A stretch of DNA of 50,796 nucleotides from Candidatus Omnitrophota bacterium (lineage in GTDB: Bacteria > Omnitrophota > Gorgyraeia > Gygaellales > Profunditerraquicolaceae): positions 1-50,796 of the forward strand of contig JALOQJ010000012.1 of the NCBI GenBank assembly GCA_025453445.1, read 5' to 3'. Below the pieces are notes generated by a model. It saw only the letters and a program-made list of their open reading frames with translations, had not been told where the DNA came from and ran no database searches. Position numbers and translations under genes: made by a program. Positions 1-50,796 of this stretch are shown here, piece after piece. The stretch's first letter is position 1. Each line of letters begins with the position of its first letter.

Positions 1-976
1 TGCTCAGGCGCAAAAGATGCGCAATATCCCTGATTTTATTGTGCCCGCTGGCAATCTGATAAAGTATGGATAAATACTGCTGGCTGTGTGAAGAATCCAG
101 AAAACGTTTGATATAATTGGAAAATTTCTGGTTCAATATCCCTGAGGATTCAAATAACAGTCCCTCAAGAATATCCCCAAGGTCAGAATACCCGGTTTTC
201 AGCAAAGATTCATTAATCAAATTAAGATAGAACGGGTATCCGCCGGTAAAATGGACGATAAAATTTTTCAAACCGGGATCAAGGCTGAAACCCTGAGCCT
301 GTTTCTTTAAAAATTCCTCGCTTGTTTTGATATCAAACGGCTCAATTTCCATAACCTCAAAATTACCGAAAAGCAAAGATAGATTTTTAGAAAGAATTGT
401 TTTTGCCTTGAATTTCAGGGAACTGATAATGATATACATTATATCTTTCTGCGTCATCAGCAGCTTTGACCATTCAGGATAAAGGTTTTTTACGCCCAGA
501 GATTCCAAATTATGGAATTCGTCAAATATGACCACAGACGGTTTTCCGGTTTCCTGCTTGATGATTTCGCAGAGAGAAAGCAGCTCGCTAAAGATATTAT
601 TTTTCTTCCTTGTTTCAACTAAGCCAAGGATCATCCGGGCTTTCAGAGTTGCCTTGGGGATATATTTTTCCGACTTCGCCAACAGAAAACCAAGGTCTTC
701 TCTTAAAGGAATACCGCTATTAATAAGAAAATTATAAAATAATACCCCGATAAACCTTTTAGCAAAAGAACTTATTGCTTCTGGCCTTACCTGAAGATAA
801 ATAATCAGCACCTCATTATCATAAAAATTATTGAGAAAATTACAGATCAACGAAGTCTTGCCAACCAGCTCATCGCCGACCATGGCGATATTCTGGCGGT
901 AGCCCAGCTTTAAGCCGCTTACGCGCTTTCTTAAAATATCCAGATATTCCTGACGGCCAAAAAATTTATTATCCAT
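1..976 (-). CDS. Archaeal-type P-loop ATPase (ATPase_2/AAA_16-like), runs off the window's left edge
   Basis: Manual translation from ATG at 976: MDNKFFGRQEYL, Walker A GDELVGKT, Walker B VVIFDEFH, and the TGGYPFYL motif. Absent from the ORF track because no stop lies in the window. Confidence 0.8.
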   Translation of the reverse strand, partial: MDNKFFGRQEYLDILRKRVSGLKLGYRQNIAMVGDELVGKTSLICNFLNNFYDNEVLIIYLQVRPEAISSFAKRFIGVLFYNFLINSGIPLREDLGFLLAKSEKYIPKATLKARMILGLVETRKKNNIFSELLSLCEIIKQETGKPSVVIFDEFHNLESLGVKNLYPEWSKLLMTQKDIMYIIISSLKFKAKTILSKNLSLLFGNFEVMEIEPFDIKTSEEFLKKQAQGFSLDPGLKNFIVHFTGGYPFYLNLINESLLKTGYSDLGDILEGLLFESSGILNQKFSNYIKRFLDSSHSQQYLSILYQIASGHNKIRDIAHLLRLS

Positions 977-982
977 AGGAAA

Positions 983-1624
983 TTATTCCAGGTAAAAATA
1001 CGGGTTCTGCGGCAAGTGGCCTTTTCTAATTTCAAAATGCAGGTAAGTATCCCTGATTTTAGCAATTGGTACGCCCCGCAAAACAGCATCCCCGCTTTTT
1101 ACCATTAATTGTGAATTCTTTGCGTATACCGTTGACAACCCATCACCATGATCAATAATTACTGTCCTGCCGTAGCCTTTAAAATTAGGGCTGCAGAAAA
1201 CTACCCTGCCTGCACGGGAAGCAAGCACGTCTTTCTCTCCGCTTACGCGGATATTTATTCCCTTGTTCACCATATCGTCAAAACTCTGCCCGAACGAAGC
1301 AATTACTCTGCCTTTTACCGGCCAGATAAAATCTTCCAACCCGGAAGGCATTACAGGCAAAGGCGCTGTTTTTTTCTGACGAGGAATAAAAACCAGCTGC
1401 CCCACCTCAATACTCGTGGCATCAGAAATATGGTTGATGCCAGCTAATTCATCTAAATCTATATCGTACATCTTAGAAATTCTCCAGAGTGTCTGGCCGC
1501 GCTCTACCCGATGATAAATTCCCGGCACACCCGGAGCCACGGGATGCGAAACAGTAACAGGCGCGCTGGCGCAACCGCAAAAATTCAAAATCAATATTAT
1601 TAAAATAATATATTTTAAACGCAT
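983..1624 (-). CDS. LysM + degenerate M23 (LytM) lipoprotein, NlpD-like
   Basis: Start moved to ATG 1624 because the upstream part of the track ORF is the tRNA. Signal peptide with Cys (LNFCGC), LysM (YHRVERGQTLWRIS), and an M23 domain with NKGINI, YAKN and LHFEIR. Confidence 0.85.
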   Translation of the reverse strand: MRLKYIILIILILNFCGCASAPVTVSHPVAPGVPGIYHRVERGQTLWRISKMYDIDLDELAGINHISDATSIEVGQLVFIPRQKKTAPLPVMPSGLEDFIWPVKGRVIASFGQSFDDMVNKGINIRVSGEKDVLASRAGRVVFCSPNFKGYGRTVIIDHGDGLSTVYAKNSQLMVKSGDAVLRGVPIAKIRDTYLHFEIRKGHLPQNPYFYLE

Positions 1625-1659
1625 TCTCCCTCGCACTAAACAAAAACCTAAAAAATCAG

Positions 1660-1730
1660 AGCGGGTGAGCGGAATCGAACCGCCATATACAGCTTGGGAA
1701 GCTGTCATTCTACCACTGAATTACACCCGC
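1660..1730 (-). tRNA. tRNA-Gly (anticodon CCC), 3' CCA not encoded
   Basis: Folds to a cloverleaf: acceptor GCGGGTG/CACCCGC, D arm ATTC-AGTGGTA-GAAT, anticodon arm ACAGC-TTCCCAA-GCTGT, T arm GGCGG-TTCGATT-CCGCT, discriminator U. Confidence 0.97.
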
Positions 1731-3004
1731 GAACATTCCTCCATCACCCTAATCGAACAATATTTTCCGCACATCGTGCAAACATCCGAAAGGTGAGGTT
1801 TTGAAGATACTCTGTATTCTTTTGCTTTATCAGGATCAATAGATAATTTAATTTGTTTTTTCCAGTCGCGTTTTTTGCGAGCCTGAGAAATTGCCTTGTC
1901 CCAGTTAAGAGCGGATTTTACGCCTTTGGCAATATCTCCGGCATGCGCGGCAATCCGGGAAGCAATTACCCCTTGGCGCACATCTTCAACCGACGGATGC
2001 CGCAGGTGTTCGGAAGGCGTAACATAACATAAAAAATCAGCGCCAAAGCTTGCTGCCAAAGCACCTCCGATAGCAGAAGTAATATGGTCGTAGCCGGGCG
2101 CCACATCTGTAACCAGCGGGCCTAACACATAAAACGGAGCCTGCCGGCAAATTTTTTTCTCAAGAGCAATATTTTTTTCAATTTGCTGCAAAGGCACATG
2201 GCCCGGGCCCTCGATCATTACCTGCACTGCTCTTTTGCGGCTGCGTAAAGCCAGTTCACCTAAAATCTTCAGCTCAGAAATCTGAGCTTCATCAGTAGCA
2301 TCTAATACCGAACCCGGGCGCAGGCCATCGCCAAGGCTCAAGGTAACATCATATTTATGAGCAATATCCAGAATGCGGTCAAAATGCTGATAAAATGGAT
2401 TTTCCTTCTGGTGACAATGCATCCAGGCAGCAAGGATTGCCCCGCCGCGGGAAACAATACCTAAAACTCTTTTTGACTGCACCAGCGCCTGCGTGCTTCT
2501 CTTGGTAACTCCGGCGTGTATTGTAAAAAAGTCCACTCCCTCTTTTGCCTGCGCTTCCAGCGTTGACAAAATATCTGCGATATTAAAATTTAAAAAATCG
2601 TGTTTTTTATTTTGAGCAGCAACGGCTATTTCATAAACCGGAACCGTGCCCACAGGCACAGGAGAATGCTTTATGATTTCTCTTCTTATTTTTTGAAGGT
2701 TCCCGCCGACGCTTAAATCCATTACTGTATCTGCACCGTATTTACAAGCAATTTGCAATTTCTTTAATTCAATATTAGTTTCTGATTTATCCGTGGAGGT
2801 GCCGAGGTTGGCATTAATTTTAGTGGTAAGGCCCAGGCCTATGCCGCATGGCCGGGTTATCTTATGCGTATTATTCAGCGGAATGACAATCGTGCCGTTT
2901 TTAACGCACTTTAAGACATATTCCGCGCTCACGCCTTCTTTTACGGCGATTTTTTTCATTAAAGGCGTGGCAATATTTTTATTGGCAAATTCCAGCTGCG
3001 TCAT
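1721..3004 (-). CDS. thiC: Phosphomethylpyrimidine synthase
   Basis: TKINANLGTS, GADTVMDLS, SRGG, LGDGLRPG, EGPGHVP and GYDHITSAIG motifs; C-terminal CTMCGKYC Fe-S motif. Confidence 0.96.
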   Translation of the reverse strand: MTQLEFANKNIATPLMKKIAVKEGVSAEYVLKCVKNGTIVIPLNNTHKITRPCGIGLGLTTKINANLGTSTDKSETNIELKKLQIACKYGADTVMDLSVGGNLQKIRREIIKHSPVPVGTVPVYEIAVAAQNKKHDFLNFNIADILSTLEAQAKEGVDFFTIHAGVTKRSTQALVQSKRVLGIVSRGGAILAAWMHCHQKENPFYQHFDRILDIAHKYDVTLSLGDGLRPGSVLDATDEAQISELKILGELALRSRKRAVQVMIEGPGHVPLQQIEKNIALEKKICRQAPFYVLGPLVTDVAPGYDHITSAIGGALAASFGADFLCYVTPSEHLRHPSVEDVRQGVIASRIAAHAGDIAKGVKSALNWDKAISQARKKRDWKKQIKLSIDPDKAKEYRVSSKPHLSDVCTMCGKYCSIRVMEECSRV

Positions 3005-3010
3005 AATAAT

Positions 3011-3451
3011 TTAATGATGGCGTAGAGCCGGCAGTTTGCCAGCAATTTTTTTTTCAATTTCGTAAACTTCGTACCTGATTTTTTTAAATTGCAGGGCTAA
3101 CTTAGTATTGCTGAGCTTGGAAAATTCTTCCAATACCCTGACAGATTCCTTAACTCTTGCCATATTGGCAAAAAAAATATCATTTAAACTTAAGCGCCTG
3201 AATTCTAATTCCTGCCGGATGCCAAAACCAACGTCTTTAAGGCTATACCTTAGCCTGAGTAACTCAGCCTTCTGCGGCGCCAACTCAAGCGCAGCGTCTA
3301 TTTTATGCCTGATCCCTTTGAGGTTAGCAGTCAAAACGCGGTTATTCAGCAGGAAACGGGTAATCTCTTCGCAAACCCGCAAGCCTTCTTTTGCGCGGTT
3401 AATATTGGCGTCAACAATCCTCTCGATTAAATTATTTTTTGCAGGTTTCAA
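3011..3451 (-). CDS. ThiD2-domain protein (stand-alone N-terminal domain of cyanobacterial-type ThiE)
   Basis: RIVDANINRAKEGLRVCEE and ANMARVKESVRVLEEF motifs; adjacent to thiC. Confidence 0.8.
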   Translation of the reverse strand: MKPAKNNLIERIVDANINRAKEGLRVCEEITRFLLNNRVLTANLKGIRHKIDAALELAPQKAELLRLRYSLKDVGFGIRQELEFRRLSLNDIFFANMARVKESVRVLEEFSKLSNTKLALQFKKIRYEVYEIEKKIAGKLPALRHH

Positions 3452-3917
3452 TGATTTTTTTAATAATATTTGTAGTGGAGCGGCCGCCGGCTAATTTTAT
3501 TGTTACCACTTTGCCGTTGTTTTTTTTGACAATTTCCGCTCCGACAATTATTTTATCTTTCCAGTCCGCGCCTTTAACCAAAATATCCGGCTTAAGATTT
3601 TTAATTACTTCTAACGGCGTATCCTGATGAAAAATTAGCACAAAATCAACACTTTCCAACGCGGCAATAATATTCGCGCGGTCAATTTCCCCGACCAACG
3701 GGCGTTTCGCGCCCTTAATTCTTTTTACCGAAGCATCGCTGTTAACAGCAACAACCAGGCAATCGCCTTTTTTTCTGGCAGCCTGCAAATACATTACATG
3801 CCCGTAATGCAAAATATCAAAACAGCCGTTGGTAAAAACAACTTTTTTACCTTTTTTTTGCAGGCTACTGATGATTTTTTTTAGACTTGCTAAGCTCTTT
3901 ACTTTTGCTCTTGACAA
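3432..3917 (-). CDS. hldC: D-glycero-beta-D-manno-heptose 1-phosphate adenylyltransferase (HldE C-terminal domain / RfaE2)
   Basis: VFTNGCFDILHYGH, NSDASV, PDILVKGADW and STTNII motifs; next to gmhA. Confidence 0.9.
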   Translation of the reverse strand: MSRAKVKSLASLKKIISSLQKKGKKVVFTNGCFDILHYGHVMYLQAARKKGDCLVVAVNSDASVKRIKGAKRPLVGEIDRANIIAALESVDFVLIFHQDTPLEVIKNLKPDILVKGADWKDKIIVGAEIVKKNNGKVVTIKLAGGRSTTNIIKKIIETCKK

Positions 3918-4477
3918 AGTTCCTGCTCCACGAGTTCACAAATAATATGCCCTACGGTAATGTGCACTTCCTGAATGCGGGCAGTAATCGCTGAAGGGAC
4001 GATAAATGACACATCCGCAAGCTTTGCAATATCCCCTCCGTCGCCGCCAGTTAATGCCACTGTCCTTAGGCCCATTTTTTTTGCTTGCTTAAAGGCTAAA
4101 GCGACATTTTTTGCTTTACCGCTGGTAGAAATCCCGACGATAATATCATTTTTCTGGCTCAGAGCTTCGATTTGCCGGGAGAATACCACTTCGTAACCGT
4201 AATCATTGGCCAGTGAAGTTAATACTGAAGTATTCACGGTCAGGGCAATAGCTGCCAGCGCCGAACGATCCTTCTTAAACCTGCCGATAAGTTCAGCCGC
4301 AATATGCTGGGCATCTGCTGCCGAACCGCCATTACCGAATAAAATTACCTTACCGCCTTTTTTCAGCGATTCGATAAAAAGATCAACGATGTTTTTAATT
4401 TCGCTGATATAGGAACGCAGTATCTCTTCTTTGACCTGTATGCTTTCCAAAAGTATGTCCTGAATCCTATCTCTCAT
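3899..4477 (-). CDS. gmhA: Phosphoheptose isomerase
   Basis: GNGGSAADAQHIAAEL, ANDYGY, STSG and RIQEVHI motifs. Confidence 0.95.
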   Translation of the reverse strand: MRDRIQDILLESIQVKEEILRSYISEIKNIVDLFIESLKKGGKVILFGNGGSAADAQHIAAELIGRFKKDRSALAAIALTVNTSVLTSLANDYGYEVVFSRQIEALSQKNDIIVGISTSGKAKNVALAFKQAKKMGLRTVALTGGDGGDIAKLADVSFIVPSAITARIQEVHITVGHIICELVEQELCQEQK

Positions 4478-4498
4478 TTTTTTTCCGCCTTCCTTAAT

Positions 4499-5533
4499 TT
4501 AGCCGAAGAATACTTTTGCCACATTTTCATAAAGCTCAAGGTCAACCGTTTTCAATGCCTTGACCGCTTCTTCCAAAGGCACGTCAATAATTTTAATCCC
4601 TGCAAGAGCAACCATCTTGCCGAATTTTTTATCTTTGATTAGCTCTACTGCTTTAACACCAAACCGGGTGCCTAAAACGCGGTCAAAAGCAGTGGGAGAT
4701 CCGCCTCTCTGAATATGCCCGAATACGCTCACGCGTGTTTCAAAACCGGTTTTAGCTTCTATCTGCTGAGCCAATGTTTCTCCAATACCGCCTAAGCGCA
4801 CATGGCCAAAAGAATCGAGCTTTTCTTCCTGCAAGACCATCCCGCTTTTTTTAAACTGTGCGCCTTCGGCAACTACAACTATGCTGAAATTCTTGCCGCG
4901 GGCATGCCTTTTTTTCAATATCGCACAAACCTCTTCAATATCAATGGGAATCTCAGGAATCAAAATTACATCCGCGCCTCCGGCAATCCCTGCTTCGAGA
5001 GCAATCCATCCTGCGTGCCTACCCATTACTTCTGCCACAAGGATACGATGATGGCTCTCTGCAGTAGTATGCAGCCGGTCAATACATTCCATAGCAACAT
5101 TAATTGCCGTATCAAAACCAAAGGTATAATCCGTAGCAGACAAATCATTGTCAATTGTTTTGGGTACACCAACGACATTAGACAACCCGTCTTTGTGCAA
5201 TTTAGAAGCAACACCTAAAGTATCTTCTCCGCCAATAGCAATCAAAGCATAAAGCCCGAGTTTTTTAAAATTGTCTTTTACTTTCTGAACATCGCCTTCT
5301 TTTTTGTAGGGATTAGTCCTGCTGGTGCCTAAAATCGTGCCGCCTCTGGGCAATATTCCGGAAACACTATCTATTGTCAACGGTATGGTATTAGCTTCTA
5401 TCAAGCCTTTCCAGCCATCTTTAATTCCGATAATTTCATAACCTTCCAATAAACCTTTTCTCACCGCCGCCCTGATTACCGGATTTAAACCAGGACAATC
5501 TCCTCCACCTGTAAGTATGCCGATCTTTTCCAT
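4499..5533 (-). CDS. pfkA: 6-phosphofructokinase (group III, PPi-type signature)
   Basis: TGGGDCPGLN, GGEDT, PKTIDND, EVMGRHAGWIA and GHIQRGG motifs. Confidence 0.93.
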   Translation of the reverse strand: MEKIGILTGGGDCPGLNPVIRAAVRKGLLEGYEIIGIKDGWKGLIEANTIPLTIDSVSGILPRGGTILGTSRTNPYKKEGDVQKVKDNFKKLGLYALIAIGGEDTLGVASKLHKDGLSNVVGVPKTIDNDLSATDYTFGFDTAINVAMECIDRLHTTAESHHRILVAEVMGRHAGWIALEAGIAGGADVILIPEIPIDIEEVCAILKKRHARGKNFSIVVVAEGAQFKKSGMVLQEEKLDSFGHVRLGGIGETLAQQIEAKTGFETRVSVFGHIQRGGSPTAFDRVLGTRFGVKAVELIKDKKFGKMVALAGIKIIDVPLEEAVKALKTVDLELYENVAKVFFG

Positions 5534-5553
5534 TTAAACTGTTTCCTCCTTTA

Positions 5554-6153
5554 TTAAATTCTTCCGTAGCCGCCAAAAGGTATTGTCGGCTCCTGCCTGT
5601 CCGTATCTTTCCTCTTCCTATCTTCTGTTGAAATAATTTTGGCAATATGGATTTTGATTACAATTTGCTCCTCTAAGCCAAGCACTTCCTGAATTTTAGA
5701 GCGTGTAATATCCTGCAGCCGGTTGGTCAACTCAGGAATATTAGCTTCAGACCTTAAAACCACCCGCAAATCTACGACAATCCCTTTTTTAGTAGCAATC
5801 ACATCCGGCCTGAGCTCCCTGATTTCCGGCAAAATTCCGGTCAGTCTCTTTATTAAATCTTCAATCGCTGACAAGGCAACCGTAACCTCGCCTGAAGCGG
5901 TATTAAAAGCAACGGTTTTCTCGCGCTGAAACCTGCCTAAAATCAGCTGGGCAAAAGAAAAGCTGATCAAAATCAGTAAGGCGCCGGAAAGCCCGACGAT
6001 AATCCGCGAATTAACGCTCTGCTGCAGATACATCAGCACATCAGTGATATCCTGCAAAGCCAGTAAATTCAAAGAAAACACAATCATAATCAGGCCGATT
6101 AAAATTAAAACGATAGCATAAAATAATATACCTAAAACGTTAAATATGCGCAT
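5554..6153 (-). CDS. AmaP-like alkaline shock response membrane anchor protein
   Basis: Two N-terminal TM helices followed by an Asp23-like fold segment (GEVTVALSAIEDL); adjacent to Asp23. Confidence 0.75.
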   Translation of the reverse strand: MRIFNVLGILFYAIVLILIGLIMIVFSLNLLALQDITDVLMYLQQSVNSRIIVGLSGALLILISFSFAQLILGRFQREKTVAFNTASGEVTVALSAIEDLIKRLTGILPEIRELRPDVIATKKGIVVDLRVVLRSEANIPELTNRLQDITRSKIQEVLGLEEQIVIKIHIAKIISTEDRKRKDTDRQEPTIPFGGYGRI

Positions 6154-6509
6154 TACTGCCCCCTTTCAATTCCCTGCACGCTAATATTGATGTCTTTAAC
6201 GGAAAGGCTGGTCATCCTTTCAAGAGACGCCCTGACCTTTTCCTGTACTCTGTTCGCCACTTCAGGAATATTAAATTCGTATTTTATCACGATAGGTATA
6301 TCCAAACGCACTTCCTCGTTGCGGTCAATCTCTACTTTGATTGCCGGAAATACCTTTTTGCCGATTGCATCAAAAAAGTTATTTTTAAAATCACCTCCCA
6401 CTCGCTTCACGCCTTCGATTTCCAAAGCGGCAAGCGAAGCAATGGAAGCAATTACATTTTTATGAATTTTAATTACTCCGAAATCAGTGCGGGATTCTTC
6501 ACTATGCAT
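6153..6509 (-). CDS. Asp23/Gls24 family protein
   Basis: GVIKIHKNVIASIASLAALEIEGV and IPEVANRVQEKV...INISVQGI; directly follows accC. Confidence 0.9.
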   Translation of the reverse strand: MHSEESRTDFGVIKIHKNVIASIASLAALEIEGVKRVGGDFKNNFFDAIGKKVFPAIKVEIDRNEEVRLDIPIVIKYEFNIPEVANRVQEKVRASLERMTSLSVKDINISVQGIERGQ

Positions 6510-7873
6510 TATTCTGCCTCCGGTTTTTCTTCTTTAAGCATTTTATCCTGCACAAAATGCGTAGATACTTCGCCTTTTAAAAACAGCGGGTTATCCAGTA
6601 ATAATTGGTGAAAATTCACAGTAGTCTTAATCGGCCCAATGATGAATTCATTCAACGCCCTCTTCATCGTCTTAATTGCCTCATCGCGGTTAGCTCCGTA
6701 AGTAATTACTTTAGCAACCAACGAATCATAGTAAGGCGAAATCTGGTAGCCTGGGTAAATATGCGTATCCACGCGCACTCCCGGCCCGCCGGGAAGGTTA
6801 AGCGTCTCGATTTTACCGGGTGAAGGCATAAAATTATTTTCATAATCTTCGGCATTAATACGGCATTCGATAGCCGCACCTTTAAAATGTATATCTTCCT
6901 GCTGCAGGCGCAGTTTTTCTCCGGCAGCAGAACGAATCTGCTCTTTGATTAAATCAATGCCTGTTACCATCTCAGATACCGGATGCTCCACCTGAATACG
7001 CGTATTCATTTCCATGAAATAAAAATTATTCTGGCTATCCAGCAAAAACTCCATTGTCCCGACGCTGCAATAATTGACTGCTTTTGCCGCCTTGACCGCC
7101 AAATCTCCCAGGCGCTTGCGTAATTTACTGTCTACTGCCGGTGAAGGAGATTCTTCAAGTAATTTCTGGTGCCTTCTCTGAATACTACAATCTCTTTCGC
7201 CCAGATGGACGACATGTCCGTGTTTATCAGCTAAAAGCTGGATTTCAATATGGCGCGGTTTTTCAATATATTTTTCAATATAAACGCTGGAGTTGCCAAA
7301 GTTAGCTTCTGCTTCCTGCCGGGCAGTCAGCAGGCTTGAAACAAGGCGGATATCATTATGGCAAATGCGCATGCCTTTGCCGCCGCCGCCGGCAGCAGCC
7401 TTAATAATCACAGGGTAACCGATTCTTTTAGCGACTTTTATTGCTTCTTCTTTATTTTGAATTGTTGCGGCGCTTCCCGGGACAATCGGCAGGCCTGCTT
7501 TAAGTGCTGCAATACGCGCTGCGGTTTTATCACCCATCAATCTAATATTTTCCGCGCTCGGCCCGATAAAAGCAATCTGGCATGACTCGCAAATTTCCGC
7601 AAAATGGGGGTTTTCCGCCAAGAATCCGTAACCAGGATGGATTGCTTCTACATCGGTAATTTCTGCGGCGCTAATAATGGCGGGGATACTAAGATAGCTG
7701 GAGCTACTCTGTGCTGCGCCGATACAGATTGCTTCATCGGCAAAGCGCACATGTAAAGATTCCCTGTCTGCCTGAGAATAAACTGCAACAGTACGTATTC
7801 CCATTTCACGGCAGGCACGGATAATCCGCAGGGCGATTTCGCCCCGGTTAGCAATTAAAATTTTAGAAAACAT
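6509..7873 (-). CDS. accC: Acetyl-CoA carboxylase biotin carboxylase subunit
   Basis: [36 protein letters not shown] and [10 protein letters not shown] motifs. Confidence 0.97.
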
Positions 7874-7879
7874 TTCGGC

Positions 7880-8393
7880 TTAAAGTGCTTCAATGAGAAA
7901 TAACGGCTGGCCAAATTCCACCGGCTCGGCATTCTCTACAACAACTTCTACGACCTTGCCCTTAATCTCGGATTTAATTTCGTTCATCAATTTCATTGCT
8001 TCGATAATGCAAATAACCTGCCCCGGTTCAATAACCTGGCCTACCTCTATATAGGGAGGCGCTTCCGGAGAAGGCGCACGGTAGAATGTCCCGACCATCG
8101 GTGCCTTGATTTCAATTGAGTTCGATGCCGGCTTCTCGCTAACCGCAGCCACTTCCTGAAGCCTCGGCTCAGCAGAAATCTTCTGCCTTTCCACAATAAT
8201 CGGGCCTCCGCTATGCTCTGCCAAAGAAGACATTTTCTTCAGCTTAATGCGCATACCGTCTTTTTCGATTTCCAATTCCACAAGCCCGTTTTCTTCCATC
8301 AGGCTCAACATTTCTTTGATTTCCGATTTCCAATTCCACAAGCCCGTTTTCTTCCATCAGGCTCAACATTTCTTTGATTTCTTTGATATTCAT
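7880..8393 (-). pseudogene. accB: Biotin carboxyl carrier protein, apparently frameshifted by a 58-bp tandem duplication (likely assembly artefact)
   Basis: ATG 8393 has an AGGAGAGG RBS (MNIKEIKEMLSLMEEN...). The biotinyl motif IEAMKLMNEI lies in a different frame, and removing one repeat copy restores a single ORF. Confidence 0.9.
8266..8381. repeat. Exact 58-bp tandem direct duplication (8266-8323 and 8324-8381)
   Basis: cgatttccaattccacaagcccgttttcttccatcaggctcaacatttctttgatttc occurs twice head-to-tail. Confidence 0.97.
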
Positions 8394-8410
8394 TCAGGCC
8401 TCTCCTCTTT

Positions 8411-8974
8411 TTAAGCGACCCTTTCCACATAACTGGCGCTGCGCGTATCCACCTTGATCTTATCTCCGGGATTAATAAAAAGCGGGACCTGAATAGTGGC
8501 TCCGGTCTCAATCTCCGCCGGCTTAGTGCCGCTTTTGGCAGTATCGCCTTTGACCCCCGGCTCTGTATGGGTAATTTCAACCTCGATAAAATTCGGCAGG
8601 CTGATATTTAAAAAGTCACCTTTATAAAAATAGGCAGAAACATCCAAATTATCTTTTAAAAATTTAACTTTATCGCCTATATTTTCTTTGGAGATAGCTA
8701 CTTCTTCGTAATTATCAGAATCCATAAAGTGGTAAAGATCGCCGCTGGAATACTGATACTGCAGCTTTCTTTCTTCCACAAAAGCCTCTTCTATTTTTTC
8801 ATCGCCGCGAAAAGTCTTTTCCTGAATACTGTTATTTTTAAGGTTCCTGAGCTTAGCGCGCACAAAAGCCGCTCCCTTGCCAGGCTTAACGTGCTGGCTA
8901 TCCACCACAAGCCAAGCCTCATTTTCCACAAATACTGTTACTCCTACTTTAATTTCATTTATCGAGAGTGACAC
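8411..8974 (-). CDS. efp: Elongation factor P
   Basis: HVKPGKGAAFVR, PGVKGDTA and ETGATIQVPLFINPGD motifs. Confidence 0.97.
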   Translation of the reverse strand: MSLSINEIKVGVTVFVENEAWLVVDSQHVKPGKGAAFVRAKLRNLKNNSIQEKTFRGDEKIEEAFVEERKLQYQYSSGDLYHFMDSDNYEEVAISKENIGDKVKFLKDNLDVSAYFYKGDFLNISLPNFIEVEITHTEPGVKGDTAKSGTKPAEIETGATIQVPLFINPGDKIKVDTRSASYVERVA

Positions 8975-10013
8975 TGATAACCTCAGCTCCTTTCCTGGTG
9001 ACTAAACAAATATCTTCCAGCCTGATGCCGAATCTTCCCGGCAAATAAATCGCAGGCTCTACAGTAAAAACCATGCCTGCTTTAAGTAAACTCTTCTCTT
9101 TTCCTGATATGTGGGGCGCTTCGTGGACTTCCAAACCGATACCATGGCCTAAACTATGGCTAAAATACCGGCCAAAACCCTTTTTAGCTATATATTGGCG
9201 GCTGGCTGCATCAACTTCGCTGATTTCCACGCCAGGCTTTATCCTGCTGATTGCCCGCTTCTGCGCTGCAAGCACAATATCATAAATCCTTCTTGCTGAG
9301 CTGTTTATTTTACCTGAAAAGAATACCCTTGTCAAGTCGGATTTAAAACCAAGATAATCCACTCCAGCATCAATTAACACCGGCTCACCAGCTTTAATCT
9401 TTCTTTCAGAAGTAAGGTGGTGCGGGTAGCTTGAGTTAGGGCCGGAAGCAACAATAATATCAAAACTGGAGGCATAAGCGCCGTTATACCTGATAAAATG
9501 CTCTAATTCAGCAGCTACCTCAATTTCCTTTCTGCCGGGCGTAATATAGCCCTGAATAAACCTAAAGGCTGCAATGGCAATCTCTATCGCCTTCCTGATT
9601 TTTGCGATTTCTTCAGCAGTTTTTATCTGCCTTAGCTCTTCAACAATCCCATGTGTAGGAATTAATTCTATTCCGTAATCCCAACCCTCCCTGATTTTAT
9701 TGTATTCAGCAAAAGGCAGGTATCTTTCTTCAAAGCCCACGCGGTTAAAGTGAAGCTTCTTACAGGCATCAGCAATGGTTTTAAAAACTGAACCTTTAAT
9801 CTCCAGTAAAGTGCAACCCTTAAGGTTTTTCTTTGCTTCAGTGGTATAGCGGGAATCAGTAATATAAATATTTTTTTGCTTGGAAACTAAAAGATAGGCG
9901 TCGCGGCTGCGGGTATTAGTAAGGTAAGAAATATTCGGCTCGTGGGAAAGAATCAAGCCATCGAGTTTGAGCTTATTTAATTCTTTATAAACTTGTTTGA
10001 TCCGGGGATTCAT
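8955..10013 (-). CDS. Xaa-Pro aminopeptidase/dipeptidase (M24B)
   Basis: Creatinase-like N-domain; [25 protein letters not shown] and GIRLED motifs; aroQ-peptidase-efp synteny. Confidence 0.92.
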
Positions 10014-10453
10014 GATTGCGCATGCAGTAAATCAACCAGCGCCTCAAGGCCTAAAATATAGCTCTGAGGCCCAAAACCCAGTATGGTGCCGCGAGCTACC
10101 GGGCTAATCAGTGATTTATGCCTGAATTTTTCGCGGGCGTAGATATTGGAAAGGTGCACTTCCACTGTTAAAATACCGGAAGCAGAAATAGCATCTCTGA
10201 CAGCAACGCTGGTGTGCGTGTAGGCTGCGGGATTGATCAAAAGAGCATCAAACTTTTTTTTGCCTTTAGTAATCAAATCCACGATTTCGCCTTCGTGGTT
10301 AGATTGTTTTATTGCCAAGCTGACTTTTCTAAGCTTTGCCAGCTTTTTCAGGCTCTGGTTAATCTCATTTAATGTCACTCTGCCATAAACCGCAGGCTCT
10401 CTTGTACCGAGCAAATTGAGATTCGGGCCATGAATAACTAATATTTTCTTCAT
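10010..10453 (-). CDS. aroQ: Type II 3-dehydroquinate dehydratase
   Basis: [31 protein letters not shown] and [11 protein letters not shown] motifs. Confidence 0.97.
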
Positions 10454-10725
10454 TTTTGCCCACCCTGATTTTTAGCGACATACTGCGTGCGCAATTCATA
10501 CAGCATATTCTCCAGTAATTTACTTTCTTCCGGAGTAAGGTTGCCTTTGGTTTTTTCCTGTAGCATCCCCAAAGTATCGATAATGAACTTTGCCTGCGGC
10601 AAATCTTCTTCTTTTTTATCAGTCATCGGATTATTCATTTCGCCTAAGAAAATCGCTGCCTGAATACCCAAAGTAGTGAGAAAAAATTTAAAATCTGCCG
10701 GGGGTGGAATAAATTTTTCTTCCAT
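10450..10725 (-). CDS. DUF1844-like protein
   Basis: [24 protein letters not shown]...LYELR motif. Confidence 0.85.
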
Positions 10726-10729
10726 GAGT

Positions 10730-11554
10730 TTAGTGAATGGTTATTCCGGCATATCCGACAACACTAGAAGTATCGCCGGTAGAATCGCCGGAAGTCTGAT
10801 ATTTGATTAATTCGCCTTTTTTTGCCCCTAATAATTTTGCGCAAACCAGCATCATGCATACCGGAGCATATCCGCACATAGAAATATTTAAGCCATCTAC
10901 TTCTTCTGTCAACCTATCTTCATCCAGCGCTAAAATTGCCTCAATTGCTCTGGTGTCTTTCGTTTTCGCCTGCTCTTCAGGCTCATAATGAGTCATATCA
11001 GAACTGGCAACAATTAACACTGAGGACTGCAAACCTGAACTCTTTACTGCTACGGCAATTGCTTTGCCAGCTTCTTTTAAATCTGCAAGCTTATCAGACA
11101 TTACAGTAACCGGCACAATCTGAAACGATTTTTTAAAATACTGCAATATCGGCAGCTCTACTTCCAGAGAATGTTCATTCAGATGCGCTAGGCTATCTTC
11201 CTCAAAATATTGTTCGCCTGCCTTAAGGATTTCCCGGGCTAAAGCAGTATTAATTGTAACGCTGCCCAAAGGAGTTTCCCACACGCCTTCTGTCTCTATG
11301 CTGAAATCCGATCCATTGCCAGTATGGTTTGGCCCAAGCAAAATTATTGTATCCTTAATATTAATCCGCGAAACAGTTTCCACTGCCACTCTTCCGGAAT
11401 AAATATACCCTGCATGCGGAAGCATACAAGCAATACAATCATCTTTCTTAAGAGAAGGAACAAGAAATTTTTCTATCAACTTGGCAACCTCTCCTGCAGC
11501 AGCAGGATAAAATTGCCCAGAAACAACCGGTTTTCTGATCTTAGATTTTTCCAT
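10730..11554 (-). CDS. amrB: MEMO1 family protein (AmmeMemoRadiSam protein B)
   Basis: RKPVVSGQFYP, PHAGYIYSG, GPNH, EHSLEVELP, SSDMTHY, SMCG and VVGYAG motifs. Confidence 0.92.
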   Translation of the reverse strand: MEKSKIRKPVVSGQFYPAAAGEVAKLIEKFLVPSLKKDDCIACMLPHAGYIYSGRVAVETVSRINIKDTIILLGPNHTGNGSDFSIETEGVWETPLGSVTINTALAREILKAGEQYFEEDSLAHLNEHSLEVELPILQYFKKSFQIVPVTVMSDKLADLKEAGKAIAVAVKSSGLQSSVLIVASSDMTHYEPEEQAKTKDTRAIEAILALDEDRLTEEVDGLNISMCGYAPVCMMLVCAKLLGAKKGELIKYQTSGDSTGDTSSVVGYAGITIH

Positions 11555-12464
11555 GGAAAGCTTTTTCTAAAATTCTTCTGCTTTCGATTAATTCAACTGC
11601 TGTTGCCGGATGATGCGCCTCAATAACTTTTATCGTCTCAGGCTTTAAATATGGCTCAATTTTAGTAAAATCAATTTCCCCGTTGCTGGGCGCCTGATGA
11701 TCCGAACACCCGGAAACATTATGCAGATGAATTCCCAGCATGTCCCGGGCATATGCCTCAAGATAATCTTTATGCTTATTAAACCCCAGGCGTTCCATTA
11801 TCTCGGCATGCCCTACATCATGCCAATAAAAAATACCCGAGCCTTTGAATTTTTTCAGGATAATACCGATTTCCTCAAAAGCAGGGGTTTCACGATAATA
11901 AAAACGGGTTTCTACACCAAGAAATACGCCGGCTTTATCCGCATAAGAAACAAGCTCTTCAAGGCTTTTTAGCGCAGATGTAAAAAATGGTGCGGATGAT
12001 TTTTTTCTTTCCCTGATTGCTTCATCTCTCAGGCGAATAAATTCCGGAGAATCTTTCCTGCCTTCGGAATAAAAATTAATCAACTGCCGGGTAAAATCAG
12101 GGATTTCCACCCTGCCACTGTGCAAAACCACTGCTTTGGCATTCAGCTGAACAGCAGTTTCAATAGTTTTTTTTGTCAGCGCTACTGCCTTTAGCCGCTC
12201 AGCTTCATCCAAAGAAGCTAACGAATAACAATCAGGCAAAGCCAATTCGCGCGCCAAACCATCTGGTATAGGGCAATAATTATGCAGGCTGGAAACTAAT
12301 ATCTGCCTGTTTTTCACAAGCCCGGCAATATCTTTTACCATCTGAGGCGTCAGATTAAAACTAAGCTCTATCTCTTTAAAACCGAGCGCCTCAATTTCAA
12401 AGACCATATCCCTGCCATTAACGTAACGGAAGGCATTCCACGAGGTTGAGAGTGAAAAACCCAT
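11541..12464 (-). CDS. Xylose-isomerase-like TIM-barrel protein (sugar phosphate isomerase/epimerase / AP-endonuclease-2 family)
   Basis: SSLHNYCP, VVLHSG, GVETR, WHDVGH, IHLH and DHQAP metal-binding pattern. Confidence 0.8.
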   Translation of the reverse strand: MGFSLSTSWNAFRYVNGRDMVFEIEALGFKEIELSFNLTPQMVKDIAGLVKNRQILVSSLHNYCPIPDGLARELALPDCYSLASLDEAERLKAVALTKKTIETAVQLNAKAVVLHSGRVEIPDFTRQLINFYSEGRKDSPEFIRLRDEAIRERKKSSAPFFTSALKSLEELVSYADKAGVFLGVETRFYYRETPAFEEIGIILKKFKGSGIFYWHDVGHAEIMERLGFNKHKDYLEAYARDMLGIHLHNVSGCSDHQAPSNGEIDFTKIEPYLKPETIKVIEAHHPATAVELIESRRILEKAFHGKI

Positions 12465-12471
12465 CTGAATT

Positions 12472-12636
12472 TTACTTTCTTCCTCTTCTTGCCTTCTTAC
12501 GCTTACGCTCGCTGGGTTTTTCGTAATGTTTGCGTTCGCGCACTTCCTTCAGAATACCTTCAGCTTCGATCTGCCTTTTAAAACGGCGCAAAGCAGATTC
12601 AAATGGTTCGTCTTTCCTTACTTCAATATGCGACAA
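12472..12636 (-). CDS. rpsU: 30S ribosomal protein S21
   Basis: [11 protein letters not shown]...[10 protein letters not shown]; probable TTG start at 12636, 9 nt after AGGAG. Confidence 0.93.
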
Positions 12637-12668
12637 TATAATCATCTCCTTTCGTAAACAAGTATGGT

Positions 12669-12697
12669 AATATACCACCGATTATCAGAAGTGTCAA
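12669..12697 (-). promoter_or_regulatory. Sigma70-type promoter for the rpsU operon
   Basis: TTGACA (12697-12692), 17-nt spacer, then TGG-TATATT (12674-12669). Confidence 0.7.
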
Positions 12698-12745
12698 TTG
12701 CAAAATACCCCCCTGCCTGCGGGTTAATTTACTTATTCTCGCAGG

Positions 12746-12774
12746 TTGACAAGCTTAAAAAAATATGCTAAATT
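12746..12774 (+). promoter_or_regulatory. Sigma70-type promoter for the diguanylate cyclase
   Basis: TTGACA 12746-12751, 17-nt spacer, extended -10 TGC-TAAATT 12769-12774; ATG 8 nt downstream. Confidence 0.65.
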
Positions 12775-12782
12775 TAGAGCTT

Positions 12783-13946
12783 ATGGAAGAACTGAATAAA
12801 CTTAATCAGGAACTGGAACGCACCAAAACAGAACTGGCGATACTCTATGAAATCTCCAATGCTATGCGCACCACGCTTAAGCTGGATGAGATTTTATACA
12901 TTATCCTTACCGGAGTTACTGCCCATACCGGACTTGGTTTTAACCGGGCAATCCTTTTTCTGATTAATGAAAAAGACGGCTTAATCGAAGGAAAAATGGC
13001 TATTGCTCCGGAAAGCGGCGAAGAAGCAAACCGCGTCTGGAGGCGCATCGAGCAGGAACAGATGGATTTGGAAGACTTAATCAGCGCTTACCAGTTTTCC
13101 AAATCAAGCGTAGAATCCGCTTTTAACCAGCAAATCCGCAGAATGAAAATACCTTTACGCGAACAAAACGGCGGGATGCTCGCTTTAAGCGTTTTAGACG
13201 GTATGCCACTAAACTTAAACCGCGAAGCGATCCTTAAATACAGCAACGACCCGATTATACAATTATTAAAGCCTGAGGAGTTAATTGTTGTACCGCTAAA
13301 AGCTAAAGACAAGGTAAATGGAATTATTCTGGCGGATAATTTTGTCACTAAAAAACCGATTACTAAAGACGATGCCCGAATGCTGATTATGTTGGCTAAC
13401 CAGGCGGGCTTGGCAATAGAAAATTCCCAGCTTTATGAAAAAACCGTGCTGCGCAGCCATTCGGATTACCTCACCGAGCTCTGGAACCACGGACATTTCC
13501 AATACCTTTTTCAGGCGGAACTGGAAAAAGCCAAAGCTACAAAAACCCCGCTTACCCTGATAATGATCGATATTGATGATTTTAAAATTTACAATGACCA
13601 GCTCGGCCATCAGGCAGGAGACCAGATCCTCAGAGAATTAAGCACACTTCTGAAAAAACAGTCGCGCAAAATGGATTTTGTTTGCCGTTACGGCGGAGAA
13701 GAATTCACTATTATTCTGCCGCAGACAGATAAAGACGAGGCATTTGCCATTGCTGAAAGGCTGAGACAGGATATTGCCCGTCAGGTTTTTGCCCACGAAG
13801 AGATTTTACCGAACAAAAAATTAACCGTCAGCTTGGGGCTGGCGGCCTTCCCTGCAGACGGAACAACTACTTCCAGTGTAATCAATCATTCCGACAAAAT
13901 GCTTTATCAGGCAAAAAACAAAGGCAAGAATACTACCTGCCGCTAA
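12783..13946 (+). CDS. GAF-domain diguanylate cyclase
   Basis: N-terminal coiled coil and GAF (LANQAGLAIENSQLY); DIDDFK, RxxD I-site (RKMD) and intact RYGGEEF. The track start at 12765 lies inside the predicted promoter, so ATG 12783 is preferred. Confidence 0.92.
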   Translation: MEELNKLNQELERTKTELAILYEISNAMRTTLKLDEILYIILTGVTAHTGLGFNRAILFLINEKDGLIEGKMAIAPESGEEANRVWRRIEQEQMDLEDLISAYQFSKSSVESAFNQQIRRMKIPLREQNGGMLALSVLDGMPLNLNREAILKYSNDPIIQLLKPEELIVVPLKAKDKVNGIILADNFVTKKPITKDDARMLIMLANQAGLAIENSQLYEKTVLRSHSDYLTELWNHGHFQYLFQAELEKAKATKTPLTLIMIDIDDFKIYNDQLGHQAGDQILRELSTLLKKQSRKMDFVCRYGGEEFTIILPQTDKDEAFAIAERLRQDIARQVFAHEEILPNKKLTVSLGLAAFPADGTTTSSVINHSDKMLYQAKNKGKNTTCR

Positions 13947-16900
13947 ACCGGCTCAGTAACCACCTGATCCGGTTCTTTATCTTTTTCTTTCACCTGCTTA
14001 TTCTGAGCAAGCTTAACTGAAACAATCTTAGAAACCCCGGACTGCTCCATAGTAATACCATACATAACAGTGGCATTGGCAATGGTTTTTTTATTGTGCG
14101 TAATCATGATGAACTGCGAATCCCGGGCAAAATCCTGCAGCATCCTGCCAAAACGATCAACATTAGCCTCATCCAATGCCGCGTCTATTTCGTCTAAAAT
14201 GCAGAACGGCGCGGGCTTGATTTTAAAAATAGCAAAAATCAGTGCGATTGCCGACATAGACTTCTCGCCGCCGGAAAGTAAAAGCACATTCTGTAATTTC
14301 TTTCCCGGAGGCCGGCAGATGATTTCTATGCCTGATTCCAACGGGTCGTTCTCGTCAATCAGGAAGACCTGCGCGTCTCCGCCGTTAAACAAAAGCCGGA
14401 AATAATTACGGAATTCCACCTTTACTTTTTCAAAGGTTTCCAGAAACATCTTTTTGGTGGTACGGTTGATCTTCAGGATCGCTTCATGCAGAGAATCCTT
14501 TGCGGTCACTAAATCGTTCTGCTGCTGGGTAAGAAAATCATAACGCTTCTTCAATTCGTCATATTCTTCAATTGCCACTAGATTCACTGTGCCGTAAGAA
14601 TCGAGTTTTTGTTTTAAGGCATCTATTGCCTGAGCCAATTCATCCTCATTAAGCACCGGCTGCTGAAGCACAGGAGTGGTTTCCGCAGAAGTTTCTGACG
14701 CCTCAAAAATCCCTAAAATATCCAGGTCAATTTTATATGCCTGCAGGATCCTGTCTTTTATGTTCAGGTATTTAAAATCCGCGTCTTTATTCTGCATCTG
14801 TAATTCATATACTTTGCCCTTTATTTCATCAAGCTCTTTTTTATCAGCTTCGATTTTTTCAAATACTCCGCCTGATTCAGACATTCTCAATGTAAATTCA
14901 TCCTGCGCCTGATGCAATAACCCGGAGAGCTTCTGAATATCCTGGCTGGCAGCAGTAATTTTATTCTCTAATTCACTAATCTCAATTTTTAAATTGCTCT
15001 GCCGTTCCTGAGCGTCATTAATCTGAATTTTTAAAGCTGCAAGGCTGGACTGGTCCTGAGTTAAGGTATCTTCCAATATTTTTAAAGTTTGCTCGTCGGA
15101 ACTGATACGTTTATTTAATGCTTCCAGTTCGGTTTTTAACTGAGTAATTACCACCAGTGCCTCTTCTTTAAGTTTATTATTGGCGGTAATATTATTCTGC
15201 TCTGCGCTGATCGAATCTTCGCTGGACTCCTCCTCATTTTCTAAAGCCGATAAATCAGCCTGATGAGCAATAATATCCGTTTCCAACACAGATAATGTGC
15301 TGCTGATTTCAGATAATTCTAAAACCAGCAATTCCTCTTCTGATTTTATCTTATTAAACTGCTCCTCTATGGTAGCAAGATAGGCCCTTTTATTGGCAAG
15401 GGCAATCTCCTGATTGTGCAGATTATCCTGTAAGAGAGATAATTCTTTATTTAATTCTTCAATGTGCGCTTCCTTCATCCGTTTAATAATCTTTAGAGAA
15501 TCGATTTTAAGCTCTAATTCCTGAAGCCGTGCATTGATTTTTTCGCTGTTTAATTCAATCGGCTTTGCCTCACCGGAAAATTTAAACCCACTGGCTTCCT
15601 GACCAACATTATCGCTATTAACCTTAATCACCAAGCCGCTGATTTTTTCCTGCGGCAATTTATCAAGGAAAATCACCGCATTCATTGATTCACCAATGCC
15701 TTCATATTCAGTTTTTAATTTTTCCAGGAATTCCTTCTGCGAGATTAAAGACGAACTTTGCCGCTGTAAATTTTCCATATCAGCATCAAGCGATTTTATT
15801 TCAGTAGATGTATCTTCAAGAGCCTTTTTTATTTCGGAGATCTTTGAATTTAAACCGCTAAAGCTTTCTTCCAAACCAGCTACTTCAGCTGTAATAGCAT
15901 TGAGCGAGGCCTGCTGCTGGGTTTTCTCTTCATTAATTTTTAAATTTTCCAACTCCAGCCTTTTTTTACGCGCAAAGCATATCTGCTGTTTGGAAAGCAA
16001 ATCATTGCAGGCATTCTTGGCATGGGAAATTTTTGTCACAAGCTCCATGATGTTTCTTTTTGCCGCGGCGATTATTTCCAAAGAAGATTTAATTGACGCG
16101 GAAATCTGCGTAAGCTCATTATCTTTGGACTTAAAAAGCAGGGTCTTATCTTCTATATTTTTGCTTAAGCCGGCGTATTCTAGCTTAAATGTATTTAATT
16201 TTTCCTCATCCTGTAAAATCCTTTTTTCCAGATTTTCTGTTTGTGATGCGAGGTAAAGCGCAGAAGTTTCCAGCTCAGCAATTCTTTCTTTATTAAAAGC
16301 AATATGCTGACTATCCCTTAAGCCGATATTCTCCAGATTTAAAATTTCGCTCTTTAACTGCGCAATGTTCTCCTCTGAACTTTTCAATTCATTTTGCCGA
16401 CTGGAAATCCCGTCCTCCTGCAGCTTAATCGCATCTATTAGCTCGGCTTCTTTTGCCTCCAAATCTTTTAAATGCCGGGCAATCCCTTCTCTTTCTTTAA
16501 GCAATTCCTCTTTACGTATAATTGCTAAATTAACTTCTTTTGTTTTGAGCTCTTCGAAAACTTCTTTGTAACGCCGGGCTTTGTTCGCCTGACGCTCTAA
16601 TGAACCGATTTGCCTGCGCACTTCGGTAATAATATCATTCACCCTTAAAAGGTTCTGGTCGGTTTCTTCAAGTTTACGGGTGGCTTCTCTTTTTTGTGAT
16701 TTATATTTGGTGATGCCGGCAGCTTCATCAAAAACAAGGCGGCGGTCTTCCGGGCGGGAACTTAAAACAAGGTCAATTTTCCCCTGCTGGATTAAAGAAT
16801 AGCTCTCCGCGCCAATGCCAGTGCCCATTAAAATATCAAGAATATCTTTCAGGCGCACCTGTGTTTTATTTAAAAGGTATTCGCTTTCACCGGAGCGGAA

Positions 16901-17212
16901 GATCCTGCGGGTAATCGCTACTTCGTGATGATCAACATTAAAAAATTTAGTCTTATTATCAAAAGTAAGCGTAACCTCAGCCATGCTTAGCGGCTCTTTG
17001 GTATCTGTGCCGTTAAAAATTACATCCTGCATATCCGAGCCGCGCAGCGCCTTTACCGACTGCTCGCCTAAAACCCATCTTATCGAATCAAAGATATTAG
17101 ATTTCCCGCAGCCGTTTGGCCCGACGACCGCAGTAATGCCGGGTTCAAAATGCAAAGTTGTCTTTTCAGAGAATGATTTAAAACCCACCAGTTCCAATGT
17201 TTTAAAATACAT
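13943..17212 (-). CDS. smc: Chromosome segregation protein SMC with atypical short hinge
   Basis: Walker A VGPNGCGKSN, Q-loop IQQGKI, long coiled coils, VNLVAIEEY, signature LSGGEK, Walker B/D-loop ILDEIDAALD, and ITHNK. Confidence 0.93.
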   Translation of the reverse strand: MYFKTLELVGFKSFSEKTTLHFEPGITAVVGPNGCGKSNIFDSIRWVLGEQSVKALRGSDMQDVIFNGTDTKEPLSMAEVTLTFDNKTKFFNVDHHEVAITRRIFRSGESEYLLNKTQVRLKDILDILMGTGIGAESYSLIQQGKIDLVLSSRPEDRRLVFDEAAGITKYKSQKREATRKLEETDQNLLRVNDIITEVRRQIGSLERQANKARRYKEVFEELKTKEVNLAIIRKEELLKEREGIARHLKDLEAKEAELIDAIKLQEDGISSRQNELKSSEENIAQLKSEILNLENIGLRDSQHIAFNKERIAELETSALYLASQTENLEKRILQDEEKLNTFKLEYAGLSKNIEDKTLLFKSKDNELTQISASIKSSLEIIAAAKRNIMELVTKISHAKNACNDLLSKQQICFARKKRLELENLKINEEKTQQQASLNAITAEVAGLEESFSGLNSKISEIKKALEDTSTEIKSLDADMENLQRQSSSLISQKEFLEKLKTEYEGIGESMNAVIFLDKLPQEKISGLVIKVNSDNVGQEASGFKFSGEAKPIELNSEKINARLQELELKIDSLKIIKRMKEAHIEELNKELSLLQDNLHNQEIALANKRAYLATIEEQFNKIKSEEELLVLELSEISSTLSVLETDIIAHQADLSALENEEESSEDSISAEQNNITANNKLKEEALVVITQLKTELEALNKRISSDEQTLKILEDTLTQDQSSLAALKIQINDAQERQSNLKIEISELENKITAASQDIQKLSGLLHQAQDEFTLRMSESGGVFEKIEADKKELDEIKGKVYELQMQNKDADFKYLNIKDRILQAYKIDLDILGIFEASETSAETTPVLQQPVLNEDELAQAIDALKQKLDSYGTVNLVAIEEYDELKKRYDFLTQQQNDLVTAKDSLHEAILKINRTTKKMFLETFEKVKVEFRNYFRLLFNGGDAQVFLIDENDPLESGIEIICRPPGKKLQNVLLLSGGEKSMSAIALIFAIFKIKPAPFCILDEIDAALDEANVDRFGRMLQDFARDSQFIMITHNKKTIANATVMYGITMEQSGVSKIVSVKLAQNKQVKEKDKEPDQVVTEPV

Positions 17213-17226
17213 GAGCCGTCTCCTAT

Positions 17227-17403
17227 TTAGCTTTTGCTGGATTTATCAAGCCAGGCATCAATTTTATCTCTTTTAAAACGCCACTGCCCGACGAGCTTCA
17301 CTGCCGGGATTTTGTGGCCCTTCAGCCATTCATAGATCGTGCGGCGGCTGACCTTTAAATAATCCGCCAAATCTTCGATTGTCATCAATCCACTGGTCAC
17401 CAT
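17227..17403 (-). CDS. Excisionase-family (HTH_17) DNA-binding protein
   Basis: LMTIEDLADYLKVSRRTIYEW...IPAVKLVGQWRF...IDAWL. Confidence 0.88.
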   Translation of the reverse strand: MVTSGLMTIEDLADYLKVSRRTIYEWLKGHKIPAVKLVGQWRFKRDKIDAWLDKSSKS

Positions 17404-17410
17404 GCAAAAC

Positions 17411-17439
17411 AGTATAAATAAAAATGGGAAATTTGTCAA
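17411..17439 (-). promoter_or_regulatory. Sigma70-type promoter for HTH-smc
   Basis: TTGACA (17439-17434), 17-nt spacer, TATACT (17416-17411); ATG 7 nt downstream. Confidence 0.72.
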
Positions 17440-17541
17440 GGAAAATCTTTACATTCTTTGACATATACATGCAGAACGTGTTTAAACGATACAAAACACT
17501 GCTTTTAGCTGTTTTTAACTGCAGAAATTACGGAAGGAAAA

Positions 17542-17853
17542 TTACAGGTTTTCTCTCTCCACTCCGAGGACCTCTTTATCCTCGAAGAGAAATACTGTGC
17601 GATTGATCCTGCCCCGGTCAGGTGCGACGATAAAATAATTATCGCTTTCGAATATCCCGGCTACCGGCGCATGGTTGACCTCGAATATATTGCCATCGAG
17701 TTCTTCTCCGACGCAAATATCAGAGGTAATATATTTCTTGATGCGGCTGTTAAAAGTTCGGACGCTGATTTTTTTGATCTTGGTATCCTTCAAGTGCCAG
17801 CCGGTTGTTTCTTCGGCAAACCTCTTAAAGGCCTCCCTCATCTTTTCATCCAT
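17542..17853 (-). CDS. Hypothetical protein (103 aa)
   Basis: ATG 17853 preceded by AAGGAGGG RBS; no family recognised. Confidence 0.65.
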   Translation of the reverse strand: MDEKMREAFKRFAEETTGWHLKDTKIKKISVRTFNSRIKKYITSDICVGEELDGNIFEVNHAPVAGIFESDNYFIVAPDRGRINRTVFLFEDKEVLGVERENL

Positions 17854-17871
17854 CCCGCCCTCCTTTTTTGA

Positions 17872-17911
17872 AAATAAAAAAAGCAACTCTCCGTAGTAGA
17901 AAGTTGCTTTT
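17872..17911 (-). terminator. Intrinsic terminator upstream of the 17542-17853 ORF
   Basis: Minus strand AAAAGCAACTTTCT-ACTAC-GGAGAGTTGCTTTT followed by TTTATTTT; the stem closes fully with G-U pairs only on the minus strand. Confidence 0.75.
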
Positions 17912-17967
17912 AGTTGATCTTTGCGAATCTCTTCAATTTACCACCCCCTGTAATAGGTGATGGCTTA

Positions 17968-17995
17968 ATTATAGTATTACTTGTAATTATTGCAA
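17968..17995 (-). promoter_or_regulatory. Sigma70-type promoter
   Basis: TTGCAA (17995-17990), 16-nt spacer, TATAAT (17973-17968). Confidence 0.55.
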
Positions 17996-18013
17996 GTAAA
18001 AAATACAGATTTT

Positions 18014-18517
18014 TTAGCTATTCAACAAGTAGTAAAAAGTCTCGATTTTTTTCCGGCTTTGCTCGTCAAATTTAATTAATAATTCGAATTCTTGAGAATT
18101 ATTTTTTCGCGGCCAAACCCGGGATATTTTTCCATCAAAGATTATCCCGCTTTTATTATCCGTATTAAACGACCATTGCAAAGTGACTTCGACCTCCGGA
18201 TGTAAAGATTCTTTGGCTATACATAATAATCCCAATGAACTGATATCAATCGTGCGCACAATAATAGTTTTATTTTCATAAGTCAGAGCAACATAGCTTT
18301 CGAACTCAAAGCGCCGGAATTTCCTATTTTCAATGAAGACGTTTTTATCAATTTTAGCGCAGGCAACTTCCCATTGCCTGCCGTATTTGGCAACCCAATC
18401 AATTGCCGCTGTGCCAAAGCCGATTTCATAGCCCGCTTTTTCACTTTCTATCCACTGATGCTTCCTGATTTCCGCAATGGAACGCGGATCCCTCAAATAT
18501 GGATATGACCCTTTCAC
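18014..18517 (-). CDS. PilZ-domain protein with N-terminal DUF4032-like helical domain
   Basis: N-terminal EIRKHQWIESEKAGYEIGFGTAAIDWV; c-di-GMP motifs RxxxR (RKFRR) and DxSxxG (DISSLG); GTG start after GGAGGG. Confidence 0.8.
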   Translation of the reverse strand: MKGSYPYLRDPRSIAEIRKHQWIESEKAGYEIGFGTAAIDWVAKYGRQWEVACAKIDKNVFIENRKFRRFEFESYVALTYENKTIIVRTIDISSLGLLCIAKESLHPEVEVTLQWSFNTDNKSGIIFDGKISRVWPRKNNSQEFELLIKFDEQSRKKIETFYYLLNS

Positions 18518-18541
18518 TCCACCCTCCTTTTTGAAGAGTGA

Positions 18542-18569
18542 ATTATATCAACAATTTATTTAATGTCAA
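18542..18569 (-). promoter_or_regulatory. Consensus sigma70 promoter for the PilZ gene
   Basis: TTGACA (18569-18564), 16-nt spacer, TGA-TATAAT (18547-18542). Confidence 0.75.
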
Positions 18570-18596
18570 GAGCAGCTGTTTTTTGACTAGTTTTTT

Positions 18597-20786
18597 TTAT
18601 TTGAAGATGGGGAGTTCTACAACGAAGCGGGTGCCGGATTGATAGACGGAATCAAAAGAAATGCTGCCTTTGTGGCCGTCGGTAATAATTTTATTAATCA
18701 CATACAGGCCAAGGCCAGTGCCTTTGCGCGCGGAGATTTTAGTGGTAAAAAATGGCGTAAAAATTTTCTTTAAGTTCTCTTCTTTCATACCCATGCCATT
18801 ATCTTCCACTACAATTTCCAGATGCTCCCCCTTAGGCAAAGTAGAAAATGTAATCTTGCCGCGGAAACCATCTTCTTTAAGTGTAGTGCGGCGTTCAACA
18901 ATCGCGTCATAGGCATTATCAATAAAATTAAAAAAGACCTCCTGCAGCTGGACAAGATTACCTTTGACTTTCGGGATATCTTTGGAAAAATCACGCAGCA
19001 AATCAAATTCATCCAGCTTAACTTTATATTTCACCATATCCAAGGTCCCGTCGATAATCTGATCTAAAGTCAGGGCTTCGAACTTTTCTTCGCCTTTACG
19101 TGTATATTTCATTATACCCTTTACCACTTCCCCGCCCTGCATAACATTTGCCTGAATGCGGTCAAGGGCATGCGAAACAGAATCAATCATTTCTTTAACT
19201 TCCGGAGTGCATTTTGTGGTATCCATTAATTTAATTGTATCTATTGTGTCTCCGGCAATTAAAGACAAGGCATAAAAACGGTTATTTATCTGATGCGATA
19301 ATCCGTCTGCCATGGTTCCGATGGTTGCCATTTTTTCTGCCTGGGCAATCTGTGACTGCATTTCCTGCGCTTCATCATAAAACTGGGCATTCTCAATTGC
19401 CAATGCTGCCTGGCTTGCCAGAACCTGAAAAACATTCAAGTCATCCTCAGTATAAATTTGGCCGGAAAGCTTATCGCCCAACACAATAAAACCCATAAAC
19501 TTATCTTCAAGGAAAATCGGGATGAGCACTGAGGCAGCCAAGAGACGCATATTTTCTTCCAGATGCTGATAAGTGGCATCGCTTGTATCCTCCATCTGGC
19601 GCTTGGCTTCTTCATAAATCAGCGGCTCGCGCTTAAACATCAACCATGCAATCATAGGATTATCAGCGGGTAATTTTGGAAGCGAAATCCTATGCCTGCC
19701 GCGGCTTACCTGCAGAATATATTCATCAGTTTCAGAATGATAAAGATAAACCGCAGCATAAGAAATTTTAACTGTCTTGGTTACAATATGAGTAATTAAA
19801 TTCAGCAGCCTTTGTAAATTCCTGATACTCGTCATTCCGATAGAAGCATGTTTTAAGGTATTCTGATAACGCTTTTGCTCAGCAAGCAAGCGCTCCTCTG
19901 CCTGACGGCTGACATAAATGTAAATAAAAGGCCCGGCCGTGGCTAAAACGGCCATCAACCCCAGAGGGGCTAACCACCATCCCGGGCCTAATATATCAAT
20001 TAACCAAGCTTTCAGCCAAACTGCTAAAGCAAACGGAATACCAAGAACCAAGGTATAAACTGCTATGAATATCCCGGCGCGGGTAATGGCAACGGTAATA
20101 TCCATGAGGCGGTATTTGATCATGGCATAAGCAATAATAAGTGGGTATAACGCAACAAAAAAATTAAGGTATGGATAAATATCTACGCGAAATGCTGGTA
20201 AAAAATTAGCCTCTGCTCCTATCCAGCCAACAATGGAACCTACAATAAAATATTTTAATTGATTACGACGGATACCGCCGGAGGGTTTATATGCCTTTAT
20301 TAATAATAAAAATGAGTACGATAATAATACCCAGTAGAGACATATATAGAATAATAACCAAATCAAGGTCTTATACTTGCTCCAATCAATCCAATAAAAT
20401 TTACCAAATATAAATCTTAAGTCTCTTAAAAAGAACAATGAGTGATTATACCAATTAGAAAGTAAGAAAAATAAAGCTAGCGCATGAATTATTAAAATAA
20501 GGTATTTTCGTTTTAAATTTAAGAACCTAAAAATAAAATGAGAAAAAAATACAGGGACGTATATTGCTCCCGTATAAGCTACTTGCCACCAAAATAAAGC
20601 TAAATTATATTGAGAAATAGACAGACTAGAAAACATGCAGGCTCCTAGCCCCCAAGTCCCTACACTTATAGCAATTCCACTAAACAATCGATTGTTTAGA
20701 CTTCGCCATCCCCTAGACAAAACAAAAATAGCTATGGCAAAATTACTTACTACAGTTAGAATACCTGATAAGAAAAATATGTTCAT
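18597..20786 (-). CDS. Membrane sensor histidine kinase (multi-TM HisKA_7TM-like N-terminus, GAF, HisKA, HATPase)
   Basis: About 9 hydrophobic segments; GAF ending LASQAALAIENAQFY; H-box SHQINN, N-box NFIDNAYDA, DNGMG, FTPFFTTK and GTGLGL. Confidence 0.92.
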   Translation of the reverse strand: MNIFFLSGILTVVSNFAIAIFVLSRGWRSLNNRLFSGIAISVGTWGLGACMFSSLSISQYNLALFWWQVAYTGAIYVPVFFSHFIFRFLNLKRKYLILIIHALALFFLLSNWYNHSLFFLRDLRFIFGKFYWIDWSKYKTLIWLLFYICLYWVLLSYSFLLLIKAYKPSGGIRRNQLKYFIVGSIVGWIGAEANFLPAFRVDIYPYLNFFVALYPLIIAYAMIKYRLMDITVAITRAGIFIAVYTLVLGIPFALAVWLKAWLIDILGPGWWLAPLGLMAVLATAGPFIYIYVSRQAEERLLAEQKRYQNTLKHASIGMTSIRNLQRLLNLITHIVTKTVKISYAAVYLYHSETDEYILQVSRGRHRISLPKLPADNPMIAWLMFKREPLIYEEAKRQMEDTSDATYQHLEENMRLLAASVLIPIFLEDKFMGFIVLGDKLSGQIYTEDDLNVFQVLASQAALAIENAQFYDEAQEMQSQIAQAEKMATIGTMADGLSHQINNRFYALSLIAGDTIDTIKLMDTTKCTPEVKEMIDSVSHALDRIQANVMQGGEVVKGIMKYTRKGEEKFEALTLDQIIDGTLDMVKYKVKLDEFDLLRDFSKDIPKVKGNLVQLQEVFFNFIDNAYDAIVERRTTLKEDGFRGKITFSTLPKGEHLEIVVEDNGMGMKEENLKKIFTPFFTTKISARKGTGLGLYVINKIITDGHKGSISFDSVYQSGTRFVVELPIFK

Positions 20787-20793
20787 ATGTCGA

Positions 20794-22224
20794 TTATCCC
20801 TTAGCGCTGACTATAATTTTTGCCGCTTCCCTTCCTGAAAGAGCAACAACAGAAATCCCACTTTGCCCCATGCCATTTGTAACCCAATGACCAGAGAGAT
20901 AAAGATTTTTGATACTTGTCTGGTACGGAAAAATACTTTTACTCGTTTGGGAAGGTAATGCTTGCCATCCAAAAAGAGCCCCATTTCTATTCGAAGTATA
21001 GTTATAGAATGAACGAGGGGTACCTATTACTTTAAGTTCAATTGATTCTGCTAAATCTGGTAACATCCTACTAGCTCTAGTAATAATTTTATTATATAAC
21101 TCATTTTTACTATTTTCCCACATCTTCACAGAAGCATACCTAGCGCCAACGAATATTCTCATAATTCCTTTTCCTGAAGGAACTAGGCTCTTATCAATAA
21201 GTGAAGGAAAGCTACAAAGTAAGTAATCAAAGCTCGGAATCAACTGTTTCTTTTTATCACTTTGAAAATTGTAGCACTTTTCTATATCGTAGGTAGAGAA
21301 AAACCATGTAGTAAAATGTTTCGGTTTTATATTTAATTGCTTCTTAAGGCCCAAGTACACAACAAAGGCAGAATTTGAAATTTTCAATTTATTTACCACC
21401 TTACGTTCATTACACTCGCAGTCTAATAATGTATTAAATGTTAAATGGGCATCAACGTTTGACACTACAAATTTCGATACTATGCATCCCTTATCTTGTA
21501 ATTTTACACCCATCACTTTTTTTTGTTTTGTCATAATTCTCGTTACTCTATTGGACAATAAAAGTACACCGCCGTATTCCCTAAATTTTTCCGCTAATAA
21601 ATCGGGTAAATTCTGAATTCCGCCTTTTGGATAATAGCCACCGTCTAACACAAATTCTTTATAAATAATAGCACCGACAAATCCGGAAGACTGAGAAGAA
21701 GATAACCCAAGGTTCCCAAGCATAGTTGATAAAATTGCTTTCAATTTGTGGTCAGTTAAAAATATATCGAGTAAATCTTGAAAAGTACGATTTCGCAGCT
21801 TAGAATAGAGACTTAAAAAATCTTCATTAATAATTAAATTAAAAAGTCTTTTTATATTTTCTTTCTCTTTGGGAAAATGGGATATTAATTCATTTATCGT
21901 TTTGTTTTGATCCTTTCTTATAAATATTGTTTTATCCGGGGTAATAATTCTATCCGTAGGATCATTCCTAATTAATTTTATCCTATCTAAAAGGTCTAGC
22001 CCTCGTAAAATCTCAGAAAGCACTCCTTTTTCTCTAAGTGACCCTAAATAATGCACCCCCACATCAAATCTATATCCTTGCCTCTCGAACGACGTGCAAT
22101 AGCCGCCGGGTTTATTTTGCTGTTCGACAATAATGACCTTGAGACCGGCTTTGGCTAAGTAGCAGCCGCAAACAAGGCCGCCAATTCCTGCGCCAATAAT
22201 CGCTACATCGTATTTCTCACTCAT
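20794..22224 (-). CDS. FAD-dependent oxidoreductase, phytoene desaturase / retinol saturase-like (COG1233)
   Basis: IIGAGIGGL, GGYCTSFERQGYRFDVG, YYPKGG, TP...Y...NGALFG and NLYLSGHW motifs. Confidence 0.88.
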   Translation of the reverse strand: MSEKYDVAIIGAGIGGLVCGCYLAKAGLKVIIVEQQNKPGGYCTSFERQGYRFDVGVHYLGSLREKGVLSEILRGLDLLDRIKLIRNDPTDRIITPDKTIFIRKDQNKTINELISHFPKEKENIKRLFNLIINEDFLSLYSKLRNRTFQDLLDIFLTDHKLKAILSTMLGNLGLSSSQSSGFVGAIIYKEFVLDGGYYPKGGIQNLPDLLAEKFREYGGVLLLSNRVTRIMTKQKKVMGVKLQDKGCIVSKFVVSNVDAHLTFNTLLDCECNERKVVNKLKISNSAFVVYLGLKKQLNIKPKHFTTWFFSTYDIEKCYNFQSDKKKQLIPSFDYLLCSFPSLIDKSLVPSGKGIMRIFVGARYASVKMWENSKNELYNKIITRASRMLPDLAESIELKVIGTPRSFYNYTSNRNGALFGWQALPSQTSKSIFPYQTSIKNLYLSGHWVTNGMGQSGISVVALSGREAAKIIVSAKG

Positions 22225-22820
22225 TTAATATACTTTATTGCCTCAGTTAACGGCTTTCTTGGCGAACGACGGCCTTCTTCATCTGCATAGCCAAGAGTTA
22301 AAACCGCTATTAAGTCATCTTTTACGCCCAAAAGCTTATTAATTTCATTCTTAGAGAAAAGTGGCGTATCCAACCAGCAAGAGCCAATACCTAAAGCTTC
22401 TGCTGCAAGAATCATATTCTGAATTGCAGCAGATATCGCAGATAATTCTGCACGCGGAATTATCTCGCCAAAATTATTATAAGCTGCCTTATACTTATTC
22501 TTTAATTTCGCTAAGTCGCCGGAATTATAAATTAAAATTACTGCCGGTGCGCAAGCAATAATCCGCGAGCCGGCGCTTAAAAGAATATTTGCCCCTGCGC
22601 CTAATTTCTTTGATCTCGCAAGCGCAATCTCTGAAATTTTCTTGATTGTAGTTTTTTTGGTGATGACAATAAAACGCCACGGTTGAATTCGCAAAAAACT
22701 CGGCACCGACGGCCCCCAGATTCCGGCTTCAATAATTTTATCGAGTATTTTTTGGGGTATTGGCTTATTTTTATATCTTCTGATCGTGCGGCGGGTTTTG
22801 ATAAGCTTAAGAATATCCAT
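22221..22820 (-). CDS. Nitroreductase family protein
   Basis: IKTRRTIRRY, QPWRF, AIQNMILAAEALGIGSCW, LGY and RKPL motifs. Confidence 0.9.
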   Translation of the reverse strand: MDILKLIKTRRTIRRYKNKPIPQKILDKIIEAGIWGPSVPSFLRIQPWRFIVITKKTTIKKISEIALARSKKLGAGANILLSAGSRIIACAPAVILIYNSGDLAKLKNKYKAAYNNFGEIIPRAELSAISAAIQNMILAAEALGIGSCWLDTPLFSKNEINKLLGVKDDLIAVLTLGYADEEGRRSPRKPLTEAIKYIK

Positions 22821-23253
22821 AGCCTTCTTCTATTTTAGAAATCTCAGGCTGCTTAACTTTAGTAAGAAGAGATAACTCATTCTGACTTAATCCCCGTTCA
22901 ACTCTTGCTTGCCTGATCAACATGCCTATTTTTTTGAAAAACAACGATGGCTCCCCTTTTGGCTTTCTCTGCTTGATACCGCGCTTCTCCAAGAGCTGCT
23001 CATAAATTGTCTGCCACCAATCTTTAAAATCAGATTTCCGGTTAATCTTGGACCAATATAATTTTACCCCCGGCCAGGCCTTAATAAAATTATTTTTAGA
23101 AATAAATAAAAAAACCTCCCCGGGCTTGTCGCAACGAGAAAGCAAGGTGACCATGCGTTGGTTAAATTGCGGATGAAGCGGATTTTTCAGTATACTGCAA
23201 GTTTCTTTAAGTGCTCCCTTTTTTAAATCCCAGAAATACTTAGCTATCTTCAT
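22807..23253 (-). CDS. Putative antitoxin/regulator with C-terminal XRE-type HTH, apparently truncated
   Basis: IRQARVERGLSQNELSLLTKVKQPEISKIEEG, then a stop 4 residues later; abuts the AbiEii gene. Confidence 0.7.
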   Translation of the reverse strand: MKIAKYFWDLKKGALKETCSILKNPLHPQFNQRMVTLLSRCDKPGEVFLFISKNNFIKAWPGVKLYWSKINRKSDFKDWWQTIYEQLLEKRGIKQRKPKGEPSLFFKKIGMLIRQARVERGLSQNELSLLTKVKQPEISKIEEGYGYS

Positions 23254-23964
23254 TTAGTACATTGCCTCAGCTATAAACTTCTTTATTTCATTCTCTAAAT
23301 ATATAATCATCTGTTGAGAATCGAACTTCTTATCATAAATATCCAAATCAAGCAATCCTAATTTCAATTCCTGACGGGAAAATGACCTGTACCAGTGGAC
23401 CATACCCCGTTGCAGGACTCCAGAAACACTCTTTAAGAATTTATGTAAGGGCATTATCTTCTTAGAGAGGCAATATATATCGAAAATATCCTTTGCCGCC
23501 CTTCTGCCCTGCATAACTTCCCTGCCTATTTCATCAAATTCCGGACGGCTTCCGGTTATTGCCAAAATTTTCTGTAAATATATATTATTGACGCTATAAA
23601 CCCTGACTCCATCAATTTTCTTAATGTCGGGATTTTTAAAAAACAGGTCCTCAACAAAATCAATCTTCAAGGGCCGGCCCGAGCCGCCTAGTGCAAAACT
23701 GTAAAACCGCACTCTTGCTTTATCCGGCAAAAAAAGTTCATTCTCAAGCTTGATTTTTGATTTAGAAACAGTTTTAAGGTTATTTATAATATTCTCTATC
23801 TCAGGCTGCTTGAAGGAAGGCGAAAAAAAATCAAGATCAGCCGAGAATCGGTGCTTTAAATAATAAAGCTCCAGTGCAGTGCCTCCGCAAAGAGCAAAAG
23901 TTTTTGCGCTTTTAGAAAAAACCCTTAATGTTTTTAATTGTAATTCTCTTAGTTTTTTGTCCAT
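23254..23964 (-). CDS. AbiEii/AbiGii-family nucleotidyltransferase (type IV TA toxin-like)
   Basis: FALCGGTAL...HRFSADLDFF, KIDFV, KILA and KDIFDIY motifs. Confidence 0.88.
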   Translation of the reverse strand: MDKKLRELQLKTLRVFSKSAKTFALCGGTALELYYLKHRFSADLDFFSPSFKQPEIENIINNLKTVSKSKIKLENELFLPDKARVRFYSFALGGSGRPLKIDFVEDLFFKNPDIKKIDGVRVYSVNNIYLQKILAITGSRPEFDEIGREVMQGRRAAKDIFDIYCLSKKIMPLHKFLKSVSGVLQRGMVHWYRSFSRQELKLGLLDLDIYDKKFDSQQMIIYLENEIKKFIAEAMY

Positions 23965-23990
23965 TTTTTAATATATTAAAACCTATATTA

Positions 23991-24018
23991 AGTATATATT
24001 ATAGCATATAATTGTCAA
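23991..24018 (-). promoter_or_regulatory. Sigma70-type promoter for the AbiEii module
   Basis: TTGACA (24018-24013), 16-nt spacer, TATACT (23996-23991); 16-bp AT-only palindrome at 23966-23981. Confidence 0.6.
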
Positions 24019-24034
24019 GTAAAATTTATACCTA

Positions 24035-25312
24035 TTATTTAGTCAGAATATTCTTGGCAAACCACTTGGTTAAAGCAATCAGGGTCAAAATCGGCGGAAG
24101 GCCGGGAGCAGAAGCTAGAACACTTGCATCGCAGGCATAAAGGCCTTTCATTTGGGTTTCCAACTGATTATTGACTACTTTACCTATTGCCGCGCTGCCT
24201 CCGGGATGAGCACCTACAGGATTAGTAACAAAAATACTCTTTGGGTTCACCCCGCATTTAATCAGGATTTCTTTTGAGATATCGCTCCCGCGCTTCAATT
24301 TTTTTAAGTCTGCTTCGCTAGGAGCTTTATCCACTCTGCCATTCTGATAAACCCTACCAGTATTATCATCAGCTATTTTAGTCATTACCCCCATTAATTT
24401 ATTCAGCCGGAAAGCATTACAAAGATAACGCGGGGAAACGCCGGAAGAAAAACTAACCAGATTATCCACAAAAGGCGAAATAACAAAGCCTTCACTTGCG
24501 TGAAATTTAGCGCAAACTACAGACATGGTTAATTCCTTCTGCTGATTGAATTCTTTAGATACGCCGTAAGTAACATTAAATAAATCCACAAAAAGATTTT
24601 TGCCTGCTTCAATGCCGGATTTTTGCAAAATAATTGGCGTGCCGATGCCGCCGGCAGCTAAGATGATTTTCCCGGCAAAAAAACTTTGCTTCTTCATCCC
24701 CTTTATTCCTTCAACACCAACAGCCCGGCCATTTTGGCTAATCACTTTATTTACTGAGAATCCAGTAATTAAGCTGTAATTTTGATCCTGCATATCCTCA
24801 AGGCAATCTCTACCGGTCCACTTGGAATAATAAGCGCAACCAATAACGCAATCTCCGCAAGAGGCACATTTACCGCTACTGCTGAATTTAGGCATAGGGA
24901 GCATATCATAGCCTAATTTGTTGGCTTCCTGCATAATCCTCATTGAAGCCTTGCCTATGGTAAGGCCGTTTTGCCTGACACAGCTGTCCTTTTTTGCTTC
25001 TGTTAATTCCTCTTTTATATCAATGCCAAGCTTTGCGCAATCTTCTGTGCTTGGCTCCACAGCATTGCCACAGCTGACTAAGCTTGTGCCACCCACGCCA
25101 AAGCAGCGGTAAATTTTCACCCCTTGCCTACTGCCGATTAAAGCAAGCTTGCGGTCATAAAAAGTAAAAGTGCGTATCAGACTGCCAAGCTTATCAATAA
25201 ACCCGCCTTTTTCAAGAATTAATACTGACTTATCCTTACGCGTCAATTCTCTGGCCAGACTCAGGCCGCACAAACCGCCTCCAACAATAATATAATCGTA
25301 TTCTTTATTCAT
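24035..25312 (-). CDS. GMC-family FAD oxidoreductase with Cys cluster
   Basis: IIVGGGLCG, GVGGTS, CASCGDCVIGC, LAAGGIGTP, AHPGG, LYACDAS and PPILT motifs; ATG 25312 preferred. Confidence 0.85.
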   Translation of the reverse strand: MNKEYDYIIVGGGLCGLSLARELTRKDKSVLILEKGGFIDKLGSLIRTFTFYDRKLALIGSRQGVKIYRCFGVGGTSLVSCGNAVEPSTEDCAKLGIDIKEELTEAKKDSCVRQNGLTIGKASMRIMQEANKLGYDMLPMPKFSSSGKCASCGDCVIGCAYYSKWTGRDCLEDMQDQNYSLITGFSVNKVISQNGRAVGVEGIKGMKKQSFFAGKIILAAGGIGTPIILQKSGIEAGKNLFVDLFNVTYGVSKEFNQQKELTMSVVCAKFHASEGFVISPFVDNLVSFSSGVSPRYLCNAFRLNKLMGVMTKIADDNTGRVYQNGRVDKAPSEADLKKLKRGSDISKEILIKCGVNPKSIFVTNPVGAHPGGSAAIGKVVNNQLETQMKGLYACDASVLASAPGLPPILTLIALTKWFAKNILTK

Positions 25313-26384
25313 CCCAGACCATTTTCTTTGCAAAATATTTAAAAGCCCGCAGCAAATTTTCCTCATTCATCTGCGGAAAAACCAAACCATAGCCTGCCAG
25401 CAAACGACAGGTCTCCTTGGAATTCAGTTTATTATTAAAATTAATTGCCAGAATATTATTCTCTAAAATCGCTTTTTGCGCTGGGCTTAATTTTTTTAAA
25501 TCAAAATCTTTTAAGCTAACTGCCTTAGGCGGATAGGCGTTAATCATTTTACAACCACAATCTATGATTTTTTCAACTAATACCGGCTCTGTAGGGAAAA
25601 GATGATAGTTTTTATTCTGCTCTTTTGTGCGGGAAGAAATCAGGTATATTGCCTCGGCAATATAATCTACCGGCACAAGCCTTAAAAAAGCTCCTTTTAT
25701 TGGCAACTTATCAAATAGCCCCAAGTTACACAAAGAAAGCAGCTGGTAAATATTATTAAACTTCAATACCTTGCCGGTTTTGGAATGGCCAATAACAATC
25801 GGCGGACGGAAAATATCTATCCAGAGGCCTTTTTGGCGGTATTTATTGGCGGACTTCTCTGCTTCAAATTTACTCTGCTCATAAGTAGTCCTGAATCTTT
25901 GACCGAGATCAAGATCATTTTCTTTAAATTCACCCTGATAATCGCCATAAATATAGGCAGTGCTAATATGATTTACTTTTAATAAAGCCCCCTGCTTTTT
26001 ACATTCTTCTGCAAATTCCAAAACCCGCTCTGTGCCGATAACATTTACTGCCCTAATCGGTAGAAGCAGCCAGTTAAAATTAATTACTGCTGCAAAGTGG
26101 TATATTTCCTCAACCTCTGTGCATAATTTCTTTAATGTTTCCTGATCCAGGCCAAGGTTTTTCTTGGTGATATCGCCTTTTAGAACAATTAAATTATCCA
26201 TTGCCGAAGATTTTGTATCCCAAAGCTTCAGGGCCTCGCGCACCCGTATATCAGCACTTAAATTTCCTTTATCGCGTGCCAAAGCATAAACTTTATGCCC
26301 GTTTTCCAAAAATATCTTAGATAAATACGAACCTAAGAGCCCGGTAGCGCCTGTAATAAAAATTGTCCTTAATTTATTCGCCAT
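25305..26384 (-). CDS. Thioester reductase / fatty acyl reductase-like extended SDR (NAD_binding_4)
   Basis: FITGATGLLG, KGDI...LGL, HFAA, NVIGT, HISTAY, YEQSK, RPPIV and VPVDY motifs. Confidence 0.85.
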   Translation of the reverse strand: MANKLRTIFITGATGLLGSYLSKIFLENGHKVYALARDKGNLSADIRVREALKLWDTKSSAMDNLIVLKGDITKKNLGLDQETLKKLCTEVEEIYHFAAVINFNWLLLPIRAVNVIGTERVLEFAEECKKQGALLKVNHISTAYIYGDYQGEFKENDLDLGQRFRTTYEQSKFEAEKSANKYRQKGLWIDIFRPPIVIGHSKTGKVLKFNNIYQLLSLCNLGLFDKLPIKGAFLRLVPVDYIAEAIYLISSRTKEQNKNYHLFPTEPVLVEKIIDCGCKMINAYPPKAVSLKDFDLKKLSPAQKAILENNILAINFNNKLNSKETCRLLAGYGLVFPQMNEENLLRAFKYFAKKMVWDE

Positions 26385-26385
26385 T

Positions 26386-27591
26386 TTAATTTGCCCCAAA
26401 AACTACGCAGCAATTATTACCACCAAAAGCAAAGCCGTTATTCAGGCAATATTTAGCAGGGATTTTTCTTGCAATATTAGCAACACAGTCAACATCGCAT
26501 TCCGGATCAGGAGTTTTAAAATTAATCGTCGGAGGAACAATGCCGTTTTTGATTGCTAAACAGCAAACAATCGCCTCCAAAGCAGATGCCGCACCCATAG
26601 TGTGGCCTAACATTGATTTGATAGAACTTGCCGGCGTATTATTTTTACCGAATAATTCCCTGATTGCTGTTGCTTCTTCTTTATCATTCTGCACTGTGCC
26701 GGTGCCATGCGCACTAATATAATCTATATCCTCTACGGACAGGCCTGAATTAATGATTGCTTTCTGCATTGCCATCTTAATCCCGTCTCTTTTGGGTGCT
26801 ACCATGTGATATGCATCGCAGGAAAGGCCATAGCCAAAAACTTCAGCATAAATATCCGCACCTCTTTTAAGAGCGTTTTCTTCTGACTCAAGTATTAAAA
26901 TTCCGGCGCCTTCGCCTAAGAGCATGCCTTTTCTCTCTTTATCAAAAGGCTTACATTCCTCCTGCGCCATGGCGTATAATTTCTGAAACCCCTGGAACGC
27001 CACACGGGAAAGCGCCTCAGCGCCTCCCACAATTGCCATATCCAACTCCCCGCTTCTAATCAGGTCATAGCCATAGCTAACAGCATAATTTCCGGCAGCG
27101 CAGGCATTGGGGAATAATAAATTAACCGGGCTTTTTAGCCTGAAAAAATAGCCGATATTACGCGGGATAGAAGGTGAAAAAGCATTCAAAAGCAGAGTAG
27201 AAGTAATCTCATCCGGCTCTTCCCTTAAAAGCTTGGCTACGGAAAAATCCAAAACATTTGCCTCAGCCATGGTTGTGCCGATAATTACTCCGGGTGCTTT
27301 ATTTTTTAATTCGGGTAAACTAATTTTAGCGTCTTTCAGGGCAAGCTTAACAGCTGCAATGGCAAAGCAAGATGCCCGACCAAAAAATTTGATTAATTTT
27401 TTTGGGATAAATTCAGCAGAATTAAAATTTTTTATTTGTCCGCCGTTGTGGCGCTTGAAATGGGCAGTATCAAAAAGATCGATTTTTCCGATACCTGATT
27501 TACCTTTGGTCAAATTCTCCCAGAAGGAATCATTATCCAGCCCTAAAGAAGAAATTACACCCAAACCAGTAACTACAACTTTTCTTTGCAT
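26386..27591 (-). CDS. Beta-ketoacyl-ACP synthase II-like (active KS)
   Basis: FabF family with intact Cys-His-His triad: NACAAG, AHGTGT, KSMLGHTMGA; ends FAFGGNN. Confidence 0.92.
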   Translation of the reverse strand: MQRKVVVTGLGVISSLGLDNDSFWENLTKGKSGIGKIDLFDTAHFKRHNGGQIKNFNSAEFIPKKLIKFFGRASCFAIAAVKLALKDAKISLPELKNKAPGVIIGTTMAEANVLDFSVAKLLREEPDEITSTLLLNAFSPSIPRNIGYFFRLKSPVNLLFPNACAAGNYAVSYGYDLIRSGELDMAIVGGAEALSRVAFQGFQKLYAMAQEECKPFDKERKGMLLGEGAGILILESEENALKRGADIYAEVFGYGLSCDAYHMVAPKRDGIKMAMQKAIINSGLSVEDIDYISAHGTGTVQNDKEEATAIRELFGKNNTPASSIKSMLGHTMGAASALEAIVCCLAIKNGIVPPTINFKTPDPECDVDCVANIARKIPAKYCLNNGFAFGGNNCCVVFGAN

Positions 27592-27596
27592 AGGTA

Positions 27597-27845
27597 TTAA
27601 AGCAGCTTCTCCAGCAAGTCGTAAACATTTTTCAGGCAGGTAACCTTGGGGATATCGTCTTCCGGAATAATCACTTTGTATTTTTTCTCAATGCTGGCTA
27701 CGATTTCCAAGGCCATCATACTGTCAATGCCTAACTCTTCGACAAATTTTGCTTCTTCTTTTAAGTCTTTTACCGGAATATGCGCCATATCTGCGATGAT
27801 TTTCCTTACTTCCTTCTTCACTTCGCTAAAGTCTTTTTTCGGCAT
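27597..27845 (-). CDS. Acyl carrier protein
   Basis: ELGIDSMMALEI phosphopantetheine site; lies between the two KS genes. Confidence 0.92.
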   Translation of the reverse strand: MPKKDFSEVKKEVRKIIADMAHIPVKDLKEEAKFVEELGIDSMMALEIVASIEKKYKVIIPEDDIPKVTCLKNVYDLLEKLL

Positions 27846-27863
27846 ATTGCTTCCCCCTTTTCA

Positions 27864-29102
27864 TTAGTTGAATTTATATTTCTCCAAGATGCAAGCGCTG
27901 TTATAGCCGCCAGGCCCAAAAGAAGTAACCAATGCCAGTTTGATATTCTTTTTGCGGGCCTTATTCGGGACACAATCAAGATCACAATCCGGATCTTTTG
28001 TTTTATAATTAATCGTTGGGGGAATAATTCCCCGTTCCATTGCTCCGATACAAGAAGCAATCTGCAAAGTTGATGAGGCGGAAAATGTTTCACCAAGCAT
28101 AGATTTAATTGAACTCACCGGCAACTTATCCAGATGCCTGCCGAAGATTTTCTTTAAAACCCGAGCTTCAGTCTTATCAAGGCCAGATGAAGAATTGGCA
28201 CAACTGGAAACATAGTCTATCTCAGCCGGGCTTATTCCTGATTTATCCAAAGCTGCAATAATTGCTTTTTCCAGGCCTTCTCCGGTCAGAGCAATCCTGC
28301 CCATCTTAGAAGCATCAAAAAAACTACCAATGCTTTTAATTCTGGCAAAAATTTTTGCCTTATGCGCCTTAGCCTCTGATTCTTTTTCAACGCAAAAAAC
28401 CGCCGCAGCCTCTCCTAATACCGGGCCATTCCTTCTTTTATCAAAAGGGCAACTTAATGCCTCGCCTTTAAGGCCGGCCATATAACCTAATTTATGAAAG
28501 GCAAAAAATAAAGATGCTGTCAGAGCATCTACTGCCCCACAGATAACCTGTTTTGCTTTTGCCGTATCCAAGGCAATAAGCGCATACCTCAACGCCTCCA
28601 TACCTGAGGTATAGCCGCTGCTTACAGTAGCATTAAATCCGCGGATGCCAAAAGCAATGGAAACCTGCGATGATACGGCATTAATTACTGTCGAGGGGAA
28701 AAGCGCAGGACTGGCAAAATCTATTCCTTCTTTGAAGACCTCGCGGTCGAATTCCACAATTGACCAGAGGTGAGTAAAAGTCGTGCCGGTGGCAACGCCG
28801 ATATTATTTGTATTTTCAGGAGAAATTTTTAATCCCGCGTCTTTTAGCGCCATTGACGCAGCAGATAATAAAAAGAGCGTGCCTCGGTCAAGATTGCGCA
28901 AACTTTTTAATTCCAGGAACTTTTTAGGATCAAAATTTTTTATTTCCGCGGCTATACGCACAGGAAATTTTTTCGCTTCAAAAGAAAAAATTTCAGAAAC
29001 TCCACTCCTGCCTTTTTCCAATGCAGTCCAAAAATGATCTTTACCTATGCCATTGGCAGCCACTACACCTAAACCTGTGATCACCGCGTCATGATTATGC
29101 AT
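27864..29102 (-). CDS. Non-catalytic ketosynthase homolog (chain-length-factor-like)
   Basis: FabF fold (VITGLG, CPFD, LGEAA, IPPTIN, SFGPGG) with the triad lost: SSGYTSG, SCANSS, KSMLGETFSA. Confidence 0.88.
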   Translation of the reverse strand: MHNHDAVITGLGVVAANGIGKDHFWTALEKGRSGVSEIFSFEAKKFPVRIAAEIKNFDPKKFLELKSLRNLDRGTLFLLSAASMALKDAGLKISPENTNNIGVATGTTFTHLWSIVEFDREVFKEGIDFASPALFPSTVINAVSSQVSIAFGIRGFNATVSSGYTSGMEALRYALIALDTAKAKQVICGAVDALTASLFFAFHKLGYMAGLKGEALSCPFDKRRNGPVLGEAAAVFCVEKESEAKAHKAKIFARIKSIGSFFDASKMGRIALTGEGLEKAIIAALDKSGISPAEIDYVSSCANSSSGLDKTEARVLKKIFGRHLDKLPVSSIKSMLGETFSASSTLQIASCIGAMERGIIPPTINYKTKDPDCDLDCVPNKARKKNIKLALVTSFGPGGYNSACILEKYKFN

Positions 29103-30127
29103 TATAATATGGGCGCCTCAGGCACCCAGACTTCAAATCCGTGCCTTGTGGCAATGTCAGCAATTTCTTCCATCTTGTCCAGATTAATACTTTCGCCTAA
29201 AGAATAATTTGAAAGCTTCCCTTCCCATAATAAAAGCATGGTTTCCGCCAAAGACGCAGGAATAATACCTGCGGGTAATCCGGTATTGATATTAAGCCTG
29301 ACAGGTTTAGGTATTTTTATTAATCCTGCCCTGACTACGGTAATATCCTGGCGGCTCTTTGCTTTTGCGGTAAGCGAGCCGGATACTGATGCATCACAAA
29401 GAATCGTATTTGGCCTGAGGCTGGTTATGTCCAATTCAGCCTCCGGAATATCATCGGAAAAAATTACTATATCCGCATCCCTGACAGCCCTGGCAGTGCT
29501 GATATGCACAGCTACTCCTGTTTCCGGATTAAGCTGGGGAATAACTTCTTGCAGATGCTTAAGCTTAAATTCCAACTCCGGGTGGCTATTTAAGGTAATC
29601 TTAGCAGCATAGCCGGATAATTTACGGCTGCATAAAGAGCCAATGGCAGAGGCAGCATTTATTATCGCGACATGAGAACGGCTTAAATCAAGCTGTTTGA
29701 TTTTTGCCATACGATAAATTGCCTCAAACGCCGACCATGCAGCATAAGTACTGCCGCTGGTAACCGGAATTTTCAGGCCCCTGATAGCAGTATAGCCTTT
29801 ATCACAGAAAAGCGCGGCATAACCGCCAAGTCCTAAAATAGCAGCTCCTGATTTCTGGGCAATTGAACCGGCAGAAATTATTCTTTCCATTGCCTCCAAA
29901 GACTCTTTATAGGTATGGCCAATAATCTCCGGCAGGACGATAAAAAAACCCTGCGCTGATTTTGCCCTGCCACCAGAAGGAAGATTTTTGACTTTATAAA
30001 CGATAAAAGGCCAGGTGCGCTTAAAAAATAATTTTAAGATAAACCGCGGAATGAAGCGGATGAAAAAAGAGAAATTTCTCAGTTGTTTAACATTTATAGG
30101 ATGGATTAAATAAGCAAAGGTTTTCAT
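29102..30127 (-). CDS. Acyl-ACP reductase / COG5322-like protein, degenerate active site
   Basis: FAYLIHP, ILGLGG, PVTSGSTY, CDAS, ASLAETMLL, NYSLG and RHGF pattern. Confidence 0.75.
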   Translation of the reverse strand: MKTFAYLIHPINVKQLRNFSFFIRFIPRFILKLFFKRTWPFIVYKVKNLPSGGRAKSAQGFFIVLPEIIGHTYKESLEAMERIISAGSIAQKSGAAILGLGGYAALFCDKGYTAIRGLKIPVTSGSTYAAWSAFEAIYRMAKIKQLDLSRSHVAIINAASAIGSLCSRKLSGYAAKITLNSHPELEFKLKHLQEVIPQLNPETGVAVHISTARAVRDADIVIFSDDIPEAELDITSLRPNTILCDASVSGSLTAKAKSRQDITVVRAGLIKIPKPVRLNINTGLPAGIIPASLAETMLLLWEGKLSNYSLGESINLDKMEEIADIATRHGFEVWVPEAPIL

Positions 30128-30345
30128 CAGAATAAAGTTACCTGCCGGCGCTCTTTGCCTTCGCTGTTATAGGCTAACTTTTCTTTAATCCAGCGCTCGA
30201 TGTATTTTTTATGGAACCGCCAGTCTGTGCCGATTTTAAAAGCTGGGATTTTACCCTCACGGGCATATTTGTGCACAGTCAAAGGATGCAGATTAAGATA
30301 GTCAGCAACTTCTTTAGTTGTCATGATTTCTTTTTCTTTTACCAT
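30127..30345 (-). CDS. Excisionase-family (HTH_17) DNA-binding protein
   Basis: IMTTKEVADYLNLHPLTVHKYAREGKIPAFKIGTDWRF; stop overlaps the next ATG. Confidence 0.9.
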   Translation of the reverse strand: MVKEKEIMTTKEVADYLNLHPLTVHKYAREGKIPAFKIGTDWRFHKKYIERWIKEKLAYNSEGKERRQVTLF

Positions 30346-30381
30346 ATTTCCACCTTTTTTAGCATGTTTTAACTTATCATA

Positions 30382-30410
30382 TGTATACTAGCAAAAGTGT
30401 AGTTTGTCAA
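30382..30410 (-). promoter_or_regulatory. Sigma70-type promoter for the KS/ACP cluster
   Basis: TTGACA (30410-30405) with a -10-like TATACA 17 nt downstream, or an extended TGC-TAGTAT. Confidence 0.55.
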
Positions 30411-30419
30411 TAAAAAAGA

Positions 30420-30459
30420 GATAAAAAAACGTAGGGGACGTTTAGACGTCCCCTACGTT
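30420..30459 (-). terminator. Intrinsic terminator (14-bp perfect stem) ending the ribosomal/TCA superoperon
   Basis: AACGTAGGGGACGT-ttag-ACGTCCCCTACGTT (30428-30459), followed on the minus strand by a T-run. Confidence 0.88.
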
Positions 30460-30477
30460 GTGGATAACTCCGTTTAT

Positions 30478-30708
30478 TTATTCAATAATACCTAAAACTT
30501 CGCCGGGATGAACAGTATCACCTTCGCTTAAGATAATCTGAATCAGTGTTCCTGCAGCTGGGCTGGGCAGGTTAAAGGTAGCTTTGTCTGTGGTTATTTC
30601 CACAAGGTCGTCCTTTTCATTAACTTTCTCCCCTTGCTGAAAATACCAGTAAGAAACCGTGGCTTTTTCAATTCCCTCGCCTAATTCAGGTAAAATTACC
30701 TTTGTCAT
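30478..30708 (-). CDS. Stand-alone lipoyl-carrier domain protein
   Basis: LPELGEG, EITTDKAT (lipoyl Lys), SPAAG and EGDTV motifs; 76 aa only. Confidence 0.88.
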   Translation of the reverse strand: MTKVILPELGEGIEKATVSYWYFQQGEKVNEKDDLVEITTDKATFNLPSPAAGTLIQIILSEGDTVHPGEVLGIIE

Positions 30709-31367
30709 AACACCCTCCCTCCAGCTAAAATAGAGCCAGGCTCAATTTTGCTTATAAATAGCTCTGACCCCATTTTTGAAATATCGCTTATTTCGATATT
30801 TCTGCCTAAAATTGTTTCCAAAGAAGTCAAATTTACATCCATGCCGCATGCGCGGATTAAATTAAAATTATCTAAGTCAGCGGCTTTAACATTGATGCTT
30901 AAACCGTGAAAACTGATCCAGCCCCTGATGGCAATACCGACGGAGCATATTTTTGCTTCTCCTACCCAAACTCCGGTTTTTCCTTCAATCCTTCTTCCTT
31001 CTACCCCGAAATCAGATAGCAGATCAATTACTACTTCTTCAAGCAAACGCAAGAACCAATGGATATCTTTTTTAAAGTGTGCTAAATTAACTACCGGATA
31101 AATTATCAGCTGGCCGGGGCCGTGATAAGTGACATCCCCTCCCCGGCTGGTTTCAAAAACGGATATTCCCCGATTAACTAATTCTTCCGCGGGAACAAGG
31201 ATATTTTTTTTATTCGCCTGCCTACCACAGGTAATTACCGGATAATGCGAGCAAAGAATTAAAGCAAACTGCGGCAAGCCGCTTTCAACAGCCTTAAAAA
31301 CTTCCTGCTGAAAAACAAGCGCTTTTTGGTAGTCAATCAGACCTAAATCAAATACTTCAAAGCTCAT
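30705..31367 (-). CDS. lipB: Lipoyl(octanoyl) transferase
   Basis: HYPVITCG, RGGDVTYHGPGQL, KICSVG, HGLSIN and IRACG motifs. Confidence 0.94.
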   Translation of the reverse strand: MSFEVFDLGLIDYQKALVFQQEVFKAVESGLPQFALILCSHYPVITCGRQANKKNILVPAEELVNRGISVFETSRGGDVTYHGPGQLIIYPVVNLAHFKKDIHWFLRLLEEVVIDLLSDFGVEGRRIEGKTGVWVGEAKICSVGIAIRGWISFHGLSINVKAADLDNFNLIRACGMDVNLTSLETILGRNIEISDISKMGSELFISKIEPGSILAGGRVL

Positions 31368-32611
31368 TTTAAAGCGTCATGAATGGTTTCTGATAAAGTC
31401 GGGTGGGCAAAAATGGTGTTTTTTATCTGGGCCGCAGTCAATTCTGAAGATAAGGCAAGCGTAAAAATCCCGATTAACTCCGTGGCGCGCGGCCCGATAA
31501 TTGAAGCACCTAATATTTTATCTGTACGTTTATCCGTAATTATTTTAATGAATCCCTCTGTTTCATCCAGAATGCGTGCCATACCGCTGGCTAAAAAATC
31601 AAATTTATTTATTTTAATATCAAAACCATTGTTTTTTGCCTCGGATTCCTTTAACCCGACGCTTGCTACTTCCGGGTCAGTAAAAATACAGCTTGGAACA
31701 TTTGCGCTGCTGTATTTTTTTGCTGAATTAGGGTGTAGAATATTTTCTATTACCATTTCTCCCTGATAAGCAGCGTAGTGAGCCAGCATCAATTTTCCAA
31801 TGCAATCGCCGGCAGCATAAATACTCGGTGTCGCAGTCCTAAGAAAATCATCTACGCTGATTTTCTCTTCAGGTCTCCTGCCGACACACACTAAAATACA
31901 ACTATAATTATCTACATTAATACTTGCCGCATCTATGTTTGTATTTACCTTAATTCCTTTTTTCTTTAAAGCAAGCTCCAGCTTCTTTGCTACTTCCGGC
32001 TCCTCGCTGGGCAAAAGCTGCGGAAGTTTTTCTGCGATTGTAACTTCGCTTCCCAGGCTTGAAAAAAGAGTTGCGAATTCGCAGCCAATAACTCCTCCGC
32101 CGATAATTAATAAAGACTTAGGGATTTCTTTTAAATTAAGAATATCATCACTGGTAAGGATTTTTTTCCCGTCGAACTTAAAACCAGTTAACTCAATTGG
32201 CTTTGAACCGCTGGCAATCAGGATATGTTCCGCCTCAATTATCTTACCTCCGGTTTCCAAGGTATGTTCGCCAACGATTTTTGCCTCAGCCTGAATAACA
32301 TCCACGCCTTTAAGCAAAAATTCCATGCCCTGGCGCAACTGAGAGATGATTTTATCTTTTCTTGCCTGAATCTCGAGAAAATTAACTTTAGCCTCTGAAA
32401 TAGTAATGCCGAAATTTTTTGCTTTTTTAGAGAGATTGCAGACTTTTGCTGACTGAAGCAGTACTTTGGTAGGAATACAGCCGCGGTTTAAGCAGGTACC
32501 GCCGATTAAATCTTTCTCAATCAGCGCTACTTTTAATCCGGCAACCTGAGCCTTTTTTGCGGCATTAAACCCGGCCCAACCTGCGCCGATAATCGCTAAA
32601 TCATAACGCAT
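31364..32611 (-). CDS. lpdA: Dihydrolipoyl dehydrogenase (short form, 415 aa)
   Basis: GGTCLNRGCIPTK, GGGVIGCEFA, IYAAGD, LAHYA and HPTLSE motifs. Confidence 0.9.
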   Translation of the reverse strand: MRYDLAIIGAGWAGFNAAKKAQVAGLKVALIEKDLIGGTCLNRGCIPTKVLLQSAKVCNLSKKAKNFGITISEAKVNFLEIQARKDKIISQLRQGMEFLLKGVDVIQAEAKIVGEHTLETGGKIIEAEHILIASGSKPIELTGFKFDGKKILTSDDILNLKEIPKSLLIIGGGVIGCEFATLFSSLGSEVTIAEKLPQLLPSEEPEVAKKLELALKKKGIKVNTNIDAASINVDNYSCILVCVGRRPEEKISVDDFLRTATPSIYAAGDCIGKLMLAHYAAYQGEMVIENILHPNSAKKYSSANVPSCIFTDPEVASVGLKESEAKNNGFDIKINKFDFLASGMARILDETEGFIKIITDKRTDKILGASIIGPRATELIGIFTLALSSELTAAQIKNTIFAHPTLSETIHDALK

Positions 32612-32616
32612 ATCTT

Positions 32617-33537
32617 TTAAGCGGTTATGTTATCGTATTGCGACTTAAGGTTATCAGCAGACCTGAAAAGTATTTCTTTTTCTTCTCTGGATAAATCCAG
32701 CTCAACAATCTGTTCGATACCATTTCTGCCCAAGCGGCAGGGAACGCCCAGAGAAGCATCTTTGATGCCGTATTCACCGTTTAAGCATGCCGAAACAGTA
32801 ATGGTGCGTAATTCATTTTTTGCGATTGCTTTAACAATATCGGCAATCGCTGCTGACGGAGCAACATAGGCACTACCGCTGCCAAAAAGAGCAACAATCT
32901 CTGCCCCGCGCTGGACTGTCCGGTCTATTAGAACTTTAATTTTATCTTCGCTTAAAAATTCATCCAAAACAACGCCCTTAATATTGCTGAAGCGCGCCAA
33001 AGGAAGCATGCCTTCGCCATGAATGCCGATCACCATCGGCTCAATATCAGTTACGGGAATTTTTAATTCCTGAGCAATTAAATTGGCAAATCGTGATGCA
33101 TCAAGGCTTGAACCCATGCCAAATACGCGGTTCTTTTTAAACCCAAGGGTTTTAGAAACAAAATAGGTCATCAAATCCAGCGGATTAGTCACGATTACCA
33201 CTACTGCATCAGGCGCATACTCTTTAATTCCACTACAAACCCCTTTTAAAACTACAGCATTCTTATTGGCTAAATCTTCGCGGGTCATTCCCGGCTTGCG
33301 CGCAAAACCCGCAGTAATTACCACAATATCAGTTCCTTCTACTGCTCTGAGTTCATTTGTGCCGATAACAGAATAATTCATTTTTAAAAGATGGCGGGCA
33401 TCATCCATGTCAAAAGCCTTTGCCTTGGCAAGGCCTGGCGCGACATCAATTAAAATAACCTCCCCAAGCCTTTCCTGAGCAAGCCGCATCGCTGCTAAGC
33501 CGCCTACATTACCGCCACCGATAATAGAAATCTTCAT
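32617..33537 (-). CDS. mdh: Malate dehydrogenase (LDH-like)
   Basis: [33 protein letters not shown] and GSAY motifs. Confidence 0.9.
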
Positions 33538-34616
33538 CTTAATTTTTTTATAATTGCATCTGCCATTTCGCGCGTGCCCACTGCACTTGGATCATCGCGA
33601 TGCGGCTTTAAATCATAAGTAACAGATACACCTTCTGCCAAAACTTCTTTTACGGCATTCTCCAGATCATCCGCGGCTTTAGATTCCTTAAGGTACCTTA
33701 GCATCAGCACTCCGGATAAAATCATTGCCGTGGGATTAATTTTATTTTGCCCGGTGTATTTCGGAGCTGAACCATGCACTGCTTCAAACACCGCCAGCTC
33801 ATCTCCGATATTCGCGCCCGGAGCAACACCTAAACCGCCGACAAGCCCGGCGCATAAATCAGACAGTATATCGCCATAAAGATTGGGCAACACCAGGCAA
33901 TCATAATTGTGCGGCTTTTGCACCAGCTGCATACTCATATTATCAACTAATGCTTCATCAAAAGCTACCCTGCCCTCGTATTCTTTTGCAACTTCGCGGG
34001 CAATTTTTAAGAATAACCCGTCGGTAAATTTCATAATGTTGGCTTTCTGGACACAGGTGACTTTTTTACGATTATATTTTAAGGCGTATTGAAAAGCAAA
34101 CCTGACAATGCGCTCTGAGGCAAACTTAGAGATCGGCTTAATAGAAATCCCGGAATCCTGACGGATAGATTTTTTGCTGTATTTTTCGATTTCCGAAATC
34201 AGCATTTTGGTCTCGGGCTTTCCTTCTTCGAATTCAATGCCGGCATACAAATCTTCACTGTTTTCCCTGATGATTACTAAATCTATATCTTTGTAATGGC
34301 TCCTTACACCTGTATATGATTTCAACGGCCGCACGCAGGCATATAAATCCAAGGCCTGCCTGATTGCCACATTAACCGAGCGAAAACCCGTGCCGATAGG
34401 AGTAACCATCGGGCCTTTTAATGCAACTTTATTTTTCCAGATTGACTCTAAAACGCTTTCCGGCAGGAGGTCGCCGAATTTTTCCAAAGCAAGCTGGCCG
34501 GCAATTACTTCTTCCCATTCGATTTTTACGCCCGTTGCATCAATACACCTTCTGGCTGCCTGAGTTACTTCAGGGCCAATGCCATCGCCGGAAATTAAAG
34601 TTACTTTGTGGCCCAT
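33534..34616 (-). CDS. icd: Isocitrate/isopropylmalate dehydrogenase family, probably isocitrate dehydrogenase
   Basis: [48 protein letters not shown] and FEAVHGSAP motifs. Confidence 0.82.
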
Positions 34617-35117
34617 TTAAACTTTTAACTCCCCGTATTTTTTATAATAATTAATAATCCCGCCTTCCTGCAATAATTTCTGCATGAATTCCGGCAGGGG
34701 GCTGATTGTAAATTCCGTATTTTTACTTAAGTTCTTTACTAAACCACGGTTAAAATCTATCTTGAGCTCATCTCCTTCATCTATTTTATCCGTATCCAGC
34801 TCGATTAACGGCAAGCCGATATTAAAAGCATTGCGGTAGAAAATCCGTGCAAAAGACTTTGCCAAAACCGCTGTAATACCCGCTGCCTTGATAACCAGCG
34901 GCGCCTGTTCACGCGAAGATCCCATGCCGAAATTACTTCCTGCTACAATTACAGATTTACCGGGTGAAATTTTCGTAGGAAAAGCCGGGTCAATATCCTC
35001 CATAATATGCTTTGATAACTCCGTAATATCGGTTATGGAAAATTTGTAACGGCCGGAAATAATAAAATCCGTATTGATATTATCAGCTAATTTTATTGCC
35101 TTGGCTGTCAGTTCCAT
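34617..35117 (-). CDS. leuD: LeuD/HacB-type hydro-lyase small subunit
   Basis: DNINTDFII, NFGMGSSREQAP and SFARIFYRNAFNIGLP motifs; substrate uncertain. Confidence 0.8.
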   Translation of the reverse strand: MELTAKAIKLADNINTDFIISGRYKFSITDITELSKHIMEDIDPAFPTKISPGKSVIVAGSNFGMGSSREQAPLVIKAAGITAVLAKSFARIFYRNAFNIGLPLIELDTDKIDEGDELKIDFNRGLVKNLSKNTEFTISPLPEFMQKLLQEGGIINYYKKYGELKV

Positions 35118-35120
35118 GGG

Positions 35121-36167
35121 TTAAAGCTGTTTAAACTCGTCTGGGTTTTTAACTTTGGACATTGCCGTATCGAGAGTAACTATGCCCTGCTGAAATAATT
35201 CCTTCAGGCATTTATCCATTGTCTTCATGCCATATTGGCTGCCGGTTTGTATAAGCGTAGGTATCTGCTCAATTTCTGCTTCACGAATAAGGTTTCTGAT
35301 ACCGGGAGTAGCAATCATTACCTCTGTCGCAAGCACCCTTCCCTGGCCTGATGCCCGGGGTAATAACAACTGCGACATTACACCCTGCAGGCAGTCTGCA
35401 AGCTGCAATTTAACCTGCTGCTGTTGATGCGGAGGAAAAACATCAATAATCCTCTGAATAGTCTGCGGCGCATCCGGAGTATGCAGGGTCGCCAGGACCA
35501 AATGGCCGGTTTCTGCGGCAGTAAGTGTAGTGGAAATTGTTTCCAGATCGCGCATTTCACCTACGACAATAACATTAGGATCCTGACGCAAAGTATGCTT
35601 TAAAGCATCAGCAAAAGAACGCGTATCTGCGTAAACTTCTCTCTGCTTGACAATGCTCTTTTTATTAATATGAATAAATTCTATCGGATCCTCGATACAA
35701 ACCATCAGGCATTCTTTTTCACTGTTGATTAAATCAATAATTGCCGCCAAAGTTGTGGTTTTACCCACGCCCGTAGGCCCGGTAACCAAAACTAAACCAT
35801 TTGGCCTGCGTGCTAAATCAATAGCTATCGGAGGTAACCCTAAATCTTGAATAGTAGGGATTATCAGGGGGACCCTGCGGAAAGCCGCTTCAACCACTCC
35901 TTTTTGCAGATGCACATTTACCCTGAATCTGTCAAGGCTTGGCAAAGCAAGAGAAAAATCTAATTCCAATTCCTGTTCGAATTTTTCTTTCTGAGGGTTG
36001 GTTAAAACACTGTAGATTAATTTCTTTAAATCGTCTTTGCTTAAAGAAGAAATGCTGGTGCGGTGCAGTTTACCGTCGATACGCAAAACCGGCGGCTCGT
36101 TTTCCGTGAGGTGCAAATCTGAGGCCTGTTTTTCGATACACAATAATAATAAATCCCTGATCTCCAT
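35121..36167 (-). CDS. pilT: Type IV pilus retraction ATPase
   Basis: ASDLHL, GPTGVGKTTT, EDPIE, LRQDP, GEMRD, TGHLVLATLH and IRNLIRE motifs. Confidence 0.93.
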   Translation of the reverse strand: MEIRDLLLLCIEKQASDLHLTENEPPVLRIDGKLHRTSISSLSKDDLKKLIYSVLTNPQKEKFEQELELDFSLALPSLDRFRVNVHLQKGVVEAAFRRVPLIIPTIQDLGLPPIAIDLARRPNGLVLVTGPTGVGKTTTLAAIIDLINSEKECLMVCIEDPIEFIHINKKSIVKQREVYADTRSFADALKHTLRQDPNVIVVGEMRDLETISTTLTAAETGHLVLATLHTPDAPQTIQRIIDVFPPHQQQQVKLQLADCLQGVMSQLLLPRASGQGRVLATEVMIATPGIRNLIREAEIEQIPTLIQTGSQYGMKTMDKCLKELFQQGIVTLDTAMSKVKNPDEFKQL

Positions 36168-36187
36168 TCGCGCCTCCTCAATTTTGT

Positions 36188-37441
36188 TTATAAATACTTG
36201 CGTGGATCGGTAATTTTACCTGTGATTGCCGATGCCGCTACTGTTGCCGGAGATGCCAGATAAATAAATGCGCTGGGATTCCCCATCCTGCCCTTAAAAT
36301 TCCTGTTTGCCGTAGAAATAACTTTTTCTCCGTCGGCAGGGATACCGTTATGCGTGCCGACGCACGGCCCGCATCCAGGAGCAACAATCACTGCCCCGGC
36401 TTTGATAAATGTATCCACAAGCCCAAGCTTTAATGCCTGCTGGAAAATACTGCGTGAGCTGGGAGCAATAATCAGCCGCATACCAGAAGCTACCTTTTTC
36501 CCTTTTAATACCGCAGCTGCAATTTTTAAATCCTGCAGCCTGCCGTTAGTACAAGTACCAAGAAAAGCTTGCTGGATAACTGTCCCTTTTAAGCTATCTG
36601 CGTTTACCGCGCTATCTACGCTATGCGGACAGGACACCTGCGGTTTTAACTTAGAAATATCGTATTCTAAAGTTTTTGCATAAACTGCATCTTTATCGGC
36701 AATCACCGGAGTAATCTTTTCTTTTCCTTTGATTCTCGGCTTTAACCAGGCAATAGTTTTTTTATCTACCGGCATAAAACCTGCCTTAGCACCCATCTCT
36801 ACTACCATATTGGAAATAGTAAAACGGCCGTCCATATCTAACTGATCAATTACCGAGCCGCAAAATTCTATAGCCTTATAGGTAGCGCCGTCTGCGCCAA
36901 TATCTGTTATTATATAGAGTATTATGTCTTTTGCAAATATTCCTTTAGGAATTTTACCTTTAACGATAATTTTAATAGTCTCCGGCACCTTCAGCCAATT
37001 CCTACCTGTTGCCAAAGTAATCGCCAGATCAGTTGATCCTACGCCGGTAGAAAAAGCACCTAGTGCGCCATAAGTACAAGTATGGGAATCCGCGCCAAAA
37101 ACTAAGTCACCAGGGAGGACTTCCCCTGACTCAGGAATAACCTGATGGCATACACCGCAGCCAATATCATAAAGCATTGTTTTATAATTTTGCGCGAAGT
37201 CGCGCATTTTTTTATGTACTTTGGAAACGCCTTCGCTGGGAGAAGGAGCGCTATGGTCGATAACCATGCAAAATTTAGCCTGCAATCCCGCAAGGCCCAA
37301 TTCTTTAACCCTGTCGATAATAATAGAAGACGTACCGTCCTGGCCAAAGGCAAAATCAATTTTGCAAATAGCAAAATCGCCGGCCTTTAAACTACGACCG
37401 GCATGTGCGCTTAAAATTTTCTCTGCAATTGTCTTACTCAT
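36188..37441 (-). CDS. leuC: LeuC/HacA-type hydro-lyase large subunit (short archaeal-like form)
   Basis: TIAEKIL, DH, GADSHTCTYGA, GTCTNGR, GCGPCVG and NRNFKGRMG motifs; substrate uncertain. Confidence 0.8.
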   Translation of the reverse strand: MSKTIAEKILSAHAGRSLKAGDFAICKIDFAFGQDGTSSIIIDRVKELGLAGLQAKFCMVIDHSAPSPSEGVSKVHKKMRDFAQNYKTMLYDIGCGVCHQVIPESGEVLPGDLVFGADSHTCTYGALGAFSTGVGSTDLAITLATGRNWLKVPETIKIIVKGKIPKGIFAKDIILYIITDIGADGATYKAIEFCGSVIDQLDMDGRFTISNMVVEMGAKAGFMPVDKKTIAWLKPRIKGKEKITPVIADKDAVYAKTLEYDISKLKPQVSCPHSVDSAVNADSLKGTVIQQAFLGTCTNGRLQDLKIAAAVLKGKKVASGMRLIIAPSSRSIFQQALKLGLVDTFIKAGAVIVAPGCGPCVGTHNGIPADGEKVISTANRNFKGRMGNPSAFIYLASPATVAASAITGKITDPRKYL

Positions 37442-37445
37442 AGCT

Positions 37446-38621
37446 TTAAAGTTTATTCACCCAAACTTCCATTTTATCCAATCCTTTTTTCAACTGATCC
37501 ATGCTCGTGGCAAAGCTGATACGCATATAATCATCCCTGCCAAAACCATCGCCCGGAATAACTGCAACTGCCATTTCATCCAGCAGCCGGCCGGCAAAAA
37601 CCGAGGAGGTAAGTTTTGTTTTAGAGATTCCGCAAAAAATATAAAACGCGCCTTCAGGTTTAATATAGGTCAGTTTTTTTATTCCTGCCAGCCTTTGAAC
37701 GGCATAATCCCTGCGCTTCTGAAATTCCCGGCACATATTTTTAGAAAATTCATCTCCTGCCTTTAAAGCAGCGACTGCCGCCTTTTGAGCAATTGAAGTA
37801 GGATTAGAAGTAGAATGATCCTGTATCTTAGAAATCGCATCAATTACATCCTGTGGCCCGGCAAGATAACCAATCCTCCAGCCAGTCATAGAATGGCTCT
37901 TAGAAAGCCCATTTACCGTAATGGTCAGGTCGTAAATCTCCTTGCTTAAGCCAGCGATAGATACATGCTTTAAATTATCAAAAATTATTTTTTCATAAAT
38001 CTCATCGGAAATCACAAAAACTTTGTGCTCTACGCAAACCTTAGCTATTTTCTTCAGCTCCTCGATGGTATAGACGCAACCCGTAGGATTAGATGGGCTG
38101 TTAAGAATGAGGATTTTAGTTTTAGCGGTAATATATTTTTCTAAATCCTTAAGCGTAATTTTAAAGTTATTCTCTGCTAAGGTAGGAATAAAACGCGGAA
38201 TACCTTCGGCAAGCCTGACCATTTCCGGGTAGCTTACCCAATATGGAGAAGGAACAAGCACCTCCTCGCCTTTATTAATTAAAGCAAAGACAGAGTTAAA
38301 AATACTGTGCTTGGCTCCGCAGGAAACTACTATTTGGCTGGGTGAATAGGCAAGCGAGTTATCGTTTTTGAATTTTTCTACGATAGCGCTCTTTAATTCG
38401 GGAATTCCGGTAGTAGGAGTATATTTGGTAAATCCTACCTTTATTGCTTCAATTGCGGCATCTTTAATAAAATCCGGAGTATCAAAATCAGGCTCACCCG
38501 CCGCAAAGCTTACAACGTCCACTCCTTCGGATTTTAATTTTTTTGCCTTGGAGGTAATCGCAAGCGTTGAAGAAGGATTGACTTTTTTCAGGCGTTCAGC
38601 GAGCCTTGTGTCTATCCGCAT
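37446..38621 (-). CDS. aspC: Aspartate aminotransferase (class I PLP)
   Basis: GEPDFDTP, PYWVSY, NSPSNPTG, SDEIY and SKSHSMTGWRIG motifs. Confidence 0.9.
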   Translation of the reverse strand: MRIDTRLAERLKKVNPSSTLAITSKAKKLKSEGVDVVSFAAGEPDFDTPDFIKDAAIEAIKVGFTKYTPTTGIPELKSAIVEKFKNDNSLAYSPSQIVVSCGAKHSIFNSVFALINKGEEVLVPSPYWVSYPEMVRLAEGIPRFIPTLAENNFKITLKDLEKYITAKTKILILNSPSNPTGCVYTIEELKKIAKVCVEHKVFVISDEIYEKIIFDNLKHVSIAGLSKEIYDLTITVNGLSKSHSMTGWRIGYLAGPQDVIDAISKIQDHSTSNPTSIAQKAAVAALKAGDEFSKNMCREFQKRRDYAVQRLAGIKKLTYIKPEGAFYIFCGISKTKLTSSVFAGRLLDEMAVAVIPGDGFGRDDYMRISFATSMDQLKKGLDKMEVWVNKL

Positions 38622-38624
38622 GTT

Positions 38625-39194
38625 TTAAAGCGAATCACTTTTTTTCTTAAAAATATTCTTAATACCCCCTAAAAATTTCTTATCGGGCTTTTTACTAACC
38701 GGATGCTTCTCTTCTTTTACGGCTGTTTCAGTTTTTGGCTTATGCTCTTCATGCACCGGCTCTTTTCCTGCTTCAGGCTTGGCAGTTTCATCGGCCTGCA
38801 CGGCTTTTACTTTTTTGATTTTTTTATAGTCTTTTTTCTTAATCTCAGTAAGTTCAAAAATCACTACCTCAGCATTATCTCCGCGACGCCTACCAAGGCT
38901 CATAATACGCGTATATCCGCCGACTCTTTTGGAAAAACGCGGGGCTATCTCGTTAAAAAGTAAAGCCACTAAGCTATGATCGCCCAGTATACTAAACGCC
39001 TTTCTTCTCGCGGTTAAAGTATTGTCTTTGCCCAGGGTAATAAGTTTTTCCGCCATAGGCCTGACTGCTTTTGCGCGCGCCTTTGTAGTTTTAATGCTCT
39101 GATTAATTAAGAGACTTCTGCTTAAACTCTTTAACGTTGCCTCATGCCAGCTGGTAAACCGGTTGAGTTGATGCCTTGATTTTTTATGCCTCAT
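38625..39194 (-). CDS. rplQ: 50S ribosomal protein L17 with long C-terminal extension
   Basis: MRHKK, IKTTKARAK, GGYTRI and RRGDNA motifs. Confidence 0.96.
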   Translation of the reverse strand: MRHKKSRHQLNRFTSWHEATLKSLSRSLLINQSIKTTKARAKAVRPMAEKLITLGKDNTLTARRKAFSILGDHSLVALLFNEIAPRFSKRVGGYTRIMSLGRRRGDNAEVVIFELTEIKKKDYKKIKKVKAVQADETAKPEAGKEPVHEEHKPKTETAVKEEKHPVSKKPDKKFLGGIKNIFKKKSDSL

Positions 39195-39197
39195 AGG

Positions 39198-40190
39198 TTA
39201 AGCTTTCTTTAATTTTCTCGGGTCTACCTGCATGCCTAAAACAAGCCCCATGCTTGCAAGAAGCTCCTTGATTTCTGTTAATGATTTTTTACCGAAATTC
39301 TTAAAACCCAACATCTCGTCTTCGTTCTTTTTCACTAAGTCTGCGATCACCCTAATATTGGCTTCCCTCAAACAATTAGAACTCCTTACCGAAAGTTCAA
39401 GTTCCGATATAGGCAGCCTTAATTTTTCGTAGAGCGCGATTTCTTCTTTTGTCATTTCTAATTCTGCTTCTTCTTCCTCTTCGGGTAACTGGCCGAAACT
39501 AACAAAGATATCCAAATGCCGCTGCAGTATATTGGAAGCATACAAAAGCGCATCCTTGGGAGAAATCGAACCATTGGTAAATATTTCCACAATCAGTTTA
39601 TCGTAGTCCGTGCGCTGCCCAACGCGGGTATTTTCGGTATAAAAATTAACTTTTCTAACCGGGCTGAATATTGAATCTATGGGGACAGTGCCGATAGTCT
39701 GATCTTCTTTTTTATTCTGTTCCGCCGGGACATAACCGCGGCCTTTACCGACTTCCATTTCAAGGCGGAATTTAATATCTTTGGTAAGTGTAGCAATATG
39801 CAAATCCGGATTAATAATCTCTATTGTCTCGTCGGTTTCGATATCACTGGCCTTGATTTCGCCTTTTCCCTCTTTCTCGATGTAAATCGTTTTGGGAATT
39901 TTAGAATGCGAATTCAAAACAAGGTTTTTGATATTCAGGATAATTTCCGTGGTATCTTCCATTACCCCGGCAATAGTAGAAAATTCGTGCTGCACACCAT
40001 GGATTTTTACGCTTGTCACAGCGCTTCCTTCGATAGAAGAAAGTAAAACCCTGCGCAGGGAATTGCCTAATGTTACGCCATAACCTCTTTCGAAGGGTGC
40101 TGCGGAAAACTTACCATAAGTATTTGTGTAGGTTGCTTCGTCGCATTCAAGCCTTTTCGGTAGCTGAAAATCTCTCCATTTTATGCCCAT
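39198..40190 (-). CDS. rpoA: RNA polymerase alpha subunit
   Basis: PFERGYGVTLGNSLRRVLLSS, GRGYVPA and LELSVRSSNCL motifs. Confidence 0.98.
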   Translation of the reverse strand: MGIKWRDFQLPKRLECDEATYTNTYGKFSAAPFERGYGVTLGNSLRRVLLSSIEGSAVTSVKIHGVQHEFSTIAGVMEDTTEIILNIKNLVLNSHSKIPKTIYIEKEGKGEIKASDIETDETIEIINPDLHIATLTKDIKFRLEMEVGKGRGYVPAEQNKKEDQTIGTVPIDSIFSPVRKVNFYTENTRVGQRTDYDKLIVEIFTNGSISPKDALLYASNILQRHLDIFVSFGQLPEEEEEAELEMTKEEIALYEKLRLPISELELSVRSSNCLREANIRVIADLVKKNEDEMLGFKNFGKKSLTEIKELLASMGLVLGMQVDPRKLKKA

Positions 40191-40228
40191 CTATTTCCTC
40201 CCTTAACTTAAAAACTGGATAAAATCCC

Positions 40229-40858
40229 CTACTTTGAATACAATTCTACGATCAACTGCTCCTGAATGGTGCTTGAGATATCTTCTTTTTCCGGCAACCT
40301 GATGACTTTTGCCTTTAACCCTGCTACATCGAACTCCAGCCACGACGGGACAGTCCTGTCTTTACTGAGTTCCAAATTATCTTTAATTTTTTTGCCGGCT
40401 TTTTCTTTTGCCTTTATTTCAATAATATCGTTTTTATCGATGAGAAACGACGGAATATTCACTCGTTTTGAATTTACATAAACAAAGTTATGACGGACTA
40501 CCTGCCTTGCTTGGACTCGGGAAATTCCCAGGCCAAGGCGAAAAATTACATTATCCAACCTTCTTTCCAAAAGCTGTAGCAACACCTTACCAGTAACACC
40601 TTTTGTTTTGGACGCAGTCTTAAAATAAAGGCGGAATTGTTTCTCTAAAACTCCGTACATCCACTTTACTTTTTGCTTCTCCCTCATCTGCAGGCCATAG
40701 TTGGAAAGTTTCGACCTTCTGCCTTCGCCGTGTTGGCCGGGAGCAAACGCCCTTTTGGTCATGGCGCATTTTTCAGTGTAACATTTTGTGCCTTTTAAAA
40801 ATAATTTTTCTAATGCACGACGGCACAGCCTGCAAGTAGCTTCTGTATATCGGGCCAT
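40229..40858 (-). CDS. rpsD: 30S ribosomal protein S4
   Basis: MARY..CRLCRR, PGQHG, EKQK, LERRLDN and IVELYSK motifs. Confidence 0.98.
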   Translation of the reverse strand: MARYTEATCRLCRRALEKLFLKGTKCYTEKCAMTKRAFAPGQHGEGRRSKLSNYGLQMREKQKVKWMYGVLEKQFRLYFKTASKTKGVTGKVLLQLLERRLDNVIFRLGLGISRVQARQVVRHNFVYVNSKRVNIPSFLIDKNDIIEIKAKEKAGKKIKDNLELSKDRTVPSWLEFDVAGLKAKVIRLPEKEDISSTIQEQLIVELYSK

Positions 40859-40862
40859 TTAC

Positions 40863-41252
40863 TTATACTCTCCTTTTCTTTTTCGGGCGGCAACCATTAT
40901 GCGGGATAGGAGTTACATCCCTGATTGAAGTCACTACCAAACCTGCTGCCTGTAAAGCCCTGATTGCCGATTCACGGCCGAATCCCGGGCCTTTAACCTG
41001 CACTTCAATTTCTTTCAAGCCGATTTCCTTGGCCTTCCTGGCTGCATCCGTAGCTGCTACCTGCGCGGCAAAAGGAGTGGATTTTTTCGAGCCGCCGTAA
41101 CCAACGATACCAGGAGCAGACCATACCAGGCAATTGCCCTGCTTATCAGTGATGGTAATAATCGTATTATTAAAGCTTGCCTGAATATGGGCAATACCAG
41201 AAGTAATCCCCTTGGCAATCTTTTTCTTCTTAACTTTTTCTTTTGTAGCCAT
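40863..41252 (-). CDS. rpsK: 30S ribosomal protein S11
   Basis: [14 protein letters not shown] and [12 protein letters not shown] motifs. Confidence 0.98.
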
Positions 41253-41301
41253 TAAATTCTATCCTCCTTGATTTCGGCGTGACTCTGACGTTTACGCCGA
41301 T

Positions 41302-41724
41302 TTATTTTCCCGCAGGCTTTGCCGCAGGCGCCTTCTTTGCTGGTGCCGCTTCTTTCTTAATTACTGCCATTCCGCCTTTACGCGGGCCTTTACGTGTCCT
41401 GGAATTTGTACGCGTGCGCTGCCCCCTGACCGGAAGGCCTTTTTTATGGCGCATGCCTCTGTATGAACCGATATCCATCAGGCGTTTTATATTCTGGGAA
41501 ATTTCCCGGCGCAGGTCACCTTCGACTTTAAAAGTTGCTTTCTGCAGAAATGCCGTAATACGGGAAATTTCTTCGTCAGTTAAATCTTTGGCGCGCTTAG
41601 CCGGATCAATCGCGGTTTCCTTAAGGATCTTATTGGAAAGCGCCCTTCCTACTCCGTATAAATAAGCAAGCGAAATCTCCGTCCTTTTTTCTTTGGGAAT
41701 ATCCACACCTAAAATTCTTGGCAT
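41302..41724 (-). CDS. rpsM: 30S ribosomal protein S13
   Basis: [17 protein letters not shown] and [12 protein letters not shown] motifs. Confidence 0.98.
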
Positions 41725-41749
41725 ATTTTCTTAAACTCCTTCTTAAATA

Positions 41750-41863
41750 CTAACCCTGCCTCTGCTTGTGCTTGGGATTGGAACAAATAACCCGCACTAC
41801 GCCCCTACGCCTAATAATTTTACATTTATCGCAAATTTTCCTGATTGATGCTTTTACTTTCAT
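41750..41863 (-). CDS. rpmJ: 50S ribosomal protein L36 (zinc-binding type)
   Basis: Manual translation [37 protein letters not shown]; too short to appear in the ORF track. Confidence 0.97.
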
Positions 41864-42081
41864 CCCTTCACCCTAAAAGTTATCCTGCCGCGTGTCAAAT
41901 CATACGGAGAAAGCTCCAATTTTACTTTATCGCCGGGCAGGATCCTGATAAAATTCATGCGCATTTTCCCCGAGACATGCGCCAGCACAATATGGCCGTT
42001 CTCCAATTGCACTCTGAACATAGCGTTGGGGAGCGCTTCTGCTACTACACCCTCGGTCTCAATTAAATCTTCTTTTGCCAT
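41860..42081 (-). CDS. infA: Translation initiation factor IF-1
   Basis: [24 protein letters not shown] and [10 protein letters not shown] motifs. Confidence 0.98.
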
Positions 42082-42086
42082 TTAAA

Positions 42087-42830
42087 TTATTGTGTAAGAA
42101 TCTCTGCGCCATTATCGGTAATCGCTATCGTATGCTCAAAATGCGCACTTGGCAGGTGATCCACAGTTACCGCTGTCCAGCCATTTTCAAGAATTTCCGT
42201 CTCCCAGGTGCCCATATTTACCATTGGTTCAATCGCCAGGACCATGCCGCTTTTTAAAACCGGGCCGCTATGAGGCAGGCCGAAATTCGCTATCTCCGGC
42301 TCCTCGTGCAGAGCTTTGCCTATACCGTGGCCGACAAACTGCCTGACTACCGAAAAACCATGCCTTTCAGCGTAGTTTTGAATCGCGTAAGATATGTCCC
42401 CTAAATGATTTTTCGGCCGAGCCTGTTTTATGCCTTCAGAAAGAGCATTCTTTGTTGCTTCTATTAATTTCTTTAACCCGGGATTTATTTTTCCCACCCC
42501 GACCGTGATAGCAGCGTCTGAAAAATACCCCTGGTATATTATTCCTATATCGAGGCTGAAGATATCGCCTTCTTTTAACTTTCTCTCGCTTGGTATGCCA
42601 TGCACCACTTCTTCGTTTACCGAAGCGCAGATACTTGCCGGATAGCCTTTGTAGCCCTTAAAAGCAGCTTCAGCATTTTCTTGGCGGATTAAATCTTCTG
42701 CCAGCTTGTCAATTTCTGATGTGCTAATTCCCACACCCACGGATTCCCTTAAACGCCGCATTACTTTAGCTAAAATTTTTCCCGATGCCCTGAGTAACTC
42801 TAGATCTTCCTTAGACTTCAAGGGAATCAT
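42087..42830 (-). CDS. map: Methionine aminopeptidase type I
   Basis: SVNEEVVHGIP, GHGIG..LHEEP, IEPM and SAHFEHT motifs. Confidence 0.97.
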   Translation of the reverse strand: MIPLKSKEDLELLRASGKILAKVMRRLRESVGVGISTSEIDKLAEDLIRQENAEAAFKGYKGYPASICASVNEEVVHGIPSERKLKEGDIFSLDIGIIYQGYFSDAAITVGVGKINPGLKKLIEATKNALSEGIKQARPKNHLGDISYAIQNYAERHGFSVVRQFVGHGIGKALHEEPEIANFGLPHSGPVLKSGMVLAIEPMVNMGTWETEILENGWTAVTVDHLPSAHFEHTIAITDNGAEILTQ

Positions 42831-42835
42831 TTTTG

Positions 42836-43477
42836 TTATTTTGCTAAACGGATAATCTCATCCAGCACTACACCTGCATCCAAATCCGCGTTAATGCGCT
42901 CTAATTTACCTTTCGCTTCGTAATATTGAATCACCGGCGCTGATTCTTTTTTATATACATCAAGGCGCCTACGAATAGTTTCTTCTTTATCATCGCTGCG
43001 CTGATAAAGGCTGCTGCCGCATCCATCGCAAACCATGTTTATCTTAGGCGGCATATTCGTGATATGAAAATTTGCCCCACACTTGCTGCAAACCAATCTT
43101 CCGGAAAGGCGCTGAATAATTACTTTTTCAGTCGAATCCAGATAAACCGCAAGGTCAATCATCATTTTATTATCACGCAGCATAGCGTCCAGTGTTTCTG
43201 CCTGAGCGATAGTGCGGGGAAAACCATCCAAAATAAACCCGTCTTTTACGTCCGCTCGAGTAATTCTTTCAATGAGCATTTTACTGACTAATTCATCAGG
43301 GACCAGCGCGCCCTTATTCATGTAACCTTGCGCTTCTTTACCTAATGCAGTGTCCTTTGATACATTCTGGCGTAACAGGTCTCCTGTAGAAATATGCGCC
43401 AGTTTCAATCTTTTAGCGAGTTCCTTTGCCTGTGTTCCTTTTCCTGCGCCCGGCGGCCCCAATAATACAATCTTCAT
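42836..43477 (-). CDS. adk: Adenylate kinase (zinc-lid type)
   Basis: GPPGAGKGTQA, ISTGD, LDGFPRT, CxxC...CxxC lid and QRSDD motifs. Confidence 0.98.
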   Translation of the reverse strand: MKIVLLGPPGAGKGTQAKELAKRLKLAHISTGDLLRQNVSKDTALGKEAQGYMNKGALVPDELVSKMLIERITRADVKDGFILDGFPRTIAQAETLDAMLRDNKMMIDLAVYLDSTEKVIIQRLSGRLVCSKCGANFHITNMPPKINMVCDGCGSSLYQRSDDKEETIRRRLDVYKKESAPVIQYYEAKGKLERINADLDAGVVLDEIIRLAK

Positions 43478-44841
43478 TATCTTCTTCCCTTGATCCTGCC
43501 GCCCTTGATAAATCCTTCGTAATGATGCATCAATAAATGCGATTCCAGCTGCTTTATGGTATCCAGCATAACACCTACAACAATTAATATACTTGTGCCG
43601 CCGGCAAAAGAAGCAACCAGATAGGGAACCTTAAGCCAAGCCATAATCAAATCCGGAAAAATTGCAATAAAAGCAATAAATAAGGCTCCGGCAAGAGTAA
43701 CTCTGGTCATGACAAAATCTAAAAATTCCGCGGTGGATTGACCCGGCCGCACTCCCGGAATAAAACCACCGTATTTCTTCATATTCTCCGCCAAATCAAG
43801 CGGATTAAAAACAATCGCCGTATAAAAATAACAAAAGAAAATTATCAAAAGAGCATAAACAACCGAGTATAAAACATGACCCCTGATTAACCCCTGCGCC
43901 AGTGCCTGAAATTTAGGGCTAGGGATAAATGATGCCAGAGTTGCCGGGAAAAGAATAATTGATTGCGCAAAAATAATCGCGATAACCCCTGCTGTATCAA
44001 CCTTAAGCGGAATATAAGTGCTCTGCCCGCCGAAAATTTTTCTGCCCACAATACGCCTGGCATACTGTACAGGAATCTTACGCTGCCCCTGTGTAATCAT
44101 GATTACCGCGAACACTACTGCGACAAAAAATACTGCCATGATTACAAGCGTCACCGGCTGTATCTGGCGATGCGCAGCATTACCGGGTGAAATCAGCAAA
44201 AATAACTGATGCACTGCGGCAGGAATACGGGAGATAATACCGGCAGTGATAATTAAAGAAATACCATTGCCAATACCTCTTTCCTGTATTTGCTCGCCCA
44301 ACCACATGATAAACATCGTGCCGGTAGTAAGAGTAAGCACAGTAAGCAACCGGAACCCCAAACCCGGATGCAAAACTATTTTCAACCCCTCAAAACGCGC
44401 CGGATTCTCCAGCCACAAGGCGATGAAAAAAGACTGAACTATCGAAAGAACGACTGTCCCATAACGGGTAAATTGATTAATTTTTTCATGGCCTGCCTTG
44501 CCTTCTTTGGCAATCTTCTCTAAGGCCGGTATTACCGCAGTCAAAAGCTGCAGGATAATCGAGCTTGAGATATAAGGCATAATCCCCAGGGCAAAAATAG
44601 TTAAGCGCTCCATAGCGCCACCGGAGAACATGTTAATTATGCCAAAGAGTGCCCCGCCCTGAGTTTTAGAAATTCGTGTAAAAAATTCCGCCAGAGCTGC
44701 CCCATCGATACCGGGCGTAGGCAAGTAACAGCCAATGCGGTATATAGCAATCAGCGCCGCAGTAATAATCAGGCGCTTCTTTAAATCCGGAATCTTAAAA
44801 CAATTAGCCAGAGGGCTAAGGTTAAACGTTTCCGTCAACAT
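43477..44841 (-). CDS. secY: Preprotein translocase subunit SecY
   Basis: IFALGIMPYISSSII, WLGEQI..RGIGNG, IPGVRPG and GGTSILIVVGV motifs. Confidence 0.98.
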   Translation of the reverse strand: MLTETFNLSPLANCFKIPDLKKRLIITAALIAIYRIGCYLPTPGIDGAALAEFFTRISKTQGGALFGIINMFSGGAMERLTIFALGIMPYISSSIILQLLTAVIPALEKIAKEGKAGHEKINQFTRYGTVVLSIVQSFFIALWLENPARFEGLKIVLHPGLGFRLLTVLTLTTGTMFIMWLGEQIQERGIGNGISLIITAGIISRIPAAVHQLFLLISPGNAAHRQIQPVTLVIMAVFFVAVVFAVIMITQGQRKIPVQYARRIVGRKIFGGQSTYIPLKVDTAGVIAIIFAQSIILFPATLASFIPSPKFQALAQGLIRGHVLYSVVYALLIIFFCYFYTAIVFNPLDLAENMKKYGGFIPGVRPGQSTAEFLDFVMTRVTLAGALFIAFIAIFPDLIMAWLKVPYLVASFAGGTSILIVVGVMLDTIKQLESHLLMHHYEGFIKGGRIKGRR

Positions 44842-45397
44842 TTATGATTTCTGTTTTACCGCCTGCTTTTTGAATCTTGTCAATAGCGCCTTTAGAAAAA
44901 GCATGGGCCTGAACTGTCAAAGGATTTTTCAATTCTCCGTTGCCTAAAATTTTTACAGCTTTGGCTCTATCTTTAATCAAGCCTTTTTCTTCCAAAAGAA
45001 CCAAAGTAATCACTGCGTCTTTAATGTTTTTCAACGAATCTAAATTTACAATCTGGAATTCTTTTTTAAAAACCGACGTAAAACCGCGCTTGGCAATCCT
45101 GCGGATAAGCGGAGTCTGCCCTCCTTCGAAGCCGGCATAAAAATCGCGGCCCGACCGGGAAGTCTGGCCCTTGCTTCCACGAGTAGAAGTTTTTCCGTGG
45201 CCCGAGCTGGAACCCCTGCCTAAAAGTTTTTTAGGTTTATGCGCGCCATACGGAATCTTTAAATTGTGTAAACCCGCCACAGCTTCCGCCTGATGCGCCG
45301 CCTTCTTGGGTTTATGCACCCTTGGCTTTACCACAGATTTTGCTGGCGTTTTTTTTGCTGCTGCTGTTACCTTCTTTTTTATGATTTTCTTTTCCAT
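44822..45397 (-). CDS. rplO: 50S ribosomal protein L15 with Lys/Ala-rich N-terminal extension
   Basis: GRGSSSGHGKTSTRGSKGQ, FEGGQTPL and KILGNG motifs. Confidence 0.96.
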   Translation of the reverse strand: MEKKIIKKKVTAAAKKTPAKSVVKPRVHKPKKAAHQAEAVAGLHNLKIPYGAHKPKKLLGRGSSSGHGKTSTRGSKGQTSRSGRDFYAGFEGGQTPLIRRIAKRGFTSVFKKEFQIVNLDSLKNIKDAVITLVLLEEKGLIKDRAKAVKILGNGELKNPLTVQAHAFSKGAIDKIQKAGGKTEIINVDGNV

Positions 45398-45401
45398 ATC
45401 A

Positions 45402-45854
45402 TTATTTTAAATTTTTTAAACCGTCGACAGTTGCTTTGATTACATTAATCGGATTATTTGACTGCAGGCACTTAGTCAGGATATTTTTTATCCCTGCTGC
45501 TTCGCAGATAGCCCTTACCGGGCCGGCAGCAATAACTCCGGTTCCTTCTGAGGCAGGCTTTAACAAAACTTTTGCTGCTCCGAATTCACCGATAATTTCA
45601 TGAGGAATAGTTGTTCCTTCCATAGTAACCCGGAAAAGGTCTTTCTTTGCCTTAGTCAGGCTTTTACGAATCGCATCCGCGACTTCATTAGCTTTCTCGA
45701 GAGCAAAACCTACACGGCCCTTTGTATCGCCGACAACAACCAGGGCGCTGAAATGAAGCTTTTTACCACCCTTAGTTACTTTTGTGACGCGGTTAATCGA
45801 AATAACTTTTTCGATCATATCCGATTGCTGCTGTTCGATATTTAATGGACGCAT
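45402..45854 (-). CDS. rpsE: 30S ribosomal protein S5
   Basis: [20 protein letters not shown] and [12 protein letters not shown] motifs. Confidence 0.98.
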
Positions 45855-45855
45855 C

Positions 45856-46194
45856 TTAAAACTCTAACCCCCCTTTTCTTAAAGCATCTGCAAATGCCTT
45901 AACCCTGCCATGGTATAAATAACCTGCGCGGTCAAAAATAATTTTAGTGACGCCTTTTTCTTTTAAAACCTTGGAAAAACTTTCACCTAAGATCGCCGCG
46001 GATTTAATATTGCCGCATGGGGTTTTAGCGCAAACGGAACAAAGAGTTAAATTATTCGTATCATCAACTACCTGCGCGAAAATATTCCTCAGGCTGCGCC
46101 GTACAACCAGGCGCGGTATTTCTTTGGTCCCGTGCATTCTTAAACGTATACGTTTATGCCTTTTTAATCTGGAAAGTTCTTTTTTATTTTTCAT
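45856..46194 (-). CDS. rplR: 50S ribosomal protein L18
   Basis: PRLVV and [14 protein letters not shown]...GLEF motifs. Confidence 0.96.
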
Positions 46195-46198
46195 AAGT

Positions 46199-46750
46199 TT
46201 ATCCGCCCTTACCGGTAGCCTGTGCCTTACCGACTTTCTTCTTCACGTGTTCTCCGACAAAACGCACGCCTTTACCCTTATAAGGCTCAGGCGGATAGAT
46301 AGCGCGGATTTCCGTGGCCACCTGTCCGATTTTTTCTTTATCAATACCCCTAATCACAAGTTGTGTAGGCTTGGGGGCTTCTATCTTAATTCCTTCGGGT
46401 ATAGGATAATTTACCGGATGAGAAAAACCAAGCGCTAAAGTCAGTTTATTGCCCTGCACCTGCGCCTTAAAACCTACACCGATAATTTCCAGTTCCTTAA
46501 CGAAACCTTCGGTTACGCCTTGAATCATACCGACCATTAAAGCACGATAAAGCCCATGCAAAGATTTGTCCAATTTTGAATCGCCTGCACGCTGGAGAAA
46601 TCCCTGCCCGTCTTTAGTTTCAAAAGTGATCCGGTAAGATATCGGGCGTGTCAGTTTACCCTTGGGCCCTTCTACATGCATAAACCCATCTTTAACTTCC
46701 ACTTTTACTTCTTTGGGTATGGTAATTGCTTTTTTGCCTAACCTGGACAT
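46199..46750 (-). CDS. rplF: 50S ribosomal protein L6
   Basis: MSRLGK, GPKG, LGFSHPV and PEPYKGKG motifs. Confidence 0.98.
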   Translation of the reverse strand: MSRLGKKAITIPKEVKVEVKDGFMHVEGPKGKLTRPISYRITFETKDGQGFLQRAGDSKLDKSLHGLYRALMVGMIQGVTEGFVKELEIIGVGFKAQVQGNKLTLALGFSHPVNYPIPEGIKIEAPKPTQLVIRGIDKEKIGQVATEIRAIYPPEPYKGKGVRFVGEHVKKKVGKAQATGKGG

Positions 46751-46759
46751 TTTTATTCC

Positions 46760-47155
46760 TTACCAGATATAGGCGATTACTTCTCCGCCTAAACCTGATT
46801 CTCTTGCTTCTTTATCGGTTAAAATACCTTTTGATGTTGAAATTATTGCAAGGCCCCTTCCTCTTAATACTGAAGGCACCTTCCCGTGCTTAACATAGAT
46901 GCGCAAACTCGGACGGGATATGCGCTTGATATTTTTAATTGCCGGCTTATCATATACATACTTAAGATAAATCCTGAAAATCCCCTGCTTTTTATCTTCG
47001 ATTAATTTAAAGGTTTCGATATAGCTTTCTTTCTGCATAATCTCCAGCACTGCTTTAATAGTACCGGAAGCCGGCACATCGGCATTTTCTTTACCCGCCA
47101 TAACGGCGTTGCGTACTATCGTAAATGCATCTGCCAGCAAATCTGTCCTCGACAT
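46760..47155 (-). CDS. rpsH: 30S ribosomal protein S8
   Basis: RISRPSLRIY, ISTSKG and GGEV motifs. Confidence 0.98.
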   Translation of the reverse strand: MSRTDLLADAFTIVRNAVMAGKENADVPASGTIKAVLEIMQKESYIETFKLIEDKKQGIFRIYLKYVYDKPAIKNIKRISRPSLRIYVKHGKVPSVLRGRGLAIISTSKGILTDKEARESGLGGEVIAYIW

Positions 47156-47177
47156 TTATATTATCTCCTTAAAATTT

Positions 47178-47363
47178 CTACCAGCTTGCCTTTTTTACTC
47201 CAGGGATAAGGCCGCCCCAGGCTAATTCCCTGAAGCAGATACGACAAAGCTTAAACCTGCGCAGATATCCTCCTGACCTGCCGCAAAGCGAGCAGCGGTT
47301 ATATTTGCGCGTTGAAAATTTAGCGGGTCTCTTCCACCGGGCGATTTGTGAATGTTTAGCCAT
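47178..47363 (-). CDS. rpsN: 30S ribosomal protein S14 (zinc type)
   Basis: ATG 47363; RCSLCGR...LCRICFRE...PGVKKASW. Confidence 0.97.
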
Positions 47364-47364
47364 T

Positions 47365-47919
47365 TTATTCCTTTGACTCCTTAAAAGGCATGCCAAATAA
47401 CCTTAACAATTCTCTTGCCTGTGCTGTGTTTTTGGCGTTTTTAATCACGAAAGTTATATCCATACCCTGTGCGCGGGTAATTCTATCGTATTCAATTTCA
47501 GGAAATATCGTCTGTTCTGGCAGGCCCATGGTATAATTACCGGCCTTATCAAATGAATTATCCGGAATTCCTCTGAAGTCGCGAATACGCGGCATCGCCA
47601 CGTTAATTAGCCTGTCCATAAATTCATACATCATCACCCGTCTTAAGGTAACTTTACAACCTATGGGTAAACCCTGCCTGATTTTAAAATTCGCGATAGC
47701 TTTTTTCGCACGGCGCATAATCGGCTTCTGTCCTGTAATCATGGATAATTCTTCCATCGCCTTATCTAAAATTTTTATATCCCCGATTGCTTCGCCTACC
47801 CCCATATTCACTACAATTTTATCCAAATGAGGTACAGCAAAACGGTTCTTTAAAGAAAACTTTTCCATCATCTTAGGGATAATTTCTAATCTGTATTTTT
47901 CAAGTAGTCGCACGCTCAT
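47365..47919 (-). CDS. rplE: 50S ribosomal protein L5
   Basis: [25 protein letters not shown] and GMDIT motifs. Confidence 0.98.
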
Positions 47920-47920
47920 A

Positions 47921-48232
47921 TTAAATAGCTTCCTTGCAAGATTTACAAAACCGTGTTTTCGTCCCGTCTTTTAATTCTTTGATTCCTACTCTTACCGCTT
48001 TGCTGCAATGTTTACAGACCATCATTAAATTAGAAAGCGCAATTGACATCTCAACCGATACAACGCCTCCTTGCTGATCCTGCTGCGTGCGGCGCTTGTG
48101 TTTCTTGACCATATTTATACCTTCGACAATTGCCCGTTTCTGAGCGCCTAAAATGTTAATTACTTTGCCTTTTTTGCCCCGGTCTTTGCCTTTTATTGCC
48201 TGAACTGTGTCGCCGCGTTTAATCTTAAGCAT
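47921..48232 (-). CDS. rplX: 50S ribosomal protein L24
   Basis: IKRGDTV..IKGKDRGKKGKV and VEGIN motifs. Confidence 0.97.
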   Translation of the reverse strand: MLKIKRGDTVQAIKGKDRGKKGKVINILGAQKRAIVEGINMVKKHKRRTQQDQQGGVVSVEMSIALSNLMMVCKHCSKAVRVGIKELKDGTKTRFCKSCKEAI

Positions 48233-48600
48233 TAAATGACCTCCGGAGCTAGAGATATAATTTTAGTAAAATTCCTCTCCCTTAATTCTCTGGCAACGGG
48301 CCCGAAAACGCGCGTGCCCCGCGGGTTAGACTGGGCATCAATAAAAACTACTGCGTTACGGTCAAACCTCAAAATCGAACCGTCGGGACGCCTAATCGGC
48401 TGCTTGGTCCTGACGATTACCGCCTTAGCAACTTCCCCTTTTTTAATTGCCGCATCAGGGCTGGATTCCTTGATATTCACATTAATAGTGTCGCCTATTT
48501 CGGCATGCTCGCAATTTTTCTTGCCTAAAACCCCGATAAAAGAAGCTTTCTTGGCACCGGTATTATCAGCTACATCTAAAATTGACCTGAGTTGAATCAT
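48232..48600 (-). CDS. rplN: 50S ribosomal protein L14
   Basis: [24 protein letters not shown] and SLAPEV motifs. Confidence 0.98.
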
Positions 48601-48878
48601 TTTACCTCTTCCTTAATCTCAATATGTGAAGCTGCGGCTTTTTTTACTATTTCAGAAATTCTCCAGCGCTTATCTTTGGATAACGGACGGGTTTCTACTA
48701 TGCGCACAGTATCACCGATTTTAGCAAGGTTATTTTCATCATGGGCTTTAAACTTATTAGTCCTTTTCACGATCTTGCCATATTTGGCATGCTTAGTCAG
48801 ATGCATAACTTTTACTACTCGCGTCTTCTGCATTTTATCGCTGGTAACTAACCCGACAAAACTTTTTCTCTTACCCAT
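48597..48878 (-). CDS. rpsQ: 30S ribosomal protein S17
   Basis: SDKMQKT, AHDE and [11 protein letters not shown] motifs. Confidence 0.97.
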
Positions 48879-49092
48879 TGGTTTTCTCCACGCCTGCCGG
48901 CGAGGCAGGTTTTTTTTCGTTTAATAATGTCTTAACCCGGGCAATATCTCTTTTTATTAAGGAAAACATATGCGGCTTGTCAACGCGGCCCGAGTAGCGC
49001 TGAGAATTCATTTTGAACAAATCTTCGCGCAATACCTTTTCCTTTTGGATTAATTCGTCTTTTGATAGTCCACGTAAATCTTTAATCTTCAT
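48871..49092 (-). CDS. rpmC: 50S ribosomal protein L29
   Basis: ATG 49092 MKIKDLR...[11 protein letters not shown]; lies between rplP and rpsQ. Confidence 0.95.
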
Positions 49093-49093
49093 C

Positions 49094-49510
49094 TTATTTG
49101 TGCACCCTTGTGACAAACTTTGTTTTTAACGGTAATTTGTAAGCAGCCAGCCTAAAGCAATAACGGGCATATTCCTCAGGGACTCCTCCCAGCTCGAATA
49201 AAATTTTGCCCCTTTTAACTACGACTACCCAATGACTAAGGTCGCCCTTACCTTTGCCCATACGTACTTCTGCCGGCTTTTTAGTAATAGGCTTATCAGT
49301 AAAAATCCTGATCCACATCTTACCGCCTTTATGCAGCTGACGGGCCAAAATTACGCGTACTGCCTCTACCTGGTTATTTCTGATCCATCCGTTCTGTAAT
49401 ACTTTTAAACCGAATTCTCCGAAAGCCAATTCCGCGCCGGTTGTGGCAATACCCCTGCGATCACCTTTTTGTAAGTTACGATACTTGATTCTTTTGGGCA
49501 TCATTACCAT
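49094..49510 (-). CDS. rplP: 50S ribosomal protein L16
   Basis: [27 protein letters not shown] and AAYKLP motifs; start at or near ATG 49510. Confidence 0.97.
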
Positions 49511-49511
49511 T

Positions 49512-50170
49512 TTACACTGATCCTTCCGGCTGCTCTGCTGCTGCAAGTTTTGCTGCCACCGGGTTTACACCTTTGGCTATTAATATATCGCCTTTATAAA
49601 TCCAGACCTTAATTCCGATCAGGCCGTAAGTAGTAAAGGCTTCTGTAAAACCATAATCAATATCAGCGCGCAATGTTTGCAATGGGATTTTTCCCTGCCT
49701 GTATGTTTCTGTACGGGACATTTCTGCGCCGTTTAACCTTCCGGATGACATGATTTTAATACCTTTAGCACCTGCGTTCATCGACTGTTCGATGGCGCGT
49801 TTGACTGCACGGCGGAAAGCTACTCTTTTTTCAATCTGAAAAGCTACGTTCTGCGCAACTAACTGCGAGTCCAAGCCGGGATTTTTTACTTCTTCTATAT
49901 CGATAGATACTTCGGCTTTTTGTCCGTTCCGTGGCGGCCGATGATAATCCCGGGCCGTGCAGATAAAATACGCACCTTTATCCGGTCAGCGAGCCTTTCA
50001 ATAATTACATTTGCTACGGCAGCATGCTTAAATTTCGCCTTAACATGTTTCCTGATTTGATAATCCTGCTCAATGAAACGGGGATAATCCTTAGGATTGG
50101 CAAACCAACGGCTGTGCCAAGTCCTGATAAAACCAATTCTTAGTAATAACGGACTAACTTTATGACCCAT
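49512..50170 (-). pseudogene. rpsC: 30S ribosomal protein S3, split by an internal deletion with frameshift near 49920 (likely assembly artefact)
   Basis: The N-half MGHKV...[13 protein letters not shown] and the C-half [23 protein letters not shown]...[10 protein letters not shown] are in different frames, and the intervening KH helix is missing. Confidence 0.92.
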
Positions 50171-50173
50171 AAA

Positions 50174-50512
50174 TTATTCTCCTGCTTTTAAATCTAATTC
50201 TATGCGTATATGCGACGTGCGTTTTTTTATCGGTGCTGCCCTGCCAAATGCCGCTGCCTTAAACCTTTTCCATGCAGGCCCAACATCACAGATGATCCGT
50301 GAAACATATAACTGTTCCGGATTAAAACCTTTTACTTTGGCATTTGCAATTGCCGAATCCAATATCTTGATTAAATATTCTTTTGGCCTTTTATTTAGGG
50401 AAACCAAAATCGCTCTCGCAGAAAGTGCGTCTTTACGCCTGATCAGATCCATTACCTGCCTGACCTTAGTCGGCGTAATCCTTAAAAATTTTCCTTCAGC
50501 TTTAACTATCAT
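50174..50512 (-). CDS. rplV: 50S ribosomal protein L22
   Basis: RITPTKVR, SAIANA and GRA..IKKRTSHI motifs. Confidence 0.97.
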   Translation of the reverse strand: MIVKAEGKFLRITPTKVRQVMDLIRRKDALSARAILVSLNKRPKEYLIKILDSAIANAKVKGFNPEQLYVSRIICDVGPAWKRFKAAAFGRAAPIKKRTSHIRIELDLKAGE

Positions 50513-50796
50513 TATGTCTTCTCAACTGCTTTCTTAGCTTTTACGCCGCCGTGCTTCCTGAAAATTCTTGAGGGAGAAAATTCACCCATCTTATGGCCGA
50601 CCATATTTTCCGTAACAAAAACCGGAATATGTTTGTGGCCGTCATAAACGGCAAAAGTAAACCCGACAAAATCAGGTATAATCGTTGACTGACGGGACCA
50701 GGTTTTTATCGCCTGGCGCTGGCCGGCACGCCTTGCCCTGTCAACTTTTTTGATTAATTTCTCTTCAACAAATGGGCCTTTTTTTAATGAACGCGG
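50512..50796 (-). CDS. rpsS: 30S ribosomal protein S19 (start codon just outside window)
   Basis: Manual translation [10 protein letters not shown]...[16 protein letters not shown]...[13 protein letters not shown]; its TAA overlaps the rplV ATG. Confidence 0.97.

Follow-up and report, generated by a model that had tools for sequence, protein, structure and literature searches.

What does a bacterium of the Candidatus Omnitrophota make with a run of genes that starts with a small DNA-binding protein, passes through one active and one inactive ketosynthase, and leads to a membrane-spanning sensor kinase? An earlier note on this DNA proposed a lipid or polyketide signal system that matched no recognised cluster class. 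Judged by homology and a ketosynthase tree, the locus does belong to a known class: that of anammox Cluster I, the antiSMASH "ladderane" type. Its regulatory frame and its probable product are a separate matter, considered below.

Layout of the locus

The window, by which we mean the whole stretch analysed (50,796 nucleotides), carries the locus at positions 18014-30410. All 12 genes named by the earlier note lie where it had put them according to ORF calls, and Pfam and NCBIfam profile searches back the label of each. They occupy the minus strand, as does every feature for which coordinates are given in later sections. Packing is tight, with one-base overlaps between the HTH_17 and AAR-like genes and again between the AAR-like and ketosynthase genes, and the reading frames of all cluster genes are intact. 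Co-direction itself carries little weight, because almost the whole window is on the minus strand: among unshadowed ORFs of at least 100 residues, the sole exception is 12765-13946.

The run was also said to have its own promoter after a strong terminator, and such signals are present upstream of HTH_17. A terminator-like hairpin (30459-30428, minus strand; 14 pairs, 8 of them GC, then a T-run) closes the upstream lipoyl-carrier gene, and a promoter-like TTGACA-17-TATACA (30410-30382, minus strand), found by eye, follows; the final A of the second hexamer keeps this site out of the promoter scan. Scan totals for the window (43 promoter-like and 13 terminator-like sites, against 36.8 and 13.9 in shuffles) are not above shuffles, so that only individual strong sites are given weight.

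A probable Cluster I-type synthase

The active ketosynthase (26386-27591) is of the amxFabF2 type and keeps Cys164, His295, and His330. Its solved relatives are 9s5h_B (418.6 bits); Iga11 (6kxd), the second-best match (335 bits); and Bacillus subtilis FabF (4ls5; 297 bits). With Brocadia FabF2 it shares 48-50% identity. The upstream ketosynthase (27864-29102), a chain-length-factor-like subunit of the amxFabFmut type, bears out the claim that it is dead: Tyr, Cys, and Glu occupy the Cys, His, and His sites. Its best solved relative is 9s5h_C (294.5 bits, versus 246 for FabF), and its identity to Brocadia FabFmut is 36-38%. The dedicated acyl carrier protein (27597-27845) is amxACP-like (PP-binding, 48 bits; DSM serine present), with 9s5i_E, 7auf_A, and 7qv0_D as best solved relatives and 40-42% identity to the Brocadia Cluster I carrier protein.

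In the ketosynthase tree, which excludes one long-branch row (L016_KSz) and was accompanied by a quick tree, three anammox FabF2 proteins and six Omnitrophota ketosynthases form one clade with 100/100 support; the dead ketosynthases, including that of the window, separate as a set, again at 100/100. The active and dead proteins very probably form a heterodimer of ketosynthase and chain-length-factor-like subunit, to judge from their sequences. The anammox pair is described as a heterodimer that decarboxylates malonyl-ACP (bioRxiv 10.64898/2026.05.19.726425). A 13-residue motif of 9s5h_C occurs exactly in 13 genome contigs, all of them Brocadia, Brocadiaceae, or Planctomycetota, and the Val/Asn/Glu sites of this chain are those tabulated for Kuste3606 (PMC2649909); from these motif matches and site residues we infer that 9s5h and 9s5i are anammox proteins.

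The phrase "minimal type II PKS", which the earlier note had used, fails in its aromatic sense: the dead ketosynthase groups with amxFabFmut-type FabF derivatives and not with the actinorhodin chain-length factor (1tqy_B), its sole match of that kind, which scores 140 bits against the 294.5 of 9s5h_C. The Iga11/Iga12 system (ishigamide; a highly reducing type II PKS making polyenes) combines a ketosynthase/chain-length-factor heterodimer with a ketoreductase and a dehydratase, and has no enoyl reductase. The Omnitrophota dead subunit, however, is far nearer the FabF type than chain-length factors, and the window holds neither ketoreductase nor dehydratase.

The flavoenzyme of the CrtI/carotenoid-isomerase (CrtI/amine-oxidase) family (20794-22224; NCBIfam carot_isom 174.8 and crtI_fam 158.9 bits, neither reaching its cut-off) is 33-35% identical to Brocadia PDH. 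Used as a query, it found PDH as the sole strong match in each of two anammox genomes; on this homology it is the counterpart of the Cluster I "PDH".

Cluster I itself (KustE3603-3608: amxACP, amxFabZ, amxFabF2, amxFabFmut, PDH, and a B12 radical-SAM enzyme) is a putative ladderane cluster, ordered ACP-FabZ-FabF2-FabFmut-PDH-rSAM in Brocadia. It has in common with the Omnitrophota locus the dedicated carrier protein, the active ketosynthase, its dead FabF-type partner, and the CrtI-like flavoenzyme. These counterparts are best or sole strong mutual matches, and being the closest relatives of Cluster I genes they overturn the statement that no cluster class fits. The gene order differs, and the Omnitrophota locus has no radical-SAM gene. 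Dehydratases like amxFabZ are encoded in Omnitrophota relatives and on contig C7 of the same genome, but not in the window. Conversely, the Omnitrophota locus adds a thioester reductase, GMC and nitroreductase-family enzymes, a pseudo-AAR, HTH_17, and the kinase. The reductase query gave weak matches in two anammox genomes, all outside Cluster I; the AAR-like query gave a 27% match in one of the two, far from Cluster I.

Ladderane-type clusters outside anammox bacteria have been reported before, in Desulfotalea and Geobacter (Rattray 2009) and in Omnitrophota and others, including Omnitrophota MAGs with antiSMASH "ladderane" calls of unknown function (Geller-McGrath 2023; PMC9902471). The function of such fatty-acid-synthase-like genes in organisms that are not ladderane producers is likewise given as unknown (PMC2649909, PMC9902471, PMC11968836). 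These reports, as far as they were available to us, are automatic calls or synteny notes, and in those portions neither the frame of HTH_17, pseudo-AAR, and kinase, nor the genes for reductive release, nor the distribution among Omnitrophota is described.

Release, tailoring, and neighbouring genes

Reductive release, previously suggested, is supported as the likely off-loading step by a stand-alone NAD_binding_4 thioester reductase (25305-26399; Pfam 177 bits, TIGR01746 151 bits). Its best solved relative is MxaA (4u7w; 111.8 bits). It keeps the motifs GATGLLG and YEQSK, sharing the Rossmann motif and YxxxK with MxaA-type terminal reductases, which are megasynthase domains whereas this protein stands alone. 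The short GMC-family flavoenzyme (24035-25366; GMC_oxred_N 67.6 and GMC_oxred_C 27 bits) has 443 residues as called, its true start likely being Met19. The gene is absent from all 16 fetched genome loci, and among nine metagenome loci is found only in L041 (85%) and L044 (64%). The nitroreductase-family FMN enzyme (22221-22820; Pfam 108.5 bits) has counterparts whose genes adjoin that of the thioester reductase in genome loci L012, L018, and L023 and metagenome locus L050.

Comparison with L041, the closest relative, reveals a mosaic. By blastn, the two are 83% identical over 30596-24012 and 20600-18040; between these, the segment 20600-24012 (AbiEii, HTH_3, nitroreductase, CrtI-like gene, and about the first 60 kinase codons) is swapped relative to L041, with matches confined to 157 nt (84% identity) and 634 nt (66%). 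The GC content drops to 0.333 across 20001-22000. Within this segment the AbiEii nucleotidyltransferase (23254-23964; Pfam; PADLOC AbiEii, 58 bits) and the HTH_3 protein encoded 3' of it (22807-23253; Pfam), preceded by a promoter-like site (24018-23991; 11/12 matches), are a swapped-in toxin-antitoxin or abortive-infection cassette outside the pathway. L041 has such a cassette at the same place, merely 35 and 34% identical.

The PilZ-domain protein (18014-18517; 31.8 bits; RKFRR and DISSLG motifs) had been proposed as a pathway output, which the evidence does not support. The promoter scan places a perfect TTGACA-16-TATAAT with TG at 18569-18542, the terminator scan a hairpin at 17911-17879, and a PilZ gene appears in none of the 16 genome loci and in one of the nine metagenome loci, a close relative. 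The gene looks like a separate transcription unit with its own sigma-70 consensus promoter and terminator.

A recurrent, probably regulatory frame

HTH_17, the AAR-like gene, variable lipid genes, and the 7TM-GAF kinase make up a frame that recurs across many Omnitrophota families. The first gene encodes a small DNA-binding protein resembling excisionase, BldC, and MerR (30127-30345; Pfam HTH_17, 60.8 bits). Seventeen homologues from related loci share 43-96% identity with it; in 14 of 16 genome loci the AAR-like gene is its neighbour.

The AAR-like protein (29102-30127) has no Pfam match and scores 81 bits with TIGR04058 (cut-off 449.7) and 105 bits with the N-terminal part of PigE. Its best solved relative is the cyanobacterial acyl-ACP reductase (AAR; 6jzz/6jzu, 61 bits, aligned over residues 64-332), which belongs to the same fold family. 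The nucleophile Cys294 of Synechococcus AAR (C in wild-type 6jzu, S in variant 6jzz) is here Ser, and the Gly-rich NADPH motif GATGDIG reads NAASAIG, in agreement with the earlier view that this second enzyme, too, is dead. At the same site, 40 family members have S (24), A (6), C (5), P (4), or D (1). On these residues, the protein is a catalytically degenerate AAR paralogue that has lost the catalytic Cys and whose NADPH motif has decayed. The locus also differs from the cyanobacterial system in having no aldehyde-deformylating oxygenase partner.

The kinase (18597-20786) lies at the 3' end of the frame; it combines HisKA_7TM, GAF, and HATPase_c, with an H-box (LSHQINN) and N and G boxes, and its orthologues in relatives are 55-66% identical. 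The layout resembles that of the PrsK-type multi-TM GAF kinases of PEP-CTERM systems, and TIGR02916 aligns over residues 208-726. The score, however, is 81 bits (cut-off 300), and the Omnitrophota kinase showed neither a PrsR-type regulator nor an exosortase context nearby. A relative's response regulator, used as query, found none on this contig.

Linkage of the kinase to the lipid genes, which the earlier note had staked its proposal on, stands up, and the recurrence of the frame across families supports it. Of 16 genome loci, 13 have the kinase downstream of the AAR-like gene, the other three being contigs that end before that point; of nine metagenome loci, six have it downstream of lipid genes. 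Kinase and lipid genes are thus not unlinked in most relatives. AAR-like and kinase genes share a contig, no more than about 12 kb apart, in at least 37 of 132 AAR-positive genomes from many families (plus four from the locus sets), and the dead ketosynthase and kinase are close together in at least about 28 of 104, these being hand-read lower bounds from 150 listed of 512 kinase matches, with two candidates scored per genome, in related and hence non-independent genomes. There are exceptions: some genomes among the matches listed (e.g., G119 and G193) have the kinase without the AAR-like gene; families such as f33 and f36 carry the dead ketosynthase and the AAR-kinase pair on different contigs; and in another class (f60) the best kinase matches (best two candidates per genome) sit on other contigs.

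Ketoreductase, dehydratase, and radical-SAM genes

The window contains no gene for a ketoreductase, an amxFabZ-type dehydratase, or a B12 radical-SAM enzyme. Ketoreductase and dehydratase are missing from the L041 locus as well, but lie within the clusters of L042-L045, L047, L012, L016, and L018. Since relatives keep these two genes in cluster, the window copy may need genes in trans or be running down. Contig C7 of this genome encodes, beside a second dead ketosynthase, a ketoreductase and a dehydratase that share 62 and 56% identity with the L012 enzymes. The L012 dehydratase matches 7qv0_A/8ayb (144.8 bits) better than Pseudomonas FabZ (124 bits); 7QV0 and 8AYB-8AYI are anammox amxFabZ, with amxACP (PMC10139942). 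Contig C47 carries a third pair of active and dead ketosynthases, which adjoins a B12-binding radical-SAM gene.

What might the locus make?

We consider it reasonably probable that this is the locus of a specialised fatty-acid or polyketide-like synthase, of type II and akin to that of anammox Cluster I, with a linked regulatory frame. The ketosynthase heterodimer would elongate an acyl chain on the dedicated carrier protein, with ketoreductase and dehydratase acting in trans. With no enoyl reductase encoded, the chain would keep its double bonds; alternatively, desaturation or isomerisation may be due to the CrtI-like enzyme. Release as aldehyde or alcohol would fall to the MxaA-like reductase, and the GMC and nitroreductase-family flavoenzymes may tune the redox state of the chain. 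The putative product is an unsaturated fatty aldehyde or alcohol, with a membrane lipid as the likely destination. HTH_17, pseudo-AAR, and kinase would constitute a regulatory frame co-inherited with changing lipid cargo, the kinase presumably sensing membrane or lipid state and wired to the pathway; the PilZ gene and the AbiEii-HTH cassette would be mere neighbours.

The signal proposal, in which the kinase would perceive a diffusible fatty aldehyde, alcohol, or polyene in quorum-sensing fashion, accounts for the persistence with which the kinase closes the lipid run, for a 7TM and GAF sensor part suited to a small hydrophobic ligand, and for cargo that varies as diversifying signals would. 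It nevertheless appears unlikely: the locus lacks both an export gene and a DNA-binding response regulator; the same enzyme set is tied to membrane lipids in anammox bacteria (bioRxiv 10.64898/2026.05.19.726425); and the three ketosynthase pairs of this genome, in a group whose genomes measure 1-2.5 Mb, look more like bulk lipid investment. Might the kinase instead be linked by inherited order alone, next to a constitutive membrane-lipid synthase, with HTH_17, pseudo-AAR, and kinase serving unrelated roles? Most loci are kin from one class, nearly all window genes are co-directional, and G119 and G193 have the kinase without AAR-like or dead-ketosynthase genes among the matches listed. This is improbable, however, given that the frame persists while its flanks change (the lipoyl block is missing from L018 and L020); that the kinase remains 3'-terminal through at least six cargo arrangements; and that AAR-like and kinase genes are direct neighbours in distant families (e.g., G103, G357, G281, and G009).

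Two further readings concern the product. Decay of the window copy to a remnant that no longer makes anything would fit the lost ketoreductase, dehydratase, and AAR activity and the mosaic segment with its toxin-antitoxin cassette. Intact frames, retained catalytic motifs in ketosynthase, carrier protein, and thioester reductase, and the copies on C7 make it very unlikely, as does the comparison with L041, in which proteins (82% identical for AAR-like; 85-96% for ketosynthases, carrier protein, thioester reductase, and GMC) are more conserved than the DNA (83%). Finally, since the genome has counterparts of all fatty-acid-synthase-like Cluster I parts, and a radical-SAM gene beside the C47 pair, ladderane-like cyclised lipids come to mind. 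We give this hardly any credence: the radical-SAM pieces on C47 match the Brocadia enzyme at just 23-28% identity (38-41 bits); the C47 pair falls outside the amx-type clades in the ketosynthase trees; scanning the open frames of related loci turned up no radical-SAM gene; and the sources drawn on report ladderanes from anammox bacteria only (bioRxiv 10.64898/2026.05.19.726425; PMC9902471).

The favoured reading, a Cluster I-type synthase under a linked frame, presents an Omnitrophota copy, next to a membrane sensor kinase, of unusual fatty-acid genes whose study has so far been confined to anammox bacteria that make ladderanes. Because no radical-SAM enzyme is encoded here, the locus can help show what these genes make alone.

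Gene content and signals

The lipid locus occupies positions 30345 down to 18014 of the minus strand, in a 1.29-Mb genome of 57 contigs that is 93% complete. Open reading frame calls and family matches (Pfam and NCBIfam) agree with the gene list of the earlier note. In 5′ to 3′ order, the genes encode an HTH_17 protein; a protein resembling acyl-ACP reductase (AAR), with no Pfam match; a ketosynthase (KS)-like protein; an ACP; a KS; an NAD_binding_4 reductase; a GMC flavoenzyme; AbiEii and an HTH_3 protein; a nitroreductase-family protein; a CrtI-family flavoenzyme; a HisKA_7TM-GAF-HATPase kinase; and a PilZ protein. The upstream lipoyl-carrier gene has a strong terminator-like hairpin on its 3′ side (30459-30428, minus strand), and a promoter-like TTGACA-17-TATACA was read in the sequence at 30410-30382 on the same strand. 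The genes do form a co-directional run, all on the minus strand, but shared direction carries little information because nearly the entire window runs in one direction. Neither open reading frame calls nor Pfam revealed a dehydratase (DH), ketoreductase (KR), or radical-SAM gene at the locus within the window.

The NAD_binding_4 protein, a thioester reductase (TR), keeps both the Rossmann GxxGxxG (as GATGLLG) and the catalytic Tyr-x3-Lys (as YEQSK). It scores 177 bits against the Pfam family and 151 bits against TIGR01746, whose cut-off is 213. The kinase has an H-box (LSHQINN) along with FIDNAYDA, DNGMGM, and GTGLGL as N, G1, and G2 boxes. It matches HATPase_c at 81 bits and no Pfam HisKA model.

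Ketosynthase pair of the anammox Cluster I type

The downstream KS has an intact triad (Cys164/His295/His330), and the upstream KS is dead, with Tyr/Cys/Glu in place of Cys/His/His. The best solved-structure match of the active KS is 9s5h_B (418.6 bits), followed by Iga11 (335) and Bacillus subtilis FabF (297); that of the dead KS is 9s5h_C (294.5), with FabF (246) behind it. The top solved matches of the ACP are 9s5i_E, 7auf_A, and 7qv0_D. The FabA-like DH of L012, a relative locus, matches 7qv0_A/8ayb (144.8 bits) ahead of Pseudomonas FabZ (124). Structures 7QV0 and 8AYB/C/D/I are described as amxFabZ from anammox bacteria, with amxACP (PMC10139942).

No searchable literature was found that names 9s5h, and no searchable text gives either this code or 9s5i, so we infer their identity: 9s5h probably is the anammox amxFabF2/amxFabFmut heterodimer. 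Three lines of evidence point to this. A 2026 preprint (bioRxiv 10.64898/2026.05.19.726425), from the laboratory that determined the amxFabZ structures (PMC10139942), reports crystal structures of that heterodimer, alone and with C8-ACP. The triad sites of 9s5h_C, Val/Asn/Glu, are those tabulated for Kuste3606 (PMC2649909). Finally, a 13-residue motif from 9s5h_C occurs exactly in 13 genome contigs, all assigned to Brocadia, Brocadiaceae, or Planctomycetota.

Direct comparison with Brocadia proteins extends the match across the FAS-like parts of Cluster I, the putative ladderane genes of anammox bacteria. Identities to FabF2 are 48-50% for the window KS and 54-56% for a KS from the beginning of contig C54; to FabFmut, 36-38% for the window dead KS and 47-50% for another dead KS, from the end of contig C7; to the ACP, 40-42% for the window ACP; and to PDH, 33-35% for the CrtI-like gene. 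FabZ has no window counterpart, and the DHs of C7 and L012 are 44-56% identical to it. With the CrtI-like protein as query, PDH is the sole strong match in both of two anammox genomes. In a maximum-likelihood tree (which excludes one long-branch row, L016_KSz, and agrees with a quick tree), three anammox FabF2 and six Omnitrophota KS sequences form one clade at 100/100, and all dead KS sequences separate from the rest, also at 100/100. The anammox dead KSs are reported to carry Val/Thr and Asn/Glu/Cys at the triad sites (bioRxiv 10.64898/2026.05.19.726425).

By sequence, then, the locus belongs to a known class, the anammox Cluster I-type FAS. The earlier assessment that it matches no cluster class is overturned, as the KS, dead KS, ACP, and CrtI-like gene all have Cluster I counterparts. 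Brocadia-type loci have the order ACP-FabZ-FabF2-FabFmut-PDH-B12 radical-SAM. The window locus shares four of these elements: the active FabF2-type KS with Cys-His-His; the adjacent dead FabFmut with its triad replaced; a putative dedicated amxACP-like carrier; and the PDH-like flavoenzyme. However, the amxFabZ-type DH is absent from the window cluster (it is found on C7 and in relatives), as is the cobalamin radical-SAM; the only B12 radical-SAM seen in the genome is on contig C47. The locus also has genes that Cluster I lacks, for the MxaA-like TR, the GMC and nitroreductase-family enzymes, and the conserved frame of HTH_17, AAR-like, and kinase genes. In the two anammox genomes, the TR query found weak matches only, away from Cluster I, and an AAR-like match was found in one of the two, distant from Cluster I.

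The earlier note's minimal type II PKS architecture, taken in its aromatic or aryl-polyene sense, is disfavored by the solved-structure rankings, which place amx and FabF types on top. The actinorhodin KS (220.9 bits) and CLF (140 bits) fall far below these matches, and open reading frame calls and Pfam show no cyclase within the locus, so the aromatic minimal PKS was rejected. Aryl-polyene membership was rejected on the same rankings of solved structures. The ESM Atlas placed the dead KS in generic KASII clusters only. A set of representative proteins contains a big unnamed dead-KS family with Glu conserved at the second His site; the exact Val/Asn/Glu pattern appears in none of its rows, so anammox members were not identified in this way. 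The set also contains many proteins of ~800-830 residues with two KS-like stretches (P0229-P0231, P0236, P0237, and others), apparently fusions of a KS and a dead KS from this family.

Other ketosynthase loci

KR and DH genes lie within the cluster in relatives L012, L016, L018, L042-L045, and L047. The gene order in L044 is dead KS, KR, ACP, DH, KS, TR, a 311-residue open reading frame, GMC, nitroreductase, and CrtI-like. In the window genome, C7 carries a KR and a DH (62% and 56% identical to those of L012) beside a second dead KS. These genes (C7:25810-28508; dead-KS triad Phe/Ala/Glu) are at a contig end, and an active KS (C54:375-1595) is at a contig start; together they include the proteins of this genome that are nearest to FabFmut, FabZ, and FabF2 of anammox bacteria (47-56%). 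One locus may span both contig ends, although no ACP was seen in their sequences. The possibility that the relatives' KS pairs are orthologues of the C7/C54 genes rather than of the window pair was rejected, as trees show both: the window dead KS groups with those of L018, L026, and L015, and the C7 dead KS is near that of L012. Thus, both dead-KS sublineages occur within the frame.

Contig C47 (1156-10273) carries a third pair of KS and dead KS (Cys/His/His and Arg/Asp/Asn), among genes for a B12-binding radical-SAM protein (two overlapping open reading frames), cyclase(s), SRPBCC, an MFS transporter, an SDR, and a ketopantoate-reductase-like protein. This KS pair falls outside the amx clades in trees, and the radical-SAM protein is 23-28% identical to the Brocadia enzyme (38-41 bits). 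The C47 genes appear to form a distinct type II PKS-like cluster in this 1.3-Mb genome. In metagenome relative L043, the KS pair is followed not by the reductase and kinase of other loci but by an open frame with KS similarity (type I PKS-like; 14660-21221), at least 2187 residues long.

A pseudo-reductase in a conserved frame

The earlier note's view of the AAR-like protein as a dead enzyme is upheld, since both the nucleophile and the NADPH motif are replaced. Relative to Synechococcus AAR, it has Ser at the Cys294 nucleophile site (Cys in wild-type structure 6jzu, Ser in variant 6jzz) and NAASAIG in place of the Gly-rich GATGDIG. Its score against TIGR04058 is 81.4 bits, and the cut-off is 449.7. 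Across 40 family members the nucleophile site is Ser in 24, Ala in six, Cys in five, Pro in four, and Asp in one. Four of the five Cys-bearing members have an intact Gly-rich motif of the GATGS or GAGGS type; the fifth, in L026, has GADSTVGS. Loss of the Cys and the Gly-rich motif coincides with a further reductase at the same locus (a TR or an intact SRPBCC-AAR). The frames remain open, and nine alignment columns are invariant. We read the protein as a retained, non-catalytic paralogue that may have a binding or regulatory role. A complex prediction with the HTH_17 protein, run without controls, scored 0.00 and counts neither for nor against binding.

Sixteen genome loci were fetched around AAR-like homologues. 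An HTH_17 gene adjoins the AAR-like gene in 14, and a 7TM-GAF kinase gene lies 3′ of it in 13; the three exceptions are contigs that end earlier. Of 32 metagenome loci found, nine were examined, and the kinase terminates the lipid-gene run in six. The proposed linkage between kinase and lipid genes thus held in both sets.

The interior of the frame varies. It is empty or holds an SRPBCC gene alone (L024, L025); encodes an acyltransferase, an AAR fused to SRPBCC whose GGTGDIGS is intact, a ~490-residue protein, a second kinase, and receiver proteins (L014, L018, L020, L021); contains a KS pair, ACP, KR, and DH (five of the 16); has the order ACP-TR-nitroreductase-CrtI without any KS (L023); or includes an aminotransferase and ICMT-like methyltransferases (L022, L020). 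A conserved protein of ~490-500 residues without a Pfam match (L018:10741-12234, L020:10837-12306, L017:6187-7683) sits between the SRPBCC-AAR fusion and a 7TM-GAF kinase in several relatives. The L018 fusion is 513 residues long and bears the Cys.

Among 401 sampled Omnitrophota genomes, AAR-like genes are present in 132, and dead KS genes (E ≤ 1e-85) in 104, 103 of them in the window's class. AAR-like and kinase genes lie within ~12 kb on one contig in at least 37 genomes, to which the fetched loci add four, and dead KS and kinase genes do so in at least about 28; these are lower bounds, read by hand from listed coordinates, and kin are not independent. Both adjacencies are spread over many families. 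There are counter-examples: some genomes (G119, G193) carry the kinase but no AAR-like gene; families f33 and f36 hold the KS pair on a contig other than that of the AAR-kinase pair; and in another class, f60, the best kinase matches are on other contigs.

In L012, a receiver protein follows the kinase; its orthologue (67%) in the window genome is at the edge of contig C34 (1-321), and a search with the L012 protein gave no receiver homologue on the contig of the window. A search for sequencing runs returned two DNA sets, from wetland metagenomes, and no RNA set.

Neighbors outside the lipid cluster

Two components of the run are not part of the lipid cluster. Upstream of PilZ (18014-18517) is a perfect TTGACA-16-TATAAT, with TG before it, and the gene has its own 3′ hairpin. 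Among the 16 genome and nine metagenome loci, it is otherwise present only in L041, the closest relative. These features argue against the earlier placement of PilZ as a pathway member or output. Its N-terminal ~55 residues have no family match; the PilZ domain (31.8 bits) follows. Cyclic di-GMP receptors of this family have the motifs RxxxR and (D/N)xSxxG. Both are present, as RKFRR and DISSLG, which predicts a c-di-GMP receptor.

The AbiEii-HTH_3 pair likewise has its own promoter-like site and stands outside the cluster. AbiEii is matched by Pfam and PADLOC, and its downstream HTH_3 partner has no AbiEi-family match. Window and L041 DNA are 83% identical over 30596-24012 and 20600-18040 and divergent between, where protein identities are 35/34% for AbiEii/HTH, 58% for the nitroreductase, and 43% for the CrtI-like protein. 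This ~3.4-kb stretch (20600-24012), whose GC falls to 0.33, spans AbiEii, HTH_3, the nitroreductase, the CrtI-like gene, and the kinase N-terminus, and is a swapped mosaic cassette of low GC. AbiE-type pairs lie at differing points of the lipid locus in three genomes (L016:7767-9210, L021:12703-13916, and window 22807-23964), which suggests a recurrent landing or exchange site.

Candidate mechanism

Homology identifies a KS/CLF-like pair, ACP, and PDH-like flavoenzyme of the anammox type, together with a TR with intact motifs. The anammox pair is reported to be a heterodimer that decarboxylates malonyl-ACP and, in crosslinking assays, prefers C6-C8 over C16 (bioRxiv 10.64898/2026.05.19.726425). 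In the proposed scheme, the dedicated ACP would carry a growing acyl chain, and KR and DH would be supplied in trans. These genes encode no enoyl reductase, so the chain may remain unsaturated, or be desaturated or isomerized. A genome search with Pfam NMO (FabK) gave weak, partial matches only. Release of the chain would yield an aldehyde or alcohol that undergoes redox tailoring and is presumably destined for membrane lipids.

The kinase may report the state of lipid or membrane. It is possible instead to read cluster and kinase as a quorum-sensing system, but this has no specific support. An ambitious joint reading, which we consider unlikely, is that the locus represents an older, non-cyclizing lipid module with a dedicated lipid-state circuit, rather than an anammox-specific synthase. 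The module, widespread in one Omnitrophota class, would produce fatty aldehydes or alcohols that are unsaturated and short- or medium-chain-primed, with no cyclization step; the dead acyl-ACP reductase would serve as an acyl-ACP or lipid sensor, acting together with the BldC-like HTH protein and the 7TM-GAF kinase.

Implications

Ladderane biosynthesis is described as long unsolved, with no in vitro synthesis and genetically inaccessible producers; the two FabF homologues, ACP, and FabZ are termed anammox-specific, and the heterodimer is presented as the first chain-length factor in fatty acid synthesis (bioRxiv 10.64898/2026.05.19.726425). Clusters called "ladderane" by antiSMASH are reported, with function unknown, from non-anammox phyla including Omnitrophota (PMC9902471; PMC11968836; PMC2649909). 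In the literature on ladderanes and Omnitrophota ketosynthases, no paper was found on a protein-level match of all FAS-like Cluster I parts, on the spread of Cluster I-type genes within one Omnitrophota class, or on the HTH_17/pseudo-AAR/7TM-GAF kinase frame.

Cluster I protein types, at 36-56% identity, occur in an uncultured non-anammox phylum with KR and DH and without radical-SAM. This suggests a role beyond ladderanes for the FAS-like half of Cluster I. The Omnitrophota clusters are natural "minus cyclase" versions for heterologous expression; if the joint reading is true, such a cluster would show the product of the non-cyclizing half of the ladderane pathway. Moreover, lipid-state sensing in very small genomes has a testable candidate in the co-inherited frame of a pseudo-reductase, an HTH protein, and a 7TM-GAF kinase.

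Follow-up and report, generated by a model that had tools for sequence, protein, structure and literature searches.

The window, a 50,796-nucleotide stretch of a Candidatus Omnitrophota genome (here G000), contains a lipid operon on the minus strand whose last enzyme gene is followed by a sensor histidine kinase gene. The features of this locus, including those defined by comparison with its closest syntenic relative, L067, are as follows.

20794..22224, minus strand: CrtI-like FAD oxidoreductase, the last enzyme gene of the lipid operon (476 aa, open reading frame intact)
18597..20786, minus strand: sensor histidine kinase with HisKA_7TM, GAF and HATPase domains (729 aa, open reading frame intact)
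20130..22080, minus strand: low-GC, low-GC3 block made up of the oxidoreductase body and the 7TM sensor part of the kinase
22075..22107, minus strand: GGYCTSFERQG motif, oxidoreductase aa 40-50, at the upstream GC3 step
20097..20129, minus strand: YAMIKYRLMDI motif, kinase aa 220-230, the proposed recombination junction
20142..20786, minus strand: variable 7TM sensor segment, kinase aa 1-215
18597..20096, minus strand: conserved kinase core, aa 231-729
22221..22820, minus strand: nitroreductase-family gene (Pfam Nitroreductase), within the block diverged from L067
22807-23253, minus strand: AbiEi-like HTH gene (Pfam HTH_3, 29.7 bits)
23254-23964, minus strand: AbiEii nucleotidyltransferase toxin gene (PF08843, 68.3 bits)
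20131..24012, minus strand: whole block saturated in divergence versus L067, by DNA and four-fold-site identity

The oxidoreductase matched Pfam Amino_oxidase (PF01593) at 86.7 bits against a cut-off of 19.8, and also NAD_binding_8. Its closest solved structures by sequence were the CrtI phytoene desaturase 4dgk (E = 3.5e-26) and the CrtD-like desaturase 4rep (1.4e-22), with which it shares the conserved FAD-binding N-terminus. It differs from CrtI in scoring below the NCBIfam crtI_fam cut-off (TIGR02734; 158.9 bits against 238.1) and in its context, which is lipid- or polyketide-like rather than carotenoid. The kinase has the Pfam make-up of a HisKA_7TM-GAF sensor histidine kinase, with an N-terminal HisKA_7TM domain (PF16927, aa 10-231, 55.8 bits), GAF (aa 323-464, 45.1 bits) and HATPase_c (aa 611-727, 81.2 bits). 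With an ACP, a phytoene-desaturase-like flavoenzyme and two FabF-like ketosynthases among its products, the operon has a candidate parallel in the anammox ladderane-type small fatty-acid-synthase cluster; the operon family of the window differs in ending with thioester reductase, GMC oxidoreductase, nitroreductase and sensor kinase. The adjoining AbiEii and HTH antitoxin genes are predicted to form an AbiE type IV toxin-antitoxin pair inserted in the operon (22807..23964), and AbiE genes were present at 6 of 39 related loci. Only 7 nt separate the oxidoreductase stop from the kinase start, and this space holds no signal-precursor gene. Thus, any signal would have to be the small-molecule product of the operon.

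A reading of the letters alone (the sequence-only reading) had described 20130-22080 as a sharply bounded low-GC cassette running through two in-frame genes, and this description was borne out. Its hand counts were exact, with 14, 13 and 14 G+C per 60 nt in the lines starting at 20401, 20461 and 21781 versus 33, 29 and 33 at 19921, 22081 and 22141. The GC content of the region was 0.328 versus a genome mean of 0.414 (sd 0.0187, z = -4.58; 11,866 windows of 1950 nt over the whole 1.29-Mb genome), making it the second-lowest distinct region of the genome, with only 0.076% of windows as low. GC3 dropped as well: the oxidoreductase body had 0.28 and kinase aa 1-215/220 had 0.26-0.27, versus 0.44 in the rest of the kinase. 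GC3 was 0.50-0.54 in the first 50-60 oxidoreductase codons, and values of 0.27 or less occurred in only 0.4% of 3,593 genome windows of 215 codons. Maximum-likelihood GC3 change points fell at residue 221 of the kinase (LRT 21.7) and residue 49 of the oxidoreductase (LRT 15.1), the upstream edge being the weaker of the two and resting on only about 50 codons. The dip is beyond what amino-acid composition alone explains.

Comparison with L067 placed this dip inside a larger diverged block. This nearest relative is only ~84% identical in DNA. The locus was collinear with it, at ~80-94% identity, over 8 kb on the downstream side and 2 kb on the upstream side. DNA identity was 0.32-0.72 within 20131-24012 and 0.79-0.94 outside. 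This block of ~3.9 kb holds the 7TM sensor, the oxidoreductase, the nitroreductase and the AbiE pair, which sits at the same site in L067. Neighboring proteins were 85-92% identical to those of L067, compared with 43% for the oxidoreductase, 58.5% for the nitroreductase and 34-35% for the AbiE pair. Within the kinase, the sensor (aa 1-215) was 44% identical and the rest 92%; the kinase core retained 55-75% amino-acid identity to other genera. Synonymous divergence followed the same boundaries, with four-fold sites identical at 0.53-0.76 in six flank segments versus 0.26-0.36 in six block segments, including block segments whose protein was 78-87% conserved. The nitroreductase stood at 0.35-0.36 and the sensor at 0.27 (n = 22 sites) versus 0.66 for the rest of the kinase. 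These saturated sites suggest that the block coalesces much deeper than its flanks. The anticipated pattern of conserved flanks, a divergent core and breakpoints shared among loci was recovered. The two motifs named as junctions fared differently: the kinase motif was upheld, whereas 22080 proved to be only a GC3 step, with divergence from L067 continuing to ~24012.

At YAMIKYRLMDI, DNA identity to L067 jumps from 0.62 to 0.82-0.91. The same position emerged from database kinases. Among 32 pairs whose cores were at least 0.85 identical, 27 had sensor identity below 0.5, a share of swapped pairs that is inflated because the large protein database is clustered at 90% identity; paralogs from a single genome may account for some of these pairs. 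The identity change point lay at residues 217-228 in 22 of the 27 and at 266-277 in the remaining 5. Some pairs had cores 99-100% identical and sensors 25-31% identical, as exemplified by one with core 1.00, sensor 0.31 and a change point at 219. A DNA-level identity step at this junction was also present between G133 and G134, GC3 change points in relatives agreed with it, and at least seven MAG contigs, among the contigs listed, ended there.

The dip was present in all 25 of the adjacent oxidoreductase-kinase pairs found in relatives, at any host GC and including a relative of ~60% GC. Across 22 loci, GC3 was 0.269 (sd 0.032) in the low-GC core and 0.466 (sd 0.066) in the remaining part of the kinase, and the core value was unrelated to host GC3 (slope 0.03, r = 0.07). 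In G005, where the kinase-side flank lies on a second contig that has more than 31 nt of overlapping sequence in common with the first, block GC was 0.31-0.40 with flanks of ~0.6, and a GC3 of 0.36 stood beside 0.79 inside one gene. The upstream GC3 step fell at oxidoreductase residues 45-71 in 12 of 26 loci. By comparison, among six orthologous kinases without an adjoining oxidoreductase, sensor GC3 equaled that of the rest of the gene in four (0.50/0.51, 0.50/0.47, 0.63/0.69 and 0.42/0.48), and body GC3 was at least 0.38 in 4 of 14 oxidoreductase homologues without a kinase next to them. The GC3 of the low-GC core (0.27) was below the kinase-core GC3 of every sampled host, which a simple donor-pool model does not explain. 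Since the dip is common to all 25 pairs, the event is not peculiar to the source genome, and nothing shows that an exchange there was recent. The exchange proposed from the sequence thus survives as recombination, but not as an event special to this genome.

Gene trees were consistent with separate histories for the parts of the locus (the 46-row trees were made by a quick method). Median end branches were 0.26 in the kinase core and 0.6-0.7 in the sensor and the oxidoreductase body. G000 and L067 were sisters in the kinase-core tree (100/99), whereas the oxidoreductase-body tree rejected this sisterhood (AU p = 2.6e-12), grouping G000 with G010 (98/98) and L067 with G005 and G106 (100/99). 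The sensor tree rejected three other sister pairs of the kinase core: G133/G134 (p = 7e-13) and the paired copies within G112 (9e-10) and within G058 (0.004). In one set of AU tests, several groups were chosen after the trees were seen. The sensor tree did not reject the sisterhood of G000 and L067 (p = 0.46), and for the source genome's sensor it is only the synonymous-site result that would favor replacement over fast divergence in place. Across the loci, these rejections and the saturated synonymous sites indicate that lineages of the variable segment are older than the host lineages.

The sequence-only reading had further proposed that the enzyme and the sensor were exchanged as one unit. 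At the level of enzyme class this was supported. Sensor GC3 tracked that of the upstream gene (r = 0.90, n = 45; 0.82 controlling for the rest of the kinase) and not that of the rest of the kinase once the upstream gene was controlled (-0.01). In relatives, the orthogroup comprised 46 kinases, of which 11 had a SAM-methyltransferase as the upstream enzyme. Mapping upstream enzyme class on the sensor tree required 5 label changes, fewer than in any of 200 shuffles, and on the core tree it required 12, a count at least equaled in lowness by 14 of 200 shuffles. Within the oxidoreductase class the data gave it no support: enzyme-body and sensor distances gave a Mantel r of 0.31 (p = 0.09, n = 15), falling to a partial r of 0.03 with the kinase core controlled (p = 0.40, n = 15), and sensor distances correlated with kinase-core distances (r = 0.71, p = 0.0005). 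The nearest oxidoreductase body to that of G000 was in G010 and the nearest sensor in G107; thus, enzyme and sensor also appear to be separately exchangeable.

Explanations not involving exchange were weighed against these data. The dip could be an artefact of composition, if encoding hydrophobic 7TM helices and a flavoenzyme associated with the membrane calls for AT-rich codons, or for rare, slow ones that aid membrane insertion. GC1 and GC2 do drop in the 7TM segment, and GC1 is raised in the Gly/Ala-rich FAD-binding start of the enzyme, but the GC3 controls already contradict this account: hydrophobic TM-like windows elsewhere in G000 had ordinary GC3 (0.406, n = 119), and the same domains show no comparable dip in four of the six kinases and 4 of the 14 oxidoreductase homologues lacking their partner. 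We consider it scarcely credible. A chimeric metagenome assembly, in which the contig fuses a low-GC piece of another organism at conserved motifs, has only a very slight probability. In its favor, run X1 yielded a 2035-nt contig lying exactly on 20137-22171 with the neighboring piece ending at 20135, depth beside this contig was 2.7 versus 7.1, and both runs mismatched the window at 22135, 22144 and 22147. However, the same 2035-nt contig crosses the GC step at ~22080, depth was about 7 on the block, the upstream contig and the far downstream pieces (6.7-7.3), both open reading frames are intact, and L067, like most of the 25 other loci, has the same architecture with both junctions in one contig. 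The upstream step therefore has the support of a bridging contig, while that on the kinase side is incomplete, position 20136 being bridged by no public contig among those listed. Fast divergence in place, driven in the sensor and the substrate domain of the enzyme by relaxed or diversifying selection, with GC lowered by AT-biased mutation, would account for sensor and oxidoreductase-body branches ~2.3-2.7 times those of the kinase core, for the correlation of sensor with core distances and for the unrejected sisterhood of the G000 and L067 sensors. It is nevertheless highly unlikely, since four-fold sites are saturated in the block and not in the flanks even where the protein is conserved, near-identical kinase cores carry sensors of 25-31% identity, and GC3 changes abruptly inside one gene of G005; for the oxidoreductase it is already contradicted by the placement of sister lineages' bodies in different clades.

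Concerted evolution was a more serious competitor. Here the modules would stay in place as old paralogous loci, and the 1.5-kb kinase core would be homogenized by gene conversion among paralogs, with the KYRLMDI motif and the stop codon as the limits of the tracts. Between G133 and G134, identity is 0.76-0.99 over kinase nt 668 to ~2190 only and 0.27-0.60 on both sides, a pattern that fits core homogenization at least as well as module movement. Copies within one genome were sisters in the core tree (G112, 98*; G058, 99*) and not in the sensor tree, tandem kinases occurred in G117 and G058, and P0009 and P0092, each on one contig of 714,469 nt, had core identity of 0.93 and sensor identity of 0.22. 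Against this stand the single kinase of the orthogroup in G000, among the matches listed, and the orthologous, collinear flanks that G000 and L067 share around a differing block; the saturated nitroreductase and AbiE genes of that block are also left unexplained. As the explanation of the locus it is therefore rather unlikely, and kinase-core conversion among paralogs remains live as a complementary mechanism.

Collectively, these data suggest that the low-GC stretch is probably the core of a hypervariable module shuffled by recombination, with a history separate from that of the conserved kinase core; the recombination cassette first read from the sequence is thus partly supported. The module would comprise the gene immediately preceding that of the kinase, in this genome the CrtI-like flavoenzyme gene, and the kinase 7TM sensor domain, and modules would represent old, deeply diverged lineages. 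Homologous recombination would join them to kinase cores at the fixed KYRLMDI junction, just past the seventh helix, whether by allelic replacement from other lineages, by gene conversion between paralogous loci, or by both. The upstream edge would vary, falling past the FAD-binding first 45-70 enzyme codons in about half of the loci and farther upstream in the rest; between the source genome and L067 the exchanged block would span ~3.9 kb (20131-24012). Low GC3 would then mark DNA that does not share the compositional history of its host. The upstream enzyme may perform the last change on the lipid-like product of the operon and the matched 7TM domain may sense this product or a related membrane compound, in which case module exchange would alter both what is made and what is sensed.

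The module resembles the variable segments of quorum-sensing loci in bacteria, by which analogy its signaling role is putative. In staphylococcal agr, the hypervariable region covers the 3' part of agrB, agrD and the 5' half of agrC, the cytoplasmic part of the kinase is conserved, and allelic groups predate their carrier lineages. As in agr, the variable segment here spans the end of a putative signal-enzyme gene and the N-terminal membrane sensor of the adjoining histidine kinase; unlike agr, the window has no peptide-precursor gene at this site, and the enzyme gene, located at the end of a lipid operon, encodes a CrtI-like flavoprotein. Identity profiles (junction at 217-228) show the arrangement typical of agr and comQXP, a hypervariable enzyme and sensor N-terminus between conserved flanks. 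In comQXP of Bacillus subtilis, too, a modifying-enzyme gene and the kinase sensor N-terminus both vary while the kinase C-terminus and response regulator are conserved; PMC4624242 (citing Tran et al. 2000) describes ComX and the N-terminal domain of ComP as divergent. The comQXP signal, however, is an isoprenylated peptide, and the junction motif, domain family (here HisKA_7TM and GAF) and phylum differ; no confirmation of a lower GC in the comQXP core was found in the literature searched. In the Ralstonia solanacearum complex, PMC6580516 places the enzyme for a fatty-acid-derived signal directly upstream of its sensor histidine kinase in phcB-phcS-phcR, reports balancing-selection signatures in both genes, and compares agr with phcBSR. 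The methyltransferase-kinase pairs of relatives resemble this arrangement, whereas the window, with an oxidoreductase upstream of the kinase, departs from the PhcB-PhcS order.

Extending these analogies, it is conceivable, although doubtful, that Omnitrophota run a lipid-based counterpart of the peptide pherotype systems, in which a single conserved kinase chassis accepts interchangeable enzyme-7TM cassettes. Each cassette would pair the last tailoring enzyme of a small pathway for specialized lipids (CrtI-like desaturase, methyltransferase, reductase or GMC oxidase) with a 7TM domain recognizing its product. Frequency-dependent selection for private signals would keep cassettes as ancient lineages, recombination at a single motif would re-deal them among genomes and paralogs, and the uniformly low GC3 would reflect isolation of the segment from the recombination acting on the remaining genome. 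If true, this would be a pherotype-like modular polymorphism of enzyme and receptor outside peptide quorum sensing. The phylum is uncultured and small-celled, and to our knowledge almost nothing is known of its social or host-associated biology. The sensor and adjoining enzyme would point to a cell-relevant step and so offer a handle on the product of a ladderane-like small lipid synthase, chimeric 7TM kinases could be designed by the natural rule that the fixed junction provides, and the locus would lend itself, as a clean natural example, to studying why exchangeable segments of long standing remain AT-rich. For metagenomics, such a module would account for the repeated contig breaks and GC anomalies at kinase-oxidoreductase loci; the breaks at the junction give a hint, and only a hint, that several variants coexist in one species.

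The block at window 20130-22080, on the minus strand, comprises the body of an oxidoreductase and the 7TM sensor part of the adjoining histidine kinase. The genes of this neighborhood are as follows.

20794-22224, minus strand: FAD oxidoreductase, 476 aa, with Pfam Amino_oxidase and NAD_binding_8
18597-20786, minus strand: histidine kinase, 729 aa, with HisKA_7TM at aa 10-231, GAF and HATPase
22807-23964, minus strand: AbiEi/AbiEii toxin-antitoxin pair, within the lipid operon
upstream, minus strand, in order: nitroreductase-family gene; the AbiEi/AbiEii pair; GMC oxidoreductase; thioester reductase; FabF-like ketosynthase, ACP and a second FabF-like ketosynthase; acyl-ACP-reductase-like gene

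The oxidoreductase and the kinase lie on the same strand with a spacing of 7 nt. The oxidoreductase is CrtI-like, yet falls under the NCBIfam family cut-off, and its closest solved structures are 4dgk and 4rep. Protein source names and one record title assign the database relatives to Candidatus Omnitrophota or Omnitrophica.

A sequence-only reading of the window had described this block as a recombined low-GC cassette, and its G+C counts were exact and its motif coordinates correct. The GC of 20130-22080 was 0.328, compared with a genome mean of 0.414 (sd 0.0187; z = -4.58 among 11,866 windows of the same length), making it the second-lowest GC region of the 1.29-Mb genome. The oxidoreductase body had a GC3 of 0.28 and the kinase sensor one of 0.26-0.27, versus 0.44 in the remaining kinase; equally low GC3 was found in just 0.4% of 3,593 genome windows of 215 codons each. 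The 119 hydrophobic-rich windows of the genome had an ordinary GC3 of 0.406. Amino-acid composition was therefore ruled out as the sole cause of the dip, and the composition-driven dip without a GC3 shift that the earlier reading had named as its refutation was not found, because GC3 also drops and hydrophobic windows remain ordinary. The sole region of the genome lower in GC (0.314) lies on contig C33 at about 8700-11800 and contains three ORFs with GC3 of 0.19-0.26.

Oxidoreductase orthologues at E <= 1e-70 were detected in 25 of 204 family genomes and 23 of 98 genera, with a best identity of only 55%. Low GC and GC3 in both the oxidoreductase body and the sensor were observed at all 25 loci in which the oxidoreductase directly precedes the kinase, a set that extends to a second family of the order and to a class of paralogous kinases. 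The dip is characteristic of the family and not peculiar to the source genome. Across 22 loci, GC3 of the low-GC core was 0.269 (sd 0.032) versus 0.466 (sd 0.066) in the kinase remainder (Wilcoxon p = 4.8e-7), and it was independent of host GC3 (slope 0.03, r = 0.07). No sensor GC3 dip was present in four of six kinase orthologues without an adjacent oxidoreductase, and body GC3 was >= 0.38 in four of 14 oxidoreductase homologues that do not precede a kinase.

The extreme case was genome G005, in which the nitroreductase and oxidoreductase codons 1-59 match the host in composition (GC about 0.6, GC3 0.79) and GC3 drops to 0.36 past codon 59 (LRT 39). Its low-GC sensor reaches a contig end, and the kinase core (GC 0.58-0.61) is on a second contig; the two contigs have more than 31 nt in common where they overlap, about 55 nt judging from their printed ends. 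Recent arrival from a low-GC donor suits G005. Against a donor, however, no sampled module is near another, and GC3 of the low-GC core is lower than that of the kinase core in every sampled host. Alternatively, a segment so diverged that it no longer recombines with its counterparts would escape GC-biased conversion or selection and settle at an AT-rich mutational equilibrium, which fits the uniform GC3. Mutational equilibrium is one account that could explain the low GC3.

L067, a collinear locus and the closest syntenic relative, was recovered when metagenomes were scanned with the kinase core. Its neighboring proteins (SMC, PilZ, a 114-aa ORF, GMC oxidoreductase and thioester reductase) were 85-92% identical to those of the window, while the block proteins were 43% (oxidoreductase) and 58.5% (nitroreductase) identical; the kinase combined a 92% identical core with a 44% identical sensor. 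DNA identity was 0.79-0.82 above 24012 and 0.32-0.72 between 24012 and 20132, and jumped to 0.82-0.94 from 20131 down, at the KYRLMDI motif that joins sensor and core. The edge placed near 22080 by the earlier reading is a GC3 step (residue 49) but not a divergence edge, since identity to L067 was 0.60-0.66 right across it.

As the decisive, synonymous control, the fraction of four-fold sites with the same base was determined in codons whose amino acid is unchanged between the two loci. This fraction was 0.53-0.76 in six flank segments (kinase 216-729, 0.66, n = 188; SMC, 0.68, n = 320; GMC oxidoreductase, 0.60, n = 144; PilZ, 0.76; thioester reductase, 0.72; 114-aa ORF, 0.53) versus 0.26-0.36 in six block segments, and for this reason the common ancestor of the block is far older than that of the flanks. 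Quicker protein evolution in place was ruled out by four-fold saturation in block segments whose protein is conserved, namely nitroreductase aa 1-55 (protein 87% identical, four-fold 0.35, n = 17) and oxidoreductase aa 1-60 (78% identical, 0.26, n = 19). In the kinase-core tree the source genome and L067 were sisters (100/99, path 0.088), whereas in the oxidoreductase-body tree the source genome grouped with G010 (98/98) and L067 with G005 and G106 (100/99); constraining the source genome and L067 together was rejected for the oxidoreductase body (AU p = 2.6e-12). The same constraint was not rejected in the sensor tree (AU p = 0.46), so replacement of the sensor in the source genome rests on four-fold sites (n = 22) and the DNA step. 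With both flanks collinear and the block between them different, the comparison with L067 shows replacement at an orthologous site.

An AbiE pair occupies the same site in L067, at merely 34-35% identity. The window AbiEii is far nearer that of G015 (locus L037, another genus) than that of L067 (299 vs 146.7 bits), and AbiE genes were present in six of 39 related loci. On the 3' side of the kinase, a PilZ-domain gene (window 18014-18517) is found in the source genome, L067 and G017. In most other relatives a response regulator replaces it, and next come a conserved 388-aa gene and a conserved gene set with putative glycosyltransferase and acyltransferase genes, as read from their first residues alone.

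The association of enzyme and sensor was analyzed in 46 full-length kinases of the orthogroup from 43 loci. The gene directly upstream of the kinase was a CrtI-like oxidoreductase in 15, a SAM-methyltransferase in 11, a thioester reductase in four, a GMC oxidoreductase in two, an NMO in one, a nitroreductase in one, another gene in 11 and none in one. The methyltransferases are about 335-350 aa long (L115, L116 and L118 are among their loci). Sensor GC3 was correlated with GC3 of the upstream gene (r = 0.90, n = 45; 0.82 controlling for the kinase remainder; mean absolute difference 0.037) and not with that of its own kinase remainder (partial r = -0.01), relative to which the sensor showed a mean deficit of 0.183 (>= 0.10 in 36 of 45). 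Upstream enzyme class required five changes on the sensor tree (minimum 3; 0 of 200 shuffles as low) versus 12 on the core tree (14 of 200 shuffles as low); these are quick trees and relatives share labels, so it is the contrast between sensor and core that matters. Core sisters were rejected as sensor sisters for G133 and G134 (AU p = 7e-13), for the two copies in G112 (p = 9e-10) and for the two copies in G058 (p = 0.004).

Across enzyme classes, these data support the central idea of the sequence-only reading, that enzyme and sensor domain form a unit. Within the oxidoreductase class, enzyme-body and sensor distances did not co-vary once the core was taken into account (partial Mantel r = 0.03, p = 0.40, n = 15). 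The source genome itself is a three-way mosaic, its nearest relatives being G010 for the oxidoreductase body, G107 for the sensor and L067 for the core. The AU test did not reject the grouping of G017 with G107, of the source genome with G010, or of L067 with G005 and G106 (p = 0.24) in the sensor tree; of G020, G019 and G123a together, or of the source genome with G010, in the core tree; or of G009 with G106 (p = 0.087) in the oxidoreductase tree. A single gene of G031 (L035 3766-6669) carries the sensor module duplicated in tandem: its product, a 967-aa kinase, has two N-terminal matches to the 7TM region.

Identity and GC3 profiles of the relatives displayed the conserved flanks, divergent core and common breakpoints that had been predicted. 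Compared with other genera, the oxidoreductase was 75-95% identical over aa 1-60 and then about 30-45%, and the kinase 20-50% identical over aa 1-210 and 60-100% beyond. A GC3 step was located at oxidoreductase residues 45-71 in 12 of 26 loci (49 in the source genome, LRT 15.1), with low GC extending further upstream in the rest; in the kinase, 12 of 22 loci had their GC3 change point at residues equivalent to 208-268 of the source genome (median 253; 221 in the source genome). A large protein database yielded 1,052 kinase relatives at E <= 1e-100, and the 115 full-length sequences among 120 listed were analyzed. Core identity was >= 85% in 32 pairs and sensor identity was below 50% in 27 of these, a proportion that is inflated because clustering of the database at 90% identity collapses pairs alike in both parts. 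This clustering affects neither the existence of swapped pairs (core/sensor identity 1.00/0.31, 0.99/0.30 and 0.99/0.25, for example) nor where the step lies. By maximum likelihood, identity changed at residues 217-228 in 22 of the 27 pairs and at 266-277 in five (source-genome numbering). Together with the DNA step against L067, the former group shows that the kinase-side junction at KYRLMDI is general.

Gene conversion homogenizing the core among paralogous loci probably also operates, because similarity between G133 and G134, which belong to the same genus, is confined to the kinase core (DNA identity 0.76-0.99, falling to about 0.3-0.6 on both sides, directly past the stop codon), because kinase copies of one genome have sister cores, and because two database kinases, P0009 and P0092, have a core identity of 0.93 and a sensor identity of 0.22. 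The latter two may be paralogs, judging solely by the equal size of their contigs. We treat core conversion as complementary to module replacement, with the same junction.

Read evidence came from Logan contigs of two wetland metagenome runs (X1 and X2) from two studies, in which 0.95 and 0.71 of sampled words were found. A single contig spans the GC step at about 22080, and depth was about 7 on the block, upstream and far downstream. On the kinase side, the contigs of X1 and X2 leave a 1-nt gap at 20136 that no piece listed bridges. In X1 the block forms a contig of its own, 2035 nt long (20137-22171), and kinase core 19068-19900 is nearly uncovered; the core is fragmented, with variant pieces. 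A chimeric assembly at the kinase-side junction could account for the gap, but is unlikely because 25 other loci share the architecture. In the family-wide genome search, at least seven of the listed kinase matches start at the edge of a contig (query residues 174-269). The following contigs of metagenome-assembled genomes break within about 20 nt of the junction.

G057:C23
G087:C37
G122:C14
G085:C14
G119:C46
G041:C25
G005:C19

This recurrent break delimits the conserved core. Assembly graphs branch at the junction, as expected from several modules, alleles or paralogs, on one core. The window differs from both runs at 22135, 22144 and 22147. At 22821/22822, immediately 5' of the nitroreductase start, contigs of both runs also have 83 letters more than the window, which could reflect an indel variant or a small assembly collapse.

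In agr, variation is concentrated in the enzyme end and the sensor N-terminus, next to a conserved kinase core. The likeness of agr and comQXP to the present locus lies in this arrangement. Passages of PMC4624242 describe ComX and the N-terminal domain of ComP as divergent. Among lipid signals the likeness is to phcB-phcS, whose genes bear signatures of balancing selection according to parts of PMC6580516; the methyltransferase-kinase order at 11 of the 46 kinases is the Ralstonia phcB-phcS arrangement, by gene order alone. Unlike these systems, the Omnitrophota locus has no precursor gene, and it has exchangeable enzyme classes on one kinase chassis, one fixed junction motif and a strong host-independent compositional signature. 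A literature search of main texts gave no usable report of low GC in the comQXP core, nothing usable on trans-species agr variation and no usable description of the operon with the kinase in Omnitrophota. As an evolutionary mechanism, a recombining enzyme-sensor module is well supported; we infer a signaling function for it.

Several very long open frames were also encountered, including one of 57,756 aa in G020 (C5, around 144640) and, in the source genome, C56 53161-83697 and C18 509-23323. Giant genes of this kind are reported for Omnitrophota in a preprint (bioRxiv 10.1101/2023.11.21.568195).
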